In this document: positions 1 to 40,965 of the stretch, one piece after another
How the letters are laid out: each line of letters starts with the position of its first letter
Position numbering within the stretch: the first letter of the stretch is position 1
From: a virus
Reading direction: 5' to 3' (one strand)
DNA length: 40,965 nucleotides
UHGV virus genome: UHGV-1351066
The notes under the pieces: generated by a model
What the model was told of the DNA's origin: nothing
What the model saw: the letters and a program-made list of their open reading frames with translations, nothing else
Database searches by the model: none
Position numbers and translations under genes: made by a program

Positions 1-72
1 TGTGAATTTTGTCCTGGTAAGGACTGAGTTGTTTTGTCATAATTACTCCTGTGGATTGATCCAGTAATTCCC

Positions 73-369
73 TCAGAATTGCATATCAATTTGCTTAAAA
101 TCCTCGGTGGCGGCCGGGGATTTTTTCTTTGTGATTTCATCAAGCGCATACTTAAAAGCCCTGCTAATCGGACTGATGTCTGATGCCATTCCGAAAGCAC
201 ACAAGACCGAAGCAATAAATCTCCAGTCCGTTCTGCTTATCTTCGATTCATGACAGCCAATCATCTTTGCCAGACCGCGCTGGGTAAGCGTTGACAGGTT
301 GATGAGTAAATCTGTTTCTGCGCGATCAACGTCGCGCTGTGATAGTTTGCTGTAACTTGTTTGTTCCAT
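73..369 (-). CDS. cII: cII-like transcriptional activator (P22 c1 analogue)
   Basis: 98 aa; HTH segment and C-terminal region resemble lambda CII (…KSQISR…, …KKRPAATE…); sits downstream of cro as in lambdoid immunity regions. Confidence 0.7.
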   Translation of the reverse strand: MEQTSYSKLSQRDVDRAETDLLINLSTLTQRGLAKMIGCHESKISRTDWRFIASVLCAFGMASDISPISRAFKYALDEITKKKSPAATEDFKQIDMQF

Positions 370-433
370 TTCTTACTATTTCCATAGGTAAATAATCACT
401 AATACTCATCTTTCGATGAGTGATTAATTAGTT

Positions 434-468
434 ACCGCGTTGTCGGCGGTGCAGATTGATAAAGAGCG
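434..468 (-). promoter_or_regulatory. nutR: boxA-like CGCTCTTTA plus boxB hairpin ACCGCCGACAACGCGGT
   Basis: Read on minus strand between cro stop and cII start; boxB has a GACAA loop like P22 boxB; followed by an imperfect hairpin (~385-420) that could be tR1. Confidence 0.6.
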
Positions 469-478
469 GATCCGCTTA

Positions 479-694
479 TTAAGCGGCTTTGTGTTCCGGT
501 GGGAACACGTCATCAAGACTGACTTTTGCGCCTAACTTGTTTAGGCACGCAACAAGAGCACGGCATGTTTTAAGGTCTGGGAAGCGACGACCAGATTCCC
601 AATGTCCGATAGCTCCCTGTGTGCATCCAACCGCCTTAGCAAGTGTTGTTTGAGAGATATTCAGTGACTCTCGATATTTTCGTAGGTTGCTCAT
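479..694 (-). CDS. cro: Cro-like repressor (HTH_XRE)
   Basis: 71 aa from the internal ATG at 694 (GGAGG RBS just upstream); HTH 'ISQTTLAKAVGCTQGAIGHWESG'; divergent from cI. Confidence 0.75.
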   Translation of the reverse strand: MSNLRKYRESLNISQTTLAKAVGCTQGAIGHWESGRRFPDLKTCRALVACLNKLGAKVSLDDVFPPEHKAA

Positions 695-811
695 ATGCCC
701 TCCATAGTAACCATGAAACAATAATACGATATGTACTTTTGGAATGCAAACAAAAAATACATCTTGTGCATGGATGGTTTTAGTACAGAGCGTAATAATA
801 AGGATATGAAA
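695..811. promoter_or_regulatory. oR/pR/pRM divergent promoter-operator region
   Basis: 117-bp gap between divergent cro and cI; two copies of an AGTAC-N5-GTA motif in opposite orientation (723-737 and 782-796). Confidence 0.5.
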
Positions 812-1465
812 ATGAAATGGTATGAACTGGCTAGATCCAGAATGAAAGAACTCGGCATAACTCAAGAGAAGTTAGCTGAAGAGCTTGGTATGACGCAGGG
901 TGGAATTGGTCACTGGTTGCGCGGATCTCGTCATCCATCTCTTGACGAGATTGGTGTGGTGTTTAAATACCTTGGTATTGATAACGTCTCATTCAACCAC
1001 GACGGTACATTTTCACCTGTTGGCGAATACTCATCTGCCCCCGTTAAAAAACAATATGAGTACCCTGTTTTTTCTCATGTTCAGGCCGGGATGTTCTCGC
1101 CTGAGCTTAGAACCTTTACCAAAGGCGATGCGGAGAGATGGGTCAGCACAACCAAAAAAGCCAGTGATTGTGCGTTTTGGCTTGAAGTTGAAGGTAATTC
1201 CATGACCGCACCAACAGGATCCAAGCCAAGCTTTCCTGACGGGATGTTAATTCTCGTTGACCCTGAGCAGGCTGTTGAGCCAGGTGATTTCTGCATAGCC
1301 AGACTTGGTGGTGACGAGTTTACCTTCAAGAAACTGATCAGGGATAGCGGTCAGGTGTTCCTACAACCACTAAACCCGCAATATCCAATGATCCCATGCA
1401 ATGATAGCTGTTCCGTAGTAGGGAAAGTTATCGCCAGCCAGTGGCCTGAAGAGACATTTAGTTAA
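812..1465 (+). CDS. cI: CI-type repressor with LexA-like S24 autopeptidase domain
   Basis: HTH '[20 protein letters not shown]'; C-terminal 'GNSMTAP' and 'FKKL' catalytic Ser/Lys motifs; C-terminal half similar to P22 C2. Start at second ATG (812) chosen for AAGGA spacing. Confidence 0.85.
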
Positions 1466-1495
1466 CAGCCTCACCACTCTAAAACACACAACAAT

Positions 1496-1526
1496 AACCC
1501 GACCTTAGCGTCGGGTTTTCTTTTTC
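1496..1526 (+). terminator. rho-independent terminator downstream of cI
   Basis: CCCGAC-cttagc-GTCGGG hairpin followed by TTTTCTTTTT. Confidence 0.6.
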
Positions 1527-1590
1527 CAAAATATAAATCAATAAAATACAAAGTGTTATAAAAAACTAACCGCATTTAGAACATTTTGTA

Positions 1591-1619
1591 TTGACTCAAT
1601 AAAGTACACATCGTACTAT
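1591..1619 (+). promoter_or_regulatory. pL-like promoter with overlapping operator
   Basis: TTGACT-17 bp-TACTAT; the -10 overlaps the near-palindrome AGTACacatcGTACT (1603-1617), the same motif as in oR. Confidence 0.55.
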
Positions 1620-1665
1620 TTAGCCATCAGCAGGAAGCTGGAAGCCAAACGGAACAGATTGGCAG

Positions 1666-1699
1666 GCTCTTTAACTTCGATGGGGCGCTGACAAAGCGC
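1666..1699 (+). promoter_or_regulatory. nutL: boxA-like GCTCTTTAAC plus boxB GCGCTGACAAAGCGC
   Basis: Perfect 5-bp stem with GACAA loop, matching the P22 nutL boxB as I recall it; located between pL and N. Confidence 0.7.
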
Positions 1700-1818
1700 A
1701 AACAGATACCAAACGAGATGGGTTTGGCGGTGATGTGAATTGCAGCTGCAACGACAGCAACCAGAAGATCAGCACCTGGCGCATCACCACCAAAGCCATT
1801 TCACATGAGGAAAACATC

Positions 1819-2127
1819 ATGACGGTAATCGTGTACGGAAAATCAACATTTGCAGGAAATGCCAAAACTCGCCGTCATGAGCGGCGCAGAAAGCTGGCTA
1901 TCGAGCGTGATTCCATCTGCAACATCATCGATTCGATCTTCGGCACAGACAGTGAGGAAGCTGTTCAGGAAGAACCGAGAAAGCGTTTAAGTCTTTCTGA
2001 AAAAGCAATATCACTCGGCATCATCAGTAAATCAAATACAGATGCGAATGGCGGAAGCGTTTGTTTGCCTGAAGTTGCACTGTATGCTGCTGGTTACAGG
2101 TCAATGAAATCAATTACGGCGAGATAG
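1819..2127 (+). CDS. N: N-type antiterminator (P22 gp24-like)
   Basis: Contains 'GNAKTRRHERRRKLAIER', the P22 N arginine-rich boxB-binding motif; internal ATG with GAGGA RBS. Confidence 0.85.
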   Translation: MTVIVYGKSTFAGNAKTRRHERRRKLAIERDSICNIIDSIFGTDSEEAVQEEPRKRLSLSEKAISLGIISKSNTDANGGSVCLPEVALYAAGYRSMKSITAR

Positions 2128-2129
2128 AA

Positions 2130-2396
2130 ATGACTAGCAAACAAGTATCATATAAATGCTATTGCCCTTTATGTGGAAGAAAATTCAGCGCCAAGGCAGC
2201 ATGGAAGCATATCAATGATTATCATCCAAAAGCATCAGAACGTGAGTTGATGATGATAAGAGATGTAAAACGAGAAAAAATTTCTTTCGCAACAAAGCCA
2301 CTAAACGCCAACAAAAACGCAATATTGTATCAAATGCATCGTTCAAGTGGTCCAGATTATTCTGGAGGGCTTCCATCTCTTGGAAAGAAAAAATAA
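2130..2396 (+). CDS. hypothetical small Cys/His (zinc-ribbon-like) protein
   Basis: 88 aa; 'CYCPLCGRKF…H…H' pattern; no family recognised. Confidence 0.45.
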   Translation: MTSKQVSYKCYCPLCGRKFSAKAAWKHINDYHPKASERELMMIRDVKREKISFATKPLNANKNAILYQMHRSSGPDYSGGLPSLGKKK

Positions 2397-2532
2397 CCAC
2401 GCTCACGCTGGTTTTTAATGACATAAATAACCGTATTTACTACCGCAAGCCACGCAGTGAAATGGGTGTGACTTGTGTTGGTCGCCAGAAAATGAAATTA
2501 GGCAGCAAACCACTTATTTGAGAGGAATTAAT

Positions 2533-3156
2533 ATGTCATCAATCCGCTTAACTACGAGAATGAAAGAGGAAATCGCTCGTAACGCTTTAATTAAGTCTGG
2601 GGTTTTCACTGAACTTGAAGAAGTAACAAAGTTAAAGAACCAGCTTGCACTTGACGCCAGAGTTATTGCGTTTGGCGGTAAAAAGAAAACTGAGGAAGTG
2701 GATCAGTTATCATCCAAGTTAGTAGCTATAAGTGAAGAACTTGAAAAACTGGGATGTTCATTTTACTCATACGATGTTCGTTCTACATCAATTTATCTGA
2801 CTGTATCTGGCAGAAGAGTTGGCTGGCATTCATACGGAAAAGACGGCAACGGTGAAGATATATTGCTCCCCACCCCAGAAAAAGATAAATGCATGTTTGA
2901 CGCAGAACACGAAATAACAAAAAGGTTTGATGAAATCTGCGCATTGCAACAAAAACTTGAAGCCAAGAAAAAGGATATCAAATCAAATGTATGGGCTGCT
3001 TTGAACTCAGTCACAACAGTTAAGCGACTTATTGAAGTTTGGCCTGAAAGCAAAGAGTTGCTACCAAAAGAAGCAGATAAAGCAAGTACAGCACTTCCTG
3101 CTTTACGGGTAGAAGATTTGAATAAGATGATTGGACTTCCTTCCGAGGCCGCATAG
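2533..3156 (+). CDS. hypothetical protein, early-left accessory gene
   Basis: 207 aa from ATG at 2533 (GAGGAA RBS); no recognisable motifs; followed by a terminator. Confidence 0.5.
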   Translation: MSSIRLTTRMKEEIARNALIKSGVFTELEEVTKLKNQLALDARVIAFGGKKKTEEVDQLSSKLVAISEELEKLGCSFYSYDVRSTSIYLTVSGRRVGWHSYGKDGNGEDILLPTPEKDKCMFDAEHEITKRFDEICALQQKLEAKKKDIKSNVWAALNSVTTVKRLIEVWPESKELLPKEADKASTALPALRVEDLNKMIGLPSEAA

Positions 3157-3171
3157 TCGGCCTTTATTTTT
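3146..3171 (+). terminator. rho-independent terminator
   Basis: AGGCCG-catagt-CGGCCT hairpin then TTTATTTT; overlaps the stop codon of the 207-aa gene. Confidence 0.55.
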
Positions 3172-3290
3172 AGCATAAACAACAGAATAAACACTGCACT
3201 GTGTATTCATTCCAACGAGTGAATACACGGAGCAATGTCGCTCGTAACTAAACAGGAGCCGACTTGTTCTGATTATTGGAAATCTTCTTT

Positions 3291-3316
3291 GCCCTCCAAT
3301 GTGAGGGCTTTTTTAT
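3291..3316 (+). terminator. rho-independent terminator
   Basis: GCCCTC-caatgt-GAGGGC followed by TTTTTT; preceded by a 9-bp perfect inverted repeat GTGTATTCA…TGAATACAC (~3200-3227). Confidence 0.6.
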
Positions 3317-3398
3317 ATGCATACCAATAACGCTTCACGAGAGGTGTTTATTCATGAGCGTAAACGCTGATTAATGAACGCAGTTGATAGGATATAAA

Positions 3399-3911
3399 AT
3401 GGCATTTATAAAGATTCTTGAATTAATTTCCCTAAGTGAGATTAATAATGTTGTCAAATATAACCCTATTTCTGGTGAGTTCACATGGCTAAAATCTTAT
3501 GGAGCAAGGAAGATAGGTGGAACTGCCGGAACAATAACAACAAGCGGCTACTTAAGGATTTTCATTAACGGAAGACACTATGCTGCACATAGACTTGCAT
3601 GGATTATCACTTTCGGTGTTGAGCCTGAAGGTATTATCGACCATATAAATGGCATTAAGACAGATAACAGAATTTGCAATCTGAGGCTTGCAACTTACTC
3701 ACAGAATTCAATGAATAGTAAAATAAACACCCTCAACAAATCAGGTTGCAAAGGAGTCACATGGAAGAAGGAAAGTAGAAAGTGGGCTGCCTATGGGAAA
3801 TTAAACGGAAAGAAAAAACATCTAGGGTACTTTAATGAATTAGAAGATGCCAAAAAAGCTTACTGCGACTTTGCCAGAAAGCATCACGGCGAATTCTACA
3901 GGAGCAAATAA
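3399..3911 (+). CDS. HNH homing endonuclease with AP2-like DNA-binding domain
   Basis: 'IDHINGIKTDNRICNLRLAT' HNH motif and 'GVTWKKESRKWAAYG…KHLGYF' AP2-like segment; start at ATG 3399. Confidence 0.8.
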   Translation: MAFIKILELISLSEINNVVKYNPISGEFTWLKSYGARKIGGTAGTITTSGYLRIFINGRHYAAHRLAWIITFGVEPEGIIDHINGIKTDNRICNLRLATYSQNSMNSKINTLNKSGCKGVTWKKESRKWAAYGKLNGKKKHLGYFNELEDAKKAYCDFARKHHGEFYRSK

Positions 3912-4029
3912 TGAATGAATATATTTTAGCGGGTAGCGGCGTCATGTCCGCTTTCTACCCGCACGAATCTGAATTATCACGCCGAGTTAAACAATTAATC
4001 AGTGCAGCAAAGAAACAACTGGAGGCGTT

Positions 4030-4182
4030 ATGCGCAATGAAATAGCCATCAATCACCAGATGCTTCGTGCAGCACAAAACAAAGCAGTAATAGCCAGATT
4101 TATTGGTGATTCAAAAATGTGGCTTGAAGCAAATAAAGCGATGAAATCAGCTATCAATCTTCCGTGGTATCGCAGGAAATGA
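4030..4182 (+). CDS. small hypothetical protein (50 aa)
   Basis: ORF with GGAGG upstream; below the ORF-track size cutoff; function unknown. Confidence 0.3.
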   Translation: MRNEIAINHQMLRAAQNKAVIARFIGDSKMWLEANKAMKSAINLPWYRRK

Positions 4183-4263
4183 GTTTTACAGATAACTGGT
4201 CAGACGAAGAGTTCATTCGTCAGATGAACAAAATGCTCAATCAGCACAAAGAACAGGAGAAAG

Positions 4264-4575
4264 ATGATGATTCTGACTCTGAATGATAAGCGTGAAATAT
4301 CGCAAATAATCGCAAGTTTTACTGATGAAGATTACGAACGAATCAACAGTGAAGTTGATCGCCTCTGCAAACGTTGCGACCCAATAAGCGAAATGCTTCG
4401 CTCATATAAACCAGATGAACACACTAAGGACGCTATCGACTGGCTGGAAGATGATGACTGTAACTATCAGGAAAAAGCCGCTGAATGGTTCTGGGATGCA
4501 ATAACCGAAAGAGTTAAGGCTGAATATGCCTTCGCAATATTCAAACGCAGACACATTTTTGGAGAAGCAGCATGA
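4264..4575 (+). CDS. hypothetical protein (103 aa), acidic
   Basis: GGAGA RBS; stop overlaps recT start. Confidence 0.5.
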   Translation: MMILTLNDKREISQIIASFTDEDYERINSEVDRLCKRCDPISEMLRSYKPDEHTKDAIDWLEDDDCNYQEKAAEWFWDAITERVKAEYAFAIFKRRHIFGEAA

Positions 4576-5483
4576 GCAATATCGTTGAATTCGTTAAACA
4601 GCAAGAGCAGTTATTCTGCGGAGCATTGACTGAACAGACGGTGACATGGGCTAAGGAAAGCCAGTTTGCAATTCAGTATTTCCAGAAAAATGATTACCTG
4701 GCTAAAACGGCACTGGCAAATCCAACCAGCGCACAGAACGCCATCATCAATGTTGCGGCGATCGGCATCACCTTAAACCCGGCCAGCAAACTTGCTTATC
4801 TAGTTCCGCGCGACGGCATGGTTTGCCTTGATATCAGTTATATGGGATTGCTCCATATTGCAATGGAGTCTGGTGTTATCTCATGGGGTCAGGCAAAACT
4901 TGTTCATGCTAACGATACCTATGAGTCAAACGGGCTTGATAAAGCACCAACCCATAAATACAACGCCTTCGGTGATCGTGGTGATATCGTTGGCGTTTAC
5001 TGCACAGTTAAGACGCCAGCAGGTGATTATCTAACGGAAGAGATGAGTCTGGCTGAAATTGAGGCTGTAAGGAAAACAAGCAAGGCGGCATTCAGCGATA
5101 AAGGACCATGGGTAAATCACTGGAATGAGATGGCGCGAAAGACGGTCGTAAAGCGTGCAAGCAAGTATTGGCCTAAGGCATCACGTCTTGATAGTGCTAT
5201 TCACGTACTAAACGAAGAAGAAGGTGTGTGGACTGAACCAGTTATGCCGCACAAATCAGAGGAAGATATCCGCGAAGATGAACGGAAACGCCAGCAGGAA
5301 ATAACGGATAAAGCACAACTTCTTTGTGATGAAATGGCTCATGCTGAAAACATGGATGATTTGAAGCGATATTTTGCAGAAGCATATCGCCTGACATCTG
5401 GAATGAAATTGCAGCAGAACGTACAAGCCATTTACGCAGAATGCAAAGCGAAACTGGAGGTTGCCAGTGAGCAAACTGTATGA
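4572..5483 (+). CDS. recT: RecT-family single-strand annealing recombinase
   Basis: 'GPWVNHWNEMARKTVVKRASKYWP' matches the conserved RecT core (E. coli RecT 'GPWVTHWEEMAKKTAIRRLFKYLP'). Confidence 0.8.
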   Translation: MSNIVEFVKQQEQLFCGALTEQTVTWAKESQFAIQYFQKNDYLAKTALANPTSAQNAIINVAAIGITLNPASKLAYLVPRDGMVCLDISYMGLLHIAMESGVISWGQAKLVHANDTYESNGLDKAPTHKYNAFGDRGDIVGVYCTVKTPAGDYLTEEMSLAEIEAVRKTSKAAFSDKGPWVNHWNEMARKTVVKRASKYWPKASRLDSAIHVLNEEEGVWTEPVMPHKSEEDIREDERKRQQEITDKAQLLCDEMAHAENMDDLKRYFAEAYRLTSGMKLQQNVQAIYAECKAKLEVASEQTV

Positions 5484-5949
5484 AATTGCCAATGAGTACG
5501 CAAAATTGATGGATTCAGATTTAGAACCAGAGATGATTGCTGACACAATAGAAGGCATGGAAGGAGAATTTACCGATAAAATAGAGCAACTTCTTTCCGT
5601 CATTAAAAATGAATCTGGTTATGCCGAACGCCTCAAGGAAGAGGCAAAGTCACTGAATGAGCGAGCCGCAGTAATTCAAAATAAGATTGACAGCATTATG
5701 GCGTATATAGCGTCATCGCTTGAAATGGTTGGCAAGAAAAAGATTCGAGCAGGTATTCACCAGGTAACAATCCGCAAACCGTCAGAAACTGTAGAAATCA
5801 TCGACTCAAGCGCCCTTCCTCCTGAATACGTTGAGTTTGAAACGACAATTAAAGCCGACAAACTGGCAATCAAACACCAACTAAAAGCAGGAATAAATAT
5901 CCCCGGCGCTCAACTCAAAGTTGGGAAACCTTCACTTCTTATCAAATAA
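5467..5949 (+). CDS. Gp157-like protein (Sipho_Gp157 family), RecT partner
   Basis: About 160 aa with 'SKLYEI…' N-terminus typical of the family, directly downstream of recT; GTG start inferred from GGAGG spacing. Confidence 0.5.
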   Translation: MSKLYEIANEYAKLMDSDLEPEMIADTIEGMEGEFTDKIEQLLSVIKNESGYAERLKEEAKSLNERAAVIQNKIDSIMAYIASSLEMVGKKKIRAGIHQVTIRKPSETVEIIDSSALPPEYVEFETTIKADKLAIKHQLKAGINIPGAQLKVGKPSLLIK

Positions 5950-5960
5950 CGGTATCGCCT

Positions 5961-6275
5961 ATGAAAAAGACTCCATGGGAGAAATGGGAAGTCGATTTCT
6001 TGCGCGAAGTATCGGCGACAATGCCAGTTGAAGTTATTGCTGAAAAACTGGAAAGGACTGAAAAAGCAGTTATGGCGAAAGCAACAAGGATTGGCGCTGA
6101 CATTGTTAGCCGACTTCGTGGAAGACGCTGGACAAGAGCAGAAGTATCACTTTTCGGTAAGTTCTCCGCAGAAGAAATAGCAATTGCAACCTGCCGCTCA
6201 ATTTATTCAGTAAGGGCTATGCGATACAAGCTAAAAAAACTCGATGAAGAAAGAGCAGGCATACGAATAAATTAA
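5961..6275 (+). CDS. hypothetical protein with two tandem HTH-like segments
   Basis: 104 aa; internal duplication ('W…[15 protein letters not shown]' and '[28 protein letters not shown]'). Confidence 0.45.
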
Positions 6276-6291
6276 CAAAGAGGAATTTACC

Positions 6292-6456
6292 ATGAGAGGA
6301 CTTGCATACAATCCCGGCATTCTTCCGGCAGAAATGATTATTCGCCAACGCGTAAAGCCAATGCCATCGAGAGAGGAATTGCTTAAGAGAAATTCTTTTC
6401 CATCAGTAAATCAAAACAAATATCTGAATGCGATGTGGCGGAGTGGGAAGAAATGA
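6292..6456 (+). CDS. small hypothetical protein (54 aa)
   Basis: AGAGGA RBS 7 nt upstream of ATG; not in ORF track (<60 aa). Confidence 0.35.
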
Positions 6457-6914
6457 AACAAATGTCACTAATTGAGATGGATGGTTTTCTGAAAGGCAAA
6501 TGCATCCCACGAGATTTAAAGGTTAACGAAACAAACGCTGAATATCTTGTCCGTAAGTTCGGTGAACTTGAATCAAAACTGGAAACGGCGTTGCGGGAGT
6601 GTAGTTCTGCTGGAATCACGATTGATAACCTTGAGGCTAAATGCGCGAAGATGGCTGCTGAAAATACCTCGCTTAAGCAATCTGAGAAGGAATTTAATGA
6701 CTTTTGTCGTGAGGAGTTTAGCGAATGGGAAGATGATGTTACTGAAACCCCAGCCACCGATGCTTTCCTGGCTGAAATTGAACGCAAAGCAATCCGCAAG
6801 TTCATTAACAGCATTGAACACATCCTGCGTGACAAGCTGTCTCCGTATGACACCGAAGAGATGCTTGAGGCTATGCGTATTTTTCTGGAAGAACAGAGTG
6901 GTGAGCAAAAATGA
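6453..6914 (+). CDS. hypothetical coiled-coil protein
   Basis: ORF on the early operon strand; start set at ATG 6453 after GGAG. Confidence 0.5.
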
Positions 6915-7228
6915 CAATCACAAAACAACGGGTAGAAGAAATCATATCCCGCATTGAAATGTATGGACATGGTGCAGGATATACCGCTGACGAGGTTTAT
7001 GACCTAGCTGTACTGGCGCTGAATTTATCAAATATCGCAAACCTGAAGCGATACGAGCTTGATATGGATGGTTGTGACTCGTGCGGTCAGGATTGTGGCG
7101 CTGACATGACTGAAGATTCTGATGGCAATTATGTCCTGTTTGATGACGTGGTTAAGTTGTTTGAGTTTGATACAACCACTCAGAAGTTAGAAGGCCCAGC
7201 AAAGGAGGCAACCAGTGAGCGAAATTAA
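6911..7228 (+). CDS. hypothetical protein (105 aa)
   Basis: Start overlaps the previous stop (translational coupling). Confidence 0.5.
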   Translation: MTITKQRVEEIISRIEMYGHGAGYTADEVYDLAVLALNLSNIANLKRYELDMDGCDSCGQDCGADMTEDSDGNYVLFDDVVKLFEFDTTTQKLEGPAKEATSERN

Positions 7229-7883
7229 TTACCAGGCACTGCGTGAGATAGCAAAACAGGCAACACAAGGCGAATGGGTCGCATTTATTTCGTCGGGTAC
7301 TGGTACATATGCGGTGCATACACCAGGTGATAAACGATGTGAAGACGTTATCAGATGGACCGGCCTTGATGGACAGGAAAACGCAGAGAATAACGCGCGT
7401 TATATCGCAGCTTTCAACCCTGAAGTAGTGCAGGCGTTGCTGGATGAACGGGAAAGAAACCAGCAATACATCAAACGCCGTGACCAGGAGAACGAGGATA
7501 TTGCGCTAACGGTAGGGAAGCTGAGAGTTGAGCTTGAGGAAGCAAAATCAAAACTCAACGAGCAGCGTGAGTATTACGAAGGTGTTATCTCGGATGGAAG
7601 TAAGCGCATAGCAGAACTGGAAGCGCGGGAAATAAAACCAGCCAAAGGTGAAGTTCTGGTCGTTGTATCTGGTTTTACTGGTTGCGGAAAAAGCGCCATT
7701 GCCGGGGAAATAGAAATCGCGATGAAGGCTATTGGTGTACCGGTTAAGTGGACTAATGGCGATGCAGAAAAGCGCATGACTGGCGCTGACTGGCTGACTG
7801 CGATTGAGATGTACAAACCAACTGTGCGCATCGTGGAAGTTAATGTGCCACGCGCCGCTGGCATTCGCATCAAAGGAGAGTGA
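7215..7883 (+). CDS. Ea22-like early protein
   Basis: N-terminal 'MSEINYQALRE' and central coiled coil resemble the lambdoid Ea22 family; GTG start after AAAGGAGG. Confidence 0.55.
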   Translation: MSEINYQALREIAKQATQGEWVAFISSGTGTYAVHTPGDKRCEDVIRWTGLDGQENAENNARYIAAFNPEVVQALLDERERNQQYIKRRDQENEDIALTVGKLRVELEEAKSKLNEQREYYEGVISDGSKRIAELEAREIKPAKGEVLVVVSGFTGCGKSAIAGEIEIAMKAIGVPVKWTNGDAEKRMTGADWLTAIEMYKPTVRIVEVNVPRAAGIRIKGE

Positions 7884-7884
7884 T

Positions 7885-8172
7885 ATGGCAACTTTGCAGG
7901 AATTAATCGACCTGACGCCAGAACAGGAAAAAGCGTGGAATCGCCTTGTGAAGGCTGTAAAGGATTTCAGGGCAGCCGGAGGAAAGTTTTATAGCGTCCT
8001 GGACACGCTGAGCGCATACAACGGCGAGCACGTTGCCAGCATTGATAACGATAAGGGCTACCACACTGCAAGCGTCTATATGCCTAGCATTGATGCGCCA
8101 GGACTAACCAGTTGGGCTGATGATTGGCACGGCATCACGCTGAAAGATGGCGTTGAAGTGGATGAGGACTAA
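7885..8172 (+). CDS. hypothetical protein (95 aa)
   Basis: AAAGGAG RBS; ATG at 7885. Confidence 0.45.
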   Translation: MATLQELIDLTPEQEKAWNRLVKAVKDFRAAGGKFYSVLDTLSAYNGEHVASIDNDKGYHTASVYMPSIDAPGLTSWADDWHGITLKDGVEVDED

Positions 8173-8175
8173 CAC

Positions 8176-8829
8176 ATGACTACTTTTACCGACAAAGAAC
8201 TGATTAAAGAAATCAGAGAGCGAATCGGCAGCCTGGACGTGCGAGACAATATTGAGCGCCTGGCTTATGAAATCGCACTGGCATCGCTGGAACGCGAACA
8301 GATTCGCCACGAGCATGCCAAATGGTCTGACTCCACATTTGGCTGCGTTGGCCCCATTGGTCCACTGAAACACCTCTCAAAAGAGGCACTGGAAGCCGCA
8401 GCCGAACCAGAAGATCTTAGCGAGTGGGCTGATATGCAGTTTCTGTTGTGGGATGCACAGCGCCGTGCTGGCATCAGCGATGCTGAAATTACCGCTGCTA
8501 TGGAAGATAAATTGAAGATCAACATGGAGCGCCAGTGGCCTGAGCCAAAAGATGGTGAGCCTCGCTTGCACATTAAAGAACCCGGCAACTCTCCGGTAAT
8601 TCCGGATGGTTGGATAAGCTGTAGTGATCGAATGCCTGAAAAGGGCCAGAACGTGCTTATTTCGGTGAATTTCGATAGCTCTCTGGTTGAACCGCTAATA
8701 TGCTCCGCACGCTATACCGGAAGCACCTTTCGGAGAGGAGATGCAACGATTAAGCCGGGTAATGGTATTGAGCAAGCAACTCACTGGATGCCGCTACCGG
8801 AACCGCCGCAGGAGGTTAACCGTGGCTAA
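8176..8829 (+). CDS. DUF550/DUF551-type two-domain protein (MazG-like N-terminus)
   Basis: Architecture and motifs resemble lambdoid early-region DUF550/DUF551 proteins; recalled, not searched. Confidence 0.45.
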   Translation: MTTFTDKELIKEIRERIGSLDVRDNIERLAYEIALASLEREQIRHEHAKWSDSTFGCVGPIGPLKHLSKEALEAAAEPEDLSEWADMQFLLWDAQRRAGISDAEITAAMEDKLKINMERQWPEPKDGEPRLHIKEPGNSPVIPDGWISCSDRMPEKGQNVLISVNFDSSLVEPLICSARYTGSTFRRGDATIKPGNGIEQATHWMPLPEPPQEVNRG

Positions 8830-8928
8830 CCTGCAACTTGCCGTCAAAGGTGAATAACAATCCTCGCACTCGCGGGGATTTCTTTTATCTGAACTCGCTA
8901 CGGCGAGTTTTGTTTTATGGAGATGATA

Positions 8929-9096
8929 AATGCACTTCCGAGTCACAGGTGAATGGAATGGAGAGTCATTCGACAGGGTTATCGAAGCAGAGGACATCAA
9001 CGACTGCTATAACCACTGGATGATATGGGCGCAGATAGCGCATGCAGACGTAACCAATATTCGAATTGAAGAACTGAAAGAACACCAAACCGCCTG
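8929..9096 (+). CDS. small hypothetical protein (55 aa)
   Basis: GGAG RBS; terminator immediately downstream. Confidence 0.3.
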
Positions 9097-9111
9097 ATGG
9101 CGGTTTTTTAT
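9088..9111 (+). terminator. rho-independent terminator
   Basis: AACCGCC-tgat-GGCGGTT followed by TTTTTTATT. Confidence 0.65.
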
Positions 9112-9123
9112 TGGAGACAAGAA

Positions 9124-9468
9124 ATGTCAGATTTGGCTATGAAGATTTTGAAATGGCAATCGACTGGCGATGTCGGCATCAGTAGCGCAACTCTTGCCTC
9201 AATCGCATGTGGACTGAAAAAGAATATCTATGGTCATCACTTCGGCGCTCCACATGACGCAGCCGATTTCCGACGATGCGTTGCACTTGTTGAGCAGATT
9301 CCAGAAATCAGAGATTCATTCAACAAGGTTGCAAAGCGCGTTCCGGCATTCAAAGGAATCCTCAACGAATGGGATTCACTCGTTGCTCTGTTGAAGTCTG
9401 AAATGAAGATACACGGAAACAAAGCACCAGAGACTTACAGAAGAATTAGCGAGTTACGCAAGGACTAA
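9124..9468 (+). CDS. hypothetical protein (114 aa) bracketed by terminators
   Basis: GGAGACAAG RBS; terminators on both sides. Confidence 0.45.
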   Translation: MSDLAMKILKWQSTGDVGISSATLASIACGLKKNIYGHHFGAPHDAADFRRCVALVEQIPEIRDSFNKVAKRVPAFKGILNEWDSLVALLKSEMKIHGNKAPETYRRISELRKD

Positions 9469-9473
9469 CCACA

Positions 9474-9503
9474 GCCTCACATTCGATGAGGCATTTTCAT
9501 TTA
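9474..9503 (+). terminator. rho-independent terminator
   Basis: GCCTCA-cattcga-TGAGGC followed by a T-rich run. Confidence 0.5.
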
Positions 9504-9527
9504 TCAAGATATCCAGACCTACCATCG

Positions 9528-9550
9528 CCGCATCAATGCGGTTTTTTATT
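9528..9550 (+). terminator. rho-independent terminator
   Basis: CCGCA-tcaa-TGCGG followed by TTTTTTATT. Confidence 0.6.
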
Positions 9551-9592
9551 ACCTGATTTGCAGGTTCGATTCCCTATTCGGAGATAGCACTC

Positions 9593-9793
9593 ATGCAACA
9601 CGAACTACAGCCTGATTCCCTGGTTGATTTGAAATTCATCATGGCTGATACTGGCTTTGGTAAAACCTTCATCTACGACCGGATTAAGTCCGGCGACCTG
9701 CCAAAAGCCAAAGTTATCCACGGACGAGCAAGATGGTTATATCGTGACCATTGTGAATTCAAAAATAAGCTCTTAAGCCGCGCCAATGGGTAA
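9593..9793 (+). CDS. xis: excisionase / AlpA-family HTH regulator
   Basis: 66 aa; AlpA-like small HTH protein directly upstream of int on the same strand. Confidence 0.6.
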   Translation: MQHELQPDSLVDLKFIMADTGFGKTFIYDRIKSGDLPKAKVIHGRARWLYRDHCEFKNKLLSRANG

Positions 9794-10042
9794 AATAGCG
9801 GGTAAAATATTTCTCACATCTAAAAAACACCATTCCAATCAATCCCCTGCTGCTTCAAGTAGATGTCTGCAGGGGACACCATTTATCAGTTCGCTCCCAT
9901 CCGTACCAGTCCGCAAAATCCCCTGAATATCAAGCCTTCCGTAGATTAACAGTTCGTAATGGTTCGCGTCAGATCGTTGACAGCCGCACTCCATGACGGG
10001 TAAAAAGTGGATAAAATAATTTTACCCACCGGATTTTTACCC
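9788..10042. repeat. GGGTAAAA / TTTTACCC motif cluster flanking the int start
   Basis: Direct copies at 9788-9796, 9800-9808 and 9998-10006; inverted copies at 10020-10027 and 10035-10042. Confidence 0.5.
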
Positions 10043-11200
10043 ATGCTCACCGTTAAGCAGATTGAAGCAGCAAAGCCGAAAGAAAAACCATACCGCCTTC
10101 TCGATGGTAATGGCCTGTACCTTTATATCCCTGTATCCGGGAAAAAGGTATGGCAGCTTCGCTACAAGATTGACGGTAAGGAGAAAATCCTGACCGTCGG
10201 AAAATATCCGCTTATGACTTTGCAAGAGGCAAGGGATAAAGCATGGACTGCGAGGAAAGACATCTCGGTTGGCATCGATCCGGTAAAGGCGAAAAAGGCT
10301 TCGTCTAACAACAATTCCTTTAGTGCGATTTACAAGGAATGGTACGAGCACAAGAAGCAAGTCTGGTCAGTAGGCTATGCAACTGAACTTGCCAAAATGT
10401 TTGATAACGACATTTTACCCATCATCGGCGGTCTTGAGATTCAGGATATTGAGCCGATGCAACTGTTGGAAGTAATCCGCAGATTTGAAGATCGCGGTGC
10501 AATGGAGCGAGCCAACAAAGCCCGCAGAAGATGCGGCGAGGTTTTCCGTTACGCTATTGTCACCGGAAGGGCTAAATATAACCCGGCACCTGACCTTGCA
10601 GACGCCATGAAAGGATACCGCAAGAAGAACTTCCCGTTTCTTCCTGCAGACCAGATCCCGGCATTTAACAAAGCACTGGCAACATTTTCAGGAAGTATCG
10701 TATCGCTCATTGCGACCAAAGTTTTACGCTACACAGCCCTCAGAACAAAAGAGCTTCGTTCCATGCTATGGAAGAACGTCGATTTTGAAAACAGGATTAT
10801 CACCATCGACGCCAATGTGATGAAGGGACGCAAGATTCATGTTGTTCCTATGTCAGACCAGGTGGTTGAACTTCTCACTACGCTAAGCTCCATCACTAAA
10901 CCAGTATCAGAGTTTGTTTTTGCCGGGCGCAACGATAAGAAGAAGCCAATCTGCGAGAACGCGGTATTGCTTGTGATTAAACAAATCGGCTATGAGGGTC
11001 TGGAAAGCGGTCACGGATTCAGGCATGAATTCAGCACGATTATGAACGAGCACGAATGGCCTGCTGACGCCATTGAAGTGCAACTTGCACATGCCAACGG
11101 CGGATCTGTGCGCGGAATTTACAACCATGCTCAGTATCTCGATAAACGCAGAGAAATGATGCAGTGGTGGGCGGACTGGCTTGATGAAAAGGTGGAGTGA
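10007..11200 (+). CDS. int: tyrosine integrase, P4-type
   Basis: N-terminal 'KPKEKPYRLLDGNGLYLYI' arm-binding domain and C-terminal 'HGFRHEF…' catalytic region; start may be ATG at 10043. Confidence 0.85.
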   Translation: MDKIILPTGFLPMLTVKQIEAAKPKEKPYRLLDGNGLYLYIPVSGKKVWQLRYKIDGKEKILTVGKYPLMTLQEARDKAWTARKDISVGIDPVKAKKASSNNNSFSAIYKEWYEHKKQVWSVGYATELAKMFDNDILPIIGGLEIQDIEPMQLLEVIRRFEDRGAMERANKARRRCGEVFRYAIVTGRAKYNPAPDLADAMKGYRKKNFPFLPADQIPAFNKALATFSGSIVSLIATKVLRYTALRTKELRSMLWKNVDFENRIITIDANVMKGRKIHVVPMSDQVVELLTTLSSITKPVSEFVFAGRNDKKKPICENAVLLVIKQIGYEGLESGHGFRHEFSTIMNEHEWPADAIEVQLAHANGGSVRGIYNHAQYLDKRREMMQWWADWLDEKVE

Positions 11201-11397
11201 TCCACCTTAACCACTATCGAAGAGCACAAAGCCTTGCAATCCAGTGCAAAGCTTTGTGTGTCTCAGTTTTGTTTCATAGGTAATCATGCGTTCACTACGA
11301 TGCAAGAATCCATACCAAATTTTATTTAAAACTCACAAATACACTAGATAAAAACAATCCCGCAGTTTTCATGCGGGATATACTGCATTTATTGCAA
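11201..11397. other. probable attP-containing region (between int and tailspike)
   Basis: No host genes separate int from the tailspike, so the window appears to be the phage form; inverted repeats at ~11226-11262; core not identified. Confidence 0.35.
11349..11379 (-). terminator. rho-independent terminator downstream of tailspike
   Basis: ATCCCGCA…TGCGGGAT 8-bp stem; T-run on minus strand. Confidence 0.65.
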
Positions 11398-13872
11398 CTA
11401 CATTGCCATTAATATAAACATAGCCAATTCGTCATAACGAATTCCGTAGCGTCCACCTGCTTTTTTTACAAGAATCATATTTCCTGTTTTATATTGAGAA
11501 TAAATTTTCTCACCTGTATCAGGATCTGTGCTCTCTTCAGTTATCACCTCTTCATCCCATACGTCTGGCCATTCATCGTAACACCAAAAAGCATATTGCT
11601 CAGGATTTAAACCATGTTTTCTAAGAATATCTCCTACGGTTTGAGCGCCAACTCCAAAATGATACCTTGATAACTCCAATCCTTTAAAATTAATCGACTC
11701 ATTAAACCTGAACTTGCATATAATTCCCTTTATTTCCAGCGCAGCATCACGCTCTGCCTGAGTAATGTCATATATTGTTTTAAGTGTTTCATCTGATGTG
11801 CTTATAGTCCCGGATGCAGAATAAATCTGAGCCCATCTAAATGATGGTGCACCAAGAGATTTGCTGTTATCAATAATTGGTGAAAAATTACCTTTAATGG
11901 CAATATTTCCAGAGTCGCCGAATATATTAATAACTGCAGAGTCATCACCATGGTTTTTTACGCTTAAGTTTCTTGATGAAATATTTATATCTTTGTTATA
12001 TCCACTAATATTAATCCATCTTTTACCATCAATGTGATACCCGTAAATATTTCCGTTTGATTGTTCGTTAGATGACTCTCTAAGAACAATAGCATCTACT
12101 CCAGACGACCATTGTATTTTTGTATCTGTAGGCCTCCAGTTCTTTATAATGAACGAACCATCAGTAAACTCCGTTTTTATTTGTCTATTGTCTACAAATG
12201 CGTCTCTTGGTTTAAACTCACTTGTGTTAACGCTGCTCTGAAGATCAGAAGCAAAAAATCTAAGATTTCCTGTATAACCCTGAGTCTCGGTCAGGTTATA
12301 CGCAATCATAATTCCATTTTCAAACTCAGATGATGTTATTTTAACATCACGGCAATCACCAAAAATGCAATTTCCTTTATCAAATGTTGTTTGAGCTTTG
12401 AATTTATCAAACCTTAAATTACGAACAGGGAAACCATCAACCTCTAATGCAAAGGATGCAGGAAGGCCAAAGTATTCTGATGGCTTACCTGATGTATGAT
12501 CAAGAGTAGTGGCTACTGTATTCTCAAAAACAGTCCCGCTAAAATTATTACCAATTGACGGAAACCTGATTACACTTATTGTACCTTGTATTTCAGGAGA
12601 AATACCAGATAGTGTGATGTTAGTTCCATCAAATGATGCATCTGAATACGTATATACTGATTCACTGCCAGCAATTTTAAACTGTTTAACTGAAGTTATT
12701 CTCATCGACTTTTTATGTTTAAATGTCACTGAGCTTTCAGTATTACTTACAAGATCAATCTGAGGGCTATTCCTTATCGCGATTCCTGACTGGACATAAA
12801 CGTTATTAAAGTGCGTTTTTTCAGGATTTCCCTTCATTGAAAGGCTCCCGTCATTTTCTGTCAGTAGTAGTCCTTTTACCCTCCAATAGCCGACAATCTG
12901 TACGTTATCAATAACTGAATCACAGCTATCGTATACATGCAACCCTATATCCCAGTTATCACCCAATGAATAAGAATCAGGGTTATTGTATCCTTCAATA
13001 CCATTTTTACTTACCATTATTCTCAGATTGCGTAACTGTGATGCCCTGTTGATACTAACAGCTACGCTCATGGCTTTTGGTGTAGCAGGAGTAACACCTA
13101 CAGAATCTTCATTCGTAAACTCAGTGAACTTACAAGATATCCCTTCAACAATTTTAACTGGTCTTTCATTAGAGATGTTAAAAAAATATTTGTTTTTTTC
13201 TCCATCACCAGTAAATACAAGATGGGTTCCTTTACTCCAACTTTTTAATAATCTTTCAGGCGCTGGTCTATATGTGTCCCAATAATCAATGCCAGATCCA
13301 ACCAGTGAACACCCCTCAGGAATGTTAATATTCTTCTTGATGATGCATATTCCTTCAGGAATTGTTATAACCGACCTTCCAGAGTTTAAAGCTTTAATAA
13401 AAGCATCTGAATCATCTGTTACCCCATCTATTTTTGCTCCCCACCCTCTAACATCTCCACAATCTCTCCATCGTGCCATCTGCAACTCAGGATATTTTTT
13501 AGCGCCATCTGGATCTTCTAATTGCGGCCGTAGCTGATCGGGGTCATACTTCAGCACATTAGGAAAATAGAACTGCTGCGCACCATACGCATCGTATACA
13601 GCCATAGAATGGCCTTGCACAGTTACGAACTTGGCAATCTGTCCGTTATATACCGGATATCCAGCAGCGTTAATGATGATTGGCTGCGAAACAGGAACGT
13701 GAGAACCGTCTTCATTCTCCACATAAACCTGAATCTGGTTTTCAGGATTTACCGGATCCGTGTCAATTTTACCGATATAAATTTTTCCATTGGCTACGGC
13801 TTTAAAAGAACGAGCCATAGTGAAGAGTTGCGAAGGCATACTCACTACAACATTGGCTGTAATGTCTGTCAT
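11398..13872 (-). CDS. tailspike: P22 gp9-like head-binding N-terminus, divergent receptor domain, C-terminal intramolecular chaperone (peptidase S74-like)
   Basis: N-terminal ~110 aa nearly collinear with P22 tailspike ('[11 protein letters not shown]…[11 protein letters not shown]…VLKYDPDQ'); C-terminal 'TSDETLKT…' resembles self-cleaving chaperone domains. Confidence 0.8.
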
Positions 13873-13895
13873 TTAATTTGCTCCAGATACAAGGA

Positions 13896-13995
13896 ATCGC
13901 CGCAGCGTGGCTACGGTTGGTATTTGTTTGGTTTTTGAACTACGAAAATTTCGTAGTGCCATCCATCAAGGCCATCGCCGCAGCGTGGCTACGGT
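13896..13995. repeat. two perfect 22-bp direct repeats flanking a 19-bp palindrome
   Basis: ATCGCCGCAGCGTGGCTACGGT at 13896-13917 and 13974-13995; ACTACGAAAATTTCGTAGT at 13939-13957. Confidence 0.8.
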
Positions 13996-14008
13996 GAATT
14001 TTGGGCAT

Positions 14009-14031
14009 AAAAAAACCCAGCCGAAGCTGGG
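14009..14031 (-). terminator. rho-independent terminator downstream of ant
   Basis: CCCAGC-ttcg-GCTGGG then TTTTTTT on the minus strand. Confidence 0.7.
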
Positions 14032-14050
14032 TCGTTGCGTTGGTTATCTG

Positions 14051-14974
14051 TCAGTAGTTATGTACTGAAGGAGGTAATTCTTTATTCTTAAGTCTCATCC
14101 ATGCGGAAAGATTCGTTGGTCCGTCTGGCTCATTGATATCAACATCTCGTGTGTGGTTTATTAAAACGTCTCTCGCCATTCCGATAACATACGAGAATTC
14201 ATGACCGTAGTCGTAGCATCTGCCGGAATAGTTCGATTGAATTTGTTTTAATGCCGGATACAGTTCGCGGAATAATGCCTGTGAGCGGTTGGCATAATCC
14301 CATAGCCATACAAGGCTGTTTGCTTCTTTTGCAGAAAGCTCGTTGGTTTTCTTCTCTTGTTTGCCAATGAACTCACCTTCAAGCGGAACTCGAGCTGCAA
14401 GTGACAGTGCTTCGGTAAACTGCTCCTCACTGATTTCTTTGTATGAACATCCAAAATGGGATTTCAGTGACGACCACATGGTGATCATCGCCTTAGCCTG
14501 TTTTTCCTTTGGCAGAGACTGACCGCGACTCATGACGAGTTGTTTAATGGCTTCCTGCTGTTCAGTGGTGATTTTACCCGGCAACGCCTTTTTAGCTTTG
14601 CGTGGGTTAACTACATGGCCTTTAGTCCAGTACTCGTATAGCACATCGTCACACTCTTCTTGATACTGGATTACATTGTCGCGGATTTCAGGGCGGACTT
14701 TGTTAGGGCTGATGGTTTGCAACCAGCCATTCAGTTTACGTAAAGCAAGGCAAATCATGTTCTGCACACCGCCAACTGAAGGTATTGCGATTTCCACAAT
14801 ACCTTTAGCAAATCTTTGTTTTAACTTTGTAAACTGTGAAGCCCAATCCATACCCATTCCCTCAACGATAGGTTTCATTGGGGTGTACGGCTCACCGTTG
14901 TGATTGACAACATAAAGCTCTGCGCCGTGGAATGGTACATTGATAGTAGATACTGCTGTTGCTATACTTTTCAT
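14051..14974 (-). CDS. ant: antirepressor Ant
   Basis: 307 aa; N-terminus and position downstream of arc match P22 Ant. Confidence 0.75.
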   Translation of the reverse strand: MKSIATAVSTINVPFHGAELYVVNHNGEPYTPMKPIVEGMGMDWASQFTKLKQRFAKGIVEIAIPSVGGVQNMICLALRKLNGWLQTISPNKVRPEIRDNVIQYQEECDDVLYEYWTKGHVVNPRKAKKALPGKITTEQQEAIKQLVMSRGQSLPKEKQAKAMITMWSSLKSHFGCSYKEISEEQFTEALSLAARVPLEGEFIGKQEKKTNELSAKEANSLVWLWDYANRSQALFRELYPALKQIQSNYSGRCYDYGHEFSYVIGMARDVLINHTRDVDINEPDGPTNLSAWMRLKNKELPPSVHNY

Positions 14975-15037
14975 GTCGTTAATTCCTATGCGTGGTTTTA
15001 CGATACCGAAGCCCTGACTGTTACCGCAGTTGGGGCT

Positions 15038-15259
15038 TCACTGTTTTTGTAAGTCACTGTAGTTATAAAGCCACTGACCACTCATTCTTGCTTTGATTGA
15101 CTCTACTGAATCACGGCAAGGAATGATTCCACCTGACATCATTCTGATCTCCGTAAATTCACCGCTCCTTATCGACTCAATGCCATTAACGTTAACTAAA
15201 GATTTACCTCTACCAAGTGTATTCTCATAGCCAATCTCATCAACCTCAATAAACCTCAT
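15038..15259 (-). CDS. hypothetical protein inserted between arc and ant
   Basis: 73 aa; ATG overlaps the arc stop (ATGA); AGAGGGG RBS inside arc 3' end; no recognised family. Confidence 0.5.
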   Translation of the reverse strand: MRFIEVDEIGYENTLGRGKSLVNVNGIESIRSGEFTEIRMMSGGIIPCRDSVESIKARMSGQWLYNYSDLQKQ

Positions 15260-15414
15260 ACCGTTATCCCCTCTCTCTTCAGGCTGTCCAATACTCGCTT
15301 GTAAATCTCAGAGTTAACAGATCGCTCATTCTCTTTGGCTACCTTGCGCACCAAATCCAATACTTCTTTAGGCATCCGCAAATTAAACTGCGGCATTTTT
15401 CTTGCACCTTGCAT
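15256..15414 (-). CDS. arc: Arc repressor (ribbon-helix-helix)
   Basis: 52 aa 'MQGARKMPQFNLRMPKEVLDLVRKVAKENERSVNSEIYKRVLDSLKREG…' closely matches P22 Arc; not in ORF track (<60 aa). Confidence 0.8.
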   Translation of the reverse strand: MQGARKMPQFNLRMPKEVLDLVRKVAKENERSVNSEIYKRVLDSLKREGITV

Positions 15415-15501
15415 ACCCTCTCCCAATCAATGAACCACCGTGGTTCAATTGAGAATGTACTATCACCGTTATAGACTGTCAAGAAAAAACATGGTGATAA
15501 A
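15415..15501. promoter_or_regulatory. Pant/Pmnt divergent promoter region with operator-like palindromes
   Basis: GAACCAC-c-GTGGTTC (15432-15446) resembles the P22 mnt operator core; ATAGA-containing element nearby resembles the arc operator. Confidence 0.55.
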
Positions 15502-15750
15502 ATGTCCAGAGAAGACCCACAATTTAAGTTGCGCCTTCCAGCAGAGTTAAAAGCAAAGTTAGACCAAAGGGCAAAAATGAATGGTCGGTCTATCAATTCT
15601 GAACTAGTTCAGATCGTACAAAAGGCGTTATCTGAACCATCACCGATTGCAGGCTATCGAGACGAAGCTGAACGCTTGGCTGATCAGCAAGCAGAAATTG
15701 TTAAGAAGATGGTGTTTGAAACCCTGAAAAAAATGTACGAGACCAGATAG
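15502..15750 (+). CDS. mnt: Mnt repressor
   Basis: 82 aa, near-collinear with P22 Mnt ('…NGRSINSELVQIVQKALSEPSPIAGYRDEAERLADQQ…'). Confidence 0.85.
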   Translation: MSREDPQFKLRLPAELKAKLDQRAKMNGRSINSELVQIVQKALSEPSPIAGYRDEAERLADQQAEIVKKMVFETLKKMYETR

Positions 15751-15792
15751 GTCAATGTTTGTTCGTTGATATAAAATAACAAGGTATACATT

Positions 15793-16392
15793 GTGATTGA
15801 GATAGGCGTTATGGCCATCCTGAATCAAGAGCCAGGAAAAATTGAAAACGTTTTTTCTGACATATCAACATCTATCGAGCGTTCAATTTCAGACTTTGAT
15901 CGCAGTCATAGCGGCTCTTTGTCTAAAAAACAGGCTTCTGAAGCTCTTAGCAAGATCTACTGCGTTATGTCACCTGTAGAGGAAGTTTGCAAAAAGTACA
16001 TTACATTCATTGACATATTAAGTAATGGTACGGAAGAAGATATTTCCTCACTTGATATTCAACATGACGATGTAGATATGTTGAACGATCAAATATCTAA
16101 GCTTGATTATGGTATCGCGAAACTGTTGTATACCTTCTTCATCGCTGAGAACAGCGATGCGTGGAAGCCCCATATGTCAACTCTTACAACAATGAAAAAC
16201 CACTCAATAAATACTTTTATAGAATACAAAAGGCTAACTATGGGGCTTGTGACGCTAGCAATGCAGCACATACCACTATCATATGCTGAACCTGAAGAGT
16301 TCACTGAAGAAGAGTTGGCTTCATTCAAGAAATCAGTTGAAGATTCACATAAAAGATTTGGCATGGAAGCACCAAAATGGAAAACCGCATAA
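15793..16392 (+). CDS. hypothetical protein (199 aa), first gene of accessory cassette at the sieA position
   Basis: GTG start after AAGG (or ATG at 15811); no recognised domain; 3' end overlaps the next gene by 16 nt. Confidence 0.55.
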   Translation: MIEIGVMAILNQEPGKIENVFSDISTSIERSISDFDRSHSGSLSKKQASEALSKIYCVMSPVEEVCKKYITFIDILSNGTEEDISSLDIQHDDVDMLNDQISKLDYGIAKLLYTFFIAENSDAWKPHMSTLTTMKNHSINTFIEYKRLTMGLVTLAMQHIPLSYAEPEEFTEEELASFKKSVEDSHKRFGMEAPKWKTA

Positions 16393-16796
16393 GCATTGTT
16401 GTAGATGCAGCGGCTGGACCATTAGAACAATACTTTGCGAAGGCTCTTGCAAACTACAAAAACAGAGGCACCGTTTCAGCTTATCTTGGTAAGATTGGTG
16501 GGTTTGAGAGAAACCATCACGCCGTCTTATCGGGAATTTACAAGTCGCACATCAGGATCCCTGGAGTAGATGATCCTTGGTTAAAAACAACGCCAATACA
16601 TCGTAGAGTTAGCGATAACTTTTTGATATTTGCGGTACACAACACATATCCAATTCATATCCAGATCATTGCTATCATTAAACCTGATGGTCATGAGAAG
16701 GTAAAAAAACTATTGCCAGCCATCATTGATATAACTGAAAAAAGATTCCAATCTCTAAATGAGAGGGAGCTTAACTCGTTGATTTCATACAAATAA
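16377..16796 (+). CDS. YafO-like toxin homologue (putative ribosome-dependent mRNA interferase)
   Basis: C-terminal core 'HIRIPGVDDPW…FLIFAVHNTYPIHIQIIAIIKPDGHEK' resembles E. coli YafO as recalled from memory. Confidence 0.5.
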   Translation: MENRISIVVDAAAGPLEQYFAKALANYKNRGTVSAYLGKIGGFERNHHAVLSGIYKSHIRIPGVDDPWLKTTPIHRRVSDNFLIFAVHNTYPIHIQIIAIIKPDGHEKVKKLLPAIIDITEKRFQSLNERELNSLISYK

Positions 16797-16818
16797 AATA
16801 TCAACTAAGGAGGTTGGT

Positions 16819-17046
16819 GTGAAGCGATGGTTCCTCATAATTACTGTTTTCGCGATCATTTACACTATTTTCCCTGCATTAAAAGCACCAATGCAAATAA
16901 TTTCGCTAGCAATAATTGCAATTGGTGCTTTCATTGCAGTAGCCGTACTTGTGTTTAAGGTTTTAAAGTTTTTAGTTTGGCTATCAAAAGATGATGGATG
17001 CAAAGTTCATCAAGAAAAAGAAGGCAAAATAACCAAAGTTGACTAA
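16819..17046 (+). CDS. small membrane protein with two predicted TM helices
   Basis: 75 aa; strong AAGGAGG RBS before GTG; two hydrophobic stretches; stop overlaps the convergent gp16-like stop. Confidence 0.55.
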   Translation: MKRWFLIITVFAIIYTIFPALKAPMQIISLAIIAIGAFIAVAVLVFKVLKFLVWLSKDDGCKVHQEKEGKITKVD

Positions 17047-19166
17047 CTGTCACTAGCGAGCCATGTAATAATCCCCGTGCGGGCAATGGTTTTTGCTTCA
17101 TCTGTTGATAAGGTTTTCTCCCATCTCTTAAATGCCCCAGATTGCATCAGTTTCCTTTCTATTACGCGTCTCACTTCTGCTCTGTCTACTGGTGCGTTTT
17201 GCAGGCGAAATAGCATTGATTTAAACTCAGGAGAAGACAGTAGAGCATCAGCAGCCTTTATCCTGCTTGTTTTCCCTGACATCAATGCTGACGTTATCAC
17301 CCCTGTTGCACCTACACCAGGAAGACCAGATAAGCTTGTAATACCTTCCGCCGCAGCGGCTTTTGAGGCTATTCCATAAATTTTTGCGAGACTACCCTTT
17401 TCTTTCAGAAAGTTATTAACTTGCTGATCCACAAGACTACTAGCATACTGCTTACCAGTATTGAGTCTATTCATAGCCTTAGCTGCTTGATAAATCGTAT
17501 CAAGGCGCTTTGATGCATCTGTGCCAATAGCATCACGGAGAGCCTTCATATTGGCCCCATTGCGTGACATTCCGTTATACCATTTTACAAATCCATCAAC
17601 TCCTAATTGCTGACCAGGTGATTTGGCATAGCTGGTAAATGCTTTATTCATTGAGGTGAGCGCAACTTCCTGCCGCATATCCTTTGGAATCGACTTCATT
17701 AATTGCCTAAAGTCGCCACCGTTTCCTTTTGCCATATTAACAACAGCACTTTCAACTTTTGGAATTGCTGATTGCTGAAGTTTTCTACCCAAGACGGTTA
17801 CAGCATCATCTTCAATGGATTTTCGTTTTTTTACCAACTCCTTACCAAGCGTCCATAATTCCCCTGCGCCATATTTTTCTGCGACAGCCTGTTGGTCATC
17901 TGTTATGGCTGCATATAACTTTTTAAGAACACCTGTTTCTTCATCCTTGAATGGACCAGAGCCTTTGCCAATAGCTTGTCCAACCTGCTTTCTAGCGAGA
18001 TCTAAACGACCATACGTTGGCAAGGTGTTTGGATCAAGTCGGTTCAATGTCCGCTTCATTATTGGAGATAATTCATCAATTCCACCTATGTCATCAGCAA
18101 AATCCTCTAAAAAATTCAATGTATTAGTTGCCTCAATCCGGTCTCTTACAGGAACCTTTTCGGCAATTTTGTTGTAGATGTTATCTGACTGATTTTGTAA
18201 TGATGAAATGGTTTTATCAAAATTATCTGCAAGCCTGTCAGAAACCAGTTGCTTATCAAGGCTTCCCCCAAATGAAGTTATCATTTCATCAGCTTTTCTT
18301 CCTAATTCAGTAATAAAACGCTTATGCGCCTCACTAATCTCTGTTCCAGGGAGACTTGCCACTGCATTATCAAGAGCCCTGACAGCAGGATTATTAGAGA
18401 TCATGCCTGGAGTGGCATAATTTTCCAGTTCTAGCTCACGAATAGCATTTATCGCGTTAAAATCAGGATTAACTTCATCGGCGAAATCTTGAATAGCTCG
18501 TTGCCCGCCGATAAATTTATTGTCCATTGCGCCAGCAGCTTTCTTTAACGTTGCTTTAGATGATTTACTACCCATCCCTACGGATGAGCGATAAATATCT
18601 CCGGCACTATTTTTAATTTTTCCTGCAATCTTCCCAAGCGCTGGACCAACAATCTCGGCTACAGGGCCAGCCACAGCGCCAATAGCAGCTCCGGAAGCAA
18701 CATCGCTATTTGTTCCATTGGCTACAATAGCCCCTTCTCCAGCACCAAGCCCTGCGGCGGCAGCCAGCCTTGCCGCCCCTTTCGGAACCTGAGAAATAAT
18801 CCCACCACCACTAACAAATGGCGCTGCTTGTCCAACAAACTCACCAACATCTTGTGCGGTTGATGGTTTTGCCGCTAACTTCTGCTGTAGAGACTGAATT
18901 GCGGCTTGCTCTTCTGGTGTCATATCCTGAAATAGACCAACACCTTTACCAACATCCATCAATCCACTGAGAACGCCATACATAAAACGGTCAAAGCCGT
19001 TAGCATTATTAACAACATTTTCCTGTCTGGAATTTTCCTCTGGTGAAACCAAAGGTGATTGCTGCTGCTCTGGTTGGGAATCAAGCACAAAACCATCAGG
19101 AAGCTGTGAGTTATCAGGCTGATTATCGAGAACAAATCCTTCGGGTAAACCTACATCGGTTGCCAT
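17043..19166 (-). CDS. ejection/internal virion protein (P22 gp16-like)
   Basis: Last gene of the late operon in P22 order; Gly/Ala-rich central region. Confidence 0.6.
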
Positions 19167-20494
19167 TGTCCGTTCCTATAAATGAGTTTCTGACCAGTTT
19201 TAGGGTTCGTTGCCGTCGCGCCTTCTGATATCCCACTTGGCGCAGCTTTTGTCTGCCCATTACCACCTTGTGGTGTAGGCTGCGCTGGGACATCGTCAAA
19301 TAGCTTGGCCTTCCTTCTCCCTAAGCTTTTTTTCAGCCCTTGAGGAATAGTATCTCCATACGTATCCAGATATTCGTCTACCTGCTGGTTAAACTGCTGC
19401 CCCATAGCGTTGGCGTTAATTTTGGCTGCGTTAACAATGTTATCCCTCGCTTCCTGTGACAAGCCATTCCCTGCATTAAGCTGGTCTACATATCCTTTTA
19501 TCTGCCCCCATATGCCATCAGAGCGCATGACCTGAACCTGTTCACCTTCGCGAACAACTGACTGAGGGTCGAGAGACTTCATGTAATTAAAGATAATCCC
19601 AAGTTGGGCAGCGCCAGTATTTACCTTGCTAAGGGCTTGCAGAGAGTTTGCCGCCGCTCTGACAGAGTTATAATTTTTGCCAAAATTGGTAATATCAGAA
19701 TTTAATCCCTTAATTAAGTCTGCTGACGGCTTACCTTTTTGCCCCAGCTCCATTAGCTTCAATCCCATCTCATCTGAGTGCATTTGTGCCCGCTGAGCCC
19801 TGTCTAGTTGAGCGTTCTGGATATTTGCCCATCCTCTCGCGTTCTCCATGTCAGCCTGACGGATGCTTTCATCCAATCGCCCTTTCTCAAGTTGGCGACC
19901 AACCATCTTATCCTGATAATCCAGCATTTTATCCGGACCAACAGCCCCTAGCGTCATAGTAGTCAGCATGTGTGATAGCTGCTCTGGATTCTGAATACCT
20001 GTCTGAATCATCCAGTCAGCATTCGCCCCCACGCGATTTAACCTGTCCTTGTTATCAGTAATGAATTTACTGTAGGCTTCCGGTCCCTGAGAAAGAGCGA
20101 CGTTAGCCCTCATGGCTAAATCGCCCATATCGTTGCGTTGCTGCTCATTAAGACCGGAAAATGCCTGTTGTGCCTGTGCAACAAACGCTGGATTTTCCTG
20201 GGCAAACTTAAATAGTCCCGATGGATCACCAGAAGCCCATGCATCAGCGTGAACCTTATTGAACGCATTAATCGCTTTCTGTTGCTGTTCCTGCTTATAA
20301 ATATCAGCAACTCCAGCCAGACCACGTAACGCGGTCAGACCAACGTTATTTGCACCTGAGCGAGCCAATTCATTGTTTTCGCGGATCAGACCAAGCGTTG
20401 CGTTAATGTCGCTTGCCTTTGGCGCATTCTCATTTTGCGTACCGATGCCAGCCAGAAAACCACCAGAATTAATACCCTGTTGCCACGTAGCCAT
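19151..20494 (-). CDS. ejection protein (P22 gp20-like)
   Basis: 447 aa; P22 synteny and size. Confidence 0.6.
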
Positions 20495-20504
20495 TGATTA
20501 CCCC

Positions 20505-21197
20505 TTAAAACAACGAGCCAAGCAATCCGATACCAGCACCAATGCCAGCGCCCCAAGGTGTTGATGTTCCCAAAAGGCTGGCAAGACCTGCACCGGCAAT
20601 CGCACCGGACGTTCCGCCACTAATTGCTGTCTGAAGACTTGATGGTTTGTTGGCGTTAGCAGCGGCAAGTGCTGCGCTTTGCTGTGCAATGCTACTCATG
20701 TTGTTGGCATATGTTTGCCCGGCGTTTGCCTGTCCCTGAAGAGCGCCAAGACCGATATTTGCCAGGTTGTTGTAATTGTTCATTTGTCCAGATAGCCATT
20801 GCTGACCAAGCGTTGGTGCGATTGTTGCTAACTGATTACTGGTTGCGGTGGAACCTAATCCACCTGTTGCTTCCGCTGCCGCCAGACTCTGATAGCGAGC
20901 CTGACCTGCAAGGTCTTTGTACTGCTGAGAGTTGTAATACTGGTTAAGTGCCTGACCTTGCCCTTCCAGAGACGATAAGTTCTCGAGGCTGCCGACATAC
21001 TTATCAGCCAGAGGAGTAAACGGCTTCAGGTTGTTCATGATGGTGTTGAACTGCTGATTTTGCAGGTCTGCGGCATACTTCTGAGCTTCTGCTGCATACT
21101 TTGCGCTTTTATCAGAGCTACCACCTTTCCCGCCTTTTTCAGGGCAATAAGGTTCCTCGCCGCGCAGTTTTCTGCCCAGCTTAAATGCATATAACAT
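20505..21197 (-). CDS. ejection protein (P22 gp7-like)
   Basis: 230 aa; Gly/Ala-rich C-terminus; P22 synteny. Confidence 0.6.
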   Translation of the reverse strand: MLYAFKLGRKLRGEEPYCPEKGGKGGSSDKSAKYAAEAQKYAADLQNQQFNTIMNNLKPFTPLADKYVGSLENLSSLEGQGQALNQYYNSQQYKDLAGQARYQSLAAAEATGGLGSTATSNQLATIAPTLGQQWLSGQMNNYNNLANIGLGALQGQANAGQTYANNMSSIAQQSAALAAANANKPSSLQTAISGGTSGAIAGAGLASLLGTSTPWGAGIGAGIGLLGSLF

Positions 21198-21199
21198 GG

Positions 21200-21655
21200 C
21201 TATCTCCCGTGATTCAGGAAGTCGATTAGTTCTTCGCGTGTGGCGCTGTAAAATGTCACGTCATCCACGCCTTTGAAGTATTTCTTGATGGTTCCTACTC
21301 GCTTAAGGCCAATCATTGCGCAGTACATCTGACCGTGGCGGAATTTGCGCGCAGCGAACGATGTGACGCACTGAACGGTGGTGTTAGTCAGAATGTATCG
21401 CCAGAACGCCAGCCCGATTTCCTTGCTGAAGCCGCGAATCTCTGGCAGGTACATGGCGTGGCAATCGAATGTCAGCGGCTGAATCTCCTGATAGTAAACA
21501 ATGCCGCCGAACTGCCCGTGCACGTTCACCTCAAAGTAACGGCATTCAGGTTTGTAGTCGTATCCATCACCGTTGTTGCTACCAGCGATAATGTCAGGGT
21601 GATTTCCGACTGCTTCGATCAGGTCGATGTTTCGCGTTGGTTTGAATGTAATCAT
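21200..21655 (-). CDS. virion protein (P22 gp14-like by position)
   Basis: 151 aa between the needle and gp7-like genes; assignment by synteny only. Confidence 0.45.
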   Translation of the reverse strand: MITFKPTRNIDLIEAVGNHPDIIAGSNNGDGYDYKPECRYFEVNVHGQFGGIVYYQEIQPLTFDCHAMYLPEIRGFSKEIGLAFWRYILTNTTVQCVTSFAARKFRHGQMYCAMIGLKRVGTIKKYFKGVDDVTFYSATREELIDFLNHGR

Positions 21656-22356
21656 CAGTCAATCAGCCCATGTAATCTAAGTGCCGTTTCAAGCGCCAGA
21701 ATACGCTGCCGCGCCTGCTGCAAACCTGTAGCGAGAGCTGCGACTTCGGATTGTGTGTACGTAGCGCCGACAGTGTATGACTGGTTAGCGTTGAATGAGC
21801 CAAGAAGTGGCGTACCTGTGGCTGCAGTCCATCCGGTATTTCTTGCTCCAACAACCTGAATTCCATCAACTGAATATGATGTTTTTACATCCAGCGGTGA
21901 CTCAAGAGACTGCAATTCGGTTACGGTTTTCGATACGTAATCACTCTTAATGCCAGAGACATCGTTTTCTACGTCATCCAGTCTTTGGTCAACAGTGACC
22001 AGATGCGCCTGAATATCGATAACCTCATCCAGCAAGTAATCAACATCGCTACGCAGTACGACTATCTTCCCTTCGGCGGTTGTTAACCTGACCTCAAGGA
22101 GATTTATCGCTTTTGTGTTTGCGGTGATTCTTGCGTCGTGATCTGCCAGTTCGACGTCCTGTTCATCGTTTTTTACCTGAGCATCGTAAGCGCCCTGACC
22201 AGCCTGATTTGCCTTCCCGGCAATTGCGCCAACATCAGCACCCTGATTTATGACATACAGCAGGTAAGACTGGCTGAATATATTGCGTGGAAGGATTGAT
22301 GTATCGAGCCGCGTAGCTTGGATGATTACCTGCTCATTGAGATTCGAATCAGCCAT
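21655..22356 (-). CDS. tail needle (P22 gp26-like)
   Basis: N-terminus '[25 protein letters not shown]…[31 protein letters not shown]' near-collinear with P22 gp26. Confidence 0.85.
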
Positions 22357-23774
22357 TACTCAATCCTTATCTGGCAGCCAGACAGAGTTACAGGTGACTT
22401 CGTGATAACGCGAAGTTTGAAGCCAACATTTTTCCTGATGCGCCCGACTCGTTTCCACAAAACACGCTTGTCGTAAACGAACGGTTCATTCTGCTCAATC
22501 ATCTGCTCACGCCCGTAATTTATGCCGTCAGTGGTTGCAGAGAGGAACAGGCGGTCTGCGTACTGCGCAACGCCAGTTGACGATTCAACCTCAAGGTCGA
22601 AAACTCTGGCGTTATCCGCTTTGAACAACGGAGTAAACAGCAGGTGTTCCTGTTGCTTGTCGTACTGGCTGCTGATGTCGAATTGCAATTTCCCGGTCAC
22701 GGAATCCAGCTTATCGCCGCACGTTATCTGATTGCCTTCGTAAATGAAGTCGATAGCGCGGTACACATCGTCATACAGGCCTGTTTTCAGCACACACCAT
22801 TGCGGACCATTAGCGCTTGAAGATGCGTCATACACTAGGACATGGCGCGGAAGATGGATAATCAGCAGTTCATGCGCATCAAATCGCAGCGATTCCATCA
22901 CACCATCAGCCAGTTCATCAGCAGTGTAGGAGCGTAGTATTTTCTCAATGCTCGCGCTGGCGATTGGTGATACCTGACCGGAGCCGATGATATACACAGA
23001 CGGCGCACCTGTTGCCGGATTGCTGATGAACGCATACGAATCAGCAAACGGCGTTTTGCAGTAAGTCCCGGCAATACCTTTCTGCACCATCAGCGATGGC
23101 TGTGCGACATACAACGCGGCACCAACGGTGGTTGCCCCAGTCAGGGAAAAGTATTCAATCGTCGATGAACCAAAGCAGACGATGAAGTCTCGCCATGTTC
23201 CGATACCGATGATGCCGTCCGGCTGAGACTCGGCACGATATTGTGCGCTGTATCGGTCAGGATGCGATTCGTCTTCAAGGTCAGTGATAAACCATGAATC
23301 AGTTCCGTCTTTTGACCACGCATAACGCCCACGTAAGCGTGTAATGTCGCGGACTGAACCTAACTCATACTGCGTAAATCCGCTGTCTGCAGGCCAGTTT
23401 GAGACGGTTTTAACCGTGCCATCATAGCGATACTCGACCAGTTGACCATTAACGCCTACAGCCTGAGATGTCCGACCATGTGCCATTGATACGCGACCAC
23501 TTCCGGCGACGTCACCGACTTCGCTTTCGCCTTTGTAGAGCTTGCCACCACAGACACGATAAACAGCATTCTGCGCCATGTTGTACTCGACTCCGCGCGA
23601 TACACCGTTCACATCAGAACGTTTGGCAATGCCCGGGAATGAGCGAAGATATCCGCTGCTGTTCAGGATTTCTTTGGGTGTAGCCAACATATTCACTGGC
23701 AGATAGTCGATATAGTCGGCGTTTCGAAAGTCTTTGCCGACACCTTTCATAAGCGGAAGTTGCTGAATCGGCAT
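22356..23774 (-). CDS. tail hub protein (P22 gp10-like)
   Basis: 472 aa; position and size as P22 gp10. Confidence 0.7.
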
Positions 23775-23783
23775 TTATTCACC

Positions 23784-24245
23784 TCACGTACTTGGATCAT
23801 CTTTCTCGATGTAAAACCGATTCCACGTAAACGCGCTTTTGTTACCACTACCGCGAGGCATGTCATTTCGCCGCTCAAGTGGTGGTATTTTGGTTAAAGC
23901 GATGCAGATTGTCTGATATGCGCTGTCAGCAGCGGTAAGGAGAGCATCTGACGGCTGAATGACGTTATCCATGCACACTTGCACAGCGAGCTTCAAAGCG
24001 ACGCCATCATTTGCCCACGCAGGGATACCTGAATCATCGTCAGGTAACGGCATGATGCCGTTTTCTGTATCAGCAAACTGATACCCAAGCTCGATACCTT
24101 TCGCCTGCCATGCTGCCATCATGTCTTCGAGGTCATTAATGGCATCTTCAATTGCCTGAGGGTCAGCATCTGTCAACGTGGCATTGGAATACAGCCCGGC
24201 TTTTCGTAAAGCCTTTAGAACGAGATCACCCTTCGTTTTCGCCAT
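23784..24245 (-). CDS. head-tail adaptor (P22 gp4-like)
   Basis: 153 aa; position and size. Confidence 0.65.
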   Translation of the reverse strand: MAKTKGDLVLKALRKAGLYSNATLTDADPQAIEDAINDLEDMMAAWQAKGIELGYQFADTENGIMPLPDDDSGIPAWANDGVALKLAVQVCMDNVIQPSDALLTAADSAYQTICIALTKIPPLERRNDMPRGSGNKSAFTWNRFYIEKDDPST

Positions 24246-24414
24246 CTTCTTCCGCCTTAGCCACTTTTTGCTTCGTTGCGGTTTCTTCAGGAGTTTTTAC
24301 CCAGCCTTTTTTCAGGTGAGATTTAACTTCTTCGTCATCAACAATGATGTAATCGACAGCAAACTGACCACAGGTGATCATGTTGCCAGGCTTATAGAGC
24401 ATTGTTCGTGCCAT
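24226..24414 (-). CDS. small hypothetical protein between coat and adaptor genes
   Basis: 62 aa from internal ATG with GGGAGAAG RBS. Confidence 0.4.
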   Translation of the reverse strand: MARTMLYKPGNMITCGQFAVDYIIVDDEEVKSHLKKGWVKTPEETATKQKVAKAEEDGENEG

Positions 24415-24455
24415 TGTCTTCTCCCAATAAAAATGGGGCCGAAGCCCCACCCAAA

Positions 24456-25709
24456 TTACTGCCCGGCAATAACGATGCCCGTATATTCAGGAACAAGTAC
24501 AGAGCAACCGTACAGAGTGGTGAAACGAGCAGTGGTTACACCTTTGATGTGGTCGAAGGCGTAAGACATGATCAGCGTAGCGCCCTGCTCGGTGGTTGCT
24601 GTCATTACCTGTGGACCCTGACCAGTCGGGAACGCCAGTTTGCCGTACATCAGCTCAACAGAACCATCAGCCCAGAACAGGTTAGCAGGTGCTGCGTTCT
24701 TGTTGAGAATGGTGATTGCTGCTGATGCTGCCGGTTTGGCATCGACGTTTGCATATGGACGACTCGCAACATCGGCATTTTCAACAGGGAGAATCTTTGG
24801 AGAGATTGTTACGGTAGTTCCGCTAACAGCCAGAACACGGAATACCTGCGGTTGCCCGGTGGTATCTTTTGTGATCTGGTGTACGGAATTCACACCGGCA
24901 ATGGTGAACGCATCACCAACCTGCAAGCCAGATGCAGATACCGTAATAGTCCCCTGTCGGTTATCAACTGGCATACCATTTGAATCTTTCGCTTCAACCT
25001 TGTGTTCAGGTTGGCTTGATACTGTCAAGGATTCAGCGCTTCCTTTCGGTAATCGACCAGAAATATCGGTCTTGTAGCTATCAAAGGAAGCAACCGGAGG
25101 GATCTGCGCTTTTTCGTATGCTGTCAGGGTTGCGCCCTGAGCATAGGCACGGTGACCAAGCTCGCCAGCAAGATCTTTGTAGTTGAAGGGGTTCCAGAAA
25201 GAGCGACGGTTGATACCCTGAGGTACACCAATCGCCGTCATGGTGGCATCAATGCCTGCCGCACAGTTCCACAAATCACGGCCCTGTGTACCTGTGGTTG
25301 AGTCAGCCATCGTGATCACGTTAGTAGCACGCTGCGTGACCATGGAAATCAGGTCAGAGTCAATCTGTGCAGCAAGGCGCATACCTGCGGCGCGACCAGC
25401 TTCAGTTTTATGTTCCGGGTCACGCATTTCACGCGCATCCAGAGTGTACAGAATGTTTTTCGGCTCCTTGAACACAGAAGGAACAAGGCGCTGAACCAGT
25501 GCTGTTGGCGTTTTGCTGCTGAGATCGAGGCCTTCTTCAATGTTCATGTGGTAATGCTGCGGACGATACAGAACATCACCTGCTCGCTGCATTGCTGTAT
25601 CACCGGGACGGAATTTTTTAGCGTTACGGGAAACTACGCAGGCGGCCTCAAAGCCTTCAACGTAGTTTTCGAACATGATTTCAAGGTCTTTTGCTAATTG
25701 GTTAGCCAT
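24456..25709 (-). CDS. major capsid (coat) protein, P22-like fold
   Basis: 417 aa; scattered motif similarity to P22 coat ('FWNPFNYKDLAGELG', 'LFWADGSVE'); follows scaffold gene. Confidence 0.75.
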   Translation of the reverse strand: MANQLAKDLEIMFENYVEGFEAACVVSRNAKKFRPGDTAMQRAGDVLYRPQHYHMNIEEGLDLSSKTPTALVQRLVPSVFKEPKNILYTLDAREMRDPEHKTEAGRAAGMRLAAQIDSDLISMVTQRATNVITMADSTTGTQGRDLWNCAAGIDATMTAIGVPQGINRRSFWNPFNYKDLAGELGHRAYAQGATLTAYEKAQIPPVASFDSYKTDISGRLPKGSAESLTVSSQPEHKVEAKDSNGMPVDNRQGTITVSASGLQVGDAFTIAGVNSVHQITKDTTGQPQVFRVLAVSGTTVTISPKILPVENADVASRPYANVDAKPAASAAITILNKNAAPANLFWADGSVELMYGKLAFPTGQGPQVMTATTEQGATLIMSYAFDHIKGVTTARFTTLYGCSVLVPEYTGIVIAGQ

Positions 25710-25727
25710 GCTTAATGCTCCGATAGG

Positions 25728-26621
25728 TTATTTTTTTGCCTTTTTAGCGGCGAAATACGGCGTCCAGTCACCAGTTTCCAGCGCCTTGGCTTTCAGTTTG
25801 TCGAGGTTATTGATTACTGCGCCGTTGCTCCCCTTAACTGTCGGGGTTGTGGCTGCCGTGGTTTTTGCTTTTGGCATGATTCTGGCCTTCGATTCGATAC
25901 GTTCCAGCAGACGACCAATTGCTACGGGGTTGGTAGCTTCTGCCAGTTGCTTGCGCAGTTCAGCGTTGCGACCGAGTGCCAGAACAACGATTTCCGGCTT
26001 CTCTGACTCAAGAAGGATCATGTCCTGAATGTGAACAGGAACATCTTCGCGCACAGCCTGCTCTGCATCCTGGTAACCAGCCACTTTCAGTGCTTTTACT
26101 CTATGCATGTAATTGGCTGCTTTCTGCTGAAGCGTTGCGGTACGCGCCTCTTCCTCTCGTTTCCGCTCTCGTACTTGCTCCTGGTATTTGCCGTTATCCT
26201 CTGCCCACTTAGCCATGCGTTGCTGATAGATTTCTTCATCGAAACCGATGTCCTCATCATCCAGTTTTGGCATTCGCGGTGGTTGAGTGATTACCGGCTG
26301 CTGCTCGACGGGTTTCTGAGACTGACGCATCAGCTCTTTCAGTTCGCGGTCTTTCTCTTTAATCGTCTTGCGCAGGTGTTTTACCAGTCCATGCTCTGCG
26401 CCATCTTCGCTGGTTGGCGAATCCAGCTTTTCGTCACCAAAGTAGAATTCCTGCTCTGATTCGTCGTCATCAGTTTCAGTAGCTTCCTCTGCATCATTAC
26501 CGGAGGACTCACTGCCATCTTCTGTTTCGACTTCTTCAGCCAGTTCGACATCATCAGGAATCTGCTCTGACGCGTCGGTTTCGATTTCAACTTCTGGTGT
26601 GTTTTCTGCCATCTGGTCCAT
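25728..26621 (-). CDS. scaffolding protein
   Basis: 297 aa, highly acidic/helical, between portal and coat. Confidence 0.7.
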   Translation of the reverse strand: MDQMAENTPEVEIETDASEQIPDDVELAEEVETEDGSESSGNDAEEATETDDDESEQEFYFGDEKLDSPTSEDGAEHGLVKHLRKTIKEKDRELKELMRQSQKPVEQQPVITQPPRMPKLDDEDIGFDEEIYQQRMAKWAEDNGKYQEQVRERKREEEARTATLQQKAANYMHRVKALKVAGYQDAEQAVREDVPVHIQDMILLESEKPEIVVLALGRNAELRKQLAEATNPVAIGRLLERIESKARIMPKAKTTAATTPTVKGSNGAVINNLDKLKAKALETGDWTPYFAAKKAKK

Positions 26622-26711
26622 TTGTTACCCCTGTTTACTCGATGTTCAGCCCATCGGAAGGCAATAGGGTGCCAGGCCTCATAAAGACAGCCATTGCACG
26701 TTATGGGTTAA

Positions 26712-28910
26712 TTACTGCTGTGGTTGTTGCTGAGTTGATTTTTGCAGGATGCTGCTGATGTCCATGCGCTGCGCATGGCCCTGTGCCTGACTTTTCAGGA
26801 CAAGCTCTGCATCAGCACGGGCATTGTCTCCTTGCTGTTGCTGGAACTGTCCGAGCAGTTTCAGAGCCTCGCGGATATCAGATTTCTGCTGACTATCGGC
26901 AGATGCGAGTATTTTCACAACATTTGCCGCTGCAACCTGAGCATCAGTCTGTGCCTGGAATGCTTTAACCTGAATGGCTGCCTGTTCGTTCTGCGCTTTC
27001 TGCAATTCAGCCTGACCAGCAAGAAGCTGACCTTGCGCTGCAACCATAGCCGGATCTGGCTGACTGGCCTGTTGTTGTTTCGCCTGCTCAACCATTTGCT
27101 GTTCTTCAGGCGTTCTCGGCTTGATAACGCCAGACAGAAGCAACTGATTGCGGTTGTATTCTTTAAGGTCGTCCATCCCTTCGCCGTCCATATTGTCGAG
27201 AATCATCGACGATACAAGGTCGTGCTTCGGCGTCCCTGGCGGGATAAGTGCCAGCATGGAAAGTAACGACTTAACCGTTGCATCACGGCGAGTAGCGAAC
27301 GACTGACCGACATCGACAGTCACTTCGTAGTTACCCTGCGAAAGGTCGTTAAGCGCGATAACCTGCCCTGTCTGACGGTCAACCACTTCACCAGTCATCA
27401 GCGCCACGTCATCGCTGCCGTCCTCATTAACGATACGCATCGGCGTATCGCTGCCATAGACTTCACGCGCCATAGAAAGCCACACAACGCCAGCGCGACG
27501 CATGGATTTAGCCATGTTGTCCATGTAGATATAGGACTGCGTATCCATCCGGTTAAAGATGCTATCAACGGTATCGGTAGCGACGTTGCTCGGCATATTC
27601 TCAAGCTGCGACGCACCTGTAATTTGCTGAATAGCCGTTCCGGTGTACTGCAATAGCCCGGCAAGAGCAGGAGGCATTTGTGTCGGAGGTGTATAACTGC
27701 TGACCTGAGCCTGCGCAGTAATATCTCCGTTTTTGTTTTTCAGACTGACCATCGGCAGGAACGCCGGGCGCTTTTTGTTGCGCTCCGCCCAATGAGTGGC
27801 AAGAGGACCAGGAATCATGTCAACATCAACTACAGGAATGCCATCGCCGCCAGCCTGAGTGGCGTTATCTGCAATCATGGAAACCATCAGGTTCTCAAGA
27901 CGCTGTGCATCCATCGCTTTTGCTGCGTGGCCTTCGATTCGCTCCTGATTATCAACAAATGATCGACGCCCATATACCGGGATGAGAGGAATATGTTCGC
28001 CCGGAATACGCTTCGGTTCTTCCAGCCATTCAGCGCCAGACAGAAGACCGCAATAAACTCGGCGTTTCTTCACTGTCCGCTCACCGATCAGCTCGAATGC
28101 ACCATCGGTCAGCTCGTCGACAATATCTTTGATCTGTTCTTCATCATAGATTGCCGTTTCTCCACTAACAGAGTTGCGCCACGCCGTGAGCTTCACCTTC
28201 TCTATGCGAACTTCGTAGTATCGTCCGACATAGATTGCATCAGGCGTTGACCAGTCATACTGAGTACCAGTGTCATCACGAGAAAGACTTGCCGCGATGG
28301 AATCAGGGTATTCAGCCTCGAACGCTTTAGGCGTCATGGAGAACATTTCCATAGCCCACATAGCATCAGAGCGGTCATATTGCTTGCTGTCCTGATCGAA
28401 GAAGACGCATGTCGCTGGGTCGTAAACAGGAAGAAGGCTGATGCGTCGCTGCTCGTTACTCGGATCCATTTCATCTTCGTAATCAGCACACATGCGGAAA
28501 CAACCGAATCCGCCCGTTACAGCATCATCAAATGCGTTATCACACGCTTCGCCACCGGATGTTTCCTGATAATCAGCGCGGAATTTGCCGTTCATCTTTT
28601 CGGCTAACGCTTCCGATGCCTTGTCATCCTTCGGCCTGAATTTAACGCTGATGCGATTCTGTCGATACTCGCCAATGATGCGATCACATTCACGGGCAAT
28701 CTTATTCAGTTCAAAGCGCGGGTAATGCTCAAACCTGCCTTCATCAAATGAGTAACCAGCGTTTGTGCTGCCTTCCCACTGTGCGCCGGACACCCGGACG
28801 AAACGTTGAGCCTCAATAATCTGCTTACGCATATCCTGCGTTGCTGACCAGGCATTATCAAAGTTGCACAGCACCTTGCGATGCCAGTCAGTCATCTTTT
28901 TTTCTGCCAT
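26712..28910 (-). CDS. portal protein (P22 gp1-like)
   Basis: 732 aa; downstream of terminase large subunit; Q-rich C-terminal barrel region. Confidence 0.8.
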   Translation of the reverse strand: MAEKKMTDWHRKVLCNFDNAWSATQDMRKQIIEAQRFVRVSGAQWEGSTNAGYSFDEGRFEHYPRFELNKIARECDRIIGEYRQNRISVKFRPKDDKASEALAEKMNGKFRADYQETSGGEACDNAFDDAVTGGFGCFRMCADYEDEMDPSNEQRRISLLPVYDPATCVFFDQDSKQYDRSDAMWAMEMFSMTPKAFEAEYPDSIAASLSRDDTGTQYDWSTPDAIYVGRYYEVRIEKVKLTAWRNSVSGETAIYDEEQIKDIVDELTDGAFELIGERTVKKRRVYCGLLSGAEWLEEPKRIPGEHIPLIPVYGRRSFVDNQERIEGHAAKAMDAQRLENLMVSMIADNATQAGGDGIPVVDVDMIPGPLATHWAERNKKRPAFLPMVSLKNKNGDITAQAQVSSYTPPTQMPPALAGLLQYTGTAIQQITGASQLENMPSNVATDTVDSIFNRMDTQSYIYMDNMAKSMRRAGVVWLSMAREVYGSDTPMRIVNEDGSDDVALMTGEVVDRQTGQVIALNDLSQGNYEVTVDVGQSFATRRDATVKSLLSMLALIPPGTPKHDLVSSMILDNMDGEGMDDLKEYNRNQLLLSGVIKPRTPEEQQMVEQAKQQQASQPDPAMVAAQGQLLAGQAELQKAQNEQAAIQVKAFQAQTDAQVAAANVVKILASADSQQKSDIREALKLLGQFQQQQGDNARADAELVLKSQAQGHAQRMDISSILQKSTQQQPQQ

Positions 28911-28911
28911 A

Positions 28912-30327
28912 TCAACCTACACCACAAGGAATTGAGTAACTGGAATAGTCGGGTTGCGCAGCCGACTCCGGGCAATGCATACACATCATCAGCGCATCAG
29001 CCAGGTTAGGAGATGGAATACCGAGCTTCTGCTTCATTTCGACCTTAGTCATAAGCTCCAGCTTCCCGTTGTTATTGAATTTGCGCTGAATCTGCGTCAG
29101 TTCTGCAAACAGCTTCTCCAGCATCTTCTCGCCTATCGCTTCTTTGTCGAAGCTCAGCATGTCGTCGGGGTCTGCATACTCACCGTGGACAACCGCCCGA
29201 TATGTCAGATACAACCTGTCAGCCAGCGCGTAATAGAATTGCGCTCGCTTATTGCGGAACACATCGCCAATAGTGCGAACGTTGTCGCCCTGCACGACTT
29301 CATCAGCCCATGCTCCAGCCTGATATGGTGCATCTTCATCAAATGGCGATTCGCTGCCCTTGAACATCGTGGCGGTGATTTTCTTACCGGAGAACGCTTC
29401 CGTTGTCTGTCTGCGTAGCCCTGCACCGACACCATCACCATCCCACAAGTAGTGGTCAGCACCGTCTTCAATCGCCAGCGAAGTAGCCCAGTCAGCCCCC
29501 TCGTTGATGTCCATCAGCAGACCTTCGGCAATGCGCTTAACTACCGAACCGTGGCGCGATGCATAACCTTTGGCATCCGGCCCTGTATCTGATGGGTCAT
29601 GTGCAGAAACAACAGCGCCTTTCGCTTTCCATCCGAGTTTCTTGTGCGCATCGGTTGCGGCTTCAAGCCATTCACGTTTGATGATTGCCATATCACTTGC
29701 GCTTACCGGCTCACCAAGCCAGATGTGACGATACAGTGTCGGATTTCTGCGTTTACACTCTTCCATCTCCAGACGGAGAACTTCAGGAAAATGCGGGTTG
29801 TCGGTGTAGTTCACCGTCAGCAGGCAAATATCATCGGGAGGATTTACAACGAATCGCTGATAGGTATCGTCGAGGATGTTCTTCGGGTTAAAGCTCACCC
29901 ATATTTCGGAAAACGGCTTGCGGATGGTTGGTATCAGGATGTCCCATGATTCCTTTGTTACCGCTTCCGCTTCTTCCACCCAGCAGATATCAATACCTTC
30001 GAGCGATTTAATCTTCGTCGGGTTGTTTTTTATGCCGTAGAACATGAATTCAGCATTCGTTCCGAGATGACGAATCATTGAACGCTGAATTTCAAACTCA
30101 GCCGAATACCCTTCCCGCTCTATGGTGTCTTCAAGCAACCGAATTACCGAATCGCTGATACTGTTTTGCAGCTCACGAGCGCAAAGTATGCGCACAGGCT
30201 GCCGACGCGCCGCTTCAACAAGCAGCCTAGCAATTGCCCATGACTTACCGCTACCTCGACCGCCTTTGGCGACTTTGTAGCGATGCGCCTCAATGAACGG
30301 TTCAAAGATAGGATTAATCGAGGTCAT
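28912..30327 (-). CDS. terminase large subunit
   Basis: Walker A 'KGGRGSGKS' at N-terminus; 471 aa; overlaps terS stop. Confidence 0.85.
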   Translation of the reverse strand: MTSINPIFEPFIEAHRYKVAKGGRGSGKSWAIARLLVEAARRQPVRILCARELQNSISDSVIRLLEDTIEREGYSAEFEIQRSMIRHLGTNAEFMFYGIKNNPTKIKSLEGIDICWVEEAEAVTKESWDILIPTIRKPFSEIWVSFNPKNILDDTYQRFVVNPPDDICLLTVNYTDNPHFPEVLRLEMEECKRRNPTLYRHIWLGEPVSASDMAIIKREWLEAATDAHKKLGWKAKGAVVSAHDPSDTGPDAKGYASRHGSVVKRIAEGLLMDINEGADWATSLAIEDGADHYLWDGDGVGAGLRRQTTEAFSGKKITATMFKGSESPFDEDAPYQAGAWADEVVQGDNVRTIGDVFRNKRAQFYYALADRLYLTYRAVVHGEYADPDDMLSFDKEAIGEKMLEKLFAELTQIQRKFNNNGKLELMTKVEMKQKLGIPSPNLADALMMCMHCPESAAQPDYSSYSIPCGVG

Positions 30328-30764
30328 TTTCCGAATAGAGTGCTCATCGGTGATGTTTCAATCTGGATTGCGCCGCCGTCTTTGCCTGTTAGCTCGTGAT
30401 CAACCTTGTCGCGCCATTTATCCTTCTGTCGGTTCTTAAGCCAGAAGATGGCAGCGGTTGTATCAGGCGGGTAATACTTCTCAAGCGGAGTTTCGACAAT
30501 TCTGTTTTCAATAACACGAATATCGATGTCTGGAGCCACGAAGCCCATAGCGCGTTGATAAAGACGATCACTAACTTCTGCATCAGCGACGGCCTTACCC
30601 TTTTTTATGGACTCCGAAAACTTAGGATAATCAAGCTTCCACTTGTTAATAGTTGACTCACTGACTTCGAAGAAATCAGCAAGCTCTGCATCGGTGTAGC
30701 CCAGCAAGCACAGTTTGCGTGCCTGTTCGGCGTACGCCTCTTGATACTTTGTTGGGCGCGCCAT
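30324..30764 (-). CDS. terminase small subunit (Sf6 gp1-like)
   Basis: C-terminal 'GKDGGAIQIETSPMSTLFGK' matches the Sf6-type small terminase tail as I recall it. Confidence 0.75.
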   Translation of the reverse strand: MARPTKYQEAYAEQARKLCLLGYTDAELADFFEVSESTINKWKLDYPKFSESIKKGKAVADAEVSDRLYQRAMGFVAPDIDIRVIENRIVETPLEKYYPPDTTAAIFWLKNRQKDKWRDKVDHELTGKDGGAIQIETSPMSTLFGK

Positions 30765-30766
30765 GT

Positions 30767-31009
30767 TTATGCTCCGGTAGTGAACAGGTCTAACGCTTCC
30801 TTCGATTTACGCACCGCTTCGATAGTGCGGGTCGTGATATCTGAATTAGCGCCGCCTGACTGGAAGTGAATTTTGAATAGCTCAAGCTTCAGCTCGTCAG
30901 TGCCAATGAATTGAAATGCTTCCTCTGCGGCTGCGTTCTGGTTCATGACCAGCTTGTAAATCTCTAACTGGAATTTCTGTTCTTCAGTCATGGGAATAAT
31001 CTCTGCCAT
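30767..31009 (-). CDS. hypothetical protein (P22 orf80 position)
   Basis: 80 aa, GGAG RBS, tightly packed upstream of terS. Confidence 0.5.
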   Translation of the reverse strand: MAEIIPMTEEQKFQLEIYKLVMNQNAAAEEAFQFIGTDELKLELFKIHFQSGGANSDITTRTIEAVRKSKEALDLFTTGA

Positions 31010-31361
31010 TGTTGGCTCCGTTTATCCGTTAAAAGGGATATCAGTTAAGTTATCCCGTGTAGGGTATAAGCCATTGTCGAGACCACTCATTGAATGGTCT
31101 CTGCAATAACCGATGTCTTTCCATCAGTCCGCCACCACAAAGAATCTTTTTTGCCATAAGGCAGGAGGTTCATCTTTCAGTGGCTGCCAGTGTTATTTCC
31201 CCACTTACTGGCTTGGGTTGTTTCGCTGTACTGCCGCAACTGGTGGTGCACAGATTTAGTTAAATCTGTTCTCGCCTGAACTATCTTTTACATACCCGGA
31301 TTGTGGGGATGTAAATCACGGTTTCATTATCAAGCCCACCCGTAGATGGGCTTTGGAATGG

Positions 31362-31880
31362 TCACTTTGGCAGTCCGGGGATCGATATTTGCGCCTGCTG
31401 CTCAAGCCTTTCGATTCTTGCTATGAGTTGCGGTTTTTTGATCCTGCCCCAGCGGTTCAGCAAGCGTCCTGACATACTGGCAACATCCTTTTCCTTCATG
31501 AACTCCAGCATTAACTCGTTGTGCTCTCTTTGGTATGAGTGAGCCATCTCCATCAGCCTGTCACGCATCCAATTAAATGCTTTGATAAACGCCTCTTTGA
31601 TGGCGGCAGCTTTTTTGCCGGTAAACGACATGATGATGTACATCGCGCCGTCTTTGGAAATTTCATATTCAACATACTGATTACCCTTGTGTTCATAGGT
31701 AACCCGCGAAAAGTTGCTGGTTAGAAATTCATCCGAACAGTCTAGCTTTTCGATTTTCTGAATGATGTGGTGATGCTGCTTGTCGAAGTAAGCTGCTACC
31801 TTGCGGGAGGTTGTGATCACGCGATCACCAGAAACAACCACCATGTCCCGGAAATCGAGATTAGCCAATTGATGATTCAT
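31362..31880 (-). CDS. rha: Rha-family phage regulatory protein
   Basis: 'VVVSGDRVITTSRKVAAYFDKQHHHIIQKIEKL' Rha domain; start set at internal ATG 31880. Confidence 0.7.
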   Translation of the reverse strand: MNHQLANLDFRDMVVVSGDRVITTSRKVAAYFDKQHHHIIQKIEKLDCSDEFLTSNFSRVTYEHKGNQYVEYEISKDGAMYIIMSFTGKKAAAIKEAFIKAFNWMRDRLMEMAHSYQREHNELMLEFMKEKDVASMSGRLLNRWGRIKKPQLIARIERLEQQAQISIPGLPK

Positions 31881-32000
31881 AGCGTCTTTACCTTTTAGAA
31901 AGTGAGCCTGTCTCACAGAAAAGCCGCCCGAGAGAGGTCGCCACCTATAACGGCATTTCTCAGGCTCGCTTACTGAAAGGCTCTCGTTAATATGCGCGTG

Positions 32001-32028
32001 AGATGCGCTGTGAAATTCAGATATAAAA
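32001..32028 (-). terminator. rho-independent terminator downstream of Rz
   Basis: AGCCTCGC-attc-GCGGGGCT hairpin then TTTTT on the minus strand. Confidence 0.5.
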
Positions 32029-32222
32029 AGCCCCGCGAATGCGAGGCTAAATCCTGGTATTTGTAATGAACTGGCTCTTATCTCAACGCAGCCCCTTACT
32101 GCGCGCCAGATGCTCAATATCAAGCATCAGCAATGAGATGTTTAATCTGGATTTACTCCAGAAGTGATCACCACCCTGTCTACAGAGCCAGATGTGAAGG
32201 ATGATGAGTAAAATTATCGCTA

Positions 32223-32660
32223 TCATCGAAGGCATTGCGTCCTGATGTATTCCTGCAGGTAGTTAACCTGCGCGGTTATCCTGTCGATTCCACTTCGGAG
32301 ACGGTAATAATTGAGTTCAGCATCTGCTGTAAGTCCTGGGCTTTCTCCATCGCCCATGCTGCTGGCTCCGGTCGTTGACTTTGCACAGGTGGCGGCGACT
32401 TGCAGGCGCTTACGACCAGCAGAAACATCAGCACGGAGACTTTCGATAGTCGCGTTAGCATCAGCAAGTTCCTTTGTATATCTTGCGTCGAGTTCTGCTA
32501 CATCACGTTGACGCTTCTGCATATCAGCGATGATGGATGTGGCTTTATCGCGCTGTTCTTTGTAGGCGATGGCGTTATCACGGTAATGATTAACCGCCCA
32601 TGACAGGCAGACGATGATGCAGATAACCAGAGCAGAGATAATCGCGGTGACTCTGCTCAT
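32223..32660 (-). CDS. Rz: i-spanin Rz
   Basis: N-terminal TM helix, coiled-coil periplasmic domain; follows endolysin. Confidence 0.8.
32276..32467 (-). CDS. Rz1: o-spanin Rz1 (embedded in Rz, +1 frame)
   Basis: Lipobox 'LLVVSAC' and Pro-rich segment; fully embedded in Rz. Confidence 0.7.
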
Positions 32661-33133
32661 ACCTCAATCTCTCTGACCGTTCCGCCAGCCTCTTTGAATT
32701 TTGCAATCAGGCTGTCAGCCTTATGCTCGAACTGACCATAACCAGCCCCCGGCAGTGAAGCCCAGATGTTGCTGCAACGGTCGATAGCCTGACGGATATC
32801 ACCGCGATCAATCATCGGCAAAGCGCCACGTTCCTTAATCTGCTGCAATGCCACAGCGTCCTGGCTTTTCGGAGAGAAATCTTTCAGGCCAAGCTGCTTA
32901 CGGTAGGCATCCCACCAACGGGAAAGAAGCTGGTAACGTCCGGCTGCTGTTGATTTGAGTTTTGGGTTTAGCGTGACAAGTTTGCGAGGGTGATCGGAGT
33001 AATCAGTGAATAGCTCTCCGCCTACAATGACGTCATAACCATGATTTCTGGTTTTTTGACGTCCGTTATCAGTTCCCTCTGACCACGCCAGCATATCGAG
33101 GAACGCCTTACGTTGATTATTGATTTCCACCAT
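32657..33133 (-). CDS. R: endolysin, lambda R lytic transglycosylase
   Basis: Essentially identical over its length to lambda R as recalled ('[42 protein letters not shown]…'). Confidence 0.9.
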
Positions 33134-33440
33134 CTTCTACTCCGGCTTTTTTAGCAGCGAAGCGTTTGATAAGCGAACCAATCGAGTCAGTACCGATGTA
33201 GCCGATGAACACGCTCGTTATATAAGCGAGATTGCTACTTAGTCCGGCGAAGTCGAGAAGGTCACGAATGAACCAGGCGATAATGGCGCACATCGTTGCG
33301 TCGATTACTGTTTTTGTAAACGCACCGCCATTATATCTGCCGCGAAGGTACGCCATTGCAAACGCAAGGATTGCCCCGATGCCTTGTTCCTTTGCCGCGA
33401 GAATGGCGGCTAACAGGTCATGTTTTTCTGGCATCTTCAT
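33117..33440 (-). CDS. S: holin/antiholin, lambda S with dual-start motif
   Basis: '[41 protein letters not shown]…' matches lambda S107/S105. Confidence 0.9.
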
Positions 33441-33965
33441 GTCTTACCCCCAATAAGGGGATTTGCTCTATTTAATTAGGAATAAGGTCGATTACTGATA
33501 GAACAAATCCAGGCTACTGTGTTTAGTAATCAGATTTGTTCGTGACCGATATGCACGGGCAAAACGGCATGAGGTTGTTAGCGCAGCCTCTTGCCACCCG
33601 CTTTCACGAAGGTCATATGTAGAAGGCCGCAGCATAACTATCACTGATGAGTTCAGGATAACCAGTGGCTACGGCTCAGTTTGGGTTGTGGCGGTCGGTG
33701 CTGAACTCCGACTTAATGACGATAGGCGTGTACCGACGCCTCGTTTTACTTCCTCCGCTTTCACGGCTTCACCCTAGACCAGCTTTACGAAATCCTCGTA
33801 AACCTAACCGCGGCAGATATGACCGGCACGGTGTGCCATATCACGGACCGGCGGGTGTCTCGTTCACCTGATTAACGCATCAGCCTGCGTATTCACCACA
33901 ACGATAAGAGTACTGCGCGGCACCTTTCACCAATTCCGCGAGGTCTGCGGGTTCAATGCTCTTAC

Positions 33966-34060
33966 CTGTTGTGCAAACAAAAAAGCCACCGTTGCAACTT
34001 AAGAGTCACTAACGGCAGCTTACCTTCTAATTATGGCTAAATGGATAATTGCATGTCAAG
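33966..34060 (-). promoter_or_regulatory. late promoter pR' with short terminated leader (tR'-like)
   Basis: Minus strand: TTGACA (34054-34059), ~18-bp spacer, CATAAT (34030-34035), overlapping the Q 3' end; hairpin plus TTTTTTGTTT ~45 nt downstream. Confidence 0.5.
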
Positions 34061-34555
34061 GATTTTAACAGCAACATGCTTAACTTTCTCAACACGTTTA
34101 CGCATTTTGAAAGCATTTTGCATTGGCTGGTACAAAACAAATAACGACGCTTTCAGGATGTCGTCAATTTCGTTTCTACAGGTTGCCAGTGAAGGTTTTC
34201 TCCATCCCTCGCCACCACGTCCACACATCTTGCGTGGCTTTGCAGTCGCGTGATAGTAGGATGCAATTGCTCGCTTAGATGAACCATGAGCGTAGTAGCT
34301 GAGGAGGATGCCAAAGGCTTTCTTGTCAATGCACATGACGGAATCGACGACCTGAGAAATCAACATTCCATCATCATCATTGCACATTGGCCTTGTCATA
34401 ACTCTTCCCGGCTCTACGCTCTCCATGAACTTCGCTATTACGCTGCTCATGCGCTTTTCCAGACGACCTGAATAAACCCATGCGCCCCACAGTTCAAGCC
34501 AGCCATTCAGCCACTCGTGCTGCTCTTTGGTGAGGTTTAGTTCTCTTATGCTCAT
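34037..34555 (-). CDS. Q: late antiterminator Q (non-lambda Q family)
   Basis: 'WLELWGAWV…RPMCNDDDGMLISQVVDSVMC…' resembles Phage_antitermQ proteins; immediately upstream of pR'. Confidence 0.7.
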   Translation of the reverse strand: MSIRELNLTKEQHEWLNGWLELWGAWVYSGRLEKRMSSVIAKFMESVEPGRVMTRPMCNDDDGMLISQVVDSVMCIDKKAFGILLSYYAHGSSKRAIASYYHATAKPRKMCGRGGEGWRKPSLATCRNEIDDILKASLFVLYQPMQNAFKMRKRVEKVKHVAVKILDMQLSI

Positions 34556-34740
34556 CGTCTTCCCCTCTTGCCTTGTTTGACCATCAGGACGCCGTTAACT
34601 ATTACGTGACGCTCACCTTTGCTGTCTCGGTTGTACTTGAGCACTGTTCCTCTTGCGCAGGAAAGCATCCTCGCCACTTCGATCTGATTGCCTCGTGTCT
34701 GGATAAGAAGCTCTGGTATCGTTTGAATTGTGGCGTTCAT
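34552..34740 (-). CDS. ninH: NinH-like protein
   Basis: 'TIPELLIQTRGNQIEVARMLSCARGTVLKY' resembles lambda NinH. Confidence 0.7.
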   Translation of the reverse strand: MNATIQTIPELLIQTRGNQIEVARMLSCARGTVLKYNRDSKGERHVIVNGVLMVKQGKRGRR

Positions 34741-35099
34741 ACGTTCTCCAGTTCGGTGATTTTTATTCCAAGCCGTCCGCCTGGTACTTTCACACCACGA
34801 ATTACGCGAATGTCATCGAATTGCTCGTCGTCTTCCGCAAATCCGGCGTGGATAAGGGAGTCGAGTAAACCTTTCAGGATGTTATCGAGGTCGCGGCGGC
34901 GGGAGTCTGGAACGTCTGCGATTACTTTGATGCGGAGTCGTGATTTGGTGAAAATGTCTAACTTAAGTTGGCGGATGATTTGCTGAACGTCTTTTCGGTA
35001 TTTCTGGCCTTTATCGCTGATGTAGTATTGGCTTCCTCGTCTTCGCCAGTAGGTATTCACCGACGGCGGGTATGGAAGCACAAACTGATATTCGTTCAT
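34737..35099 (-). CDS. rusA: RusA Holliday-junction resolvase
   Basis: 'PDSRRRDLDNILKGLLDSLIHAGF…DDEQ' contains the RusA catalytic Asp cluster. Confidence 0.8.
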   Translation of the reverse strand: MNEYQFVLPYPPSVNTYWRRRGSQYYISDKGQKYRKDVQQIIRQLKLDIFTKSRLRIKVIADVPDSRRRDLDNILKGLLDSLIHAGFAEDDEQFDDIRVIRGVKVPGGRLGIKITELENV

Positions 35100-35386
35100 G
35101 GCTTAATCTTTCCCTCCTTCAGCAGTATCGCCTGCGTCCTGATCACGCTTTCGAGGTGGTAAAGTCTGGCGTCTTTGTTGTCGAGATTATGGGTGCGTCG
35201 GTCGATTTCATCGTGACACGCGCTACAAGCCCATGCGCCGATCAGGTCGTCAGGCTTCATTCCCGTTCCGCAAATTCCAGCCATCCGGTAATGTGCCAGA
35301 ACTGTAGTTTCAGGATTACCATTGCATACGCCGTAAATACGTACCTGGCATTCTCTGCCGCGCGCTTCTTTGCGTAGGTTAGCCAT
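35096..35386 (-). CDS. ybcO: DUF1364 (YbcO-like) protein
   Basis: 'RKEARGRECQVRIYGVCNGNPETTVLAHYR…CSACHDEIDRR' matches E. coli DLP12 YbcO. Confidence 0.7.
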   Translation of the reverse strand: MANLRKEARGRECQVRIYGVCNGNPETTVLAHYRMAGICGTGMKPDDLIGAWACSACHDEIDRRTHNLDNKDARLYHLESVIRTQAILLKEGKIKP

Positions 35387-35591
35387 TTACCTTCCCTCGC
35401 AATTGAAGAATTGACTGAAGGTCTTTTTTAATAAATATGCGAGTGCGAATTGAGCAGTAGTTTTCCTTCATTCTGGCGTAGTAATAGTCCTTTCTTTGCT
35501 TAAGCTTGTTGGCATCCGCTGTCATCCAGTCTTTTACAGCAAACTTAATTAACCAGCGGTGGCAGAGATACCATTTCAGGTAATCACTCAT
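35379..35591 (-). CDS. hypothetical protein (70 aa)
   Basis: ORF in nin-region operon, overlaps neighbours. Confidence 0.4.
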   Translation of the reverse strand: MSDYLKWYLCHRWLIKFAVKDWMTADANKLKQRKDYYYARMKENYCSIRTRIFIKKDLQSILQLRGKVNG

Positions 35592-35817
35592 CGTCTTCTT
35601 CCTCGTACATTGAGCTATTCGGATCGCTCATCAGTTCTGCGCAGCAGTGCTCACACACGTGAACTTCCAGCACATGCAGCTTCTGACCGCAGTTAGCGCA
35701 CGTTAAAGCCCGCTCGACGCTTTCTTTCTGGTATTGAAGGGATTGGGATGGGCTAAGCATGGCTTTCACCATTAAAAAGTCGCTTGTAAGCATCAATGTC
35801 TCGTTTTGCTTCACCAA
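35584..35817 (-). CDS. ninF: NinF-like zinc-binding protein
   Basis: '[50 protein letters not shown]' matches lambda NinF; true start may be the internal ATG near 35760. Confidence 0.7.
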   Translation of the reverse strand: MVKQNETLMLTSDFLMVKAMLSPSQSLQYQKESVERALTCANCGQKLHVLEVHVCEHCCAELMSDPNSSMYEEEDDE

Positions 35818-36160
35818 GCTTTCGTCTTAATTCCATGTTTTCTGATTCAAGTTTTTCCATGTCTTGTTGGTATCGATCGCGGTGTTCTTTCCATGCTTTT
35901 CGATACGCCTTCATGTATGTCGTATTGGCCTTTCTCTTTGCCTGACGAACTGCGTGGTGGTTTTCCACAAACCAGTCAGGGTCGTTAAATGCTGCTCTGG
36001 CGCATGTATCCCAATAATTTGTTGCCTCCCTGTTTAGCCATAAAATACTGATAAATGGCAACTGGATAGACACCATTTTTCGTTGAGACTCTTTCTCGCC
36101 AAACATGTGCCCTTTTTTGATGCTAAGGCCAAATCCAGGTTGAATTAAAAGCATTGTCAT
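35753..36160 (-). CDS. hypothetical nin-region protein
   Basis: Start set at the ATG giving ATGA overlap with ninE stop; basic C-terminal coiled coil; family not assigned. Confidence 0.4.
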
Positions 36161-36333
36161 TTCCTCGCACGATGTCTTAGCCACCGGATATCCCACAGGT
36201 GAGCCGTGTAATTGAAGGTTTTTACGTCAGATTCTTTTGGGATTGGCTTGGATTTATTTCTGGAGCGTTTCGGTGGAAGGTAATTGCAGTTTTCGCAGAT
36301 TATGTCGGTGAAACTTCGTCGCTGTCGTCTCAT
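36157..36333 (-). CDS. ninE: NinE
   Basis: '[58 protein letters not shown]' near-identical to lambda NinE. Confidence 0.8.
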
Positions 36334-36770
36334 GCCGCCCTGTCTCCCCATCGCGCTTTCCATTCGAGAGCCAGTCGCGCTTCGTCTGACCACTTAACGC
36401 CATGCTCTGTACCGAATGCCTGTATAAGCTCTAATAGCTCCGCAAATTCGCTTACACGCATCCTGCTGGTTGACTGGCCTATTACCACAAAGCCATTCCC
36501 GGCAAGGTTAGGAACAACGTCCTGCTGCTTTAAGGCTGCGGTGAACACACACTTCCAGCTTTCTGCATCCAGCCAGCGACCATGCCATTCAACCTGACGA
36601 GAGACGTCACCAAGGCAAGCCCAAAGCTTTCGGTTTTGGTCTAAGCTGCGGTTGCGTTCCTGAATGGTTACTACGATTGGTTTGGTTGGGTCTGGAAGGA
36701 TTTGCTGTACTGCGTGAATAGCGTTTTGCTGATGTGCCGGAGATCGAATTTCAAAGGTTAGTTTTTTCAT
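36330..36770 (-). CDS. ninB: NinB recombination protein
   Basis: Near-identical over full length to lambda NinB ('[31 protein letters not shown]…'). Confidence 0.85.
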
Positions 36771-36818
36771 GACTTCCCTCTCCCCCAAATAAAAAGGCCT
36801 GCGATTACCAGCAGGCCT

Positions 36819-37430
36819 TTATCTGTTTTTAACACGCTTTCGAGTCCTTTTAGATTTTTCCTTAAGATATTCCGCAAGTTTATCCTCATCATTATTAAAT
36901 TGAGATAAAAGCTCATGCTCGCAATTAAGTGCTTTACTCGCATAAGTTCCATATAGTTTCTTTCTTGCTAGTGCTGCTATGAATGCTGCATCTTCTTTGC
37001 TATCGAAATACCCTAACGATATTGTCTTATTTTTATAACCAACATAAGACTTCCACCTGCCAGTTGGCTTATACCAAGACACTCCAATTGCACCGGATGT
37101 GTTTAATCTATTCCCTACAATGTTTCTTGCATTCTGCTCTTCTGTTGCCAGTCTTAGATTTGAAATCCTATTGTCAAGTCTGTTCCCATTTACATGATCA
37201 ATAAACTTAGGAGGCCATTTTTTGTATACATAGAACCAAGCAAGTCTATGCGCATAATACAAAACATTATTTATGCTAATGCATATATAACCACCACTAA
37301 CACCTCCAGCAATACTACCTTTTACTCTTACTACTGAATTTGTTTTTAGCCATTTAAATATTCCTGTTTCTGAGTCATATGATAATGTTGACAGAAGCTC
37401 ATCGTGATCAATTAGTTTTTTTATTCGCAT
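36819..37430 (-). CDS. HNH homing endonuclease with AP2-like domain (second copy)
   Basis: 'IDHVNGNRLDNRISNLRLAT' HNH motif; 'GVSWYKPTGRWKSYVGYKNKTISLGYF' AP2-like; paralogous in architecture to the 3399-3911 gene. Confidence 0.8.
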   Translation of the reverse strand: MRIKKLIDHDELLSTLSYDSETGIFKWLKTNSVVRVKGSIAGGVSGGYICISINNVLYYAHRLAWFYVYKKWPPKFIDHVNGNRLDNRISNLRLATEEQNARNIVGNRLNTSGAIGVSWYKPTGRWKSYVGYKNKTISLGYFDSKEDAAFIAALARKKLYGTYASKALNCEHELLSQFNNDEDKLAEYLKEKSKRTRKRVKNR

Positions 37431-37511
37431 AAAGAATATACTTAATAATATATACAGTAAGAACCATTAGTAACGATAACCCTGCTATTAGCTCAGTGAT
37501 GTAGATGGTCA

Positions 37512-39977
37512 TCAGAATCCTCCTTTCTTCTTGGACTGCGGTTCCTCGCGTTCACGGCGGCGCATTTCAGCAGACTGTTGGTCTGTGTCATAAATAGCGC
37601 CATTTGCCTGAATGCAATACACCGTGCCGGTATTGCCATGACGATTGAGACGAAGGATTAGTTCGGTTTCACCAGGTGGAACACTGTCATCAAAAGCACC
37701 TTCACGATGGATCCCCACCCAATAATCGCAATCCTGTTCAATCTGCCCTGTATCTCGTGAGTCACTTGGTAGTGGGCGTTTATTGGTTCGGCTTTCCAGT
37801 GCGCGGTTAAGCTGCGTCAGAAGCACAACAACGCAATCAAGCTCTTTGGCAAGGTTCTTCAGTCCTTTGGTGATCATGCCGTAAGCAAGGTCGTTGCGAT
37901 CGGCCTTCTCAGCAGTCATTAGTGTCAGGTAATCGACCAGAATCATGCCAACGCATCCTTTTTCTCGTTTGATTCGACGGCTTTCGCTGACGATTTGAGC
38001 CAGAGATAATCCCGGCGTGTCGTCGATGTAAAGCAGGTCGATTTCACTCAAGCGATTGGCTGTTTCGATCGCCCTGTTGAAGTCACCATCGTAATCACCC
38101 TGATAGCCGTCATCGGCGTCATTTGTCGCCGGAAGGTAAAAAATATTTGGGTTAACACCTGACTTCTGTCCTACCAGTTTTTCCAGTATCTGGTCACCTG
38201 GCATTTCAAGGCTGAACATCAGAGCTGGCTTTTTCTCATGCACTGCGCAGTTGATTGCCATCTGGCTGTATAGCGTGGTGTTGTGGGTTAGAATGTATCC
38301 GTCAGTTGCATACAAATGTCTCTCGTGGGATACCATGATGCAAATGCACTCTTCACGTCCAATATACTCAACCGACGTGATAACAGGCGCACTTGTTTTG
38401 ATGCGTTTTGCAGTGAATTTTTGCTTCAGGCGTGGAGATTTTATGTGTGATAGAACCTCATCAGGCAACCTGATTGCGCAAATATGGGCATCCATACCTT
38501 TGCGCATTTCTCCCTTATAACTGAATTTCGGCTCCTGTTTGGTTGTCATACGACACACGCCACCAAGAGAATGCACCAGCCGCTTTACACCATCTGACAG
38601 GAACTTGCTTGCCGAGCTAAAGCGCAGGGCATTATTTCCTTCAACCCAACCATCGGTTTCAAGTAATCCGCATAGAACATCAATACGAGTTTGCTTATCA
38701 GCAGAAAAAATAATATCCGGGATAATTTTAATCTCTGACATCCGGCCGTAGATACCAAGCCGTTGCATAACCCGCGTAAGAGATAATTTGCGGCTAAACT
38801 TGTGAGATAGGGAGTAATCGCAGCCAGAAACATGCCTGACTTCAATATCGTCACCCACTTCAGATCTTACTCGCTCAATGATGTATGGTTCCGTCATGCT
38901 GATTCGTGGCGTACCTGCAAGATTTCCATCGCCAAGTAACGCACCTAACAGCCATGGGCTAATCCCTAAATCAACAGGCAATCCGAAGTCACCGCTAATA
39001 CCAGGAACATGAATGCGGCTTTGATAGCGAACGCATTCCATCATGTCCCGTAGGCGGCAGGTGTCTACAACATCAACGCCACCGGTAATACGGTTACTAT
39101 GAATTTCCCACAAATGATCATCCGCGCAATCAACGGTTCTTCCGTCAGAGAACGTAACTCGGTAAATATCTCGCTCCCCTTGAGGAAAAACTCCAGACAC
39201 GAATGATGGTTGTCCATCCACTGATGCTAGGGAATCTCCAACACATACGTCACGAAATGTTGTCCATGAACCATCAGCAAGCAAAATGCGTGAATTAAGC
39301 GGTTGCGCTTTCCCCATCTTAGGGCGAGCGCCAATGACAAACAGAGAGCCTTTCACCAGGCCTTTCGGTGACAGCATCCTGTCCAGCGATGGGATCCCTG
39401 TGCTCATTCCTCGTTGTTCTCCTGACGGGTCAAATCGCTTCTCAAGGTCGCTAACCCAGTCTTCCATGACCTCACCAAATGAGCGAAGGCCGCGACGCGA
39501 TCCGGTTTTTGCATGGTCTGTCAGTTGCGTGAAAATCGCCTGAATAGTTTCGTACTTCTGCGTTGCAGTCATTCCGTTGCGGGAATAGAGCAATTCCGTC
39601 GCTTCAGTCATGCGGTTGATGGCGTAGCGTTCCATTGCGGTTTCACGAACCTGCATTGCATAGGCAACGATGTTTGCTGCGCTTGGCGTGTTCTTTGCGA
39701 TCTCAGCGATATAAGCAAAACCGCCAACAGACGCCGTTAACGATTTACGCTCCAGTTCATCGAAAAGCGTCAGGCCATCTACTGGCTTTTGCTCCCGGTG
39801 CATTCTGGTTATTTCTTCGAAAAGGATTTTGTGTGGCCGGCTGTAAAATGAGTCAGGCTTCAGCATCGCCAGAACTTTCTGGACGCGCTCACTGCTGTCA
39901 TCATCCAGAAGCAATCCACCAATCACCGCCTGCTCTGCCTCGATGCTATGGGGCGGCGCATAAAAATTATCGGTCAT
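37512..39977 (-). CDS. dnaB: DnaB-family replicative helicase containing an intein
   Basis: N-terminal region and RecA-like core collinear with E. coli DnaB ('SVGGFAYIAEIAKNTPSAANIVAYA', 'ALMFSLEMP'); Walker A 'GARPKMGK' is split from 'TTLYSQMAIN'; ATG at 39977 has a GAGGGTG RBS. Confidence 0.85.
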   Translation of the reverse strand: MTDNFYAPPHSIEAEQAVIGGLLLDDDSSERVQKVLAMLKPDSFYSRPHKILFEEITRMHREQKPVDGLTLFDELERKSLTASVGGFAYIAEIAKNTPSAANIVAYAMQVRETAMERYAINRMTEATELLYSRNGMTATQKYETIQAIFTQLTDHAKTGSRRGLRSFGEVMEDWVSDLEKRFDPSGEQRGMSTGIPSLDRMLSPKGLVKGSLFVIGARPKMGKAQPLNSRILLADGSWTTFRDVCVGDSLASVDGQPSFVSGVFPQGERDIYRVTFSDGRTVDCADDHLWEIHSNRITGGVDVVDTCRLRDMMECVRYQSRIHVPGISGDFGLPVDLGISPWLLGALLGDGNLAGTPRISMTEPYIIERVRSEVGDDIEVRHVSGCDYSLSHKFSRKLSLTRVMQRLGIYGRMSEIKIIPDIIFSADKQTRIDVLCGLLETDGWVEGNNALRFSSASKFLSDGVKRLVHSLGGVCRMTTKQEPKFSYKGEMRKGMDAHICAIRLPDEVLSHIKSPRLKQKFTAKRIKTSAPVITSVEYIGREECICIMVSHERHLYATDGYILTHNTTLYSQMAINCAVHEKKPALMFSLEMPGDQILEKLVGQKSGVNPNIFYLPATNDADDGYQGDYDGDFNRAIETANRLSEIDLLYIDDTPGLSLAQIVSESRRIKREKGCVGMILVDYLTLMTAEKADRNDLAYGMITKGLKNLAKELDCVVVLLTQLNRALESRTNKRPLPSDSRDTGQIEQDCDYWVGIHREGAFDDSVPPGETELILRLNRHGNTGTVYCIQANGAIYDTDQQSAEMRRREREEPQSKKKGGF
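38280..39308 (-). other. intein (343 aa) with LAGLIDADG homing-endonuclease domain inside the helicase P-loop
   Basis: Starts 'AQPLNSRILLADGS' (block A spacing as in Sce VMA 'CFAKGTNVLMADGS'), ends '…GYILTHN' followed by extein Thr; two LAGLIDADG-like motifs ('LLGALLGDGNLAG', 'LCGLLETDGWVEG'). Confidence 0.75.
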
Positions 39978-40866
39978 CGTGTTCACCCTCACGAACTTTC
40001 AGGTAGGTATTATCGTTAAGCAGGAAATCAAATCCCTTTTTGTGCCAGACGGTTCCGCGTTGATGGTTTGGGCGCTCTTCGAACATCCATCGGCAATTTT
40101 CGCCAACGTAGCTCAAATAATTTCTCCAGTCCTGCATCGTGAACCCATGCCCGTCAAGCTGGCGGGTTATCACTCCGGCTTTGCGCCAGAACGTTCGGAT
40201 CTGGTTTTTACGCTTGTCATTCAGTGCGCGGATTCTTGGAGCTTCAGGAAGGATTTCGTGGTAAGCATCGACAACATCCTGACAGCTGACGGAAGGTTTT
40301 TTCTTGTCAGACTTTTTGTCTGCTGTGGCACTCTCTAATACGTCAGTATTAGAGATAATATTATTATATTCTTTATCTGTGGTAATTTGCTGGTAATCTG
40401 CTGGTACAGCATTGCTTACAGGCATTGGTATTGCTGGCTTTGAGGTGGTAATTTGCTGGTAATCTGCTGGTACAAAATTTGACTGATAATCGTCATATTT
40501 CTCTACCGAGAAAACTGAGAATTTACCGTGTGAAACCCAGTCAATCATGCCGAGTTTTTTGAACTTTCTAAGCAGGTACTGAACGCGATCTGGTTTGAGT
40601 CCTGTTTCAAACGCCAGAGAGTTTCTACCGCCAAGTAGCTTCCCTCTGCCTACCAGAATTTCTCCTGCGTCAGTCATTACATACTCAGGCGTATGCTTTG
40701 CTTTGAGGATTAAGTGAACCCACAGATGCGCTGCTTCTGCATCCTTGTAAAACGGCACATCCATAATTTTACGGTGCAGCAAGGCATACCCCTTACCGCT
40801 GCTTTGATGCGGTTGTTGTAGCCTTCTGGCCTCTCTGGCTTCGGCTAGATTAGATATGTTACTCAT
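39967..40866 (-). CDS. replication initiator (lambda O / P22 gp18 analogue)
   Basis: Directly upstream of the helicase; internal tandem peptide repeat '[10 protein letters not shown]' x2 encoded by iteron-like DNA repeats; start overlaps an upstream stop context. Confidence 0.6.
40336..40474. repeat. candidate origin: AT-rich tract plus 28-bp direct repeats (GCTGGTA iterons) inside the initiator gene
   Basis: GGTAATTTGCTGGTAATCTGCTGGTACA at 40381-40408 and 40447-40474; AT-rich 40336-40380. Confidence 0.5.
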
Positions 40867-40965
40867 GACCTTTCTCCTTCTGCATCAGCTTCACTTTTTC
40901 CAACTCAGCCCGGAATCGACCAGGCTGCTTGAAGCTGGACAGGAAGCGATCACGTAGTATGTGTT

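Follow-up and report, generated by a model that had tools for sequence, protein, structure and literature searches.

Two mosaic modules, one with a putative zinc-finger gene beside N and one with Nmad5, in the early-left region of a P22-like lambdoid phage

Genes and transcription signals of the early-left region

The window, by which we mean the whole 40,965-nucleotide stretch of DNA analysed here (UHGV virus genome UHGV-1351066), is a P22-like lambdoid phage, with a leftward early region that runs in the order pL, nutL, N, ORF88, the dead 3' end of an N gene, the Nmad5 gene ORF207 and a terminator-hairpin-terminator block, downstream of which lie genes for an HNH endonuclease, cIII (3911-4045), Kil (4030-4182) and RecT. 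A promoter scan located a pL-like sigma-70 promoter on the + strand at 1591..1619 (TTGACT-17-TACTAT), with a -10 region that is part of an operator-like repeat common to the pR side. This is the sole + strand promoter-like site from the repressor gene to position 4200, none being predicted in 1620-3400, and we therefore presume it to be the source of the N-ORF88-Nmad5 transcript. The nutL site follows on the same strand (1665..1699) and consists of a boxA-like GGCTCTTTAAC (1665-1675) and a boxB hairpin GCGCTGACAAAGCGC (1685-1699), to which RNA folding gives a 5-bp stem; by comparison with the P22 boxB sequence we take it to be of the P22 type.

The N antiterminator gene (+ strand, 1819..2127; PF25694, 6.5e-37; phrog_271) encodes a protein that has an arginine-rich motif and ends in a C-terminal tail of the P22 type (CLPEVALYAAGYRSMKSITAR). 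ORF88 (+ strand, 2130..2396; 88 aa) begins with an ATG 2 nt past the N stop codon and matches phrog_20899 over its full length (2e-64). ORF207 (+ strand, 2533..3156) is contained in a 227-aa ORF at 2473..3156, within which an ATG at 2533, with GAGAGG upstream of it, gives a protein of 207 aa. Both are real genes and not chance ORFs, and an earlier sequence-only reading of this DNA was correct in placing two early-left genes here, downstream of N. At 2395..2413 on the + strand, just past ORF88, a weak hairpin with a U run behind it (dG -6 kcal/mol, z -1.7) may act as a weak terminator of the N-ORF88 cassette; phage mEp235 has a better GC hairpin and a T run at the equivalent place, 3' of a Nun-like gene.

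The block downstream of ORF207 holds two intrinsic terminator-like sites and a long hairpin between them, all on the + strand. The stop codon of Nmad5 falls within the first site (3145-3172, or 3145-3164 in the scan; about -11 kcal/mol, z -2.4), and the second lies at 3291-3314 (3291-3308 in the scan; -11.1 kcal/mol, z -3.3). The hairpin at 3191-3238 forms 20 pairs, 14 of them contiguous (dG -24.9 kcal/mol, z -5.7), and lacks a U tract. At its core is the perfect 9-bp inverted repeat noted in the sequence-only reading (GTGTATTCA / TGAATACAC); the strong double terminator claimed with it is double, but its strength is moderate. Five terminator-like sites were observed in 1400-4200, against 2.4 +/- 1.5 in shuffled sequences, and a search of Rfam with 1400-3500 (E <= 1) returned no match, so that the hairpin/terminator block corresponds to no known RNA family. 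The first terminators on the + strand in the intrinsic-terminator scan, to which the Rho-dependent type is invisible, are those at 3145 and 3291. Because these first good terminators lie 3' of Nmad5, expression of the gene may precede full N antitermination.

The N relic and the Nmad5 module

Between ORF88 and Nmad5 lies a relic of a lambda/21-type N 3' end (+ strand, 2429..2521; NRIYYRKPRSEMGVTCVGRQKMKLGSKPLI*). In E. coli 8GC and 2014C-3061 this stretch is the C-terminus of a live N, and the translation of 2441-2521 corresponds to the C-terminal end of live N proteins from other prophages. The last bases of the relic overlap the Nmad5 ribosome-binding site (GAGAGG, 2520-2525), and from about 2441 on the sequence is common to prophages with differing N alleles and slot genes. 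ORF88 travels with N, and Nmad5 with its ribosome-binding region and the 200-nt terminator-hairpin-terminator block, which is nearly invariant over 3140-3340 across the prophages compared and whose hairpin is identical in five of them. The Nmad5 module adjoins many N alleles and slot genes (Nun-like, Ral, or none); in mEp235 the order is N, the Nun-like gene, the same N relic and Nmad5. By these alignments, 2429-2521 marks the meeting point of two independent mosaic modules, N-ORF88 and Nmad5, and both terminators belong to the conserved, widespread Nmad5 module.

The pair had previously been read as one moron-like insertion closed off by the terminators. The single cassette gives way to two modules with a gene relic between them, while ORF88 is indeed a rare (14 of 5426 complete E. 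coli genomes), low-GC accessory gene (37%, compared to 46% for the window). Low GC is the only moron feature that fits: ORF88 is followed by only the weak hairpin at its 3' end, and the pair is not a classical moron because it has no promoter of its own in the region scanned. Nmad5, by comparison, occurs in prophages of 2255 of the 5426 genomes (42%), Stx phages included, and counts among the conserved early genes of a great many enterobacterial prophages.

The suggestion that neither protein falls into a family does not apply to ORF207. The protein scores 242.2 bits with PF18757 ('nucleotide modification associated domain 5'; cut-off 27, E 7e-72), its residues 4-203 spanning positions 1-206 of the 206-position profile, and matches phrog_1965 at 2.3e-83. 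PF18757 is present in each of the 71 homologues retrieved, and the RefSeq name of the protein is 'Nmad5 family putative nucleotide modification protein'. By profile match, ORF207 is an ordinary full-length Nmad5 family member. Its AlphaFold2 model (pLDDT 85.9) consists of helical hairpins and a beta-hairpin; no relative and no enzyme fold was matched among solved structures, and its BFVD matches are other Nmad5 proteins. ORF207 keeps a conserved C-terminal block, SVxTxKRLIExWPExxELxP ... LNxxIGLP, in common with homologues from Dhillonvirus, Yuavirus, Schitoviridae and Vibrio phages, and in an alignment with the Dhillonvirus, Yuavirus and Vibrio phage proteins T162, L166, W170, P171, E172, L196, N197, G201 and P203 are invariant. 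The invariant residues of the family are mostly structural and none looks catalytic. In all probability the early protein Nmad5, mostly helical as modelled, is not an enzyme, and it may bind a component of DNA or nucleotide metabolism or of the host rather than modify bases. We took the 'Smchd1' annotation of a homologue in phage APC_JM3.2 to be a coiled-coil artefact, and a literature search for 'Nmad1-4' returned only unrelated papers.

ORF88 and its relatives

ORF88 is a basic protein (pI 9.9) in which the Cys/His motif noted from the letters, C-x2-C-x11-H-x4-H, is present as C12-x2-C15-x11-H27-x4-H32 (CPLCGRKFSAKAAWKHINDYH, residues 12-32). The four ligands are kept across the ORF88 family. 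C-terminal to them lie an IRDxKR helix and, at the C-terminus, an invariant GGLPSLGKK[KR] motif; the ligands and this motif are unchanged across members that are only about 40% identical. Between ORF88 and a 75%-identical allele we calculated a pN of 0.21 and a pS of 0.91, indicating strong purifying selection, with synonymous sites saturated between the alleles. The predicted secondary structure (strands at 9-11 and 18-20, helix at 21-31) has a beta-beta-alpha order over residues 9-31, taken from an AlphaFold2 model with a pLDDT of only 51.7, for which reason the model was dropped as a query for structure searches. ORF88 matches zf-Di19, zf-C2H2_4, zf-C2H2 and multi-finger eukaryotic proteins weakly, with all Pfam scores below gathering thresholds (best, zf-Di19 at 19.6 bits versus 27.5; zf-C2H2 at 14.1 versus 25.2). 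We classify it as a putative single C2H2-type zinc-finger protein.

Neither protein had a significant match in a sequence search against solved structures or any match in NCBIfam and PADLOC, and in Pfam at E <= 1 neither matched PF11058 (Ral) or PF06301 (Kil). Neither is a characterised housekeeping protein, and the homology that would have overturned the sequence-only reading is absent. Searches with the GGLPSLGKKR tail gave only chance-level matches in other phage proteins, and neither an N arginine-rich motif nor PF25694 was found in ORF88. Two candidate origins were rejected: that the ORF88 tail is a truncated N tail (hhalign probability 0.1% for the ORF88 branch versus N proteins), and that ORF88 is a Nun homologue (BLASTP E 4.3 versus the mEp235 Nun-like protein), since it resembles Nun neither overall nor in the arginine-rich motif or the C-terminal His/KKW region.

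The nearest relatives of ORF88 lie directly 3' of N in four divergent lineages. Relatives with the GGLPSLGKK[KR] tail begin 2 nt past N in the window and in loci L001, L003, L017-L020 and L022, and 34 nt past an N-like gene in L023-L025, and the N arginine-rich motifs differ between loci with ORF88 relatives. A Kosakonia locus (L015) has the ORF88-type tail, yet no N gene upstream. Protein P0080 was not found in viral contigs. In other phages Ral or SieB lies 3' of the pair formed by N and an ORF88 homologue, and this co-occurrence argues that ORF88 is no substitute for Ral or SieB.

A sister branch of proteins occupies the N position itself. Comparison of the two branches with hhalign gave 99.5% probability (E 9e-23) over ORF88 residues 8-54, and by this profile match the finger module is homologous to N-position proteins of other Enterobacterales prophages. 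The sister-branch tail matches the tail of P22-type N (hhalign 92.9%, E 3.6e-7; BLASTP 12/21 identities, E 5e-5), and two members have precomputed PF25694 matches; in lambda N, the C-terminal part is the RNA-polymerase-binding region. Proteus, Yersinia-like, Sodalis and Pantoea prophages have a sister-branch protein where N would stand. In L010, L011-14, L026, L027 and L028-29 the gene comes first after the repressor and leader, and these loci hold no other N ORF. In L010 and L011, both the pL and the pR transcripts carry a two-part element, a 5-bp hairpin with a NNGUAUAU loop and then GGCAAAACCCA, laid out in these lineages like a nut site, the RNA recognition site of N. Such zinc-finger-associated elements are absent from the window.

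Proposed roles and comparison with known systems

The ORF88 evidence points to the N/transcription-elongation system over anti-restriction or exclusion. We infer, from relatives and position only, that ORF88 acts on the N/nut elongation complex, and because relatives of it stand in for N elsewhere among prophages, it may represent a type of transcription-control factor that has not been described. The overall explanation that we favour, and regard as roughly an even call, is that the locus combines two mosaic modules, one with an N-linked ORF88 engaged in elongation control and one with an ordinary Nmad5 as an early protein. ORF88 would be made together with N via translational coupling, its finger/IRDxKR module would recruit it to nascent RNA or to the N-modified elongation complex, and its invariant GGLPSLGKK tail would work on a conserved host partner. 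It could then either tune N antitermination as an accessory factor or, like Nun, interfere with competitors.

More tentatively, and with somewhat more doubt than belief, we suggest a so far undescribed class of N/Nun-like elongation factors with a zinc finger, in which ORF88 would be the member coupled to N. In such a class the sister branch would have wholly replaced arginine-rich N in the Proteus, Yersinia-like, Sodalis and Pantoea prophages and would use a new kind of nut site, the hairpin with a NNGUAUAU loop followed by GGCAAAACCCA, while ORF88, beside a classical N, would be a cofactor or a Nun-like weapon against zinc-finger-system phages. N-dependent antitermination is among the best-studied gene switches, and to our knowledge every N or Nun protein described so far uses an arginine-rich motif to recognise RNA, the literature we searched holding no exception. 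If the suggestion is true, a C2H2 finger and an N tail in the place of N, with their own paired elements in both early transcripts, would constitute a second solution to antitermination, and ORF88 would be a natural case of a finger module alongside a classical N.

Rather unlikely, in our judgement, is that ORF88 and ORF207 are moron-like cargo directed against host restriction or defence systems or serving to exclude other phages, with no link to transcription control. The position is one that ral and sieB occupy in related phages, ORF88 has the rarity and low GC of such cargo, and the sole experimental link for Nmad5 is to a defence system: a K-to-E point mutation in a Dhillonvirus Nmad5 confers escape from Tmn, and cloned copies of the gene are toxic (PMC11846954). 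In our alignment the mutated lysine (K216 in BF9) falls at the near-invariant K164/R165 of ORF207. However, deletion of the Dhillonvirus nmad5 gave no escape (PMC11846954), suggesting that Nmad5 is not simply a trigger or inhibitor of Tmn. The two genes, moreover, form no single cassette and have no promoter of their own in the scan, Nmad5 is part of a conserved core module, ORF88 is found alongside Ral and SieB and not in their stead, and neither protein matched a PADLOC defence model.

We consider it improbable that Nmad5 is an enzyme or a specificity or scaffold subunit of a base-modification pathway, acting early on phage or host nucleic acid. The Pfam and RefSeq names suggest as much, and the neighbours of some family members fit: gp15, the homologue in Pseudomonas phage YuA, has a putative kinase on one side and a dUMP hydroxymethyltransferase on the other, and an FAD-dependent thymidylate synthase adjoins Nmad5 in Salmonella phage TR2. 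Such thymidylate-synthase-family and kinase neighbours, in YuA and a Schitoviridae phage, leave a real role in nucleotide modification some probability. The name, however, rests solely on gene neighbourhood in unrelated phages, and no nucleotide- or DNA-modifying activity of any member is reported in the literature we found. No modification partner genes adjoin Nmad5 in the window, where its neighbours are N, ORF88, the HNH endonuclease, cIII, Kil and RecT and no base-modification or nucleotide-metabolism genes, or in the other lambdoid loci examined, and the Dhillonvirus copy stands alone inside the head module. The lack of invariant catalytic-looking residues and a helical model that fits no enzyme fold also weigh against this role. 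The value of the Nmad5 assignment is mostly corrective, in that a common gene carries a neighbourhood-based label; its confident but unmatched fold, with Tmn as the one experimental link, makes it a common and cheap target for functional work.

That ORF88 is a decaying or non-functional recombination leftover, like the N relic adjoining it, is hardly credible: frameshifts or fusions affect some of the copies in databases (P0003, P0004, P0007), but the pN/pS values contradict decay, and the ligands and C-terminal motif stay invariant at about 40% identity and the post-N position is kept in four lineages.

The two genes can be set against the systems they most resemble. With Ral, SieB and Kil they have in common the genomic neighbourhood and pL-driven early expression; however, ORF88 and ORF207 have no homology to these proteins, and Kil and cIII are encoded by separate genes in the window. 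From the rest of the Nmad5 family ORF207 differs in context only and not in structure, being a lone gene after N with modification enzymes not nearby. ORF88 resembles classical C2H2 fingers in ligand spacing, in a Phe conserved between the ligands and in the predicted strand-strand-helix order, but it has one finger only, in an 88-aa phage protein, with a spacer one residue short of the canonical 12.

Compared to N of lambda and P22, ORF88 shares the transcript of N and seems to be coupled to it in translation, but is the second gene after pL/nutL, behind N and not replacing it, with a zinc finger in place of the arginine-rich motif and a tail (GGLPSLGKKK) unrelated to N tails; it is the sister branch, not ORF88, that has both the P22-type N tail and the N position. 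HK022 Nun is a transcription-arrest exclusion factor. As annotated in mEp235, Nun occupies the same slot as ORF88, between N and the N relic/Nmad5, and is likewise small and basic with a dibasic C-terminus, whereas the arginine-rich motif of Nun binds boxB and ORF88 has a putative C2H2 finger.

Gene order and module boundaries in the early left region

The window is a P22-like lambdoid phage genome, since it has a sar antisense RNA (14976-15042; RF00262, 77.7 bits), a marker of the P22-type immI region, and resembles Lederbergvirus and other lambdoid phages in a mosaic pattern. Divergent from cII (73-369, - strand) and cro (about 479-690, - strand), the early left region runs from a LexA-like repressor gene with Peptidase_S24 and HTH domains (806-1465, + strand) through a pL-like promoter (1591-1619), a boxA-like GGCTCTTTAAC (1665-1675), a boxB hairpin (1685-1699) and the antiterminator gene N (1819-2127; PF25694, 6.5e-37) to the pair ORF88 and ORF207 (2130-3156), an HNH+AP2 endonuclease gene (3399-3911; HNH_3, 1.7e-15; AP2, 29 bits, below threshold), cIII (3911-4045), Kil (4030-4182), RecT (4572-5483) and Gp157 (5461-5949). 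Between nutL and the N start codon lies a long leader hairpin (1715-1802; a 21-nt inverted repeat, 86% complementary), reminiscent of the RNase III-sensitive structure in the lambda N leader. Directly 3' of the repressor gene is a terminator-like hairpin (1496-1517) that scored on both strands and has a good T run only on the + copy. Next comes an AT-rich inverted repeat (1545-1592), overlapping the -35 region of pL.

Both genes described by the sequence-only reading were recovered, ORF88 at 2130-2396 and ORF207 from an ATG at 2533 to 3156 (ribosome-binding site GAGAGG, 2520-2525), and each has a full-length match to a phage protein family (phrog_20899, 2e-64, and phrog_1965, 2.3e-83, respectively). 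Its double terminator corresponds to U-run hairpins at 3145-3164 and 3291-3308, each about -11 kcal/mol, and its 9-bp inverted repeat forms the core of a 20-pair hairpin (3191-3238; dG -24.9 kcal/mol, z -5.7). Its further suggestion that a single insertion brought in both genes does not hold, as terminators and inverted repeat are part of a widespread Nmad5 module (Nmad5, nucleotide modification associated domain 5, being the family of ORF207): the interval from the Nmad5 stop to about 3340, comprising terminator, hairpin and terminator, is almost invariant in five prophages with differing flanks, which beyond that point split into an HNH gene or cIII.

The upstream boundary lies between the two genes. 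Their 137-nt gap is not a leader and contains the dead 3' end of a lambda/21-type N gene (2429-2521; NRIYYRKPRSEMGVTCVGRQKMKLGSKPLI, then a stop codon), whose stop overlaps the Nmad5 ribosome-binding site. Positions 2441-2521 translate as YRKPRSEMGVTCVGRQKMKLGSKPLI followed by the stop, matching the C-terminus of the live N in E. coli 8GC and 2014C-3061, where Nmad5 starts about 12 nt past the end of N. In an alignment of six loci, identity begins at about 2429-2441 regardless of what lies upstream: Ral, N by itself, or N together with ORF88 or, in mEp235, a Nun-like gene. The relic records recombination that joined a cassette of P22-type N and ORF88 to the Nmad5 module, and the alignments show that ORF88 and ORF207 are separate modules. 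No promoter-like sites were found on the + strand between pL and 3400. The 2014C-3061 locus (L006, 2752-3093) encodes a hybrid N, with the first ~67 residues nearly identical to the P22-type N of the window and a C-terminus of lambda/21 type; recombination within N therefore swaps the C-terminal tail.

The non-coding block 3157-3340 is conserved at least as strongly as the Nmad5 coding sequence, has no Rfam match and is overlapped by a 31-aa ORF (3235-3330); the hairpin in it may serve as an RNase III site or belong to a small RNA. The homing-endonuclease-like HNH+AP2 gene (3399-3911) separates the terminators from cIII, whereas related prophages run the same block straight into cIII, which makes the gene a presence/absence insertion whose left junction lies near 3340.

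ORF207 and the Nmad5 family

ORF207 had been thought to match no recognised family, a view overturned by its end-to-end match to PF18757 (242 bits, E 7e-72); near-identical copies carry the RefSeq label 'Nmad5 family putative nucleotide modification protein'. By megablast the gene occurs in 2255 of 5426 complete E. coli genomes, and it is also found in many Stx-converting, HK- and mEp-type phages. Homologues with 41-81% identity reside in prophages of Cronobacter, Klebsiella, Enterobacter, Pantoea, Erwinia, Providencia and Serratia, and remoter ones in Dhillonvirus, Yuavirus, Schitoviridae, and Vibrio and Edwardsiella phages. ORF207 simply adds a member to a known family whose function is unsolved. 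In the Proteus mirabilis prophage locus L013, the Nmad5 gene (5773-6393) lies two genes downstream of a zinc-finger gene in the N position; its early-left place is therefore kept even beside an alternative N type.

The Nmad5 name derives from gene neighbourhood: the homologue in YuA is flanked by a putative kinase and a dUMP hydroxymethyltransferase, and that in Salmonella phage TR2 adjoins thymidylate synthase. In lambdoid phages no such modification partner genes lie beside Nmad5, which sits after N, and in Dhillonvirus it stands alone on the reverse strand inside the head module. The AlphaFold2 model of ORF207 is confident (pLDDT 85.9), starting with three helices (8-72) and continuing through a beta-hairpin (86-100) and a long helix (127-158) to a small, helical C-terminal region. 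Invariant residues of the family are mainly glycines, prolines and hydrophobics with a few charged positions, and include no catalytic-like set. A modifying enzyme, as the name implies, is an improbable reading; we favour, at roughly even odds, a non-catalytic early protein whose binding target would be DNA, a host factor or an enzyme of nucleotide metabolism.

The only experimental data we found on Nmad5 concern Dhillonvirus, in which a K-to-E substitution gave escape from the Tmn defence system, deletion did not, and the gene resisted cloning, apparently through toxicity (PMC11846954). In the 254-aa BF9 protein, whose numbering may differ from that of the phage in that paper, K216 is the second K in TDKKLIKAWPE and corresponds in the alignment to the near-invariant pair K164/R165 in the window protein.

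ORF88 and its zinc-finger relatives

ORF88 is basic (pI 9.9), AT-rich (37% GC versus 46% for the window) and rare, occurring in 14 of 5426 E. coli genomes, in one or two isolated phages and in 7 clusters of a 5.8-billion-protein set; PHROGs already lists its family as 'unknown function'. It carries the ligand motif C12-x2-C15-x11-H27-x4-H32, with sub-threshold C2H2-type matches and a strand-strand-helix at 9-31 in a low-confidence model. Comparison with a 75%-identical allele (L017) indicates purifying selection (pN 0.21, pS 0.91, synonymous sites saturated). Across this pair (2130-2396 versus L017 4001-4267), protein identity is 75% and DNA identity only 64%, and the pS exceeds 0.75, the value predicted for saturated sites, suggesting that codon or base composition has shifted from one lineage to the other.

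Among 1.84 billion representatives, a profile search returned about 20 relatives, mostly ~80-aa Enterobacterales proteins, and a second search raised the total to 34 clusters. The finger and the helix after it, A[ST][DE]xxLxxIRDARR, are common to all of them, and they divide by C-terminus. Branch (i), which includes ORF88, has the invariant end GG[LI]PSLGKK[KR] and shows no similarity to N proteins. The C-terminus of branch (ii) is LPxVAxYxAGYRxxxxxTAR or a variant, which is a P22-type N tail (CLPEVALYAAGYRSMKSITAR in the N of the window; 92.9%, E 3.6e-7; BLASTP 12/21 identities, E 5e-5), and two of its members have precomputed N_peptide matches. The branches are homologous over residues 8-54 (99.5% probability, E 9e-23).

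Branch (i) genes are physically linked to N, starting 2 nt past it in the window, E. coli SMN013SH2, Klebsiella phage phiKp_30 and comparison loci L017-L020 and L022, and 34 nt past an N-like gene in L023-L025; these N genes have strongly different arginine-rich motifs and P22-type tails. The genes that follow vary (Nmad5, Ral, SieB or unknowns), so the association of the branch (i) gene is with N rather than with what lies downstream. The exception is a Kosakonia locus in an apparently degraded region, with no N upstream. Branch (ii) genes occupy the N position itself, as the first gene past the repressor and leader in L010, Proteus L011-L014, L026, Sodalis L027 and Pantoea L028-29, and no other N ORF was found in the intervening gap at any of these loci.

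L010 and L011 each carry two short elements that appear as an ordered pair at two places, the pL leader and a site downstream of cro (L011, 3860-3887 and 3926-3949 on the + strand versus 2560-2587 and 2509-2532 on the - strand; L010, 1769-1784 on the + strand versus 459-474 on the - strand). The first is a 5-bp hairpin, GAA-CGGCA-CAGUAUAU-UGUCG-GGC with loop NNGUAUAU, 95% paired over four copies, with one pair altered on both sides in two of them; the second is an invariant GGCAAAACCCA about 35-45 nt beyond. This layout is that of nutL and nutR, and the two-part element resembles a nut site of a new type, with modest covariation support from four copies. These motifs are absent from the window.

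A possible role beside N

In branch (ii) the finger takes the place expected for the arginine-rich and NusA-binding parts of N, so the finger module may be a device for joining nut RNA or the elongation complex. ORF88, made together with N, would reach the same place, and its invariant tail would act on a conserved host partner, either tuning N antitermination or interfering in the manner of Nun, the HK022 transcription-arrest exclusion factor. We propose this transcription-elongation role tentatively, at rather less than even odds. The first good terminators of the pL transcript come after Nmad5, so N, ORF88 and Nmad5 may all be expressed before N acts; Rho-dependent sites are possible.

The searchable literature yielded no paper in which a C2H2 finger is connected with N, Nun or nut sites. 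The strongest lead, found in related loci and not in the window, is the N analogues that carry a zinc finger and have nut-like sites of their own. Although ORF88 is not similar to the Nun-like protein of mEp235, the gene for that protein occupies the same slot. As a whole, the finding belongs among the N-associated early regulators.

Follow-up and report, generated by a model that had tools for sequence, protein, structure and literature searches.

The 40,965-nt viral genome UHGV-1351066, the whole of which is referred to here as the window, contains two free-standing genes (HNH-1 and HNH-2) that, judging from their sequences, probably encode homing endonucleases of the HNH-AP2 family, as well as a gene for a replicative helicase that is interrupted in frame by an intein. 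Both HNH genes have the architecture of the family and intact catalytic residues, exact boundaries relative to phages without them and signatures of mobility, and they belong to lineages that occupy specific sites. The virion half of the window (8–33 kb) is P22-like, with CUS-3, E212 and Kapi1 as the nearest records (~95–96% identity), and its early regions are lambdoid. On the plus strand, the pL operon runs N, Nmad5, HNH-1, cIII, kil and RecT, and Gp157 follows. The early genes on the minus strand are O, a DnaB-type helicase, HNH-2, ninB, NinF, YbcO, RusA, NinH and Q. The features that frame the elements discussed here are as follows.

731-1465, plus strand: cI
1735-2127, plus strand: N, in the pL operon
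2533-3156, plus strand: Nmad5 gene, in the pL operon between N and HNH-1
28912-30327: terminase, assigned with the help of Pfam Terminase_3 on a 99.985%-identical contig
36330-36770, minus strand: ninB (Pfam NinB, E 7e-55; start MKKLTFEI), the downstream neighbor of the HNH-2 cassette
39967-40866, minus strand: O

No single GenBank phage record was found to contain the whole window. A 40,995-bp contig assembled from SRA data (Logan SRR5597382_43, locus L017) was 100% identical to the window over the 19.2 kb compared. Among the ORFs of the window, an HNH-AP2 family profile matched HNH-1 and HNH-2 only, and Pfam analyses of the other early-region and nin-region ORFs added no homing-type gene to these two; RusA and YbcO, also seen there, are nucleases of the ordinary lambdoid kind.

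Domains and active sites of the two HNH-AP2 proteins

3399..3911, plus strand: HNH-1 ORF, 170 aa; HNH_3 with D81-H82...N94...N103, AP2 at ~116-166
36819..37430, minus strand: HNH-2 ORF, 203 aa; architecture as in HNH-1 (D77-H78), plus a basic C-terminal tail

The first-pass annotation of this genome had described two free-standing HNH-AP2 genes, and both ORFs are present with the corresponding Pfam signals. The HNH_3 domain (PF13392) was matched above its cut-off in both (E 1.7e-15 and 8.2e-16, respectively), and the AP2 domain (PF00847) was matched in both with an E-value of ~1e-6 and 29 bits, which is below the 33.3-bit gathering cut-off. The AP2 fold of the C-terminal domain was assigned from a predicted structure. 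Each protein combines an N-terminal HNH_3 domain, which contains the catalytic Asp-His, a structural Asn and a metal-binding Asn and is preceded by an I-HmuI-like beta-sheet, with a C-terminal AP2 domain. The two proteins share 40% identity over 166 aa (E 1e-36), and the common motif IDH(I/V)NG...NLRLAT that had been noted between them is present in both (IIDHINGIKTDNRICNLRLAT and FIDHVNGNRLDNRISNLRLAT). In a PHROG search, both proteins matched phrog_99 “HNH endonuclease” (E 1e-68 and 1e-72). HNH-1 is identical to RefSeq WP_000874115.1, which is annotated as an HNH endonuclease, and HNH-2, which has the RefSeq label “HNH endonuclease,” is 100% identical to HK022_57; the copy in phage PA28 is labeled “homing endonuclease.”

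It had been suggested that loss of the catalytic residues would mark the two genes as decayed pseudogenes. We noticed that D81, H82, N84, G85, D89, R91, N94, L95, R96, N103, and N106 (HNH-1 numbering) are invariant in an alignment of 30 members that includes both copies of the window, and that these columns align with the D74-H75...N96 active-site region of I-HmuI. Given that the catalytic columns are invariant and aligned with this active site, neither gene shows decay of its catalytic residues. A sequence search of solved structures returned I-HmuI as a marginal match (E 0.016 and 0.35). Within the HNH-1 lineage, dN/dS is ~0.08–0.10, values that are approximate because dS was saturated in these comparisons and one pair was uncomputable.

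Each gene stands as an ORF of its own between protein-coding genes, outside any intron or intein. Placement in the I-HmuI-type subgroup of intron-encoded nickases was rejected, as both genes are free-standing and their C-terminal domain is AP2 instead of helix-turn-helix; only the catalytic core is common.

Insertion sites of the HNH genes

Comparison with relatives that lack the genes, which the first-pass annotation had recommended, yielded exact boundaries for both insertions, with HK97 as the reference for HNH-1 and HK106, mEp234, and lambda as references for HNH-2. The features at the HNH-1 site are as follows.

3145..3174 (stem-loop 3145-3164), plus strand: terminator-like hairpin 1, by consensus scan, just after the Nmad5 gene
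3291..3318 (stem-loop 3291-3308), plus strand: terminator-like hairpin 2, GCCCTCCAATGTGAGGGC followed by a T-run, by consensus scan
3350..3928, plus strand: HNH-1 cassette, 579 bp in place of 49 bp of HK97, bounded by blastn and junction sequences
3900..3913, plus strand: putative translational-coupling junction, with the Shine-Dalgarno sequence AGGAG within the 3' end of HNH-1 (from sequence)
3911..4045, plus strand: cIII, with its first six codons recoded and the remainder 98% identical to empty-site alleles
3935..3951, plus strand: 17-nt AGCGGCGTCATGTCCGC, just 3' of the cassette (from sequence comparison)

Homology with HK97 ends at 3349 and resumes at 3929, and the 49 bp of HK97 replaced by the cassette contain the cIII ribosome-binding site and the first 6 codons of cIII. 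The GC content of the cassette is 36.4%, compared to 46.0% for the window. The stop codon of HNH-1 overlaps the start codon of cIII (TAATG, 3909-3913). Because the cassette replaces the first six codons of cIII and the HNH-1 stop overlaps its start, cIII begins with MNEYIL rather than with the MMHFQL found in HK97. All four IMG/VR contigs with the MNEYIL-type cIII 5' end have HNH-1 upstream. The placement of HNH-1 in the early-left operon behind terminators, as had been claimed, is borne out by the two hairpins, the second of which lies at the place homologous to a putative terminator annotated in HK97. A search upstream of HNH-1 found these two hairpins and no promoter-like site. Given its position after two pL terminators and the lack of a promoter-like site, expression of HNH-1 should depend on N antitermination.

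The cassette is carried by 10 of the 5,426 complete E. coli genomes searched, and the empty cIII leader/start site by at least 349. In each of the three occupied genomes inspected, the cassette directly precedes cIII-kil and the upstream and recombination modules vary; IS1 truncates one of these three HNH-1 copies. Members of the HK97-type lineage with 98% identity in the flanks differ in whether they have HNH-1. None of 50,697 phage records contained a close relative of the cassette; the best DNA match was Hafnia phage Meifeng (74% over 276 nt), and the best protein match in these records was 53.6%.

Homologues of HNH-1 with 64–67% identity, found in E. coli CP142552 and in Atlantibacter-type contigs, keep the same stop/start-overlap junction with cIII. 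Across the three lineages the neighboring genes have diverged to a similar extent (HNH-1, 64–67%; cIII, 67–71%; kil, 61–63% identity). The diverged homologues at the same junction, together with the matched divergence of cIII and kil, indicate that the association between HNH and cIII is old and conserved. The 17-nt AGCGGCGTCATGTCCGC is invariant in these three lineages, in which the cIII proteins are only ~67–71% identical, and is a candidate for either a recognition/anchoring sequence or a cIII mRNA element. Since HNH-1 has co-diverged with cIII-kil and is the source of the cIII ribosome-binding site, it looks partly entrenched and is perhaps not purely selfish. Thus, of the earlier statement that this genome has three selfish nuclease elements, the presence of all three holds, and the word selfish may not fully apply to HNH-1.

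The HNH-2 cassette lies, as had been described, between ninB and the helicase (37512-39977).

36793..36820, minus strand: terminator-like hairpin, AAAGGCCTGCTGGTAATCGCAGGCCTTT followed by a T-run, abutting the HNH-2 stop codon
36823..37480, minus strand: HNH-2 cassette, ~658 bp inserted in the ninA linker relative to HK106, mEp234, and lambda
37408..37512, minus strand: hybrid ninA' small ORF, MTIYITELIAGLSLLMVLTVYIIKYILYANKKTN, 34 aa, equivalent to HK022_56

This cassette has a GC content of 33.7% (window, 46.0%) and a short imperfect repeat, CCT(G/T)(T/C)TAT, at both ends. The empty linker is 80 nt long, codes for a 26-aa NinA peptide and contains the hairpin preceding ninB; the same 80-nt linker follows ren in lambda and an HK022-type helicase in HK106. 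In the window, the hairpin at 36793-36820 is the displaced 3' part of the ninA ORF, with the same sequence as that between ren and ninB in lambda. The hybrid ninA' ORF, which overlaps both the helicase stop codon (TGATG) and the HNH-2 start, takes its first ~9 codons from ninA and a new hydrophobic tail from the cassette.

The block from 36766 to 37513 is 99–100% identical behind three unrelated replication modules, namely the HK022-type helicase, the lambda-type O/P/ren of PA28 and a different “DnaB analogue” in WGPS4. Compared to HK022, there are 0 SNPs over 758 bp (36778-37535) and 22 SNPs in the adjacent 750 bp of the helicase gene. The 126 E. coli genomes with HNH-2 contain it at 144 places in total, up to 3 per genome, and some of the copies are split or truncated; the empty ninA linker is intact in at least 1,684 E. 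coli genomes. The protein cluster at 90% identity has 521 members, and the gene for the next relative of HNH-2 (62% identity) again lies immediately behind a replication gene and ahead of nin genes.

A third HNH-AP2 gene is found in a sibling of the window phage, contig L018, which is 99.96–99.99% identical to the window outside the Q-holin region. It encodes an HNH_3-AP2 protein of 170 aa with 45% identity to HNH-1 and is located between Q and holin, which brings the total of such elements in L018 to four. Its empty counterpart in the window is the following.

34024..34030 (insertion at ~34028), minus strand: empty site for the L018 gene, just 3' of Q

In a 2.2-kb stretch compared between the window and L018, 53 of 54 SNPs fall at 33634-34062, within ~400 bp of the insertion, and four other contigs without the third gene are ~99.8–99.99% identical to the window through the Q-holin region. 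This SNP cluster fits what co-conversion during homing would leave. It also contains a replaced segment (33711-33877) that is non-homologous and, because of this part of the tract, the cluster could also be the trace of a plain module swap.

The helicase intein and the rarity of the combination

37512..39977, minus strand: DnaB-type replicative helicase precursor, 821 aa from ATG, with Pfam DnaB and DnaB_C split in two
38280..39308, minus strand: intein, 343 aa (1,029 bp), in frame between the K and the T of the Walker-A sequence GARPKMGK/T
38919..38951, minus strand: LAGLIDADG motif 1, LLGALLGDGNL (from sequence)
38643..38675, minus strand: LAGLIDADG motif 2, LCGLLETDGWV, in a region that aligns to residues 298-365 of PI-SceI

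The helicase intein with a LAGLIDADG domain that had been reported for this genome was recovered as a 343-aa in-frame insertion with Hint and LAGLIDADG signals. Its boundaries were obtained by alignment to the intein-less P protein of HK022, to which the exteins align gap-free with few substitutions. Class 3 inteins are defined by a Trp at position 12 of block B, a Cys at position 4 of block F and a Thr at position 5 of block G (PMC3196547). With block positions set by alignment instead of a curated intein profile, the intein of the window has the corresponding H65-L-W67 in block B, C323 (CICIMV) in block F and the C-terminal T341-H-N, and C323 aligns with the block-F Cys column of M. smegmatis DnaBi1 (6bs8). 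Its first residue is Ala (AQPLNS...), not Ser, Thr or Cys. It is inserted at a conserved site, ends in His-Asn, is followed by Thr at the +1 position and leaves the extein intact. The two LAGLIDADG motifs each contain an acidic residue (Asp) that is predicted to be catalytic. Pfam LAGLIDADG_3 matched a neighboring stretch that includes motif 2 with 22.5 bits, exactly at the cut-off.

The intein DNA had no match at all in the 50,697 phage records and was found in 18 of the 5,426 E. coli genomes with at least 99.6% identity. No annotated feature covers the intein in any of these 18 matches, and in the one genome inspected PGAP/RefSeq presents the helicase as two pseudogene fragments. This could be an annotation problem: because the intein was unrecognized, a probably functional helicase was annotated as pseudogene fragments in that genome. 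Protein homologues of the intein are few, sit in the P-loops of DnaB and other helicases and are at best 50% identical. A literature search for an intein in a lambdoid coliphage found no description.

The three elements together had been called unusual for P22-like phages. Rarity is the part of this claim that stands, given the numbers for HNH-1 and the intein above. Beyond rarity, there are good reasons not to be surprised. HNH-AP2 homologues occur in 2,450 of the 50,697 phage records (~5%), often several per genome, and epsilon34, a P22-like phage, has a putative HNH homing endonuclease in its early-left operon (PMC2629481). At least 4 independent contigs, which differ in their immunity regions, carry the same trio of HNH-1, HNH-2 and the intein; among the matches listed, there is no overlap between E. 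coli genomes with HNH-1 and those with the intein. Thus, the combination is rare, not surprising. The elements lie in the lambdoid early region, which is freely exchanged among lambdoid phages, and each of the three represents a known kind of selfish DNA element and is mostly ordinary.

Homing, its alternatives and known systems

We infer homing from family membership and comparative signatures, and the proposed cutting, homing and splicing are modeled on what is established for I-HmuI-type HNH enzymes, free-standing homing endonucleases of phages and class 3 inteins. The HNH_3 domain would form a beta-beta-alpha-metal site with the His as general base and Asp/Asn as metal ligands, and the AP2 domain would provide sequence-specific DNA binding. 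Each gene would be transcribed passively with its own early operon, HNH-2 together with O and the helicase and upstream of the hairpin preceding ninB. Because both genes ride early operons, both nucleases would be made during phage DNA replication, with the RecT recombinase around. Where a second lambdoid genome with an empty site is present, whether by co-infection or as a prophage, resident or co-induced, the enzyme would make a nick or a double-strand break at or near that site. The putative target of HNH-1 is the HK97-type cIII leader and start codon, and that of HNH-2 is the 80-nt ninA linker, which follows different replication modules in lambda, HK106, and mEp234. Repair by recombination with the occupied genome would then copy the cassette with variable lengths of flank, and the carrier genome would itself be protected, its own site being split or recoded by the cassette. 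Damage to the recipient would be limited, as HNH-1 would bring a new cIII ribosome-binding site and start and HNH-2 a new NinA C-terminus. The class-3-type intein would have to splice out of the precursor protein for the helicase to work, and with its LAGLIDADG domain it would likewise home at the DNA level.

Homing endonucleases of the HNH-AP2 type are a recognized family, whose genes in phages mark the boundaries of recombination (PMC10448857). Consistent with homing are the low GC content and exact boundaries of the cassettes, the uniformity of HNH-2 in unrelated flanks, the predominance of empty sites, the homologues of both genes at the same two sites and the comparison with and without the third gene in L018. 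Against it, vertical inheritance of the block over a long time would account for the co-divergence of HNH-1, cIII and kil no less well than repeated invasion, the cassettes could have been moved with no nuclease activity, by ordinary homologous recombination at conserved lambdoid linkers, some HNH-2 copies are split or truncated, and the AP2 match is below the Pfam threshold.

Several of these observations bear on who benefits from the nucleases. Once homing endonucleases, they might now be entrenched or domesticated and kept for the benefit of the phage, which we consider unlikely. One possible benefit is the cutting of rival lambdoid genomes, in the manner of marker exclusion or superinfection competition; alternatively, HNH-1 may persist because translation of cIII depends on the ribosome-binding site and coupling in its 3' end. 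The divergence of HNH-1, cIII and kil as a block, with the TAATG junction and the internal AGGAG conserved, points in this direction, as do the strong purifying selection (dN/dS ~0.1), the recoded cIII 5' end that always accompanies HNH-1 (the 4 IMG/VR contigs and the 10 E. coli genomes with the cassette) and the recurrence of the trio on several contigs that differ in their immunity regions. The genes are, however, absent from most lambdoid phages whose cIII-kil or ninA-ninB is 98% identical and are therefore dispensable, and as the cutting would be the same as in homing, domestication differs from homing in the beneficiary and not in the mechanism. If, on the other hand, the nuclease were irrelevant or lost, the cassettes would be passive mosaic modules that spread by ordinary homologous or short-homology recombination like any moron. 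Both insertion points do lie in junctions conserved across many lambdoid phages, unrelated small genes fill neighboring slots (e.g., the phrog_14587 gene beside the same terminator in Kapi1 and HK446), and some HNH-2 copies are degraded. Passive spread is nevertheless distinctly improbable given that all catalytic residues are retained under purifying selection, that three sites in one phage lineage are each associated with a different member of the same nuclease family and that the HNH-2 cassette varies far less than its flanks.

Roles other than homing find even less room. In some HK97-like phages, HNH proteins assist cos cleavage, and a packaging function of the HK97 gp74 type was considered for this reason. 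The two genes are, however, in the pL and pR early operons, 6.5–25 kb from the terminase and not adjacent to it, and the virion module is of the P22 type, in which DNA is packaged by the headful mechanism. A terminase helper was thus rejected. AP2 domains of phages can also act in transcriptional silencers, but the CasPR anti-CRISPR proteins concerned pair AP2 with CapR and not with an intact HNH domain (bioRxiv 10.64898/2026.02.23.707548), and the HNH active site is fully conserved in both proteins of the window, so a CasPR-like repressor was rejected as well. PADLOC matched only its generic “homing endonuclease” model, and weakly, so that no link to a defense system is drawn. A regulatory or packaging-associated role of either kind is highly improbable.

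Homing endonucleases of the HNH-AP2 family therefore remain our preferred identification of HNH-1 and HNH-2. A bolder proposal, which we consider rather unlikely, is that several HNH-AP2 lineages, each specific for one site (the cIII start, the ninA linker or the Q-holin gap), are actively homing as a community within lambdoid coliphages, together with a splicing-competent class-3 LAGLIDADG intein in the helicase P-loop. If this were true, nucleases, and not chance recombination alone, would make some of the classic lambdoid mosaic boundaries, HNH-1 would be a translational driver of the lysis-lysogeny regulator cIII, and the phage could replicate only if the intein splices in E. coli, which is usually deemed intein-free.

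The finding of two such genes adds little by itself, as HNH-AP2 genes are common in phages and both carried the label HNH endonuclease beforehand. Two by-products are the most useful: the exact pairs of empty and occupied sites in classical phages, and the unrecognized intein. With empty sites in lambda, HK97, and HK106 and occupied ones in HK022 and the window phage, these pairs would offer a tractable homing system in temperate phages that are easy to manipulate genetically and that could be used for testing the part of homing endonucleases in lambdoid mosaic boundaries. Through the coupling between HNH-1 and cIII, expression of a regulator of the lysis-lysogeny decision is linked to a selfish element.

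The HNH-AP2 family (Magnani, Sjolander & Hake, 2004, as cited in PMC10448857) corresponds to PHROG 99 and includes the “IPA-HNH” genes of ICP1 phages. Its members share with HNH-1 and HNH-2 the HNH_3 domain and C-terminal AP2 domain, the small free-standing ORFs and the sporadic presence between close relatives at boundaries of genetic exchange. The copies in the window differ in being found in early operons of a temperate lambdoid coliphage rather than in lytic phages, cyanobacteria or protists, and in forming site-specific lineages (cIII start and ninA linker), each of which has rebuilt the small gene that it interrupts. Gene 57 of HK022 and the “HNH endonuclease” genes of the Stx phages PA28, 1717, WGPS4, and SH2026Stx1 are the HNH-2 gene itself, within a ~745-bp block of 99–100% DNA identity. 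They differ in their neighbors, with ren or a different helicase upstream and extra small genes before ninB; none of these phages is P22-like, and HK022 has neither the intein nor HNH-1.

I-HmuI of Bacillus phage SPO1 (PDB 1U3E) has the same D-H...N...N pattern and the same arrangement of an N-terminal sheet and HNH domain. It is, however, a strand-specific nickase encoded by a group I intron, with a C-terminal helix-turn-helix instead of AP2. The free-standing seg and mob endonucleases of T4 resemble the HNH genes of the window in their intergenic or gene-overlapping placement and presence or absence between relatives, and in the passive expression from operons and co-conversion of flanking markers that are proposed for the window. 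The density of elements is also similar, with 3 in 41 kb here and ~15 homing endonuclease genes in the 169 kb of T4. In contrast, T4 is lytic, its enzymes are mostly of the GIY-YIG and other HNH families and they are experimentally characterized, whereas those of the window are known from sequence alone.

For the intein, the closest parallels are the class 3 P-loop inteins of DnaB, such as M. smegmatis DnaBi1 (PDB 6BS8) and that of mycobacteriophage Bethlehem. These are likewise inserted in the Walker-A loop of the helicase, lack an N-terminal nucleophile and share Trp B12, Cys F4, Thr G5 and the C-terminal His-Asn. The intein of the window differs from them in having a host gene in an E. coli lambdoid phage, a Thr at +1 and a nearest homologue with only 50% identity, and it keeps a full LAGLIDADG endonuclease domain, whereas the solved class 3 relatives are mini-inteins.

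Annotation of the intein-split helicase and bases flanking the intein

In the RefSeq annotation of E. coli strain 631, the intein-containing DnaB-type helicase gene (2733-5198 of the fetched locus) is entered as two pseudogene fragments, one described as "missing N-terminus" and the other as "missing C-terminus," and the intein itself (window 38280-39308, minus strand) carries no label. None of the 18 genome matches had an annotated feature over the intein, and the pseudogene-fragment annotation was read in one of these 18 (i.e., E. coli strain 631). The intein-containing helicase gene is probably functional, and the pseudogene calls on it may represent a systematic mis-annotation.

Two wobble-base differences were found at the intein insertion point. 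In the +1 Thr codon, the wobble base (window 38277) differs from those of both intein-less alleles, HK022 and HK106, while that of the Gly codon located two residues ahead of the intein (window 39312) differs from HK022 and is identical to HK106. These differences may be marks of target-site immunity or co-conversion.

HNH genes and their neighbors in the pL operon

The elements of the pL operon considered here are:

2130-2396, small ORF of 88 aa directly after N, with weak zinc-finger matches, both below the Pfam cut-offs
2533-3156, gene for "nucleotide modification associated domain 5" (Nmad5; Pfam E 7e-72), between N and HNH-1
3399-3911, plus strand, HNH-1, a free-standing HNH-AP2 gene
3935-3951, the 17-nt AGCGGCGTCATGTCCGC, corresponding to cIII codons 9-14

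The Nmad5 gene is common to the window and phage Kapi1. At the DNA level, AGCGGCGTCATGTCCGC is unchanged in three HNH-cIII lineages, in which the cIII proteins are just ~67-71% identical. AGCGGCGTCATGTCCGC is a candidate recognition element of an endonuclease or AP2 domain, or it could be a regulatory structure of the cIII mRNA. In other lambdoid prophages with HNH-1 or its homologues, the pL operon also houses additional, distinct HNH genes (L004 6128-6595, L006 3393-3809 and L025 1129-1599); across these three loci, they follow RecT, lie upstream of HNH-1 or precede Erf. HNH genes seem to accumulate in early-left operons.

Related genomes and HNH insertion sites

The fetched 19.2 kb of the SRA-assembly contig Logan SRR5597382_43 (40,995 bp) was 100% identical to the window, which the contig exceeds by 30 bp; this excess would be consistent with circular assembly involving a k-mer overlap. 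The phage collection searched contained no GenBank phage record of this phage. In a sibling genome (L018), 99.96-99.99% identical to the window, Q and holin flank a third HNH_3-AP2 gene (L018 15935-16447), for which the window shows an empty site at ~34024-34030. The SNPs that distinguish the two genomes are almost all grouped next to this third gene (window 33634-34062).

In Stx2 phage 1717, ISEc8 starts inside ninA (L011 2216-2217) exactly at the upstream boundary of the cassette carrying HNH-2, the second free-standing HNH-AP2 gene, and homology between phage 1717 and the window ends there, at window 37481. The shared position of the ISEc8 start and the cassette boundary may be a coincidence or may reflect a fragile or hot site.

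Follow-up and report, generated by a model that had tools for sequence, protein, structure and literature searches.

The tailspikes of phages P22 (gp9), Sf6 (gp14) and HK620 (gp9) are O-antigen endoglycosidases, and each is the sole receptor-binding protein of a P22-like virion. They carry no C-terminal chaperone of the peptidase S74 type; P22 gp9 folds via a C-terminal domain of its own (PMC3357383). The tailspike of CUS-3 (siaK1, ABQ88383), the K1-specific, P22-like prophage carried by E. coli RS218, is the textbook example of a capsule-degrading body, here the K1 endosialidase, joined to an adaptor of the P22 type (reviewed in PMC5380687). Intramolecular chaperones of the S74 type are found in the endosialidase endoNF of phage K1F (3gw6), T5 pb1 (4uw8), phi29 gp12 (3gud) and Klebsiella phage Kp7 gp51 (7y5s), where they occupy the extreme C-terminus behind an intertwined stalk. 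For T5 pb1, an autoproteolysis has been proposed in which Ser1264 is the nucleophile, activated by Lys1269, and Thr1263 precedes the scissile bond, while Arg1250, from a neighbouring chain, and Asp1239 form the folding sensor and oxyanion site (PMC4690869).

The window analysed here is the whole stretch of 40,965 nucleotides of virus genome UHGV-1351066. The phage is a CUS-3-like, P22-type temperate podophage of E. coli that integrates at argW and has a single tailspike. When 25 kb of it (positions 14000-38999 of the window) were used as the query, 72% aligned to CUS-3, a Lederbergvirus, at 96% nucleotide identity. The tailspike has 824 residues and shares with P22 gp9, Sf6 gp14 and HK620 gp9 the head-binding domain, the fold class of the body and the role in the virion, but it differs from them in ending with an S74 chaperone. 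The reading favoured here, with a probability of roughly 0.7, is that it is a K14-capsule-specific, probably depolymerising tailspike with a self-cleaving chaperone, carried by a CUS-3-like phage. Receptor, enzyme activity, cleavage and trimerisation are all predicted from comparisons of sequences and genomes.

Tailspike gene, head-binding domain and beta-helix body

The features of the locus are listed in Table 1. A GGAG lies 9 nt 5' of the tailspike ATG, and residues 120-824 of the product match PHROG 1171, 'tail spike protein' (E=6e-204); none of the NCBIfam models matched the 824-aa protein. The gene is present at 98% nucleotide identity or more in 20 of 5,426 complete E. coli genomes, in which PGAP names the 98-99% identical genes 'phage tailspike protein'. 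NCBI already holds the same 824-aa protein under that name at 98-100% identity (e.g., WP_214442692.1 and WP_137083037.1).

Table 1. Coordinates of the tailspike gene, its parts and the flanking hairpins in the window
Feature	Position	Strand	Basis or remark
Terminator-like hairpin with T-run	11357..11379	-	19 nt 3' of the stop codon; consensus scan, pattern match only
Tailspike gene, 824 aa, 91.7-kDa precursor	11398..13872	-	ORF call, ATG to stop
Intramolecular chaperone (peptidase S74 type), residues 693-824, 132 aa	11401..11796	-	phmmer against PDB, domain model
Predicted autocleavage site TSDETLK, T692-K698	11779..11799	-	Predicted scissile bond between T692 and S693, Ser693-Lys698 dyad
Stalk end, residues 650-692, similar to the endosialidase stalk end, with D668 and R679	11797..11925	-	PF12219
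Receptor-binding beta-helix body and C-terminal stalk, residues 194-692	11797..13293	-	Ends at the predicted mature C-terminus, T692
Linker, helical neck and N-terminal beta-helix cap, residues 114-193	13294..13533	-	AF2 model, PF12708
P22/Sf6-type head-binding (virion adaptor) domain, residues 1-113	13534..13872	-	PF09008
Terminator-like hairpin between the antirepressor gene (14051..14974) and the tailspike gene	14014..14033	-	Consensus scan

The neighbouring genes are P22 gp16-like, Arc/Mnt and P22 antirepressor genes. The layout of antirepressor gene, hairpin and tailspike gene resembles that of P22, where immI is followed by gene 9. The distance from the tailspike gene to int is 197 nt. 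An attP between these two genes, by analogy with lambda, was considered and rejected, since homology to an integrated copy stops at position 9867 of the window, inside argW and upstream of int.

The Head_binding profile PF09008 matched the N-terminus over its full length (residues 1-113 to profile positions 1-113 of 113; 224.7 bits against a cut-off of 24, E=2.4e-67). The same residues align without gaps to Sf6 gp14 (7sg7, E=6.5e-66), better than to P22 gp9 (E=3e-51; about 1e-50 for 8tvr/2xc1), and the identity of this domain with P22 gp9, Sf6 gp14 and HK620 gp9 is about 72-94%. The earlier note had described the first 110 or so residues as nearly collinear with P22 gp9, and the alignment bears this out: similarity to gp9 ends past about residue 116, and none of the three tailspikes shows sequence similarity beyond about residue 120. 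As this domain is 89-90% identical to the N-domain of Sf6 gp14, whose structure was solved in situ (7sg7), the chains would be expected to trimerise and residues 1-113 to dock the trimer onto the tail hub (gp4/gp10) in the manner of P22 and Sf6.

The head-binding domain is followed by a flexible linker (residues 109-120, low pLDDT in the AF2 model). The motif DVRGWGAxxDGVTDD lies within the neck and cap region, where residues 141-196 scored 28.6 bits (cut-off 27) with PF12708, a pectate-lyase-like beta-helix profile.

The body has the fold of a right-handed parallel beta-helix (pectin-lyase fold). It has no sequence kinship to P22 gp9, yet belongs to the same fold class, so that the earlier description of the body as unrelated to P22 is correct for the sequence but not for the fold. 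The nearest solved beta-helices are only 10-16% identical. TM scores of the whole protein in Foldseek were low because the orientation of the domains is arbitrary in a monomer model, and the C-terminal domain was modelled separately.

Comparison with CUS-3 gave a similar picture. Both tailspikes have the same adaptor, body and chaperone plan, residues 1-163 are 88% identical (nucleotides 1-437 at 89%), and the chaperone regions are 34% identical, with the motif TSDGTLK in CUS-3. Between residue 163 and the chaperone region, the two sequences share no similarity. In CUS-3, the body consists of a sialidase beta-propeller and a stalk and acts on polysialic acid (K1), whereas the body here is a pectin-lyase-fold beta-helix with K14 as the predicted target. 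As the CUS-3 tailspike has the same layout, the architecture as such is already known; many 'phage tailspike protein' entries at NCBI likewise pair PF09008 with PF13884 (Peptidase_S74). One cluster of tailspikes with this pair, P0072 (910 aa), has 264 members.

A body that binds polysaccharide without depolymerase activity is unlikely, since tailspikes of this fold are nearly always enzymes in podophages whose hosts are encapsulated or smooth (review PMC5380687). Furthermore, many acidic residues of the body are conserved at 90% or more, including D308, E339, E477, D498, D509 and E518, and relatives are annotated as GH28-related by the source databases. No catalytic residue could be assigned to the body by comparison with solved beta-helices as distant as these. 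The body is probably a depolymerase, which may be a hydrolase or a lyase.

C-terminal chaperone and predicted self-cleavage

The earlier note had proposed a chaperone-like domain in the last 180 or so residues. The domain is indeed of the S74 type, but it comprises 132 residues. When the C-terminal 213 residues were searched with phmmer, matches were found to Kp7 gp51 (7y5s, 4e-17), T5 pb1 (4uw8, 8e-13), Acinetobacter phage AS12 gp42 (6eu4, 1e-11), endoNF (3gw6, 1e-10) and phi29 gp12 (3gud, 1e-6). PF13884 matched residues 693-755 with 21.4 bits (E=3e-4), 0.6 below the gathering cut-off of 22. Most relatives in the tailspike family have a precomputed PF13884 assignment, and the shortfall is a matter of threshold and no argument against homology.

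The AlphaFold model of residues 640-824 had a pLDDT above 95 at residues 699-824. In Foldseek, this model matched at E<0.1 only endoNF (3gw6, 4e-11), T5 pb1 (4uw8, 1e-9), phi29 gp12 (3gud, TM 0.76) and the eukaryotic MyRF ICA domain; the comparison is one of a monomer model, and the other matches were noise. The model has the chaperone fold type, a helical core with a long beta-hairpin 'tentacle'. The structure prediction suggested in the earlier note as a check of the C-terminus thus gave a confident model whose matches are S74 chaperones only.

The S74 chaperones of endoNF, T5 pb1, phi29 gp12 and Kp7 gp51 are attached to different mature domains and are only 26-29% identical in sequence to the 824-aa tailspike, but they have the S-D-x-x-x-K pattern in common with it, the Ser and Lys are aligned, and the Asp, Arg and Thr of the proposed mechanism are present in the tailspike as well. 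In the HMMER alignment, D668, R679, T692, S693 and K698 fall without gaps on D1239, R1250, T1263, S1264 and K1269 of T5 pb1. S693 is aligned with the nucleophile Ser of both T5 pb1 (S1264) and endoNF (S911), which were crystallised as Ser-to-Ala mutants, and the Lys five residues after it is also conserved. The resemblance of TSDETLK to the cleavage-site serine motif of S74 domains, pointed out in the earlier note, was thus supported. In a 62-member alignment of the family, S693 and K698 are each conserved in 57 members, T692 in 55, and D668 and R679 in 43 each. The five relatives without a TSDETLK-type motif end 19-44 residues past that point, indicating a body without a chaperone.

The region in front of the cleavage site resembles the stalk of endosialidases. 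PF12219 matched residues 650-692 with the last 43 positions of the profile (118-160 of 160; E=5.6e-4), and a match to an endosialidase, 4hiz, covers residues 646-683. In the monomer AF2 model, the pLDDT was below 50 at residues 674-690, just before the cleavage site. These residues are probably intertwined in the trimer, in which case poor modelling of the monomer is to be expected.

By analogy with T5 pb1, the C-terminal 132 residues would act as an intramolecular chaperone that nucleates the fold of the intertwined C-terminal stalk. The chaperone would then remove itself by a Ser693/Lys698-mediated cut between T692 and S693, with D668 and R679 of the neighbouring chain as the folding sensor for cleavage. 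The predicted end products are a mature spike of 76 kDa and a freed fragment of 15 kDa; the computed masses are 76.4 kDa for the mature chain (residues 1-692) and 15.3 kDa for the released residues 693-824.

Exchange of adaptor, body and chaperone among phages

Homologues of the body and chaperone were found behind at least five N-terminal adaptors (PF09008, PF18668, PF03906, PF12571 and PF12236). Such adaptor swapping is the usual modularity of tailspikes. A 918-aa 'tail fiber domain-containing protein' (P0006 cluster; e.g., ESP37685.1) is encoded in epsilon15/phiV10-like E. coli prophages, directly upstream of the genes for holin, endolysin and spanin. Over nucleotides 579-2083 of the tailspike gene (residues 194-694), the gene of the 918-aa protein is 98.9% identical to it, and both ends differ. 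At the protein level, the identity is about 100% over tailspike residues 201-680. The 918-aa protein differs in its N-terminal adaptor, in the prophage backbone with the lysis genes downstream, and in its S74 domain, which is longer (161 aa after the Ser against 132 aa in the 824-aa tailspike).

The 3' recombination junction between the two genes lies on the T-S-D motif itself, indicating that the mature body is one cassette and that adaptor and chaperone are two more. Residues 194-692 are thus an exchangeable specificity module, and the gene is, as read from these alignments, a mosaic whose three parts (adaptor, specificity body and chaperone) are exchanged independently of one another among phages.

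The position of the junction also bears on the fate of the C-terminal domain. It is very unlikely that this domain stays uncleaved and forms a distal tip or a binding domain of the mature spike. The marginally subthreshold PF13884 score, and the retention of D668 and R679 in no more than 43 of 62 relatives, would agree with an uncleaved domain. However, all five mechanistic residues are present in the 824-aa tailspike, the C-terminal fold matches only self-cleaving chaperones, a junction exactly at T-S-D fits a separable and dispensable module, and the five body homologues that stop shortly after this point do so without any chaperone. Self-cleavage thus remains the preferred reading of the C-terminus.

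Capsule type of the lysogens

The central region had been expected to determine an O-antigen or capsule specificity different from that of P22. The O-types of the lysogens were read from PGAP wzx/wzy family names, by which 8 of the 20 were typed. At least four O-types were found: O83 in three lysogens, including the closest one, O15 in M160133, NCCP12480 and O15_8X, O5 in DP051 and O11 in EC17GD31. The integration sites of the prophages number at least three, among them sbcB-dacD and argW.

A survey of prophage receptor-binding proteins suggests that those found across several serogroups may target K antigens (PMC10408124), and the group 2 capsule locus of LR-60 was therefore sought. It adjoins yghD/gspM and consists of kpsMT, region 2 and then kpsSCUDEF. 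Region 2 comprises galE, a gene for a 760-aa glycosyltransferase and a gene for a CatB-like O-acetyltransferase. The same region 2 was found in 108 of the 5,426 genomes, all recovered via three re-ranked searches, in allele classes of 31, 26 and 51 genomes.

The capsule region of JJ1886, which shares this region 2, has been labelled K14 (PMC10866875), and gene 8 (K14_8) of the kTYPr K14 reference cluster encodes a 761-residue glycosyltransferase in the same position (PMC13171606, supplement). Region 2 is K14 by in-silico typing in these two papers, not by serology of the present strains. K52 was considered as an alternative capsule type and dropped: the numbering of genes specific to K52 reaches _13 in the typing catalogue, against three genes in region 2 here, and both JJ1886 and K14_8 indicate K14. 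O15:K52 and clonal group A strains share the K52 antigen. The K14 repeat is reportedly GalNAc-Kdo with O-acetylation.

All 20 lysogens carry the K14 region 2 (hypergeometric P=1.5e-35 with genomes treated as independent). Several lysogens are clonal (E50/E67/E57/E20, EM10-18-28 and W4), and with about 8 lineages the P value is about 2e-14. The 918-aa variant is present in 13 complete genomes, 12 of which have the K14 region 2 (P=3e-20), GF43 being the only carrier without it. Pooling both gene types gives K14 in 28 of the 29 distinct genomes (P=1.5e-48); all of these statistics ignore phylogeny. Neither the 824-aa nor the 918-aa gene is carried by 80 of the 108 K14 genomes, which is expected for a prophage and uninformative.

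The mixed O-types and the uniform K14-type capsule locus of the lysogens suggest that the capsule, not the O-antigen, is likely the target of the tailspike. The expectation of a specificity unlike that of P22 agrees with this result. That the protein is an O-antigen-specific tailspike like those of P22, Sf6 and HK620, with an incidental capsule association, is highly improbable, although O-antigen endoglycosidases make up most of the characterised P22-like tailspikes (PMC10408124) and O83 and O15 are each enriched in lysogens (P=3e-4 and 6e-3, respectively). Near-identical genes occur in O83, O15, O5 and O11 strains, and some members of the protein cluster, which holds 654 sequences, are labelled O25b:H4-ST131. 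The gene is present in 3 of 35 O83 genomes and in 3 of the 60 O15 matches listed out of 100, whereas all 20 lysogens have the capsule locus. In addition, no gtr or oac genes for O-antigen modification adjoin the tailspike gene. The O-antigen was accordingly rejected as the receptor.

Colanic acid was also considered, from the PHROG 8280 label 'colanic acid degradation', and rejected. The match is mostly via the shared N-terminal domain, and the wca cluster is present in every E. coli examined, so that colanic acid cannot account for the restricted distribution of the tailspike.

Shared ancestry or co-transfer within lineages could produce the link to K14 if the true receptor were another surface structure that covaries with it. 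The collection is phylogenetically clustered, several lysogens are clones, and the statistics have no phylogenetic correction. This explanation is nevertheless distinctly unlikely. Lysogens occur in each of the three K14 allele classes, their O-types number at least four and their integration sites at least three, and about 1 Mb separates the kps locus from the prophage. In addition, an unrelated second prophage family, which has the same body, is likewise restricted, with K14 in 12 of its 13 genomes. The host distribution of the tailspike thus tracks K-type rather than O-type (20 of 20 and 12 of 13 genomes, uncorrected for kinship).

With K14 as the preferred receptor, the beta-helix body (about residues 130-660) would bind the K14 capsule, a Kdo-containing group 2 polysaccharide of E. 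coli, and probably cleave it, letting the virion reach the outer membrane. A K14-specific phage or depolymerase was not found in the literature searched, older K-phage papers lying outside that scope. The chances are about even that the body (residues 194-692) is the first sequence-defined K14-specific phage protein, probably a depolymerase for a new linkage, and a cassette moved between two unrelated temperate families with a junction exactly on the self-cleavage motif.

What is new here is the prediction of a K14 receptor and the coincidence of the self-cleavage motif with a recombination joint, the architecture being familiar from CUS-3 and K1F. Body and chaperone modules recombine at the T-S-D cleavage motif, which is conserved. 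Where a prophage tailspike is distributed across 'inconsistent' O-serogroups, the inconsistency can be resolved by looking at the kps locus. K14 belongs to the K-types associated with invasive ExPEC disease (PMC13171606) and occurs in ExPEC lineages including ST131, e.g., JJ1886. A cloned K14 binder or depolymerase could aid capsule typing, anti-virulence stripping of the capsule and the retargeting of therapeutic phages.

Modular make-up and possible origin of the tailspike

The CUS-3 endosialidase tailspike retains residues 121-163 (window 13384-13512; compared locus L012, 3501-3989), a stretch with homology to the present beta-helix body in its neck and N-terminal cap (DVRGWGA..DGV.DD). The beta-helix body itself is absent from CUS-3. 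This comparison suggests that CUS-3 acquired its endosialidase module by insertion into an ancestor with a tailspike like the present one. The GC content of the tailspike gene (window 11398-13872) differs by module, being 43.8% in the adaptor and around 36.5% in the body and chaperone, and the phage late genes have about 50% GC. This difference fits an origin of the body and chaperone in a gene pool richer in AT, from which they were imported. Among relatives of the beta-helix body, five (P0062-P0066) lack an S74 domain and stop 19 to 44 residues past the point where the cleavage motif would lie. In some contexts, a body of this type can apparently fold with no chaperone attached.

Phage attachment site and movement of the tailspike cassette

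The window represents the phage in its excised or circular state. Logan contig SRR5597382_43 is 100% identical to it and is 40,995 bp long, exceeding the window by an overlap of 30 nt. The match to an integrated copy (L013) ends at window position 9867, within the tRNA-Arg(CCT) gene argW, indicating that attP is located upstream of int and that the tailspike and int genes remain neighbors in the argW prophage. The accessory region on the immI side contains an ORF with a YafO-toxin Pfam match, whose equivalent in CUS-3 is annotated as hypothetical.

Coordinates of features in the window and in compared loci
Feature	Position	Strand	Remark
xis-like ORF	window 9593..9793	+	
attP core	window 9867-9881		
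int	window 10007..11200	+	
139-aa ORF, immI-side accessory region	window 16377..16796	+	YafO-toxin match PF13957 in the precomputed Pfam table for locus L014
galE of K14 locus	locus L020, 398-1416		
galE of K14 locus	locus L022, 3393-4382		

The prophage of E. coli LR-60 has a different integrase and occupies the sbcB-dacD site. Window positions 11140-11397 match the DNA downstream of the LR-60 tailspike gene (L001, 5743-6000), and this matching DNA includes the final 60 nt of the argW-type int gene. The match indicates that the tailspike cassette was transferred between prophage backbones along with flanking DNA.

Surface polysaccharide loci of the hosts

GF43 (NZ_CP172127.1, 5034477-5037233) was the sole genome that carried the shared body, in the 918-aa variant at 99.3% identity, but lacked K14 region 2. 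A capsule switch or loss after lysogeny could account for this, or GF43 may be a genuine exception. Within the K14 locus, LR-60 has an intact galE, but the gene is reduced to a pseudogene by a frameshift in Combat2C1 and by an internal stop in JJ1886, in agreement with the remark in a capsule typing paper that galE of kps clusters is redundant (PMC13171606).

The sbcB-dacD prophages are located only about 13 to 17 kb from the his/wzzB/gnd/O-antigen cluster (L003, LR-60 1815000-1864999; L004, L009, and L011). This cluster is a known recombination hot spot. Near-identical prophage ends adjoin four different O-clusters. Because lateral transduction is possible for P22-like phages (bioRxiv 10.64898/2026.05.19.726188) and these prophages lie near the O-cluster, the sbcB-dacD prophages could mobilize or accompany O-antigen switches.

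Follow-up and report, generated by a model that had tools for sequence, protein, structure and literature searches.

An antirepressor gene remnant between duplicated leader elements as a probable deletion scar ahead of the tailspike gene of a CUS-3/P22-like prophage

Why should two perfect 22-bp direct repeats bracket a 19-bp palindrome immediately ahead of the tailspike gene of a prophage? We addressed this question in a stretch of 40,965 nt (the window), a CUS-3-like Lederbergvirus prophage. The repeat ATCGCCGCAGCGTGGCTACGGT (plus-strand coordinates) is present in exactly two copies, at 13896-13917 and 13974-13995, with no third site in the window even when up to three mismatches are allowed, and zero matches are expected by chance (100 shuffles). 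The palindrome ACTACGAAAATTTCGTAGT occupies 13939-13957 and consists of 9-bp arms and one central base, with none expected by chance; its centre (13948) is 2.5 bases away from the centre of the 56-bp spacer (13945.5), and the pattern CTAC-N9-GTAG has no second occurrence in the window. An earlier note on this DNA had described the two perfect repeats, the palindrome between them and their location downstream of the ant terminator and upstream of the tailspike gene. All three observations stand, with the whole arrangement on the minus strand.

Read in the direction of transcription (minus strand), the order is ant, the terminator t_ant, R1, X, R2, the Shine-Dalgarno sequence and the tailspike gene. 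The neighboring genes are mnt (15502-15750, plus strand), arc (15256-15426, minus) and, between arc and ant, a 73-aa ORF without a Pfam match (15038-15259, minus); the sar antisense RNA (14976-15042, plus; Rfam RF00262, 77.7 bits) lies just upstream of ant. The P22-type antirepressor gene ant is intact (14051-14974, minus; a 307-aa ORF with Pfam matches to P22_AR_N, 3e-44, and P22_AR_C, 6e-30) and is followed by t_ant, an intrinsic terminator detected by a terminator scan (14007-14033, minus; stem 14014-14033, then a U-run), which aligns with the annotated terminators of P22, eps34 and HK620. Next come the ant-proximal 22-nt leader element R1 (13974-13995, minus; ACCGTAGCCACGCTGCGGCGAT on the transcribed strand), the 56-bp insert X (13918-13973, minus) and the second leader element, R2 (13896-13917, minus), which adjoins the tailspike ribosome-binding region TCCTTGTATCTGGAGCAAATTAAATG (13870-13895, minus; GGAG at 13881-13884, ATG at 13870-13872). 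The latter region is invariant across an alignment of the window, P22, eps34, CUS-3 and HK620. The tailspike (11398-13872, minus; 824 aa) combines a P22 head-binding domain (Pfam Head_binding, 2e-67, residues 1-113) with a pectate-lyase-like domain, and weak C-terminal matches to an endosialidase catalytic domain and to the Peptidase_S74 chaperone domain may indicate a self-cleaving C-terminal chaperone. The ant moron also contains, next to mnt, two overlapping plus-strand ORFs: one of 199 aa and no assigned family (15793-16392), and one of 139 aa (16377-16796) that overlaps its end and matches a YafO-toxin domain (Pfam E 1e-11); this pair may be toxin-antitoxin or defence cargo.

The alignments of close relatives to the repeat region are split in two, and their span is exactly 78 bp shorter. 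In eps34, CUS-3, HK620 and Kapi1, one R (ACCGTAGCCAYGCTGCGGCGAT on the transcribed strand), the single-copy counterpart of R2, stands directly before TCCTTGTATCTGGAGCAAATTAAATG, and the 78 extra bp of the window are X and the second R. P22 (NC_002371) has 110 extra bp compared with the single-R relatives, in a homologous R'-88 bp-R version (R1' 16049-16070, insert 16071-16158, R2 16159-16180) with a degenerate first R copy (ACCGTAGCCACGCTTAGGTAAT) and a palindrome that is homologous but imperfect (CCTACAAAAAAATTGTAGG). We then surveyed the leaders of 125 loci, with the tailspike start as the sole anchor (ribosome-binding region pattern). The survey recovered t_ant with a single R at 67 loci, a single R behind a different upstream module at 36, R-56-R at 15, the P22-type R-88-R at 4 and no R at 3, and spacings other than R-56-R and R-88-R were not encountered among the surveyed loci. 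A single R without X, ahead of the same ribosome-binding region, is the state of 103 of the 125 loci. The complete R-X-R was detected in 72 of 5,426 complete E. coli genomes; the 10 full-length matches listed are all without an annotated feature at this position. The earlier note had proposed looking for the 22-mer at the tailspike boundaries of relatives: R is indeed conserved there, but it is doubled in few of them, and the perfect identity of R1 and R2 is lineage-specific, as the ant-proximal copy differs at 4-6 positions in most insert-carrying relatives.

It had also been suggested that the repeats mark a junction at which tailspike modules are exchanged. The receptor-binding domains of 101 full-length tailspikes fall into 68 clusters, which assort freely with every leader class, with repeats or without, and the R-56-R leader is paired with at least 12 of these clusters. 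Thus, the repeats do not appear to be a device for exchanging tailspike modules. Leader class and tailspike type are independent, and a crossover could equally fall in the conserved head-binding domain of ~340 bp. At the same spot in Kapi1 (L004, 1640-2230), R and the ribosome-binding site lead into a P22-type tailspike gene that is cut short after ~5 codons, and this stub is followed by an HNH endonuclease gene on the opposite strand and then by a different tailspike start; this arrangement is another recombination junction.

The origin of X emerged from a homology search in a 2.3-Gb database of phage records, in which the repeat-insert-repeat query matched the interior of protein-coding genes in other phages. 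X aligns with an unnamed 243-aa CDS of Klebsiella phage phiKp_30 (53 nt, 86.8%, E 8e-9) and with a 244-aa 'antirepressor' of Stx2a phages (81%); the matching P1-Ant2-like antirepressor gene is hereafter denoted Y. The homologous part, 13924-13976, corresponds to Y codons ~50-67 (reading-frame context ...DELEGEHYEIFVVQKSNK) and is 87% identical to positions 8304-8356 within Y of the P22-like locus L023 (local blastn). The palindrome, for which a 9-bp hairpin is possible, coincides with the Y codon run CAC TAC GAA ATT TTC GTA GTT, in which YEIFV is flanked by H and V (HYEIFVV). The P22 insert continues collinearly with Y into ...KTTSEKVVMS (93 nt, E 3e-9 at phage-database size), and both inserts match Y in one orientation, on the same strand as the tailspike gene. 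A Pfam search with Y returned no family. Its N-terminal domain is homologous to P1/P7 Ant2, and the source segment of X lies inside the portion of this domain that is common to P1 Ant2 (DELEGEFYTKSAK...), with protein-level homologs also in Proteus and Dryocola. Because this segment is conserved at the protein level in P1 Ant2, Y is the donor and the leader insert the derivative.

In the public phage records, X was found only inside Y genes or at the tailspike leader, and no Y gene was found in the window; a scan of genome contigs with Y recovered 11 loci only, too few for statistics. The insert variants mirror Y alleles, and over 41-45 nt the scars of type B share 95-97% identity with the Y_B1 allele. 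The coding capacity has been lost, as X comprises 56 nt without a start codon and is crossed only by short plus-strand ORFs that are artefacts. One such spurious ORF, of 39 aa (13878-13997, plus), reads LNYENFVV across the palindrome and mimics the motif of a second antirepressor family (...EELNYENFVVGK...) because the palindrome is nearly identical on both strands. Judging from these sequence comparisons, with homology, a donor, intermediates (see below) and lost coding capacity, X is a remnant of a P1-Ant2-like antirepressor gene. The possibility that X is a tandem-duplicated and diverged copy of R with the Shine-Dalgarno region was dropped, given that X matches Y coding DNA.

The junctions of the insert were traced by comparison with L023, where R and the tailspike gene are preceded, at a distance of ~1.1 kb, by an intact Y in the same orientation (Bro-N ant, Y, orf73, terminator, mnt on the opposite strand, ...AACAAATACCA, R, tailspike). 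Another P22-like locus, L186, has the order Y, orf73, t_ant-like terminator, AAAATTC, R, tailspike. Apart from the match within Y, window positions 13870-13928 are 98% identical to L023 9455-9513 (blastn), and the R2 flank AACAAATACCA is identical in the two. The two alignments overlap on exactly AACAA, which is found in L023 at 8352-8356 within Y and again at 9455-9459, and which in the window (13924-13928, minus) joins Y codon ~67 to the R2 flank. Deletion of L023 8357-9459 (1103 bp) at this 5-nt AACAA reproduces the X-R2 junction of the window. Thus, this junction can be explained as the product of a 1103-bp deletion at microhomology. The 3' junction of P22 differs, with Y ...GTTATGTCA joined to CAAAAAATTC-R, the flank usual after t_ant, so that the two insert lengths would reflect different deletion end points. 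The 5' junction is common to P22 and the window: R1 ends in ...GAT (13974-13976, minus), where Y reads ...AAGGAT followed by GAACTTGAAGG. CACGC, 9 nt upstream, is a second short match between R1 and Y, and the 5' crossover is ambiguous between CACGC and GAT.

A chimeric query, in which t_ant-R1-X was continued into Y, was employed to search for intermediates. In E. coli FDAARGOS_1288 (L340), ant and t_ant are followed by R1' fused to a 5'-truncated Y, which lacks the first ~49 codons, runs to its normal stop and is followed by orf73; PGAP annotates this gene as 'incomplete... missing N-terminus'. The R1' of L340 differs from the degenerate R1 of P22 at 2 of 22 positions and has the same Y fusion point, and the IMG/VR locus L380 contains the same junction of R1' with truncated Y. 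E. coli WS4437A-1 (L341) carries ant and then an intact Y. The search recovered no single genome that combines ant, t_ant, R1', truncated Y, ..., R2 and a P22-type tailspike. The hypothetical ancestor is represented by its halves only, the left half in L340 and L380 and the right half in L023 and L186. In a separate observation, the Y-orf73 module was also seen to terminate in the t_ant hairpin sequence CCCAGCTTCGGCTGGG (L186 9020-9060, L340 3500-3530, L341 3445-3475), whether the phage has a P22-type tailspike or unrelated tail genes; on this evidence, the terminator itself appears to be a shared module boundary.

The perfect identity of the repeats calls for an explanation of its own. R1 and R2 are the same in the window, with CCACGC in each, and in L035, with CCATGC in each; L314, which has a near-identical insert, contains a degenerate R1. 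Degenerate versions are found in most carriers (ACCGCAGCAACTAAGCGGCGAT, ACCGTAGCTACTCAGCGGCTAT and the P22 version; P22, L340, L040, L107 and L314). Thus, the perfect repeat points to recent copy correction and not to a conserved design.

Taken together, we consider it probable that R1 and X constitute a dispensable recombination/deletion scar in the tailspike leader of a CUS-3/P22-like prophage. R normally occurs once, with the ant terminator on one side and the tailspike ribosome-binding site on the other. In the order of events that we infer, the 3' part of R would have been joined, in an ancestor, to Y at codon ~46-50 by illegitimate recombination via CACGC...GAT, in a Y gene that lay upstream of another R copy and a tailspike gene. 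Most of Y and its downstream genes would have been deleted later, with ~1.1 kb lost at the AACAA microhomology in the lineage of the window, leaving as a residue 56 bp of Y between two R copies, including the fortuitously palindromic HYEIFVV codons. Subsequently, in the same lineage, the ant-proximal R would have been brought to full identity with R2, with short-patch gene conversion as the most likely mechanism. Late transcripts reading through t_ant would traverse the scar, with R2 and the Shine-Dalgarno sequence serving as the functional leader. The recombination junction proposed in the earlier note is retained in this modified form, as a likely scar next to an R element that lies in an annotated boundary spacer, but the process behind it would be antirepressor turnover and not the exchange of tailspike modules, which assort freely.

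R itself is probably a small sense-strand RNA hairpin in the tailspike leader. R2 is predicted to fold into CCGUAG-CCACG-CUGCGG (stem 13911-13916 with 13900-13905, minus, that is, the sense strand), and the hairpin form across leaders is CCGUAG-CCAYG-CUGCGG. Over 72 distinct leaders, 96% of the cells of the stem CCGUAG/CUGCGG are paired on the sense strand versus 78% on the antisense strand. Most variants of the stem are wobble-compatible on the sense strand only (A to G opposite U, C to U opposite G), and two sequences among these 72 leaders show a double change from C-G to U-A. Boundary sequences at the module junctions of lambdoid phages have reportedly been described for HK620, in work of Clark and colleagues from 2001. 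R with the ribosome-binding region is likewise short and conserved at a module junction: it precedes the tailspike gene behind at least four upstream modules (P22-type ant, a variant ant, the Y module and the mnt module), stands ahead of 68 tailspike receptor-domain types and lies in the spacer labelled 'bsq1; boundary sequence' in the CUS-3 GenBank record CP000711. As a short sequence conserved at a junction with differing flanking modules, R resembles, on this comparison, a boundary sequence. R differs from boundary sequences in that it also behaves like a sense-strand RNA hairpin, so that its conservation may reflect a leader function and not only recombination. The boundary element would be the single R, and its duplication a side effect of recombination. 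The 12-mer GGCGATTCCTTG, which comprises the end of R and the next leader bases, also occurs in L304 (~2560-2580), L305 and L306; in these lambdoid contigs, a ribbon-helix-helix-like gene on the opposite strand (...KKAKESSEG and stop) has hairpins at its 3' end, and the 12-mer comes after them. The similarity with L304-L306 could not be extended into real homology.

The palindrome has a history within Y. Intact Y genes were sampled via peptide patterns on the C-terminal side of the hairpin, and in this sample of P1-Ant2-like genes (hairpin alleles from L353-L432, L339, L342, L343, L006 and L007) the palindrome is always present, with a stem of 7-10 bp at codons ~54-60. Besides the HYEIFVV allele given above, the alleles read CAC TAC ACA AAA AGT GTA GTG (HYTKSVV), ACC TAC ACA AAA AGT GTA GGT (TYTKSVG), TTT TAC ACT AAA AGT GTA AAA (FYTKSVK), TTT TAC AAG ATT TTT GTA AAA (FYKIFVK) and, in the P1 type, TTT TAC ACA AAA AGT GCA AAA (FYTKSAK), where 7 of 10 positions are Watson-Crick paired. 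The stem codons covary as reverse complements, on the outside (CAC/GTG, ACC/GGT, TTT/AAA) as well as on the inside (GAA/TTC versus ACA/AGT), and this covariation alters the encoded amino acids. Furthermore, the synonymous codons used in each allele yield a near-maximal palindrome (P 0.0007-0.03 under uniform synonymous choice). These patterns suggest either selection on the Y hairpin at the nucleic-acid level or quasi-palindrome template switching that keeps correcting it.

In the leader scars, the palindrome was intact in all 19 cases of the unbiased survey, its stem never shorter than 7 bp and its flanks differing, and all seven differences between X of the window and the allele-A Y fall outside the palindrome (roughly p = 0.03). 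Since the palindrome is maintained at the nucleic-acid level in intact Y, a function retained in the leader is possible. It nevertheless seems doubtful to us that the palindrome is a conserved nucleic-acid hairpin of the Y genes of many enterobacterial phages and that scars persist because the hairpin works there; if so, the leader hairpin would act either on the tailspike mRNA, as an RNA structure, or at the DNA level, as a hot spot that drives the rapid turnover of the ant moron. Independent compensatory evolution of the hairpin within scars was considered and rejected, as the scar variants, including the flanking bases, copy existing Y alleles, which suggests ongoing patch conversion from intact Y genes. 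Related hairpins also occur on their own. In L015 (~2290-2320), one lies alone just upstream of t_ant, and hairpin-only stubs (for example, CCTGCAC-GAAAA-GTGTAGG) are found in intergenic DNA of L015, L133, L310, L318, L338 and L305, frequently with an intrinsic terminator or a pseudogene from a related antirepressor family as a neighbor. The stubs in L133, L310, L318, L338 and L305 come from hairpin-anchored scans, which are ascertainment-biased, and were excluded as evidence of selection. A search of the searchable papers for hairpins or remnants in antirepressor genes, or for boundary sequences, returned nothing specific.

Could the X hairpin and the two R hairpins be kept because they shape the leader of the tailspike mRNA, tuning tailspike yield through stabilization, through processing or through an effect on read-through after t_ant? 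The leader fold is strong (-57 kcal/mol, z = -3.9, a stability reached by 0 of 200 shuffles), every surveyed scar has an intact hairpin, in four sequence versions, both 3' deletion end points (P22 type and window type) keep it, Y genes show a constraint on this hairpin at the level of the nucleic acid, and R2 behaves like a sense-strand RNA hairpin. However, such a stable fold is the automatic result of duplicating a self-complementary unit, because the two R copies can pair together, and any Y stub of at least ~50 nt from the shared 5' junction must include the hairpin. X is missing from 103 of the 125 relatives with the same ribosome-binding region, and the scar hairpins are copies of Y alleles, flanks included, not independent compensatory events. 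Moreover, no intrinsic terminator besides t_ant was detected, the X and R hairpins having no U-tract on either strand, and an Rfam 15 search of 13300-16000 at E <= 1 recovered the sar RNA only, with no match at the repeats. We regard a functional RNA structure of this kind as unlikely.

The earlier note had also raised a protein-binding regulatory site, and the 9-bp arms of the palindrome, which are perfect, together with repeats placed symmetrically on both sides, would suit an operator at which a dimeric phage or host regulator of the tailspike gene binds the palindrome, possibly along with the repeats. This proposal finds no support: the palindrome is inherited from the Y coding sequence, a promoter scan of 13700-14200 revealed no promoter-like site nearby or overlapping it, and the element is missing from most relatives (103 of 125 related loci have no insert). 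The palindrome, whose CTAC-N9-GTAG pattern is single in the window, is also unlike the Mnt-type operator-like site GAACCACGGTGGTTC in the mnt-arc spacer upstream of arc, the site with which it was compared as a candidate immI operator (Arc/Mnt site), and the covariation of the outer and inner stem in Y alleles fits base pairing rather than a fixed recognition sequence. An operator is accordingly very improbable in our view. It is scarcely more than conceivable that X is a miniature mobile element, that is, a transposable or palindromic unit whose insertion in the leader duplicated a 22-bp target. The direct repeats around the palindromic unit superficially resemble a target-site duplication, but the duplication measures 22-31 bp, and most carriers have a degenerate copy on the ant side. 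X also aligns collinearly with coding sequence from inside Y, and the same junction occurs in an intermediate that retains a larger part of the truncated gene. Unlike a MITE with a target-site duplication, X has neither terminal inverted repeats nor dispersed copies, being single in the window and placed only in Y or the leader by public phage records.

An antisense RNA could likewise be imagined, as a plus-strand transcript against the tailspike 5' end that is structured by the hairpins. The P22-like prophage BTP1 provides a precedent with STnc6030, an antisense RNA of >700 nt across the tailspike 5' end that confers immunity (PMC7067206), and the plus strand folds as well (-60.4 kcal/mol, z = -2.5). 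However, BTP1 has no sequence similarity here (PMC7067206), the scan yielded no plus-strand promoter, and R pairs better on the minus-strand transcript, as detailed above. This reading strikes us as highly improbable, and we return to the deletion scar as the preferred explanation.

The scar fits what has been published on the ant moron. This region 5' of the tailspike gene undergoes frequent insertions and deletions and occurs as 10 types among 16 genomes (Villafane et al. 2008, PMC2629481), and HK620 and Scho1 contain degraded or truncated remnants of ant or arc in it (PMC2629481). The window is in line with this high insertion-deletion flux and with the degraded antirepressor genes (PMC2629481), and its scar is a well-resolved new example of a known event, a gene remnant in the ant moron. 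It differs from the published remnants in that it derives from a second, P1-Ant2-like family with the P22-type ant left intact, and in that it comprises only 56 bp bracketed by a duplicated leader element. The 88-bp remnant in the ant-gene 9 spacer of P22 is not described in the ε34 genome paper (PMC2629481) or in the literature searched. Compared with Ant1/Ant2 of P1/P7 and the homologs in Stx and P22-like phages, X is a piece of the region encoding the N-terminal domain, but it keeps codons ~50-67 only, with no start, no ORF and no functional protein. The junctions of the window share 3-5 nt (GAT/CACGC and AACAA), as in illegitimate recombination at microhomology, and the R copies, which are identical within a genome and polymorphic between genomes, resemble those shaped by gene conversion between short repeats; both mechanisms are deduced from the sequences.

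To conclude, an unannotated repeat-palindrome-repeat in ~1% of complete E. coli genomes can be explained as the probable fossil of a second type of antirepressor, and the model phage P22 carries an older, degenerate version of the same fossil between ant and gene 9. Symmetric repeats with palindromes should thus not automatically be taken for regulatory sites. Two elements are singled out by this analysis, namely, the leader hairpin R at the ribosome-binding site and the codon-covarying hairpin in antirepressor genes. For the turnover of the ant moron, which was earlier described only at the gene level, this locus provides base-level junctions, microhomologies and living intermediates.

Follow-up and report, generated by a model that had tools for sequence, protein, structure and literature searches.

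Toxin–antitoxin (TA) systems of type II are characterised by two translationally coupled genes, of which the upstream one encodes an acidic protein and the downstream one a basic protein. Mix-and-match type II systems, for example those with Panacea-domain antitoxins, are built on antitoxins that are themselves modular. The toxin YafO has been grouped with the BECR-fold mRNases of the RelE/ParE superfamily, in which the antitoxin gene precedes the toxin gene (PMC11980606). Partners other than Phd are already known for toxins of this family. For example, Leplae et al. (2011) described the YafO super-family as paired with Phd and with additional antitoxin candidates found by guilt by association (PMC3141249), and the SLING survey of E. 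coli reported 13 partner clusters for YafO_toxin, with just 8% known (PMC10790755).

Accessory genes of phage P22 are found next to its repressor gene mnt, where the interval consists of mnt, orf59a, a terminator, PsieA and sieA, all directed away from arc. SieA is a protein of the inner membrane, ~162 aa long, with three transmembrane segments and the motif FxRYPxEAxxFNK (PMC10883804), and the Fig. 4 legend of the same paper places this region among those expressed from the prophage. Here we describe the corresponding interval of UHGV-1351066, a P22-like (Lederbergvirus-type) E. coli phage genome of 40,965 nt (the whole stretch analysed, hereafter the window). It carries three genes, the first two of which (ORF1 and ORF2) probably form a mobile bicistronic type II TA-like module, with the third (ORF3) as an unrelated neighbour. 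Our literature search found no paper on the ORF1–ORF2 pair or the ORF1 family, on the modularity of the ORF1 tail, or on the placement of the pair in phages.

Genomic context of the cassette

The closest whole-genome relatives of the window are phiv205-1, E212, CUS-3 and HK620, and its virion genes lie on the minus strand as read. The tailspike gene (11398–13872, minus strand) is followed by ant (14051–14974, minus), the sar RNA (14976–15042; Rfam, 77.7 bits), a 73-aa open reading frame, arc (15256–15426, minus) and the mnt repressor gene (15502–15750, plus; Pfam Arc, 68 bits, and Repressor_Mnt, 55 bits). Beyond mnt, three co-directional open reading frames occupy positions 15793–17046 on the plus strand: ORF1 (15793–16392, 199 aa, GTG start; phrog_18235, function unknown), ORF2 (16377–16796, 139 aa; phrog_1651) and ORF3 (16819–17046, 75 aa, GTG start; phrog_7294, function unknown). 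The far side of the cassette is bounded by a gene-16-type gene for a DNA-transfer protein of 707 aa (17043–19166, minus). An earlier sequence-only reading of this DNA had described the same three genes between mnt and the gene 16 homologue, the 16-nt overlap of the first two and an AT-rich composition judged by eye, all of which were borne out: ORF1 and ORF2 share positions 16377–16392, and the GC content of 15793–17046 is 38.0% versus 46.0% for the whole window, which places it at the 3rd percentile of sliding windows of the same size.

The intergenic gaps are short, 42 nt between mnt and ORF1 and 22 nt between ORF2 and ORF3, and no terminator-like site was found in either. Promoter and terminator scans of the window and of the Pectobacterium and Xenorhabdus loci described below gave counts at the level of shuffled sequence or within ~2.5 standard deviations of it and pointed to no informative site. 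No RNA antitoxin or other RNA was detected in the cassette with Rfam, the sole match being the sar RNA outside it.

In the P22 record (BK000583), gene 16, sieA, orf59a, mnt, arc, ant and gene 9 have the same relative order and orientation as their counterparts in the window. This gene order places ORF1 and ORF2 at the orf59a position directly behind mnt, and ORF3 at the sieA position beside gene 16. The earlier assignment of the entire cassette to the sieA position is therefore retained for ORF3, while ORF1 and ORF2 belong to the neighbouring one.

A divergent YafO-family protein and its acidic partner

ORF2 matched the Pfam YafO_toxin profile (PF13957) with 45.1 bits (cut-off 25, E = 1.1e-11), and its homologues also carry precomputed PF13957 annotations. 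RefSeq labels proteins identical to ORF2 as "type II toxin-antitoxin system YafO family toxin". The match spans residues 26–122 and profile positions 2–98 of 101, so that the YafO-like part, which the sequence-only reading had recognised but confined to a C-terminal core, extends over nearly the entire protein. At the same time, ORF2 scored far below the cut-off of the NCBIfam YafO equivalog PRK09885 (14.2 bits versus 153) and is 19% identical to YafO of E. coli K-12 (BLASTP, E = 0.025); by these comparisons it is a member of a distant YafO subfamily and no orthologue of E. coli YafO. When divergent members of the subfamily are aligned with the K-12 protein, seven residues do not vary (F43, E44, R45, H58, R77, P103 and H106), a pattern compatible with preservation of the active site, for which the Glu, Arg and His residues among them would be catalytic candidates. 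An AlphaFold2 (AF2) model of ORF2, built from a shallow alignment, reached a pLDDT of 42 and was unusable, and a sequence search found no solved YafO structure.

The upstream partner is of a different kind. Profile searches gave no Pfam or NCBIfam match for ORF1 and detected no DNA-binding domain, in agreement with the earlier description of a 199-aa protein with no recognisable domain. Similarity to YafN, Phd or other known antitoxins was likewise lacking, and a profile comparison with YafN (hhalign) returned a probability of 0.2%, as expected from the earlier statement that the two are unrelated. A PADLOC PtuB match to ORF1 (14.5 bits, E = 0.005) was taken as noise from helical composition.

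The AF2 model of ORF1 (pLDDT 79, pTM 0.66) is all-helical, with long helices at residues 14–38, 45–78, 91–119 and 125–157. It places a four-helix bundle at about residues 19–157, followed by a low-confidence acidic linker (158–171) and a C-terminal helix (172–188); the fold is that of a generic helical bundle. The C-terminal helix and the tail beyond it (residues 172–196) carry the pattern F.EE..SFKK.VE.SHK..G.E.PKW. The family is very small: a profile of it, run with HMMER in an exhaustive search of 1.84 billion representative proteins, recovered only 18 clusters, and a word-indexed search returned members from E. coli, Salmonella and Pectobacterium plus one outlier at 29% identity. ORF1 is strongly acidic (pI 4.9) and ORF2 is basic (pI 9.6), which, in terms of computed charge, is the classic TA pattern.

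Distribution of the gene pair

The pair is present in phage CUS-3 (ECRS218_0007 and ECRS218_0008, proteins 99% identical to those of the window), in seven IMG/VR contigs, and in four Pectobacterium and two Xenorhabdus species. Of 5426 complete E. coli genomes, 44 carry it in intact form, among them UTI89, IHE3034, APEC O18 and NU14. A narrower genome scan for YafO-like genes returned five loci. The Pectobacterium copies have ABC-permease genes and gcvP as neighbours and the Xenorhabdus copies slt and an ABC-F gene, with no further gene accompanying the pair in either genus, which indicates a self-contained two-gene unit. Identity to the window in these two genera is 42–67% for ORF1 and 54–75% for ORF2, and the 16-nt overlap is conserved there as it is in E. 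coli. The persistence of both reading frames in intact form across genera shows that they are genes and not chance open reading frames.

An ORF1-family gene was located directly upstream, overlapping or within a few nucleotides, of every ORF2 homologue found, down to 37% identity. This set comprised CUS-3, E. coli prophages, the seven IMG/VR contigs, the Pectobacterium and Xenorhabdus species, the lambdoid prophage loci L016, L017 and L020, locus L018, and the Flyfo siphovirus Tbat2_3. The last of these encodes the most divergent homologue (37% identity, annotated as YafO toxin), preceded by a gene for a 190-aa protein that matched the ORF1 profile with an hhalign probability of 98.3%. Conversely, a gene for a small basic protein was tightly coupled to the 3' end of every full-length ORF1-family member examined, in a survey that included the neighbourhoods of ten divergent ORF1-family clusters. 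At the junctions of the more distant pairs, the two genes overlap by as many as 17 nt or are separated by as many as 7 nt.

The phage-borne copies occur in several settings. The pair lies behind mnt in the window, CUS-3, L005 and L014, directly behind a cI-like repressor of the S24-peptidase type in L016 and L017, in a nin-type region in L020, and between tail genes in L031. At the mnt and cI-like positions, the pair would be transcribed together with the lysogeny repressor. Chromosomal copies are found without mnt. We therefore count mnt not among the conserved parts of the module but as its genomic setting, from which transcription probably runs into ORF1–ORF2.

Tail modularity and a second partner family

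The ORF1 family splits by its C-terminus into two types. Type A members end in the pattern ...F.EE..SFKK.VE.SHK..G.E.PKW, which is also present in the 190-aa protein of Tbat2_3, and a Pfam YafO_toxin protein is encoded next in every case (L006, L016, L017, L018/L019 and L020/L021). Type B members end in ...HP.WV.SG.DFV.W..., and here an unrelated protein of 123–130 aa follows in every case. This second partner belongs to phrog_5954, carries the motifs LPGRNKPSTGVS, HYHIG and FGDWTS, and had no Pfam or PDB match. A relationship to YafO was considered for it and rejected, as comparison with the YafO alignment gave an hhalign probability of 0.2%.

Bundle and tail give discordant pictures of relatedness. 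Against the type B proteins P0016, P0027, P0029 and P0030, ORF1 of the window is 29–36% identical in the bundle and 20–25% in the tail; against distant type A proteins (P0035 and P0037–P0040), it is 14–21% identical in the bundle and 30–74% in the tail. To judge from these alignments, the two parts of ORF1 differ in ancestry. Since it is the tail, and not the bundle, that goes with the partner type, the tail is the likely partner-specific element of the protein, presumably the one that binds the toxin, and ORF1 is likely to be a modular antitoxin.

An alternative is that ORF1 is no antitoxin at all but, for example, a helical adaptor or chaperone of ORF2, which would then be a degenerate YafO-like protein that binds RNA and is not toxic. 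We consider this improbable, as none of the residues invariant with E. coli YafO has been lost from ORF2, the coupled layout of an acidic upstream and a basic downstream protein fits a type II TA system, and the pairing of the ORF1 scaffold, with a swapped tail, to a second unrelated basic protein is better explained by a mix-and-match antitoxin. Among the computational results, the discordance between tail and bundle is the strongest evidence for the tail as a partner-specific element and for ORF1 as a modular antitoxin.

ORF3 and an exchangeable slot

ORF3 has two hydrophobic segments (approximately residues 4–22 and 26–55) and is preceded by TAAGGAGGT 5 nt upstream of its GTG start, as anticipated by the sequence-only reading, which had proposed a two-helix membrane protein with a strong ribosome-binding site (RBS). 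It was considered as a possible SieA and rejected: direct reading of its 75 residues shows two hydrophobic segments and no FxRYPxEAxxFNK motif. Its only similarity to a defence protein was a weak match to a PADLOC 4TM effector (E = 0.05).

The co-directional and close packing of the three genes, together with a 22-nt ORF2–ORF3 gap that has no terminator-like site, could be taken to mean that all three form one TA or abortive-infection system, with ORF3 as a third partner such as an effector or anchor. However, the distribution data largely refute this reading, and we regard it as highly improbable. Pectobacterium and Xenorhabdus have the pair alone, and in other pair-bearing phages the place of ORF3 after the shared RBS is taken by at least three unrelated genes. 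These include hkcB in CUS-3 (107 aa, with an N-terminal hydrophobic segment and a coiled coil), in strain MS14385 a gene for a soluble protein of 140 aa, and in STEC383 one for a signal-peptide protein. Conversely, phages EC.P3 and E212 carry ORF3 but not the pair, as do 34 other E. coli genomes, and ORF3 was missing at all other loci of the pair (CUS-3, the 44 E. coli genomes, the seven IMG/VR contigs, Pectobacterium and Xenorhabdus). Across the 5426 complete E. coli genomes, the pair (44 genomes) and ORF3 (34 genomes) were adjacent in none. A query spanning the ORF2–ORF3 junction was accordingly covered in 0 of these 5426 genomes, while 78 of them matched one half or the other. Co-occurrence thus holds for ORF1 with ORF2 at all loci examined and does not extend to ORF3.

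The basis of this pattern is visible at the junction itself. An alignment of five loci revealed a conserved 19-nt sequence, AACTAAGGAGGTTGGTGTG (16803–16821, plus strand), which consists of a Shine-Dalgarno sequence and the GTG start codon; it is identical in front of unrelated third genes, and similarity stops at the start codon. On this alignment, the slot after ORF2 is exchangeable behind a fixed translation-initiation region, and AACTAAGGAGGTTGGTGTG marks a mosaic boundary. The exchange of slot genes behind a fixed RBS and start codon also accounts for the absence of the ORF2–ORF3 junction from the complete E. coli genomes. ORF3, which takes the position equivalent to sieA, is a moron independent of the ORF1–ORF2 module.

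Proposed function of the ORF1–ORF2 module

In the mechanism that we propose, ORF2 would act as a divergent endoribonuclease of the RelE/ParE superfamily and would be toxic by cleaving mRNA and thereby arresting translation. ORF1 would be its cognate antitoxin, translationally coupled to it through the 16-nt overlap. Neutralisation of the basic toxin is predicted to depend mainly on the C-terminal helix and tail of ORF1 (about residues 170–196), which may contact ORF2 directly and which a flexible acidic linker would join to a four-helix bundle of separate ancestry. Because ORF1 is acidic and has no recognisable DNA-binding domain, phage-borne copies of the pair would, on the simplest reading, rely on the promoter of the upstream lysogeny repressor, which would be Pmnt in the window and that of the cI-like gene in lambdoid relatives. 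The pair would then be expressed in lysogens. Upon infection, loss or sequestration of ORF1 could free the RNase. Prophage-borne abortive infection or superinfection defence of this kind would be the favoured biological role of the module, with prophage addiction as the alternative.

The placement of the pair with lysogeny repressors and beside the sieA slot suggests such a lysogen-expressed abortive-infection or exclusion role, although we rate a defence role as plausible and, taken by itself, less likely than not. The pair may instead be a purely selfish, addictive TA system that stabilises the prophage or simply persists in the chromosome and has no anti-phage role. Stand-alone chromosomal copies between housekeeping genes in Pectobacterium and Xenorhabdus fit this explanation, as do the lack of a PADLOC match and the fact that the canonical yafNO has no known defence role (PMC11980606). 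Circumstantial evidence against it comes from the repeated placement of the pair in lysogen-expressed slots that are typical of exclusion and defence genes, namely behind mnt beside the sieA slot and behind cI-like repressors. On balance, we regard a purely addictive function as somewhat unlikely. The search of PADLOC-DB v2 yielded no significant match to a defence model, with weak matches for ORF1 and ORF3 only and none for ORF2. The stand-alone copies and this search result would fit a simple addictive TA system just as well.

A more far-reaching proposal is that the ORF1 bundle is a sensing or regulatory module that is connected through exchangeable tails to at least two unrelated toxins (YafO-like and phrog_5954), and that the pairs constitute a new family of prophage abortive-infection systems inserting behind mnt or cI. 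We regard this as rather unlikely, but if the sensing-module reading is true, phrog_5954 would be a new toxin family.

In its narrower form, as a TA-like pair in which ORF1 neutralises ORF2, the module would, if confirmed, add a new antitoxin family and provide a natural example of antitoxin modularity, in which a single helical scaffold serves two unrelated toxins by way of exchanged tails. Two "hypothetical" genes in CUS-3 and in P22-like prophages of extraintestinal pathogenic E. coli (such as UTI89, IHE3034 and APEC O18) would also gain a function. The sequence-only reading had suspected a non-canonical TA or abortive-infection module and an undescribed system. Of the first suspicion, a TA-like pair in a prophage accessory slot, with a partner that is not YafN-like, remains and the three-gene unit does not. 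The second applies to the ORF1 family, which is undescribed, and not to ORF2, which RefSeq already assigns to the YafO family toxins; moreover, mostly unknown partners of YafO_toxin proteins had been noted before (PMC10790755, PMC3141249). The advance is therefore incremental and does not amount to a categorically new system. The locus also refines the accessory map of the P22-like immI region to two independent cargo positions, one directly behind mnt and the other a sieA-type slot whose RBS and start codon stay constant while the genes that follow them, unrelated to one another, change. This two-slot map is useful for mining prophage-encoded exclusion and defence genes.

Comparison with known systems

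The locus shares with yafN–yafO of E. coli the Pfam family of the toxin, the antitoxin-then-toxin order, tight coupling and the pairing of an acidic with a basic protein. It differs in that E. coli YafO, a ribosome-associated mRNA interferase, is only ~19% identical to ORF2, and in that YafN is of the Phd/YefM type, whereas ORF1 is a helical-bundle protein of 199 aa, roughly double the length of most antitoxins, in which no DNA-binding domain is detectable. In addition, the ORF1–ORF2 pair is phage-borne and lies outside the dinB operon, unlike yafN–yafO.

With the mix-and-match type II TA systems (Leplae et al. 2011, PMC3141249), the ORF1 family would have in common the use of one antitoxin scaffold with unrelated toxins through a short, exchangeable, toxin-specific terminal segment. 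However, the ORF1 scaffold belongs to a different and very small family that has no Pfam model and has so far been found with only two partner families.

Compared with the sieA/orf59a region of P22 immI, the cassette occupies the same slot between mnt and gene 16 and is transcribed in the direction of mnt. ORF3, like SieA of P22, is a small membrane protein adjoining gene 16, although the two show no homology, while ORF1 and ORF2 are cytoplasmic proteins unrelated to orf59a. The corresponding CUS-3 genes, ECRS218_0007 and ECRS218_0008, which are annotated as hypothetical only, encode proteins with 99% identity to ORF1 and ORF2 and lie at the same place behind mnt, with hkcB as the third gene where the window has ORF3.

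A cargo slot with a fixed ribosome-binding site beside gene 16

At least four unrelated genes occupy the slot adjoining gene 16, each behind the same 19-nt Shine-Dalgarno sequence and GTG start, AACTAAGGAGGTTGGTGTG. The 19 nt are identical in the window (16803-16821) and in four compared loci, L001 (about 4217-4235), L002 (about 4167-4185), L003 from E. coli STEC383 (about 4404-4422) and L004 (about 3001-3019). As this stretch is identical before genes that are themselves unrelated, the recombination boundaries lie exactly at the start codon. The position adjoining gene 16 is thus a cargo slot with a fixed ribosome-binding site.

In STEC383, RefSeq seems to begin the third gene (L003 4441-4809) too far downstream, with the conserved Shine-Dalgarno sequence and GTG lying about 20 nt upstream of the annotated start. 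Begun at this GTG, the predicted protein would gain MKRFLAA... and thereby a typical signal peptide. Within ORF3, the window's own third gene, an imperfect inverted repeat (16874-16939; 29-nt arms, 79% complementary, 8-nt spacer) falls within the stretch coding for the loop and second hydrophobic segment, and may reflect chance or an RNA hairpin.

Low GC content also occurs where the tailspike gene encodes its receptor-binding portion (11500-13500; about 36–38%) and in a 34% block near 37.0–37.5 kb (37000-37500). Both probably represent additional mosaic or acquired DNA.

Partners and genomic settings of the ORF1 family

Type B ORF1-family proteins are always followed downstream by a phrog_5954 protein (L005 2065-2457, L015 889-1266, L022 801-1172, L023 881-1123 and L024 2333-2716). 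These basic proteins of 123–130 aa lack a Pfam match, share the motifs LPGRNKPSTGVS, HYHIG and FGDWTS, and are a candidate new toxin family.

In two lambdoid prophages (L016 3785-6058 and L017 475-2291), an S24 cI-like repressor is directly followed by an ORF1-type/YafO-type pair. In lambda, this place is taken by rexAB.

The window also carries a sar antisense RNA (14976-15042, + strand; Rfam RF00262, 77.7 bits), flanked by ant and a 73-aa ORF and placed as in the P22 immI region. This ORF, located between arc and ant (15038-15259, − strand), has no counterpart at that site in P22. Related prophages have a hypothetical protein annotated there, at 2639-2860 in L003 and as a 270-nt gene in L002 and L004.

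Follow-up and report, generated by a model that had tools for sequence, protein, structure and literature searches.

The window, a stretch of 40,965 nucleotides from the viral genome UHGV-1351066, comes from a P22-like E. coli prophage that carries an intein-split DnaB-type replication helicase (Table 1). The minus-strand reading frame runs ...FVIGARPKMGK|AQPLNSRILL...GYILTHN|TTLYSQMAIN... (vertical bars mark the junctions). The likely start codon is ATG at 39977 rather than GTG at 39992, because GAGGG lies 9 nt upstream and the annotated start of HK629 favors it. The precursor is 821 residues long from ATG and 826 from GTG, with a mass of about 92 kDa; without the insert the helicase is computed to be a spliced product of 483 residues and 54.05 kDa. 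Pfam recognizes two domains in the precursor: the DnaB N-terminal domain (residues 13-117) and DnaB_C (residues 572-792). The NCBIfam model TIGR03600 (phage_DnaB) scores 559.7 bits, above its curated cutoff (498.65); the match is in two parts, broken at residues 229/572, exactly where the insert lies. With the Walker A motif whole once the insert is removed, the gene belongs to the phage DnaB family. The window also contains a P22-like structural module that looks complete.

Table 1. The intein-split helicase gene and its subelements (window coordinates)
Feature	Position	Strand	Details
Intein-containing precursor gene, phage DnaB-family replicative helicase	37512..39992	-	Single uninterrupted reading frame, 826 codons from GTG 39992
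N-extein (helicase N-terminal domain to Walker A ...GARPKMGK)	39309..39992	-	7/684 nt differ from VT2-Sakai P and HK629 P
Intein, 343 aa, 38.27 kDa	38280..39308	-	Ala1 (GCG 39306-39308) to Asn343 (AAC 38280-38282); reading-frame residues 229-571
Block A, AQPLNSRILLADG	39270..39308	-	Non-nucleophilic Ala1; AQPL motif family-conserved
Block B, GRTVDCADDHLWEI	39102..39143	-	His65 (B:10, 39114-39116); Trp67 (B:12, 39108-39110)
LAGLIDADG endonuclease region	38409..38996	-	Pfam LAGLIDADG_3; Foldseek top matches PI-SceI 1ef0 (E 1.1e-16, TMq 0.70), TliVMA/PhoVMA inteins, PI-PfuI, I-DmoI
LAGLIDADG motif 1, LLGALLGDGNL	38919..38951	-	Acidic Asp127 (38928-38930)
LAGLIDADG motif 2, VLCGLLETDGW	38646..38678	-	Acidic Asp219 (38652-38654)
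Block F, REECICIMVSHERHLYA	38307..38357	-	Predicted initiating nucleophile Cys323 (F:4, TGC 38340-38342); Tyr333 conserved aromatic
C-terminal junction region, Thr341-His342-Asn343 and Thr+1	38277..38300	-	Thr 177/177, His 176/177, Asn 177/177
C-extein (remaining RecA-like ATPase domain, from TTLYSQMAIN, and stop codon)	37512..38279	-	8/768 nt differ from VT2-Sakai P; DnaB_C match 572-792

The limits of the insert are exact. Against helicase alleles without the intein, in VT2-Sakai and HK629, the prophage gene has an insertion of precisely 1029 bp between the Lys-1 codon (AAA, 39309-39311) and the Thr codon. This empty-site alignment fixes both ends (K|A and N|T) uniquely and leaves no boundary ambiguity. 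The empty target in the P genes of VT2-Sakai and HK629 spans CCTAAGATGGGGAAA|ACGACGCTATACAGC, also written CCTAAGATGGGGAAA|ACGACGCTATACAGCCAG; the ET846-type site is GGTAAA|ACCACGCTGTAT. Deleting the 1029 nt in silico leaves a gene identical to VT2-Sakai P at 1437 of 1452 nt, with two amino-acid differences only, and removal of 38280-39308 restores GARPKMGKTTLY, an intact Walker A motif. In frame, precise, and removable with restoration of a conserved host motif, the insertion has the form expected of a HINT-fold intein. The initial annotation had described a Walker A motif, GARPKMGK|T, split by 343 residues at 38280-39308, and a helicase motif restored by their removal; the empty alleles bear out both, to the nucleotide.

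Judged by its sequence, the presence of this insert is far beyond chance, because a phmmer search against 1.84 billion representatives returned 15603 matches at E<=1e-3, the best at 2.3e-133. At E<=1e-30 there remain 2794 cluster representatives, mostly DnaB with the junction GK|AQPL...THN|T, which recurs in DnaB proteins of about 800 residues. Family size was taken from this exhaustive HMMER search; a word-indexed homologue search gave 28 proteins, with the full-length protein missing from them.

Class 3 inteins, in the definition of Tori et al. 2010 (PMC2807308), have no Cys, Ser, or Thr at position 1, and are marked by Trp at block B:12; Cys at F:4; and Thr at G:5 followed by His and Asn. 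All of these are present in the insert, and so is Thr+1. Moreover, its residues His65, Trp67, Cys323, Thr341, His342, Asn343, and Thr+1 correspond one for one to His65, Trp67, Cys320, Thr339, His340, Asn341, and Thr+1 of the mycobacteriophage Bethlehem intein (MP-Be), and the class 3 positions also align with the solved DnaB P-loop inteins 6bs8, 6rix, and 6riy. The block B motif HLW (His65-Leu66-Trp67) pairs with the HQW of 6bs8 and 6rix as well as with the MP-Be residues; the block F motif CICIMV occupies residues 321-326, and its Cys323 aligns with the catalytic Cys of 6bs8 as it does with MP-Be Cys320. Thr341 (G:5) precedes the penultimate His342 and the terminal Asn343, and the Thr+1 codon is ACC (38277-38279).

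The class 3 positions are about 99-100% conserved among the intein copies aligned from the 150 best-scoring relatives: His65 in 179 of 179, Trp67 in 178 of 179, and Cys323 in 176 of 177. Cys321 is variable (A, C, T, or V). Conservation within AQPL is 97% for Q2, 97% for P3, and 91% for L4. Block B:7, Ala62 here, is occupied by Ser in MP-Be and by Asp in M. smegmatis DnaBi1; this position is variable in the family, and Ser62 of MP-Be is dispensable (PMC2807308). Residues Ile322 and Ala334 differ from the family majority (Gln, and Val, Ile, or Leu, respectively). The initial annotation had based its class 3 assignment on the Ala start, HLW in block B, the block-F Cys, THN, and Thr+1, and had named an alignment as the check; aligned with MP-Be, 6bs8, 6rix, and 6riy, the insert shows each feature. 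Its Trp/Cys/Thr pattern is likewise complete, except that the T of WCT is Thr341 at G:5 and not Thr+1, both being present. A non-splicing domain insertion was considered as an alternative and rejected.

The center of the insert encodes an endonuclease domain. Pfam LAGLIDADG_3 scores 25.1 bits (cutoff 22.5), and Hom_end_hint matches below threshold. Both LAGLIDADG helices end in an acidic residue, Asp127 or Asp219. Asp219 is kept in 178 of 182 relatives; position 127 is Asp in 145 of 182 and Asn in 31, the prophage copy retaining Asp. An AlphaFold model of the intein, run with a 26-sequence alignment, reached pLDDT 90.6 and pTM 0.90 (the single-sequence version, at pLDDT 34.2, was unusable). 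The predicted structure is a PI-SceI-type two-domain fold: overall the model resembles PI-SceI, and its splicing domain resembles class 3 DnaB inteins (rmsd 2.3 Å over about 100 HINT columns in Foldseek). Further Foldseek matches, to 6riy, 6bs8, 6rix, and the Prp8, Ssp DnaB, and GyrA inteins, place the modeled splicing domain, built from the segments on either side of the endonuclease, in the Hedgehog/intein (HINT) horseshoe fold. The LAGLIDADG endonuclease noticed in the initial annotation is thus upheld by the Pfam match, by both motifs with their Asp residues, and by the predicted fold.

These features point to a full-length class 3 intein with a LAGLIDADG endonuclease in the helicase P-loop, predicted by homology to splice and to home; we put the probability at about 0.85. 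The initial annotation had favored the same class, and all of its sequence-level defining features are present. The class 3 mechanism (PMC2807308, PMC6195587, PMC7664689) offers a concrete scheme, by analogy with the inteins of Bethlehem, M. smegmatis, and M. chimaera. Because position 1 is Ala, the attacking residue would be the block-F Cys323, which would attack the Lys(-1)-Ala1 peptide bond to form a thioester-branched intermediate. Residues His65, Trp67, and Thr341 would position and activate Cys323. The N-extein would be handed to the Thr+1 side chain; cyclization of Asn343 would free the 38-kDa intein; and an O-to-N shift would generate ...GARPKMGKTTLY..., yielding the active helicase (about 54 kDa). 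The WCT triplet is necessary but not sufficient for this chemistry, because WCT grafted onto gp41-1 did not give productive splicing by itself (PMC7664689).

The P-loop K|T junction is a "classic" intein site (PMC5050341). Unspliced precursor would have a split P-loop and presumably no ATPase activity until splicing, and phage replication would therefore depend on splicing. The LAGLIDADG endonuclease of the free intein would presumably cleave the P-loop codons of helicase alleles that lack the intein, and double-strand-break repair would copy the intein into the cut allele (homing). We give little credence to a further role for the intein, in which redox state or stress would gate prophage replication after translation by controlling splicing. 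Under this reading, oxidative stress would lead Cys321 (in a C-x-C arrangement with Cys323) or the block-B Cys61 to pair reversibly with Cys323 in a disulfide; the precursor would keep its divided P-loop, and mature helicase would appear late after induction. The proposed disulfide resembles the trap formed by Cys48 and Cys118 in M. smegmatis DnaBi1 (PMC6195587). Cys occurs at residue 321 in only 42 of 176 relatives and at residue 61 in 110 of 179.

The intein is real but unremarkable, one of a very large family already known. Complete E. coli genomes (5426) contain 18 occupied and about 357 empty sites. The intein is absent from the phage record collection, where 87 of 87 DNA matches are intein-less alleles and the best tblastn match is 46% identical. 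No NCBIfam intein model scores above cutoff with the insert. A literature search turned up no specific report of an E. coli prophage DnaB-like helicase with an intein; only the phi24B/Min27 P intein was mentioned. Neighboring genes vary among the intein-bearing prophages (an O-type gene, an HNH gene, a methyltransferase). One public genome (P0002) has a deletion that joins the first 112 or so intein residues to a gp10-like protein. A second intein copy is present in E. coli ET846.

Intein DNA is at least 99.3% identical across loci, with 0-7 differences in 1029 nt among five of them. The reading frame is open through the insert in all five, with at most two amino-acid changes and no stop or frameshift. 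The ET846 helicase exteins share 64% protein and 69-74% DNA identity with those of the prophage, yet the two inteins are 99.7% identical, and beyond the junctions this identity is lost within 12 nt on the upstream side and 8 nt on the downstream side. Both allele types have the occupied junction GGGAAA|intein|ACC; the empty counterparts are GGGAAA|ACG and GGTAAA|ACC. All five intein-bearing alleles that were examined have ACC as the +1 codon; the 354 genomes in which a site of the prophage's allele type is empty have ACG. A single synonymous base next to the junction thus separates each occupied allele from its empty relatives, and it is the base found in the other occupied allele; for the ET846 type, the empty allele behind this co-conversion argument is a single sequence. 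At the level of sequence comparison, this suggests recent mobility by homing, with co-conversion tracts of a few nucleotides. Some of the distribution could be ordinary module exchange, since lambdoid phages recombine freely.

Could module shuffling account for the whole pattern, the intein travelling passively with its host gene and carrying an inactive endonuclease? This seems unlikely, though it deserves real weight. Neighboring genes differ between intein-bearing prophages as mosaic recombination predicts, and the replacement of the first LAGLIDADG Asp by Asn in 31 of 182 relatives indicates that endonuclease decay is common in the family. However, the prophage copy keeps both catalytic Asp residues, and whole-gene exchange cannot place an intein that is 99.7% identical into exteins that are 69-74% identical in DNA. 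Nor does it explain why, next to the junction, each intein-bearing allele shares a synonymous base with the other such allele and not with its own empty relatives. Recent entry into a helicase allele 64% identical in protein also implies either a working mobile element or activity in the very recent past, and so tells against a dead insertion, in which a non-splicing intein relic would leave the helicase non-functional. That is in effect the RefSeq reading: in four of four genomes inspected, the PGAP annotation consists of the two extein halves alone, called "incomplete" pseudogenes, with the 1029 nt between them left blank. The pseudogene call traces to the lack of a matching intein model and not to a lesion. 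In favor of a dead insertion, no NCBIfam intein model reaches its cutoff, prophage decay is frequent, as the P0002 fusion illustrates, and WCT alone does not suffice for splicing (PMC7664689); but the frame is open in five loci with so few amino-acid changes, all invariant catalytic positions and both LAGLIDADG acidic residues are intact, and the structural module looks complete. We consider a dead insertion improbable.

It is very improbable that the insert splices as a class 1 or a class 2 (KlbA-like) intein. In the class 2 route the +1 residue would attack the N-terminal junction and Cys323 would be structural only; Ala1 does occur in KlbA inteins too, and block F:4 is structurally and catalytically important in all intein classes (PMC2807308). 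Class 1 was rejected nevertheless, because it requires Cys, Ser, or Thr at position 1, where the insert has Ala in the conserved AQPL. Class 2 was rejected as well: Cys+1 without WCT is expected (PMC2807308), whereas the insert has Thr+1 and the full WCT triplet. Moreover, the closest solved or characterized relatives at the DnaB P-loop site use class 3 (PMC6195587, PMC7664689).

The main value of these results lies in the public annotation error, by which one gene is read as two pseudogenes. With the RefSeq labeling, such prophages may be counted as defective in replication, and NCBI protein sets lack the protein. The class 3 reading makes the locus a textbook case, in which a DnaB-type helicase is interrupted at the classic Lys|Thr position of its P-loop by one of a family of thousands, and the population data provide a clean signature of recent homing. 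A native E. coli full-length class 3 intein with its endonuclease, together with natural empty targets in phages that have been studied in depth (VT2-Sakai, HK629, and Stx phages), would make a convenient, genetically tractable system for class 3 splicing and for intein homing between lambdoid prophages.

Known inteins resemble this one in different respects. The initial annotation had placed the description of class 3 inteins in phage DnaB helicases. DnaB P-loop precedents do exist, but they are mycobacterial (DnaBi1; PMC6195587, PMC7664689); the founding "phage DnaB" intein, MP-Be, is located in the large terminase subunit of Bethlehem, which GenBank numbers gp11 and PMC5050341 names TerL1-c. 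The DnaB-like gene of Bethlehem, gp62, was inspected and has no intein, and gp52 carries an unrelated class 1 intein. MP-Be is the founding class 3 intein and has been dissected biochemically; both its splicing and its endonuclease activity have been demonstrated (PMC2807308, PMC5050341). At 341 residues it combines HINT and LAGLIDADG domains as the prophage intein does, but identity is about 26%, and MP-Be has Pro1, Gln-1, a terminase host, and a site outside the P-loop K|T.

The mycobacterial DnaB inteins (M. smegmatis DnaBi1, 6bs8; M. chimaera DnaB1, 6rix and 6riy), for which class 3 splicing has been shown experimentally (PMC6195587, PMC7664689), share the host family and the Walker A site after GK, as well as Ala1, His65/Trp67, the block-F Cys, THN, and a hydroxyl residue at +1. 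They are the best PDB sequence matches (E 1e-6 to 1e-5), with a HINT rmsd of 2.3 Å, although identity is only 27-29% over about 100 HINT columns. These are mini-inteins of about 139-145 residues that have lost the endonuclease, whereas the prophage intein keeps a full LAGLIDADG domain. The hosts also differ (cellular actinobacterial DnaB versus an E. coli phage helicase), as do the +1 residues (Ser versus Thr), and the position of the M. smegmatis redox-switch partner Cys48 is not conserved. PI-SceI, the VMA1 intein, has the same overall two-domain fold (1ef0 is the top Foldseek match) and a weak sequence match in the endonuclease core; it differs in being class 1 (Cys1/Cys+1), in its eukaryotic V-ATPase host, in its identity of about 15%, and in its extra DNA-recognition region.

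The closest phage relative is the 342-residue intein in the P protein of Min27 and phi24B, mentioned in the literature without test (PMC3430580). It is 46% identical over 343 residues, leaving 54% that differ, and it shares Ala1, HLW, CLCIMV, THN|T, and the LAGLIDADG motifs. It too resides in E. coli lambdoid prophages, and it likewise follows a P-loop GK (GHGK|ACPL...ATHN|TE). Its extein is a TOPRIM primase/gp4d-type helicase fusion, whereas the prophage extein consists of DnaB N-terminal and DnaB_C domains of the HK022/VT2-Sakai type. The Min27/phi24B intein is annotated within an intact coding sequence; the gene described here, in contrast, is split into RefSeq pseudogenes.

The DnaB-family helicase encoded here is split within its P-loop by an insert whose features support its assignment as a class 3 intein. 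Pfam matches locate the DnaB N-terminal domain to residues 13–117 of the precursor and DnaB_C to 572–792; the NCBIfam model TIGR03600 ("phage replicative helicase, DnaB family") scores 559.7 bits (cutoff, 498.65) in two stretches broken exactly at 229/572. The helicase halves comprise residues 1–228 and 572–826, and the junctions (slashes) read ...FVIGARPKMGK/AQPLNS...GYILTHN/TTLYSQMAIN. The insert's coordinates and 343-residue length coincide exactly with the initial annotation; computed masses of 38.27 kDa (insert) and 54.05 kDa (joined flanks) agree with its approximate values of 38 and 54 kDa. The true helicase start is likely the ATG at 39977, with GAGGG 9 nt upstream; the phage HK629 annotation uses this start, and protein P0011 has it too. 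Precursor and product would then each be 5 residues shorter.

The boundaries do not rely on motif reading, because they are fixed by alignment to empty alleles. A megablast search of the gene against 50,697 phage records matched 87 lambdoid phages, among them VT2-Sakai, Stx1/Stx2 phages, HK629, and phiv205-1. Every match falls into two segments that together span 59% of the gene (about 98.9% identity), which makes these intein-less alleles. Relative to the VT2-Sakai and HK629 P genes, the window carries a precise in-frame insertion of 1029 bp between AAA (Lys) and ACG (Thr). Deleting it regains the Walker A motif GARPKMGKT, as had been proposed, and leaves a gene identical to VT2-Sakai P at 1437/1452 nt (two amino-acid differences). 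Next to the site, the sole change from either P gene is in the +1 codon, where ACC replaces the synonymous ACG.

Class 3 inteins are defined by the lack of an N-terminal nucleophile together with Trp B:12, Cys F:4, Thr G:5 (the WCT triplet), and Ser or Thr at +1 (PMC2807308; PMC5050341). A MAFFT alignment compared the insert with the founding, biochemically characterized class 3 intein (from Mycobacterium phage Bethlehem), the intein of the phage Min27 P protein, and three metagenomic relatives. His65, Trp67, Cys323, Thr341, His342, Asn343, and Thr+1 correspond to Bethlehem His65, Trp67, Cys320, Thr339, His340, Asn341, and Thr+1; the pattern originally read from the sequence (Ala1, HLW, a block-F Cys, THN, and Thr+1) is thus confirmed. 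The best PDB matches (phmmer) include class 3 DnaB inteins from M. smegmatis (6bs8) and M. chimaera (DnaB1; 6rix/6riy); the gp41-1 intein variant 6riz, a C1A/F65W/D107C "WCT-grafted" construct (PMC7664689); and PI-SceI, which matches the insert's middle.

In an exhaustive HMMER search, 1.84 billion cluster representatives yielded 15,603 matches at E≤1e-3, of which 2,794 passed E≤1e-30; the top match has 59% identity (E 2.3e-133). Most top matches are about 800 aa long, with an insert at about residue 200–230 and the junction ...GK/AQPL...THN/T; they are DnaB proteins interrupted by the same intein at the P-loop. Among 200 aligned domains from the top 150 proteins (some with more than one copy; about 177–179 aligned per position), conservation is nearly complete: His65, 179/179; Trp67, 178/179; Cys323, 176/177; Thr341, 177/177; His342, 176/177; and Asn343, 177/177. 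The other block-F cysteine, Cys321, a possible reading of the "ICIMV" in the initial annotation, varies (A/C/T/V) among relatives, so Cys323 is the predicted nucleophile.

By homology, Cys323 would attack the Lys(-1)-Ala1 bond to form a thioester branch, with His65, Trp67, and Thr341 serving to position and activate the cysteine. Thr+1 would then receive the N-extein, Asn343 cyclization would release the intein, and an O-to-N shift would restore the peptide bond. Possession of the WCT triplet is not by itself enough to ensure splicing, as the gp41-1_WCT experiment showed (PMC7664689). Because the P-loop is split between its invariant Lys and Thr, the unspliced precursor should be without ATPase activity, and splicing would therefore be needed for phage replication; the same assumption was made for the M. 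smegmatis DnaB intein, Msm DnaBi1 (PMC6195587). A redox-gated splicing switch, in which Cys323 would pair with Cys321 or Cys61, is quite unlikely.

The LAGLIDADG endonuclease already recognized in the insert is substantiated by a Pfam LAGLIDADG_3 match at or over its cutoff, and by both motifs, LLGALLGDG and LCGLLETDG. This copy looks catalytically intact, since acidic residues Asp127 and Asp219 are kept, whereas 31/182 relatives have Asn at the first. An AlphaFold model of the intein (26-sequence alignment as input; pLDDT 90.6, pTM 0.90) finds PI-SceI as its top Foldseek match in the PDB (1ef0; E 1.1e-16, TMq 0.70), followed by TliVMA/PhoVMA inteins, PI-PfuI, and I-DmoI. The predicted splicing domain matches class 3 inteins 6riy, 6rix, and 6bs8 at 2.3 Å over about 100 columns (27–29% identity).

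Intein DNA (at least 99.6% identity) occurs in 18 of 5,426 complete E. coli genomes, chromosomal in every case, and a 600-nt spliced-junction probe finds the uninterrupted site in 357; about 5% of this allele family's sites therefore carry the intein. Among five bearing loci the intein differs at 0–7 of 1029 nt (at most 2 amino acids), and the exteins vary more (up to 18/768 nt). Strain ET846 carries the intein in another helicase allele (64% protein and 69–74% DNA identity), and high identity extends only 12 nt beyond the intein on the upstream side and 8 nt on the downstream side. Window-type empty alleles read GGG AAA/ACG (354 genomes), the ACC form being found in no complete E. coli genome; the ET846-type empty side, one allele from strain TOK-001, reads GGT AAA/ACC. 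Both occupied types read GGG AAA/intein/ACC. An occupied allele of either type therefore departs from its own empty relatives by a single synonymous base abutting the intein, and at that base it agrees with the occupied allele of the other type. This junction mosaic is the expected outcome of homing in which only a very short tract is co-converted, and not of ordinary whole-gene module exchange.

The ET846 chromosome (NZ_CP100895.1) holds two intein copies (one at locus L007), and each ET846-type helicase half matches two places. These could represent two prophages, with possible homing between co-residents, or a duplication.

PGAP renders the extein halves as "incomplete" pseudogenes exactly flanking the intein, leaving its 1029 nt unannotated, in 4/4 RefSeq loci inspected (strains 631, ET846, AMSCJX03, and EA7); this class 3 intein scores below the cutoff of every NCBIfam intein model. 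Protein P0002 (565 aa; a 235,726-bp NCBI/Logan contig) is a chimeric ORF. It joins the helicase N-part, plus about 112 residues from the N-terminal end of the intein (99% identical), in a single reading frame to the C-terminal portion of a P22 gp10-like "phage stabilisation" protein. This fusion implies a large internal prophage deletion, from within the intein to the gp10 gene.

The window is a P22-like prophage, with a tailspike bearing the P22 head-binding domain, a gp10-type stabilization protein, P22 portal, terminase, and NinB. Positions 1–10000, beyond the integrase gene, are presumably host chromosome or attachment-site flank; no tRNA gene was found in the entire window.

Features of the prophage and its replication module
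Feature	Coordinates	Strand	Remarks
Integrase	10007-11200	+	
HNH ORF, 203 aa	36819-37430	-	directly downstream of helicase; Pfam HNH_3 (8e-16) and AP2 DNA-binding domain
Helicase precursor ORF	37512-39992	-	826 codons counted from GTG
Insert, 343 residues	38280-39308	-	between helicase halves
O-like replication gene	39967-40866	-	precedes helicase gene
35-nt direct repeats	40379-40413, 40445-40479	-	in O-like gene; 94% identity

The direct repeats, with a further copy at an 11-nt offset (GGTAATTTGCTGGTAATCTGCTGGTAC), encode a repeated 10-residue peptide. They look iteron-like and may mark a replication origin within the O-like initiator gene; the lambda origin lies inside its O initiator gene. 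The HNH ORF resembles a free-standing gene of the homing-endonuclease type. Strain AMSCJX03 has it at the same position, strains 631 and EA7 lack it, and it is apparently another selfish element of the replication module, independent of the first. The 5-kb replication/nin segment (36000–40965) has no end-to-end match in complete E. coli genomes (the best covers 85%), so that collection does not represent this mosaic, in which an O-type gene, the intein-bearing helicase, and the HNH gene are combined.

The intein is a further example of a well-known kind, of modest interest as such. The worth of the case lies in a clean homing signature across E. coli prophages; in a class 3 intein that is native to E. 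coli, tractable, and still equipped with its endonuclease; and in a systematic RefSeq annotation error.

The initial annotation held that class 3 inteins were described in phage DnaB helicases. The historical name of the Bethlehem intein, MP-Be DnaB, agrees, but its host protein is gp11 (AY500153; 903 aa; just upstream of the portal gene), identified as the terminase large subunit (PMC5050341). Bethlehem gp62, the annotated DnaB-like helicase, has an uninterrupted P-loop, and a separate intein, of class 1, lies in gp52. The nearest phage relative (46% identity) is the intein of the TOPRIM-primase/helicase P protein of Stx phages Min27 and phi24B, with the junction GHGK/ACPL...ATHN/TE; it is mentioned in the literature without experimental test (PMC3430580). 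The Lys/Thr position in the P-loop has been termed a "classic" intein insertion site (PMC5050341), and the nearest characterized relatives at the identical site are the mycobacterial DnaBi1 mini-inteins.
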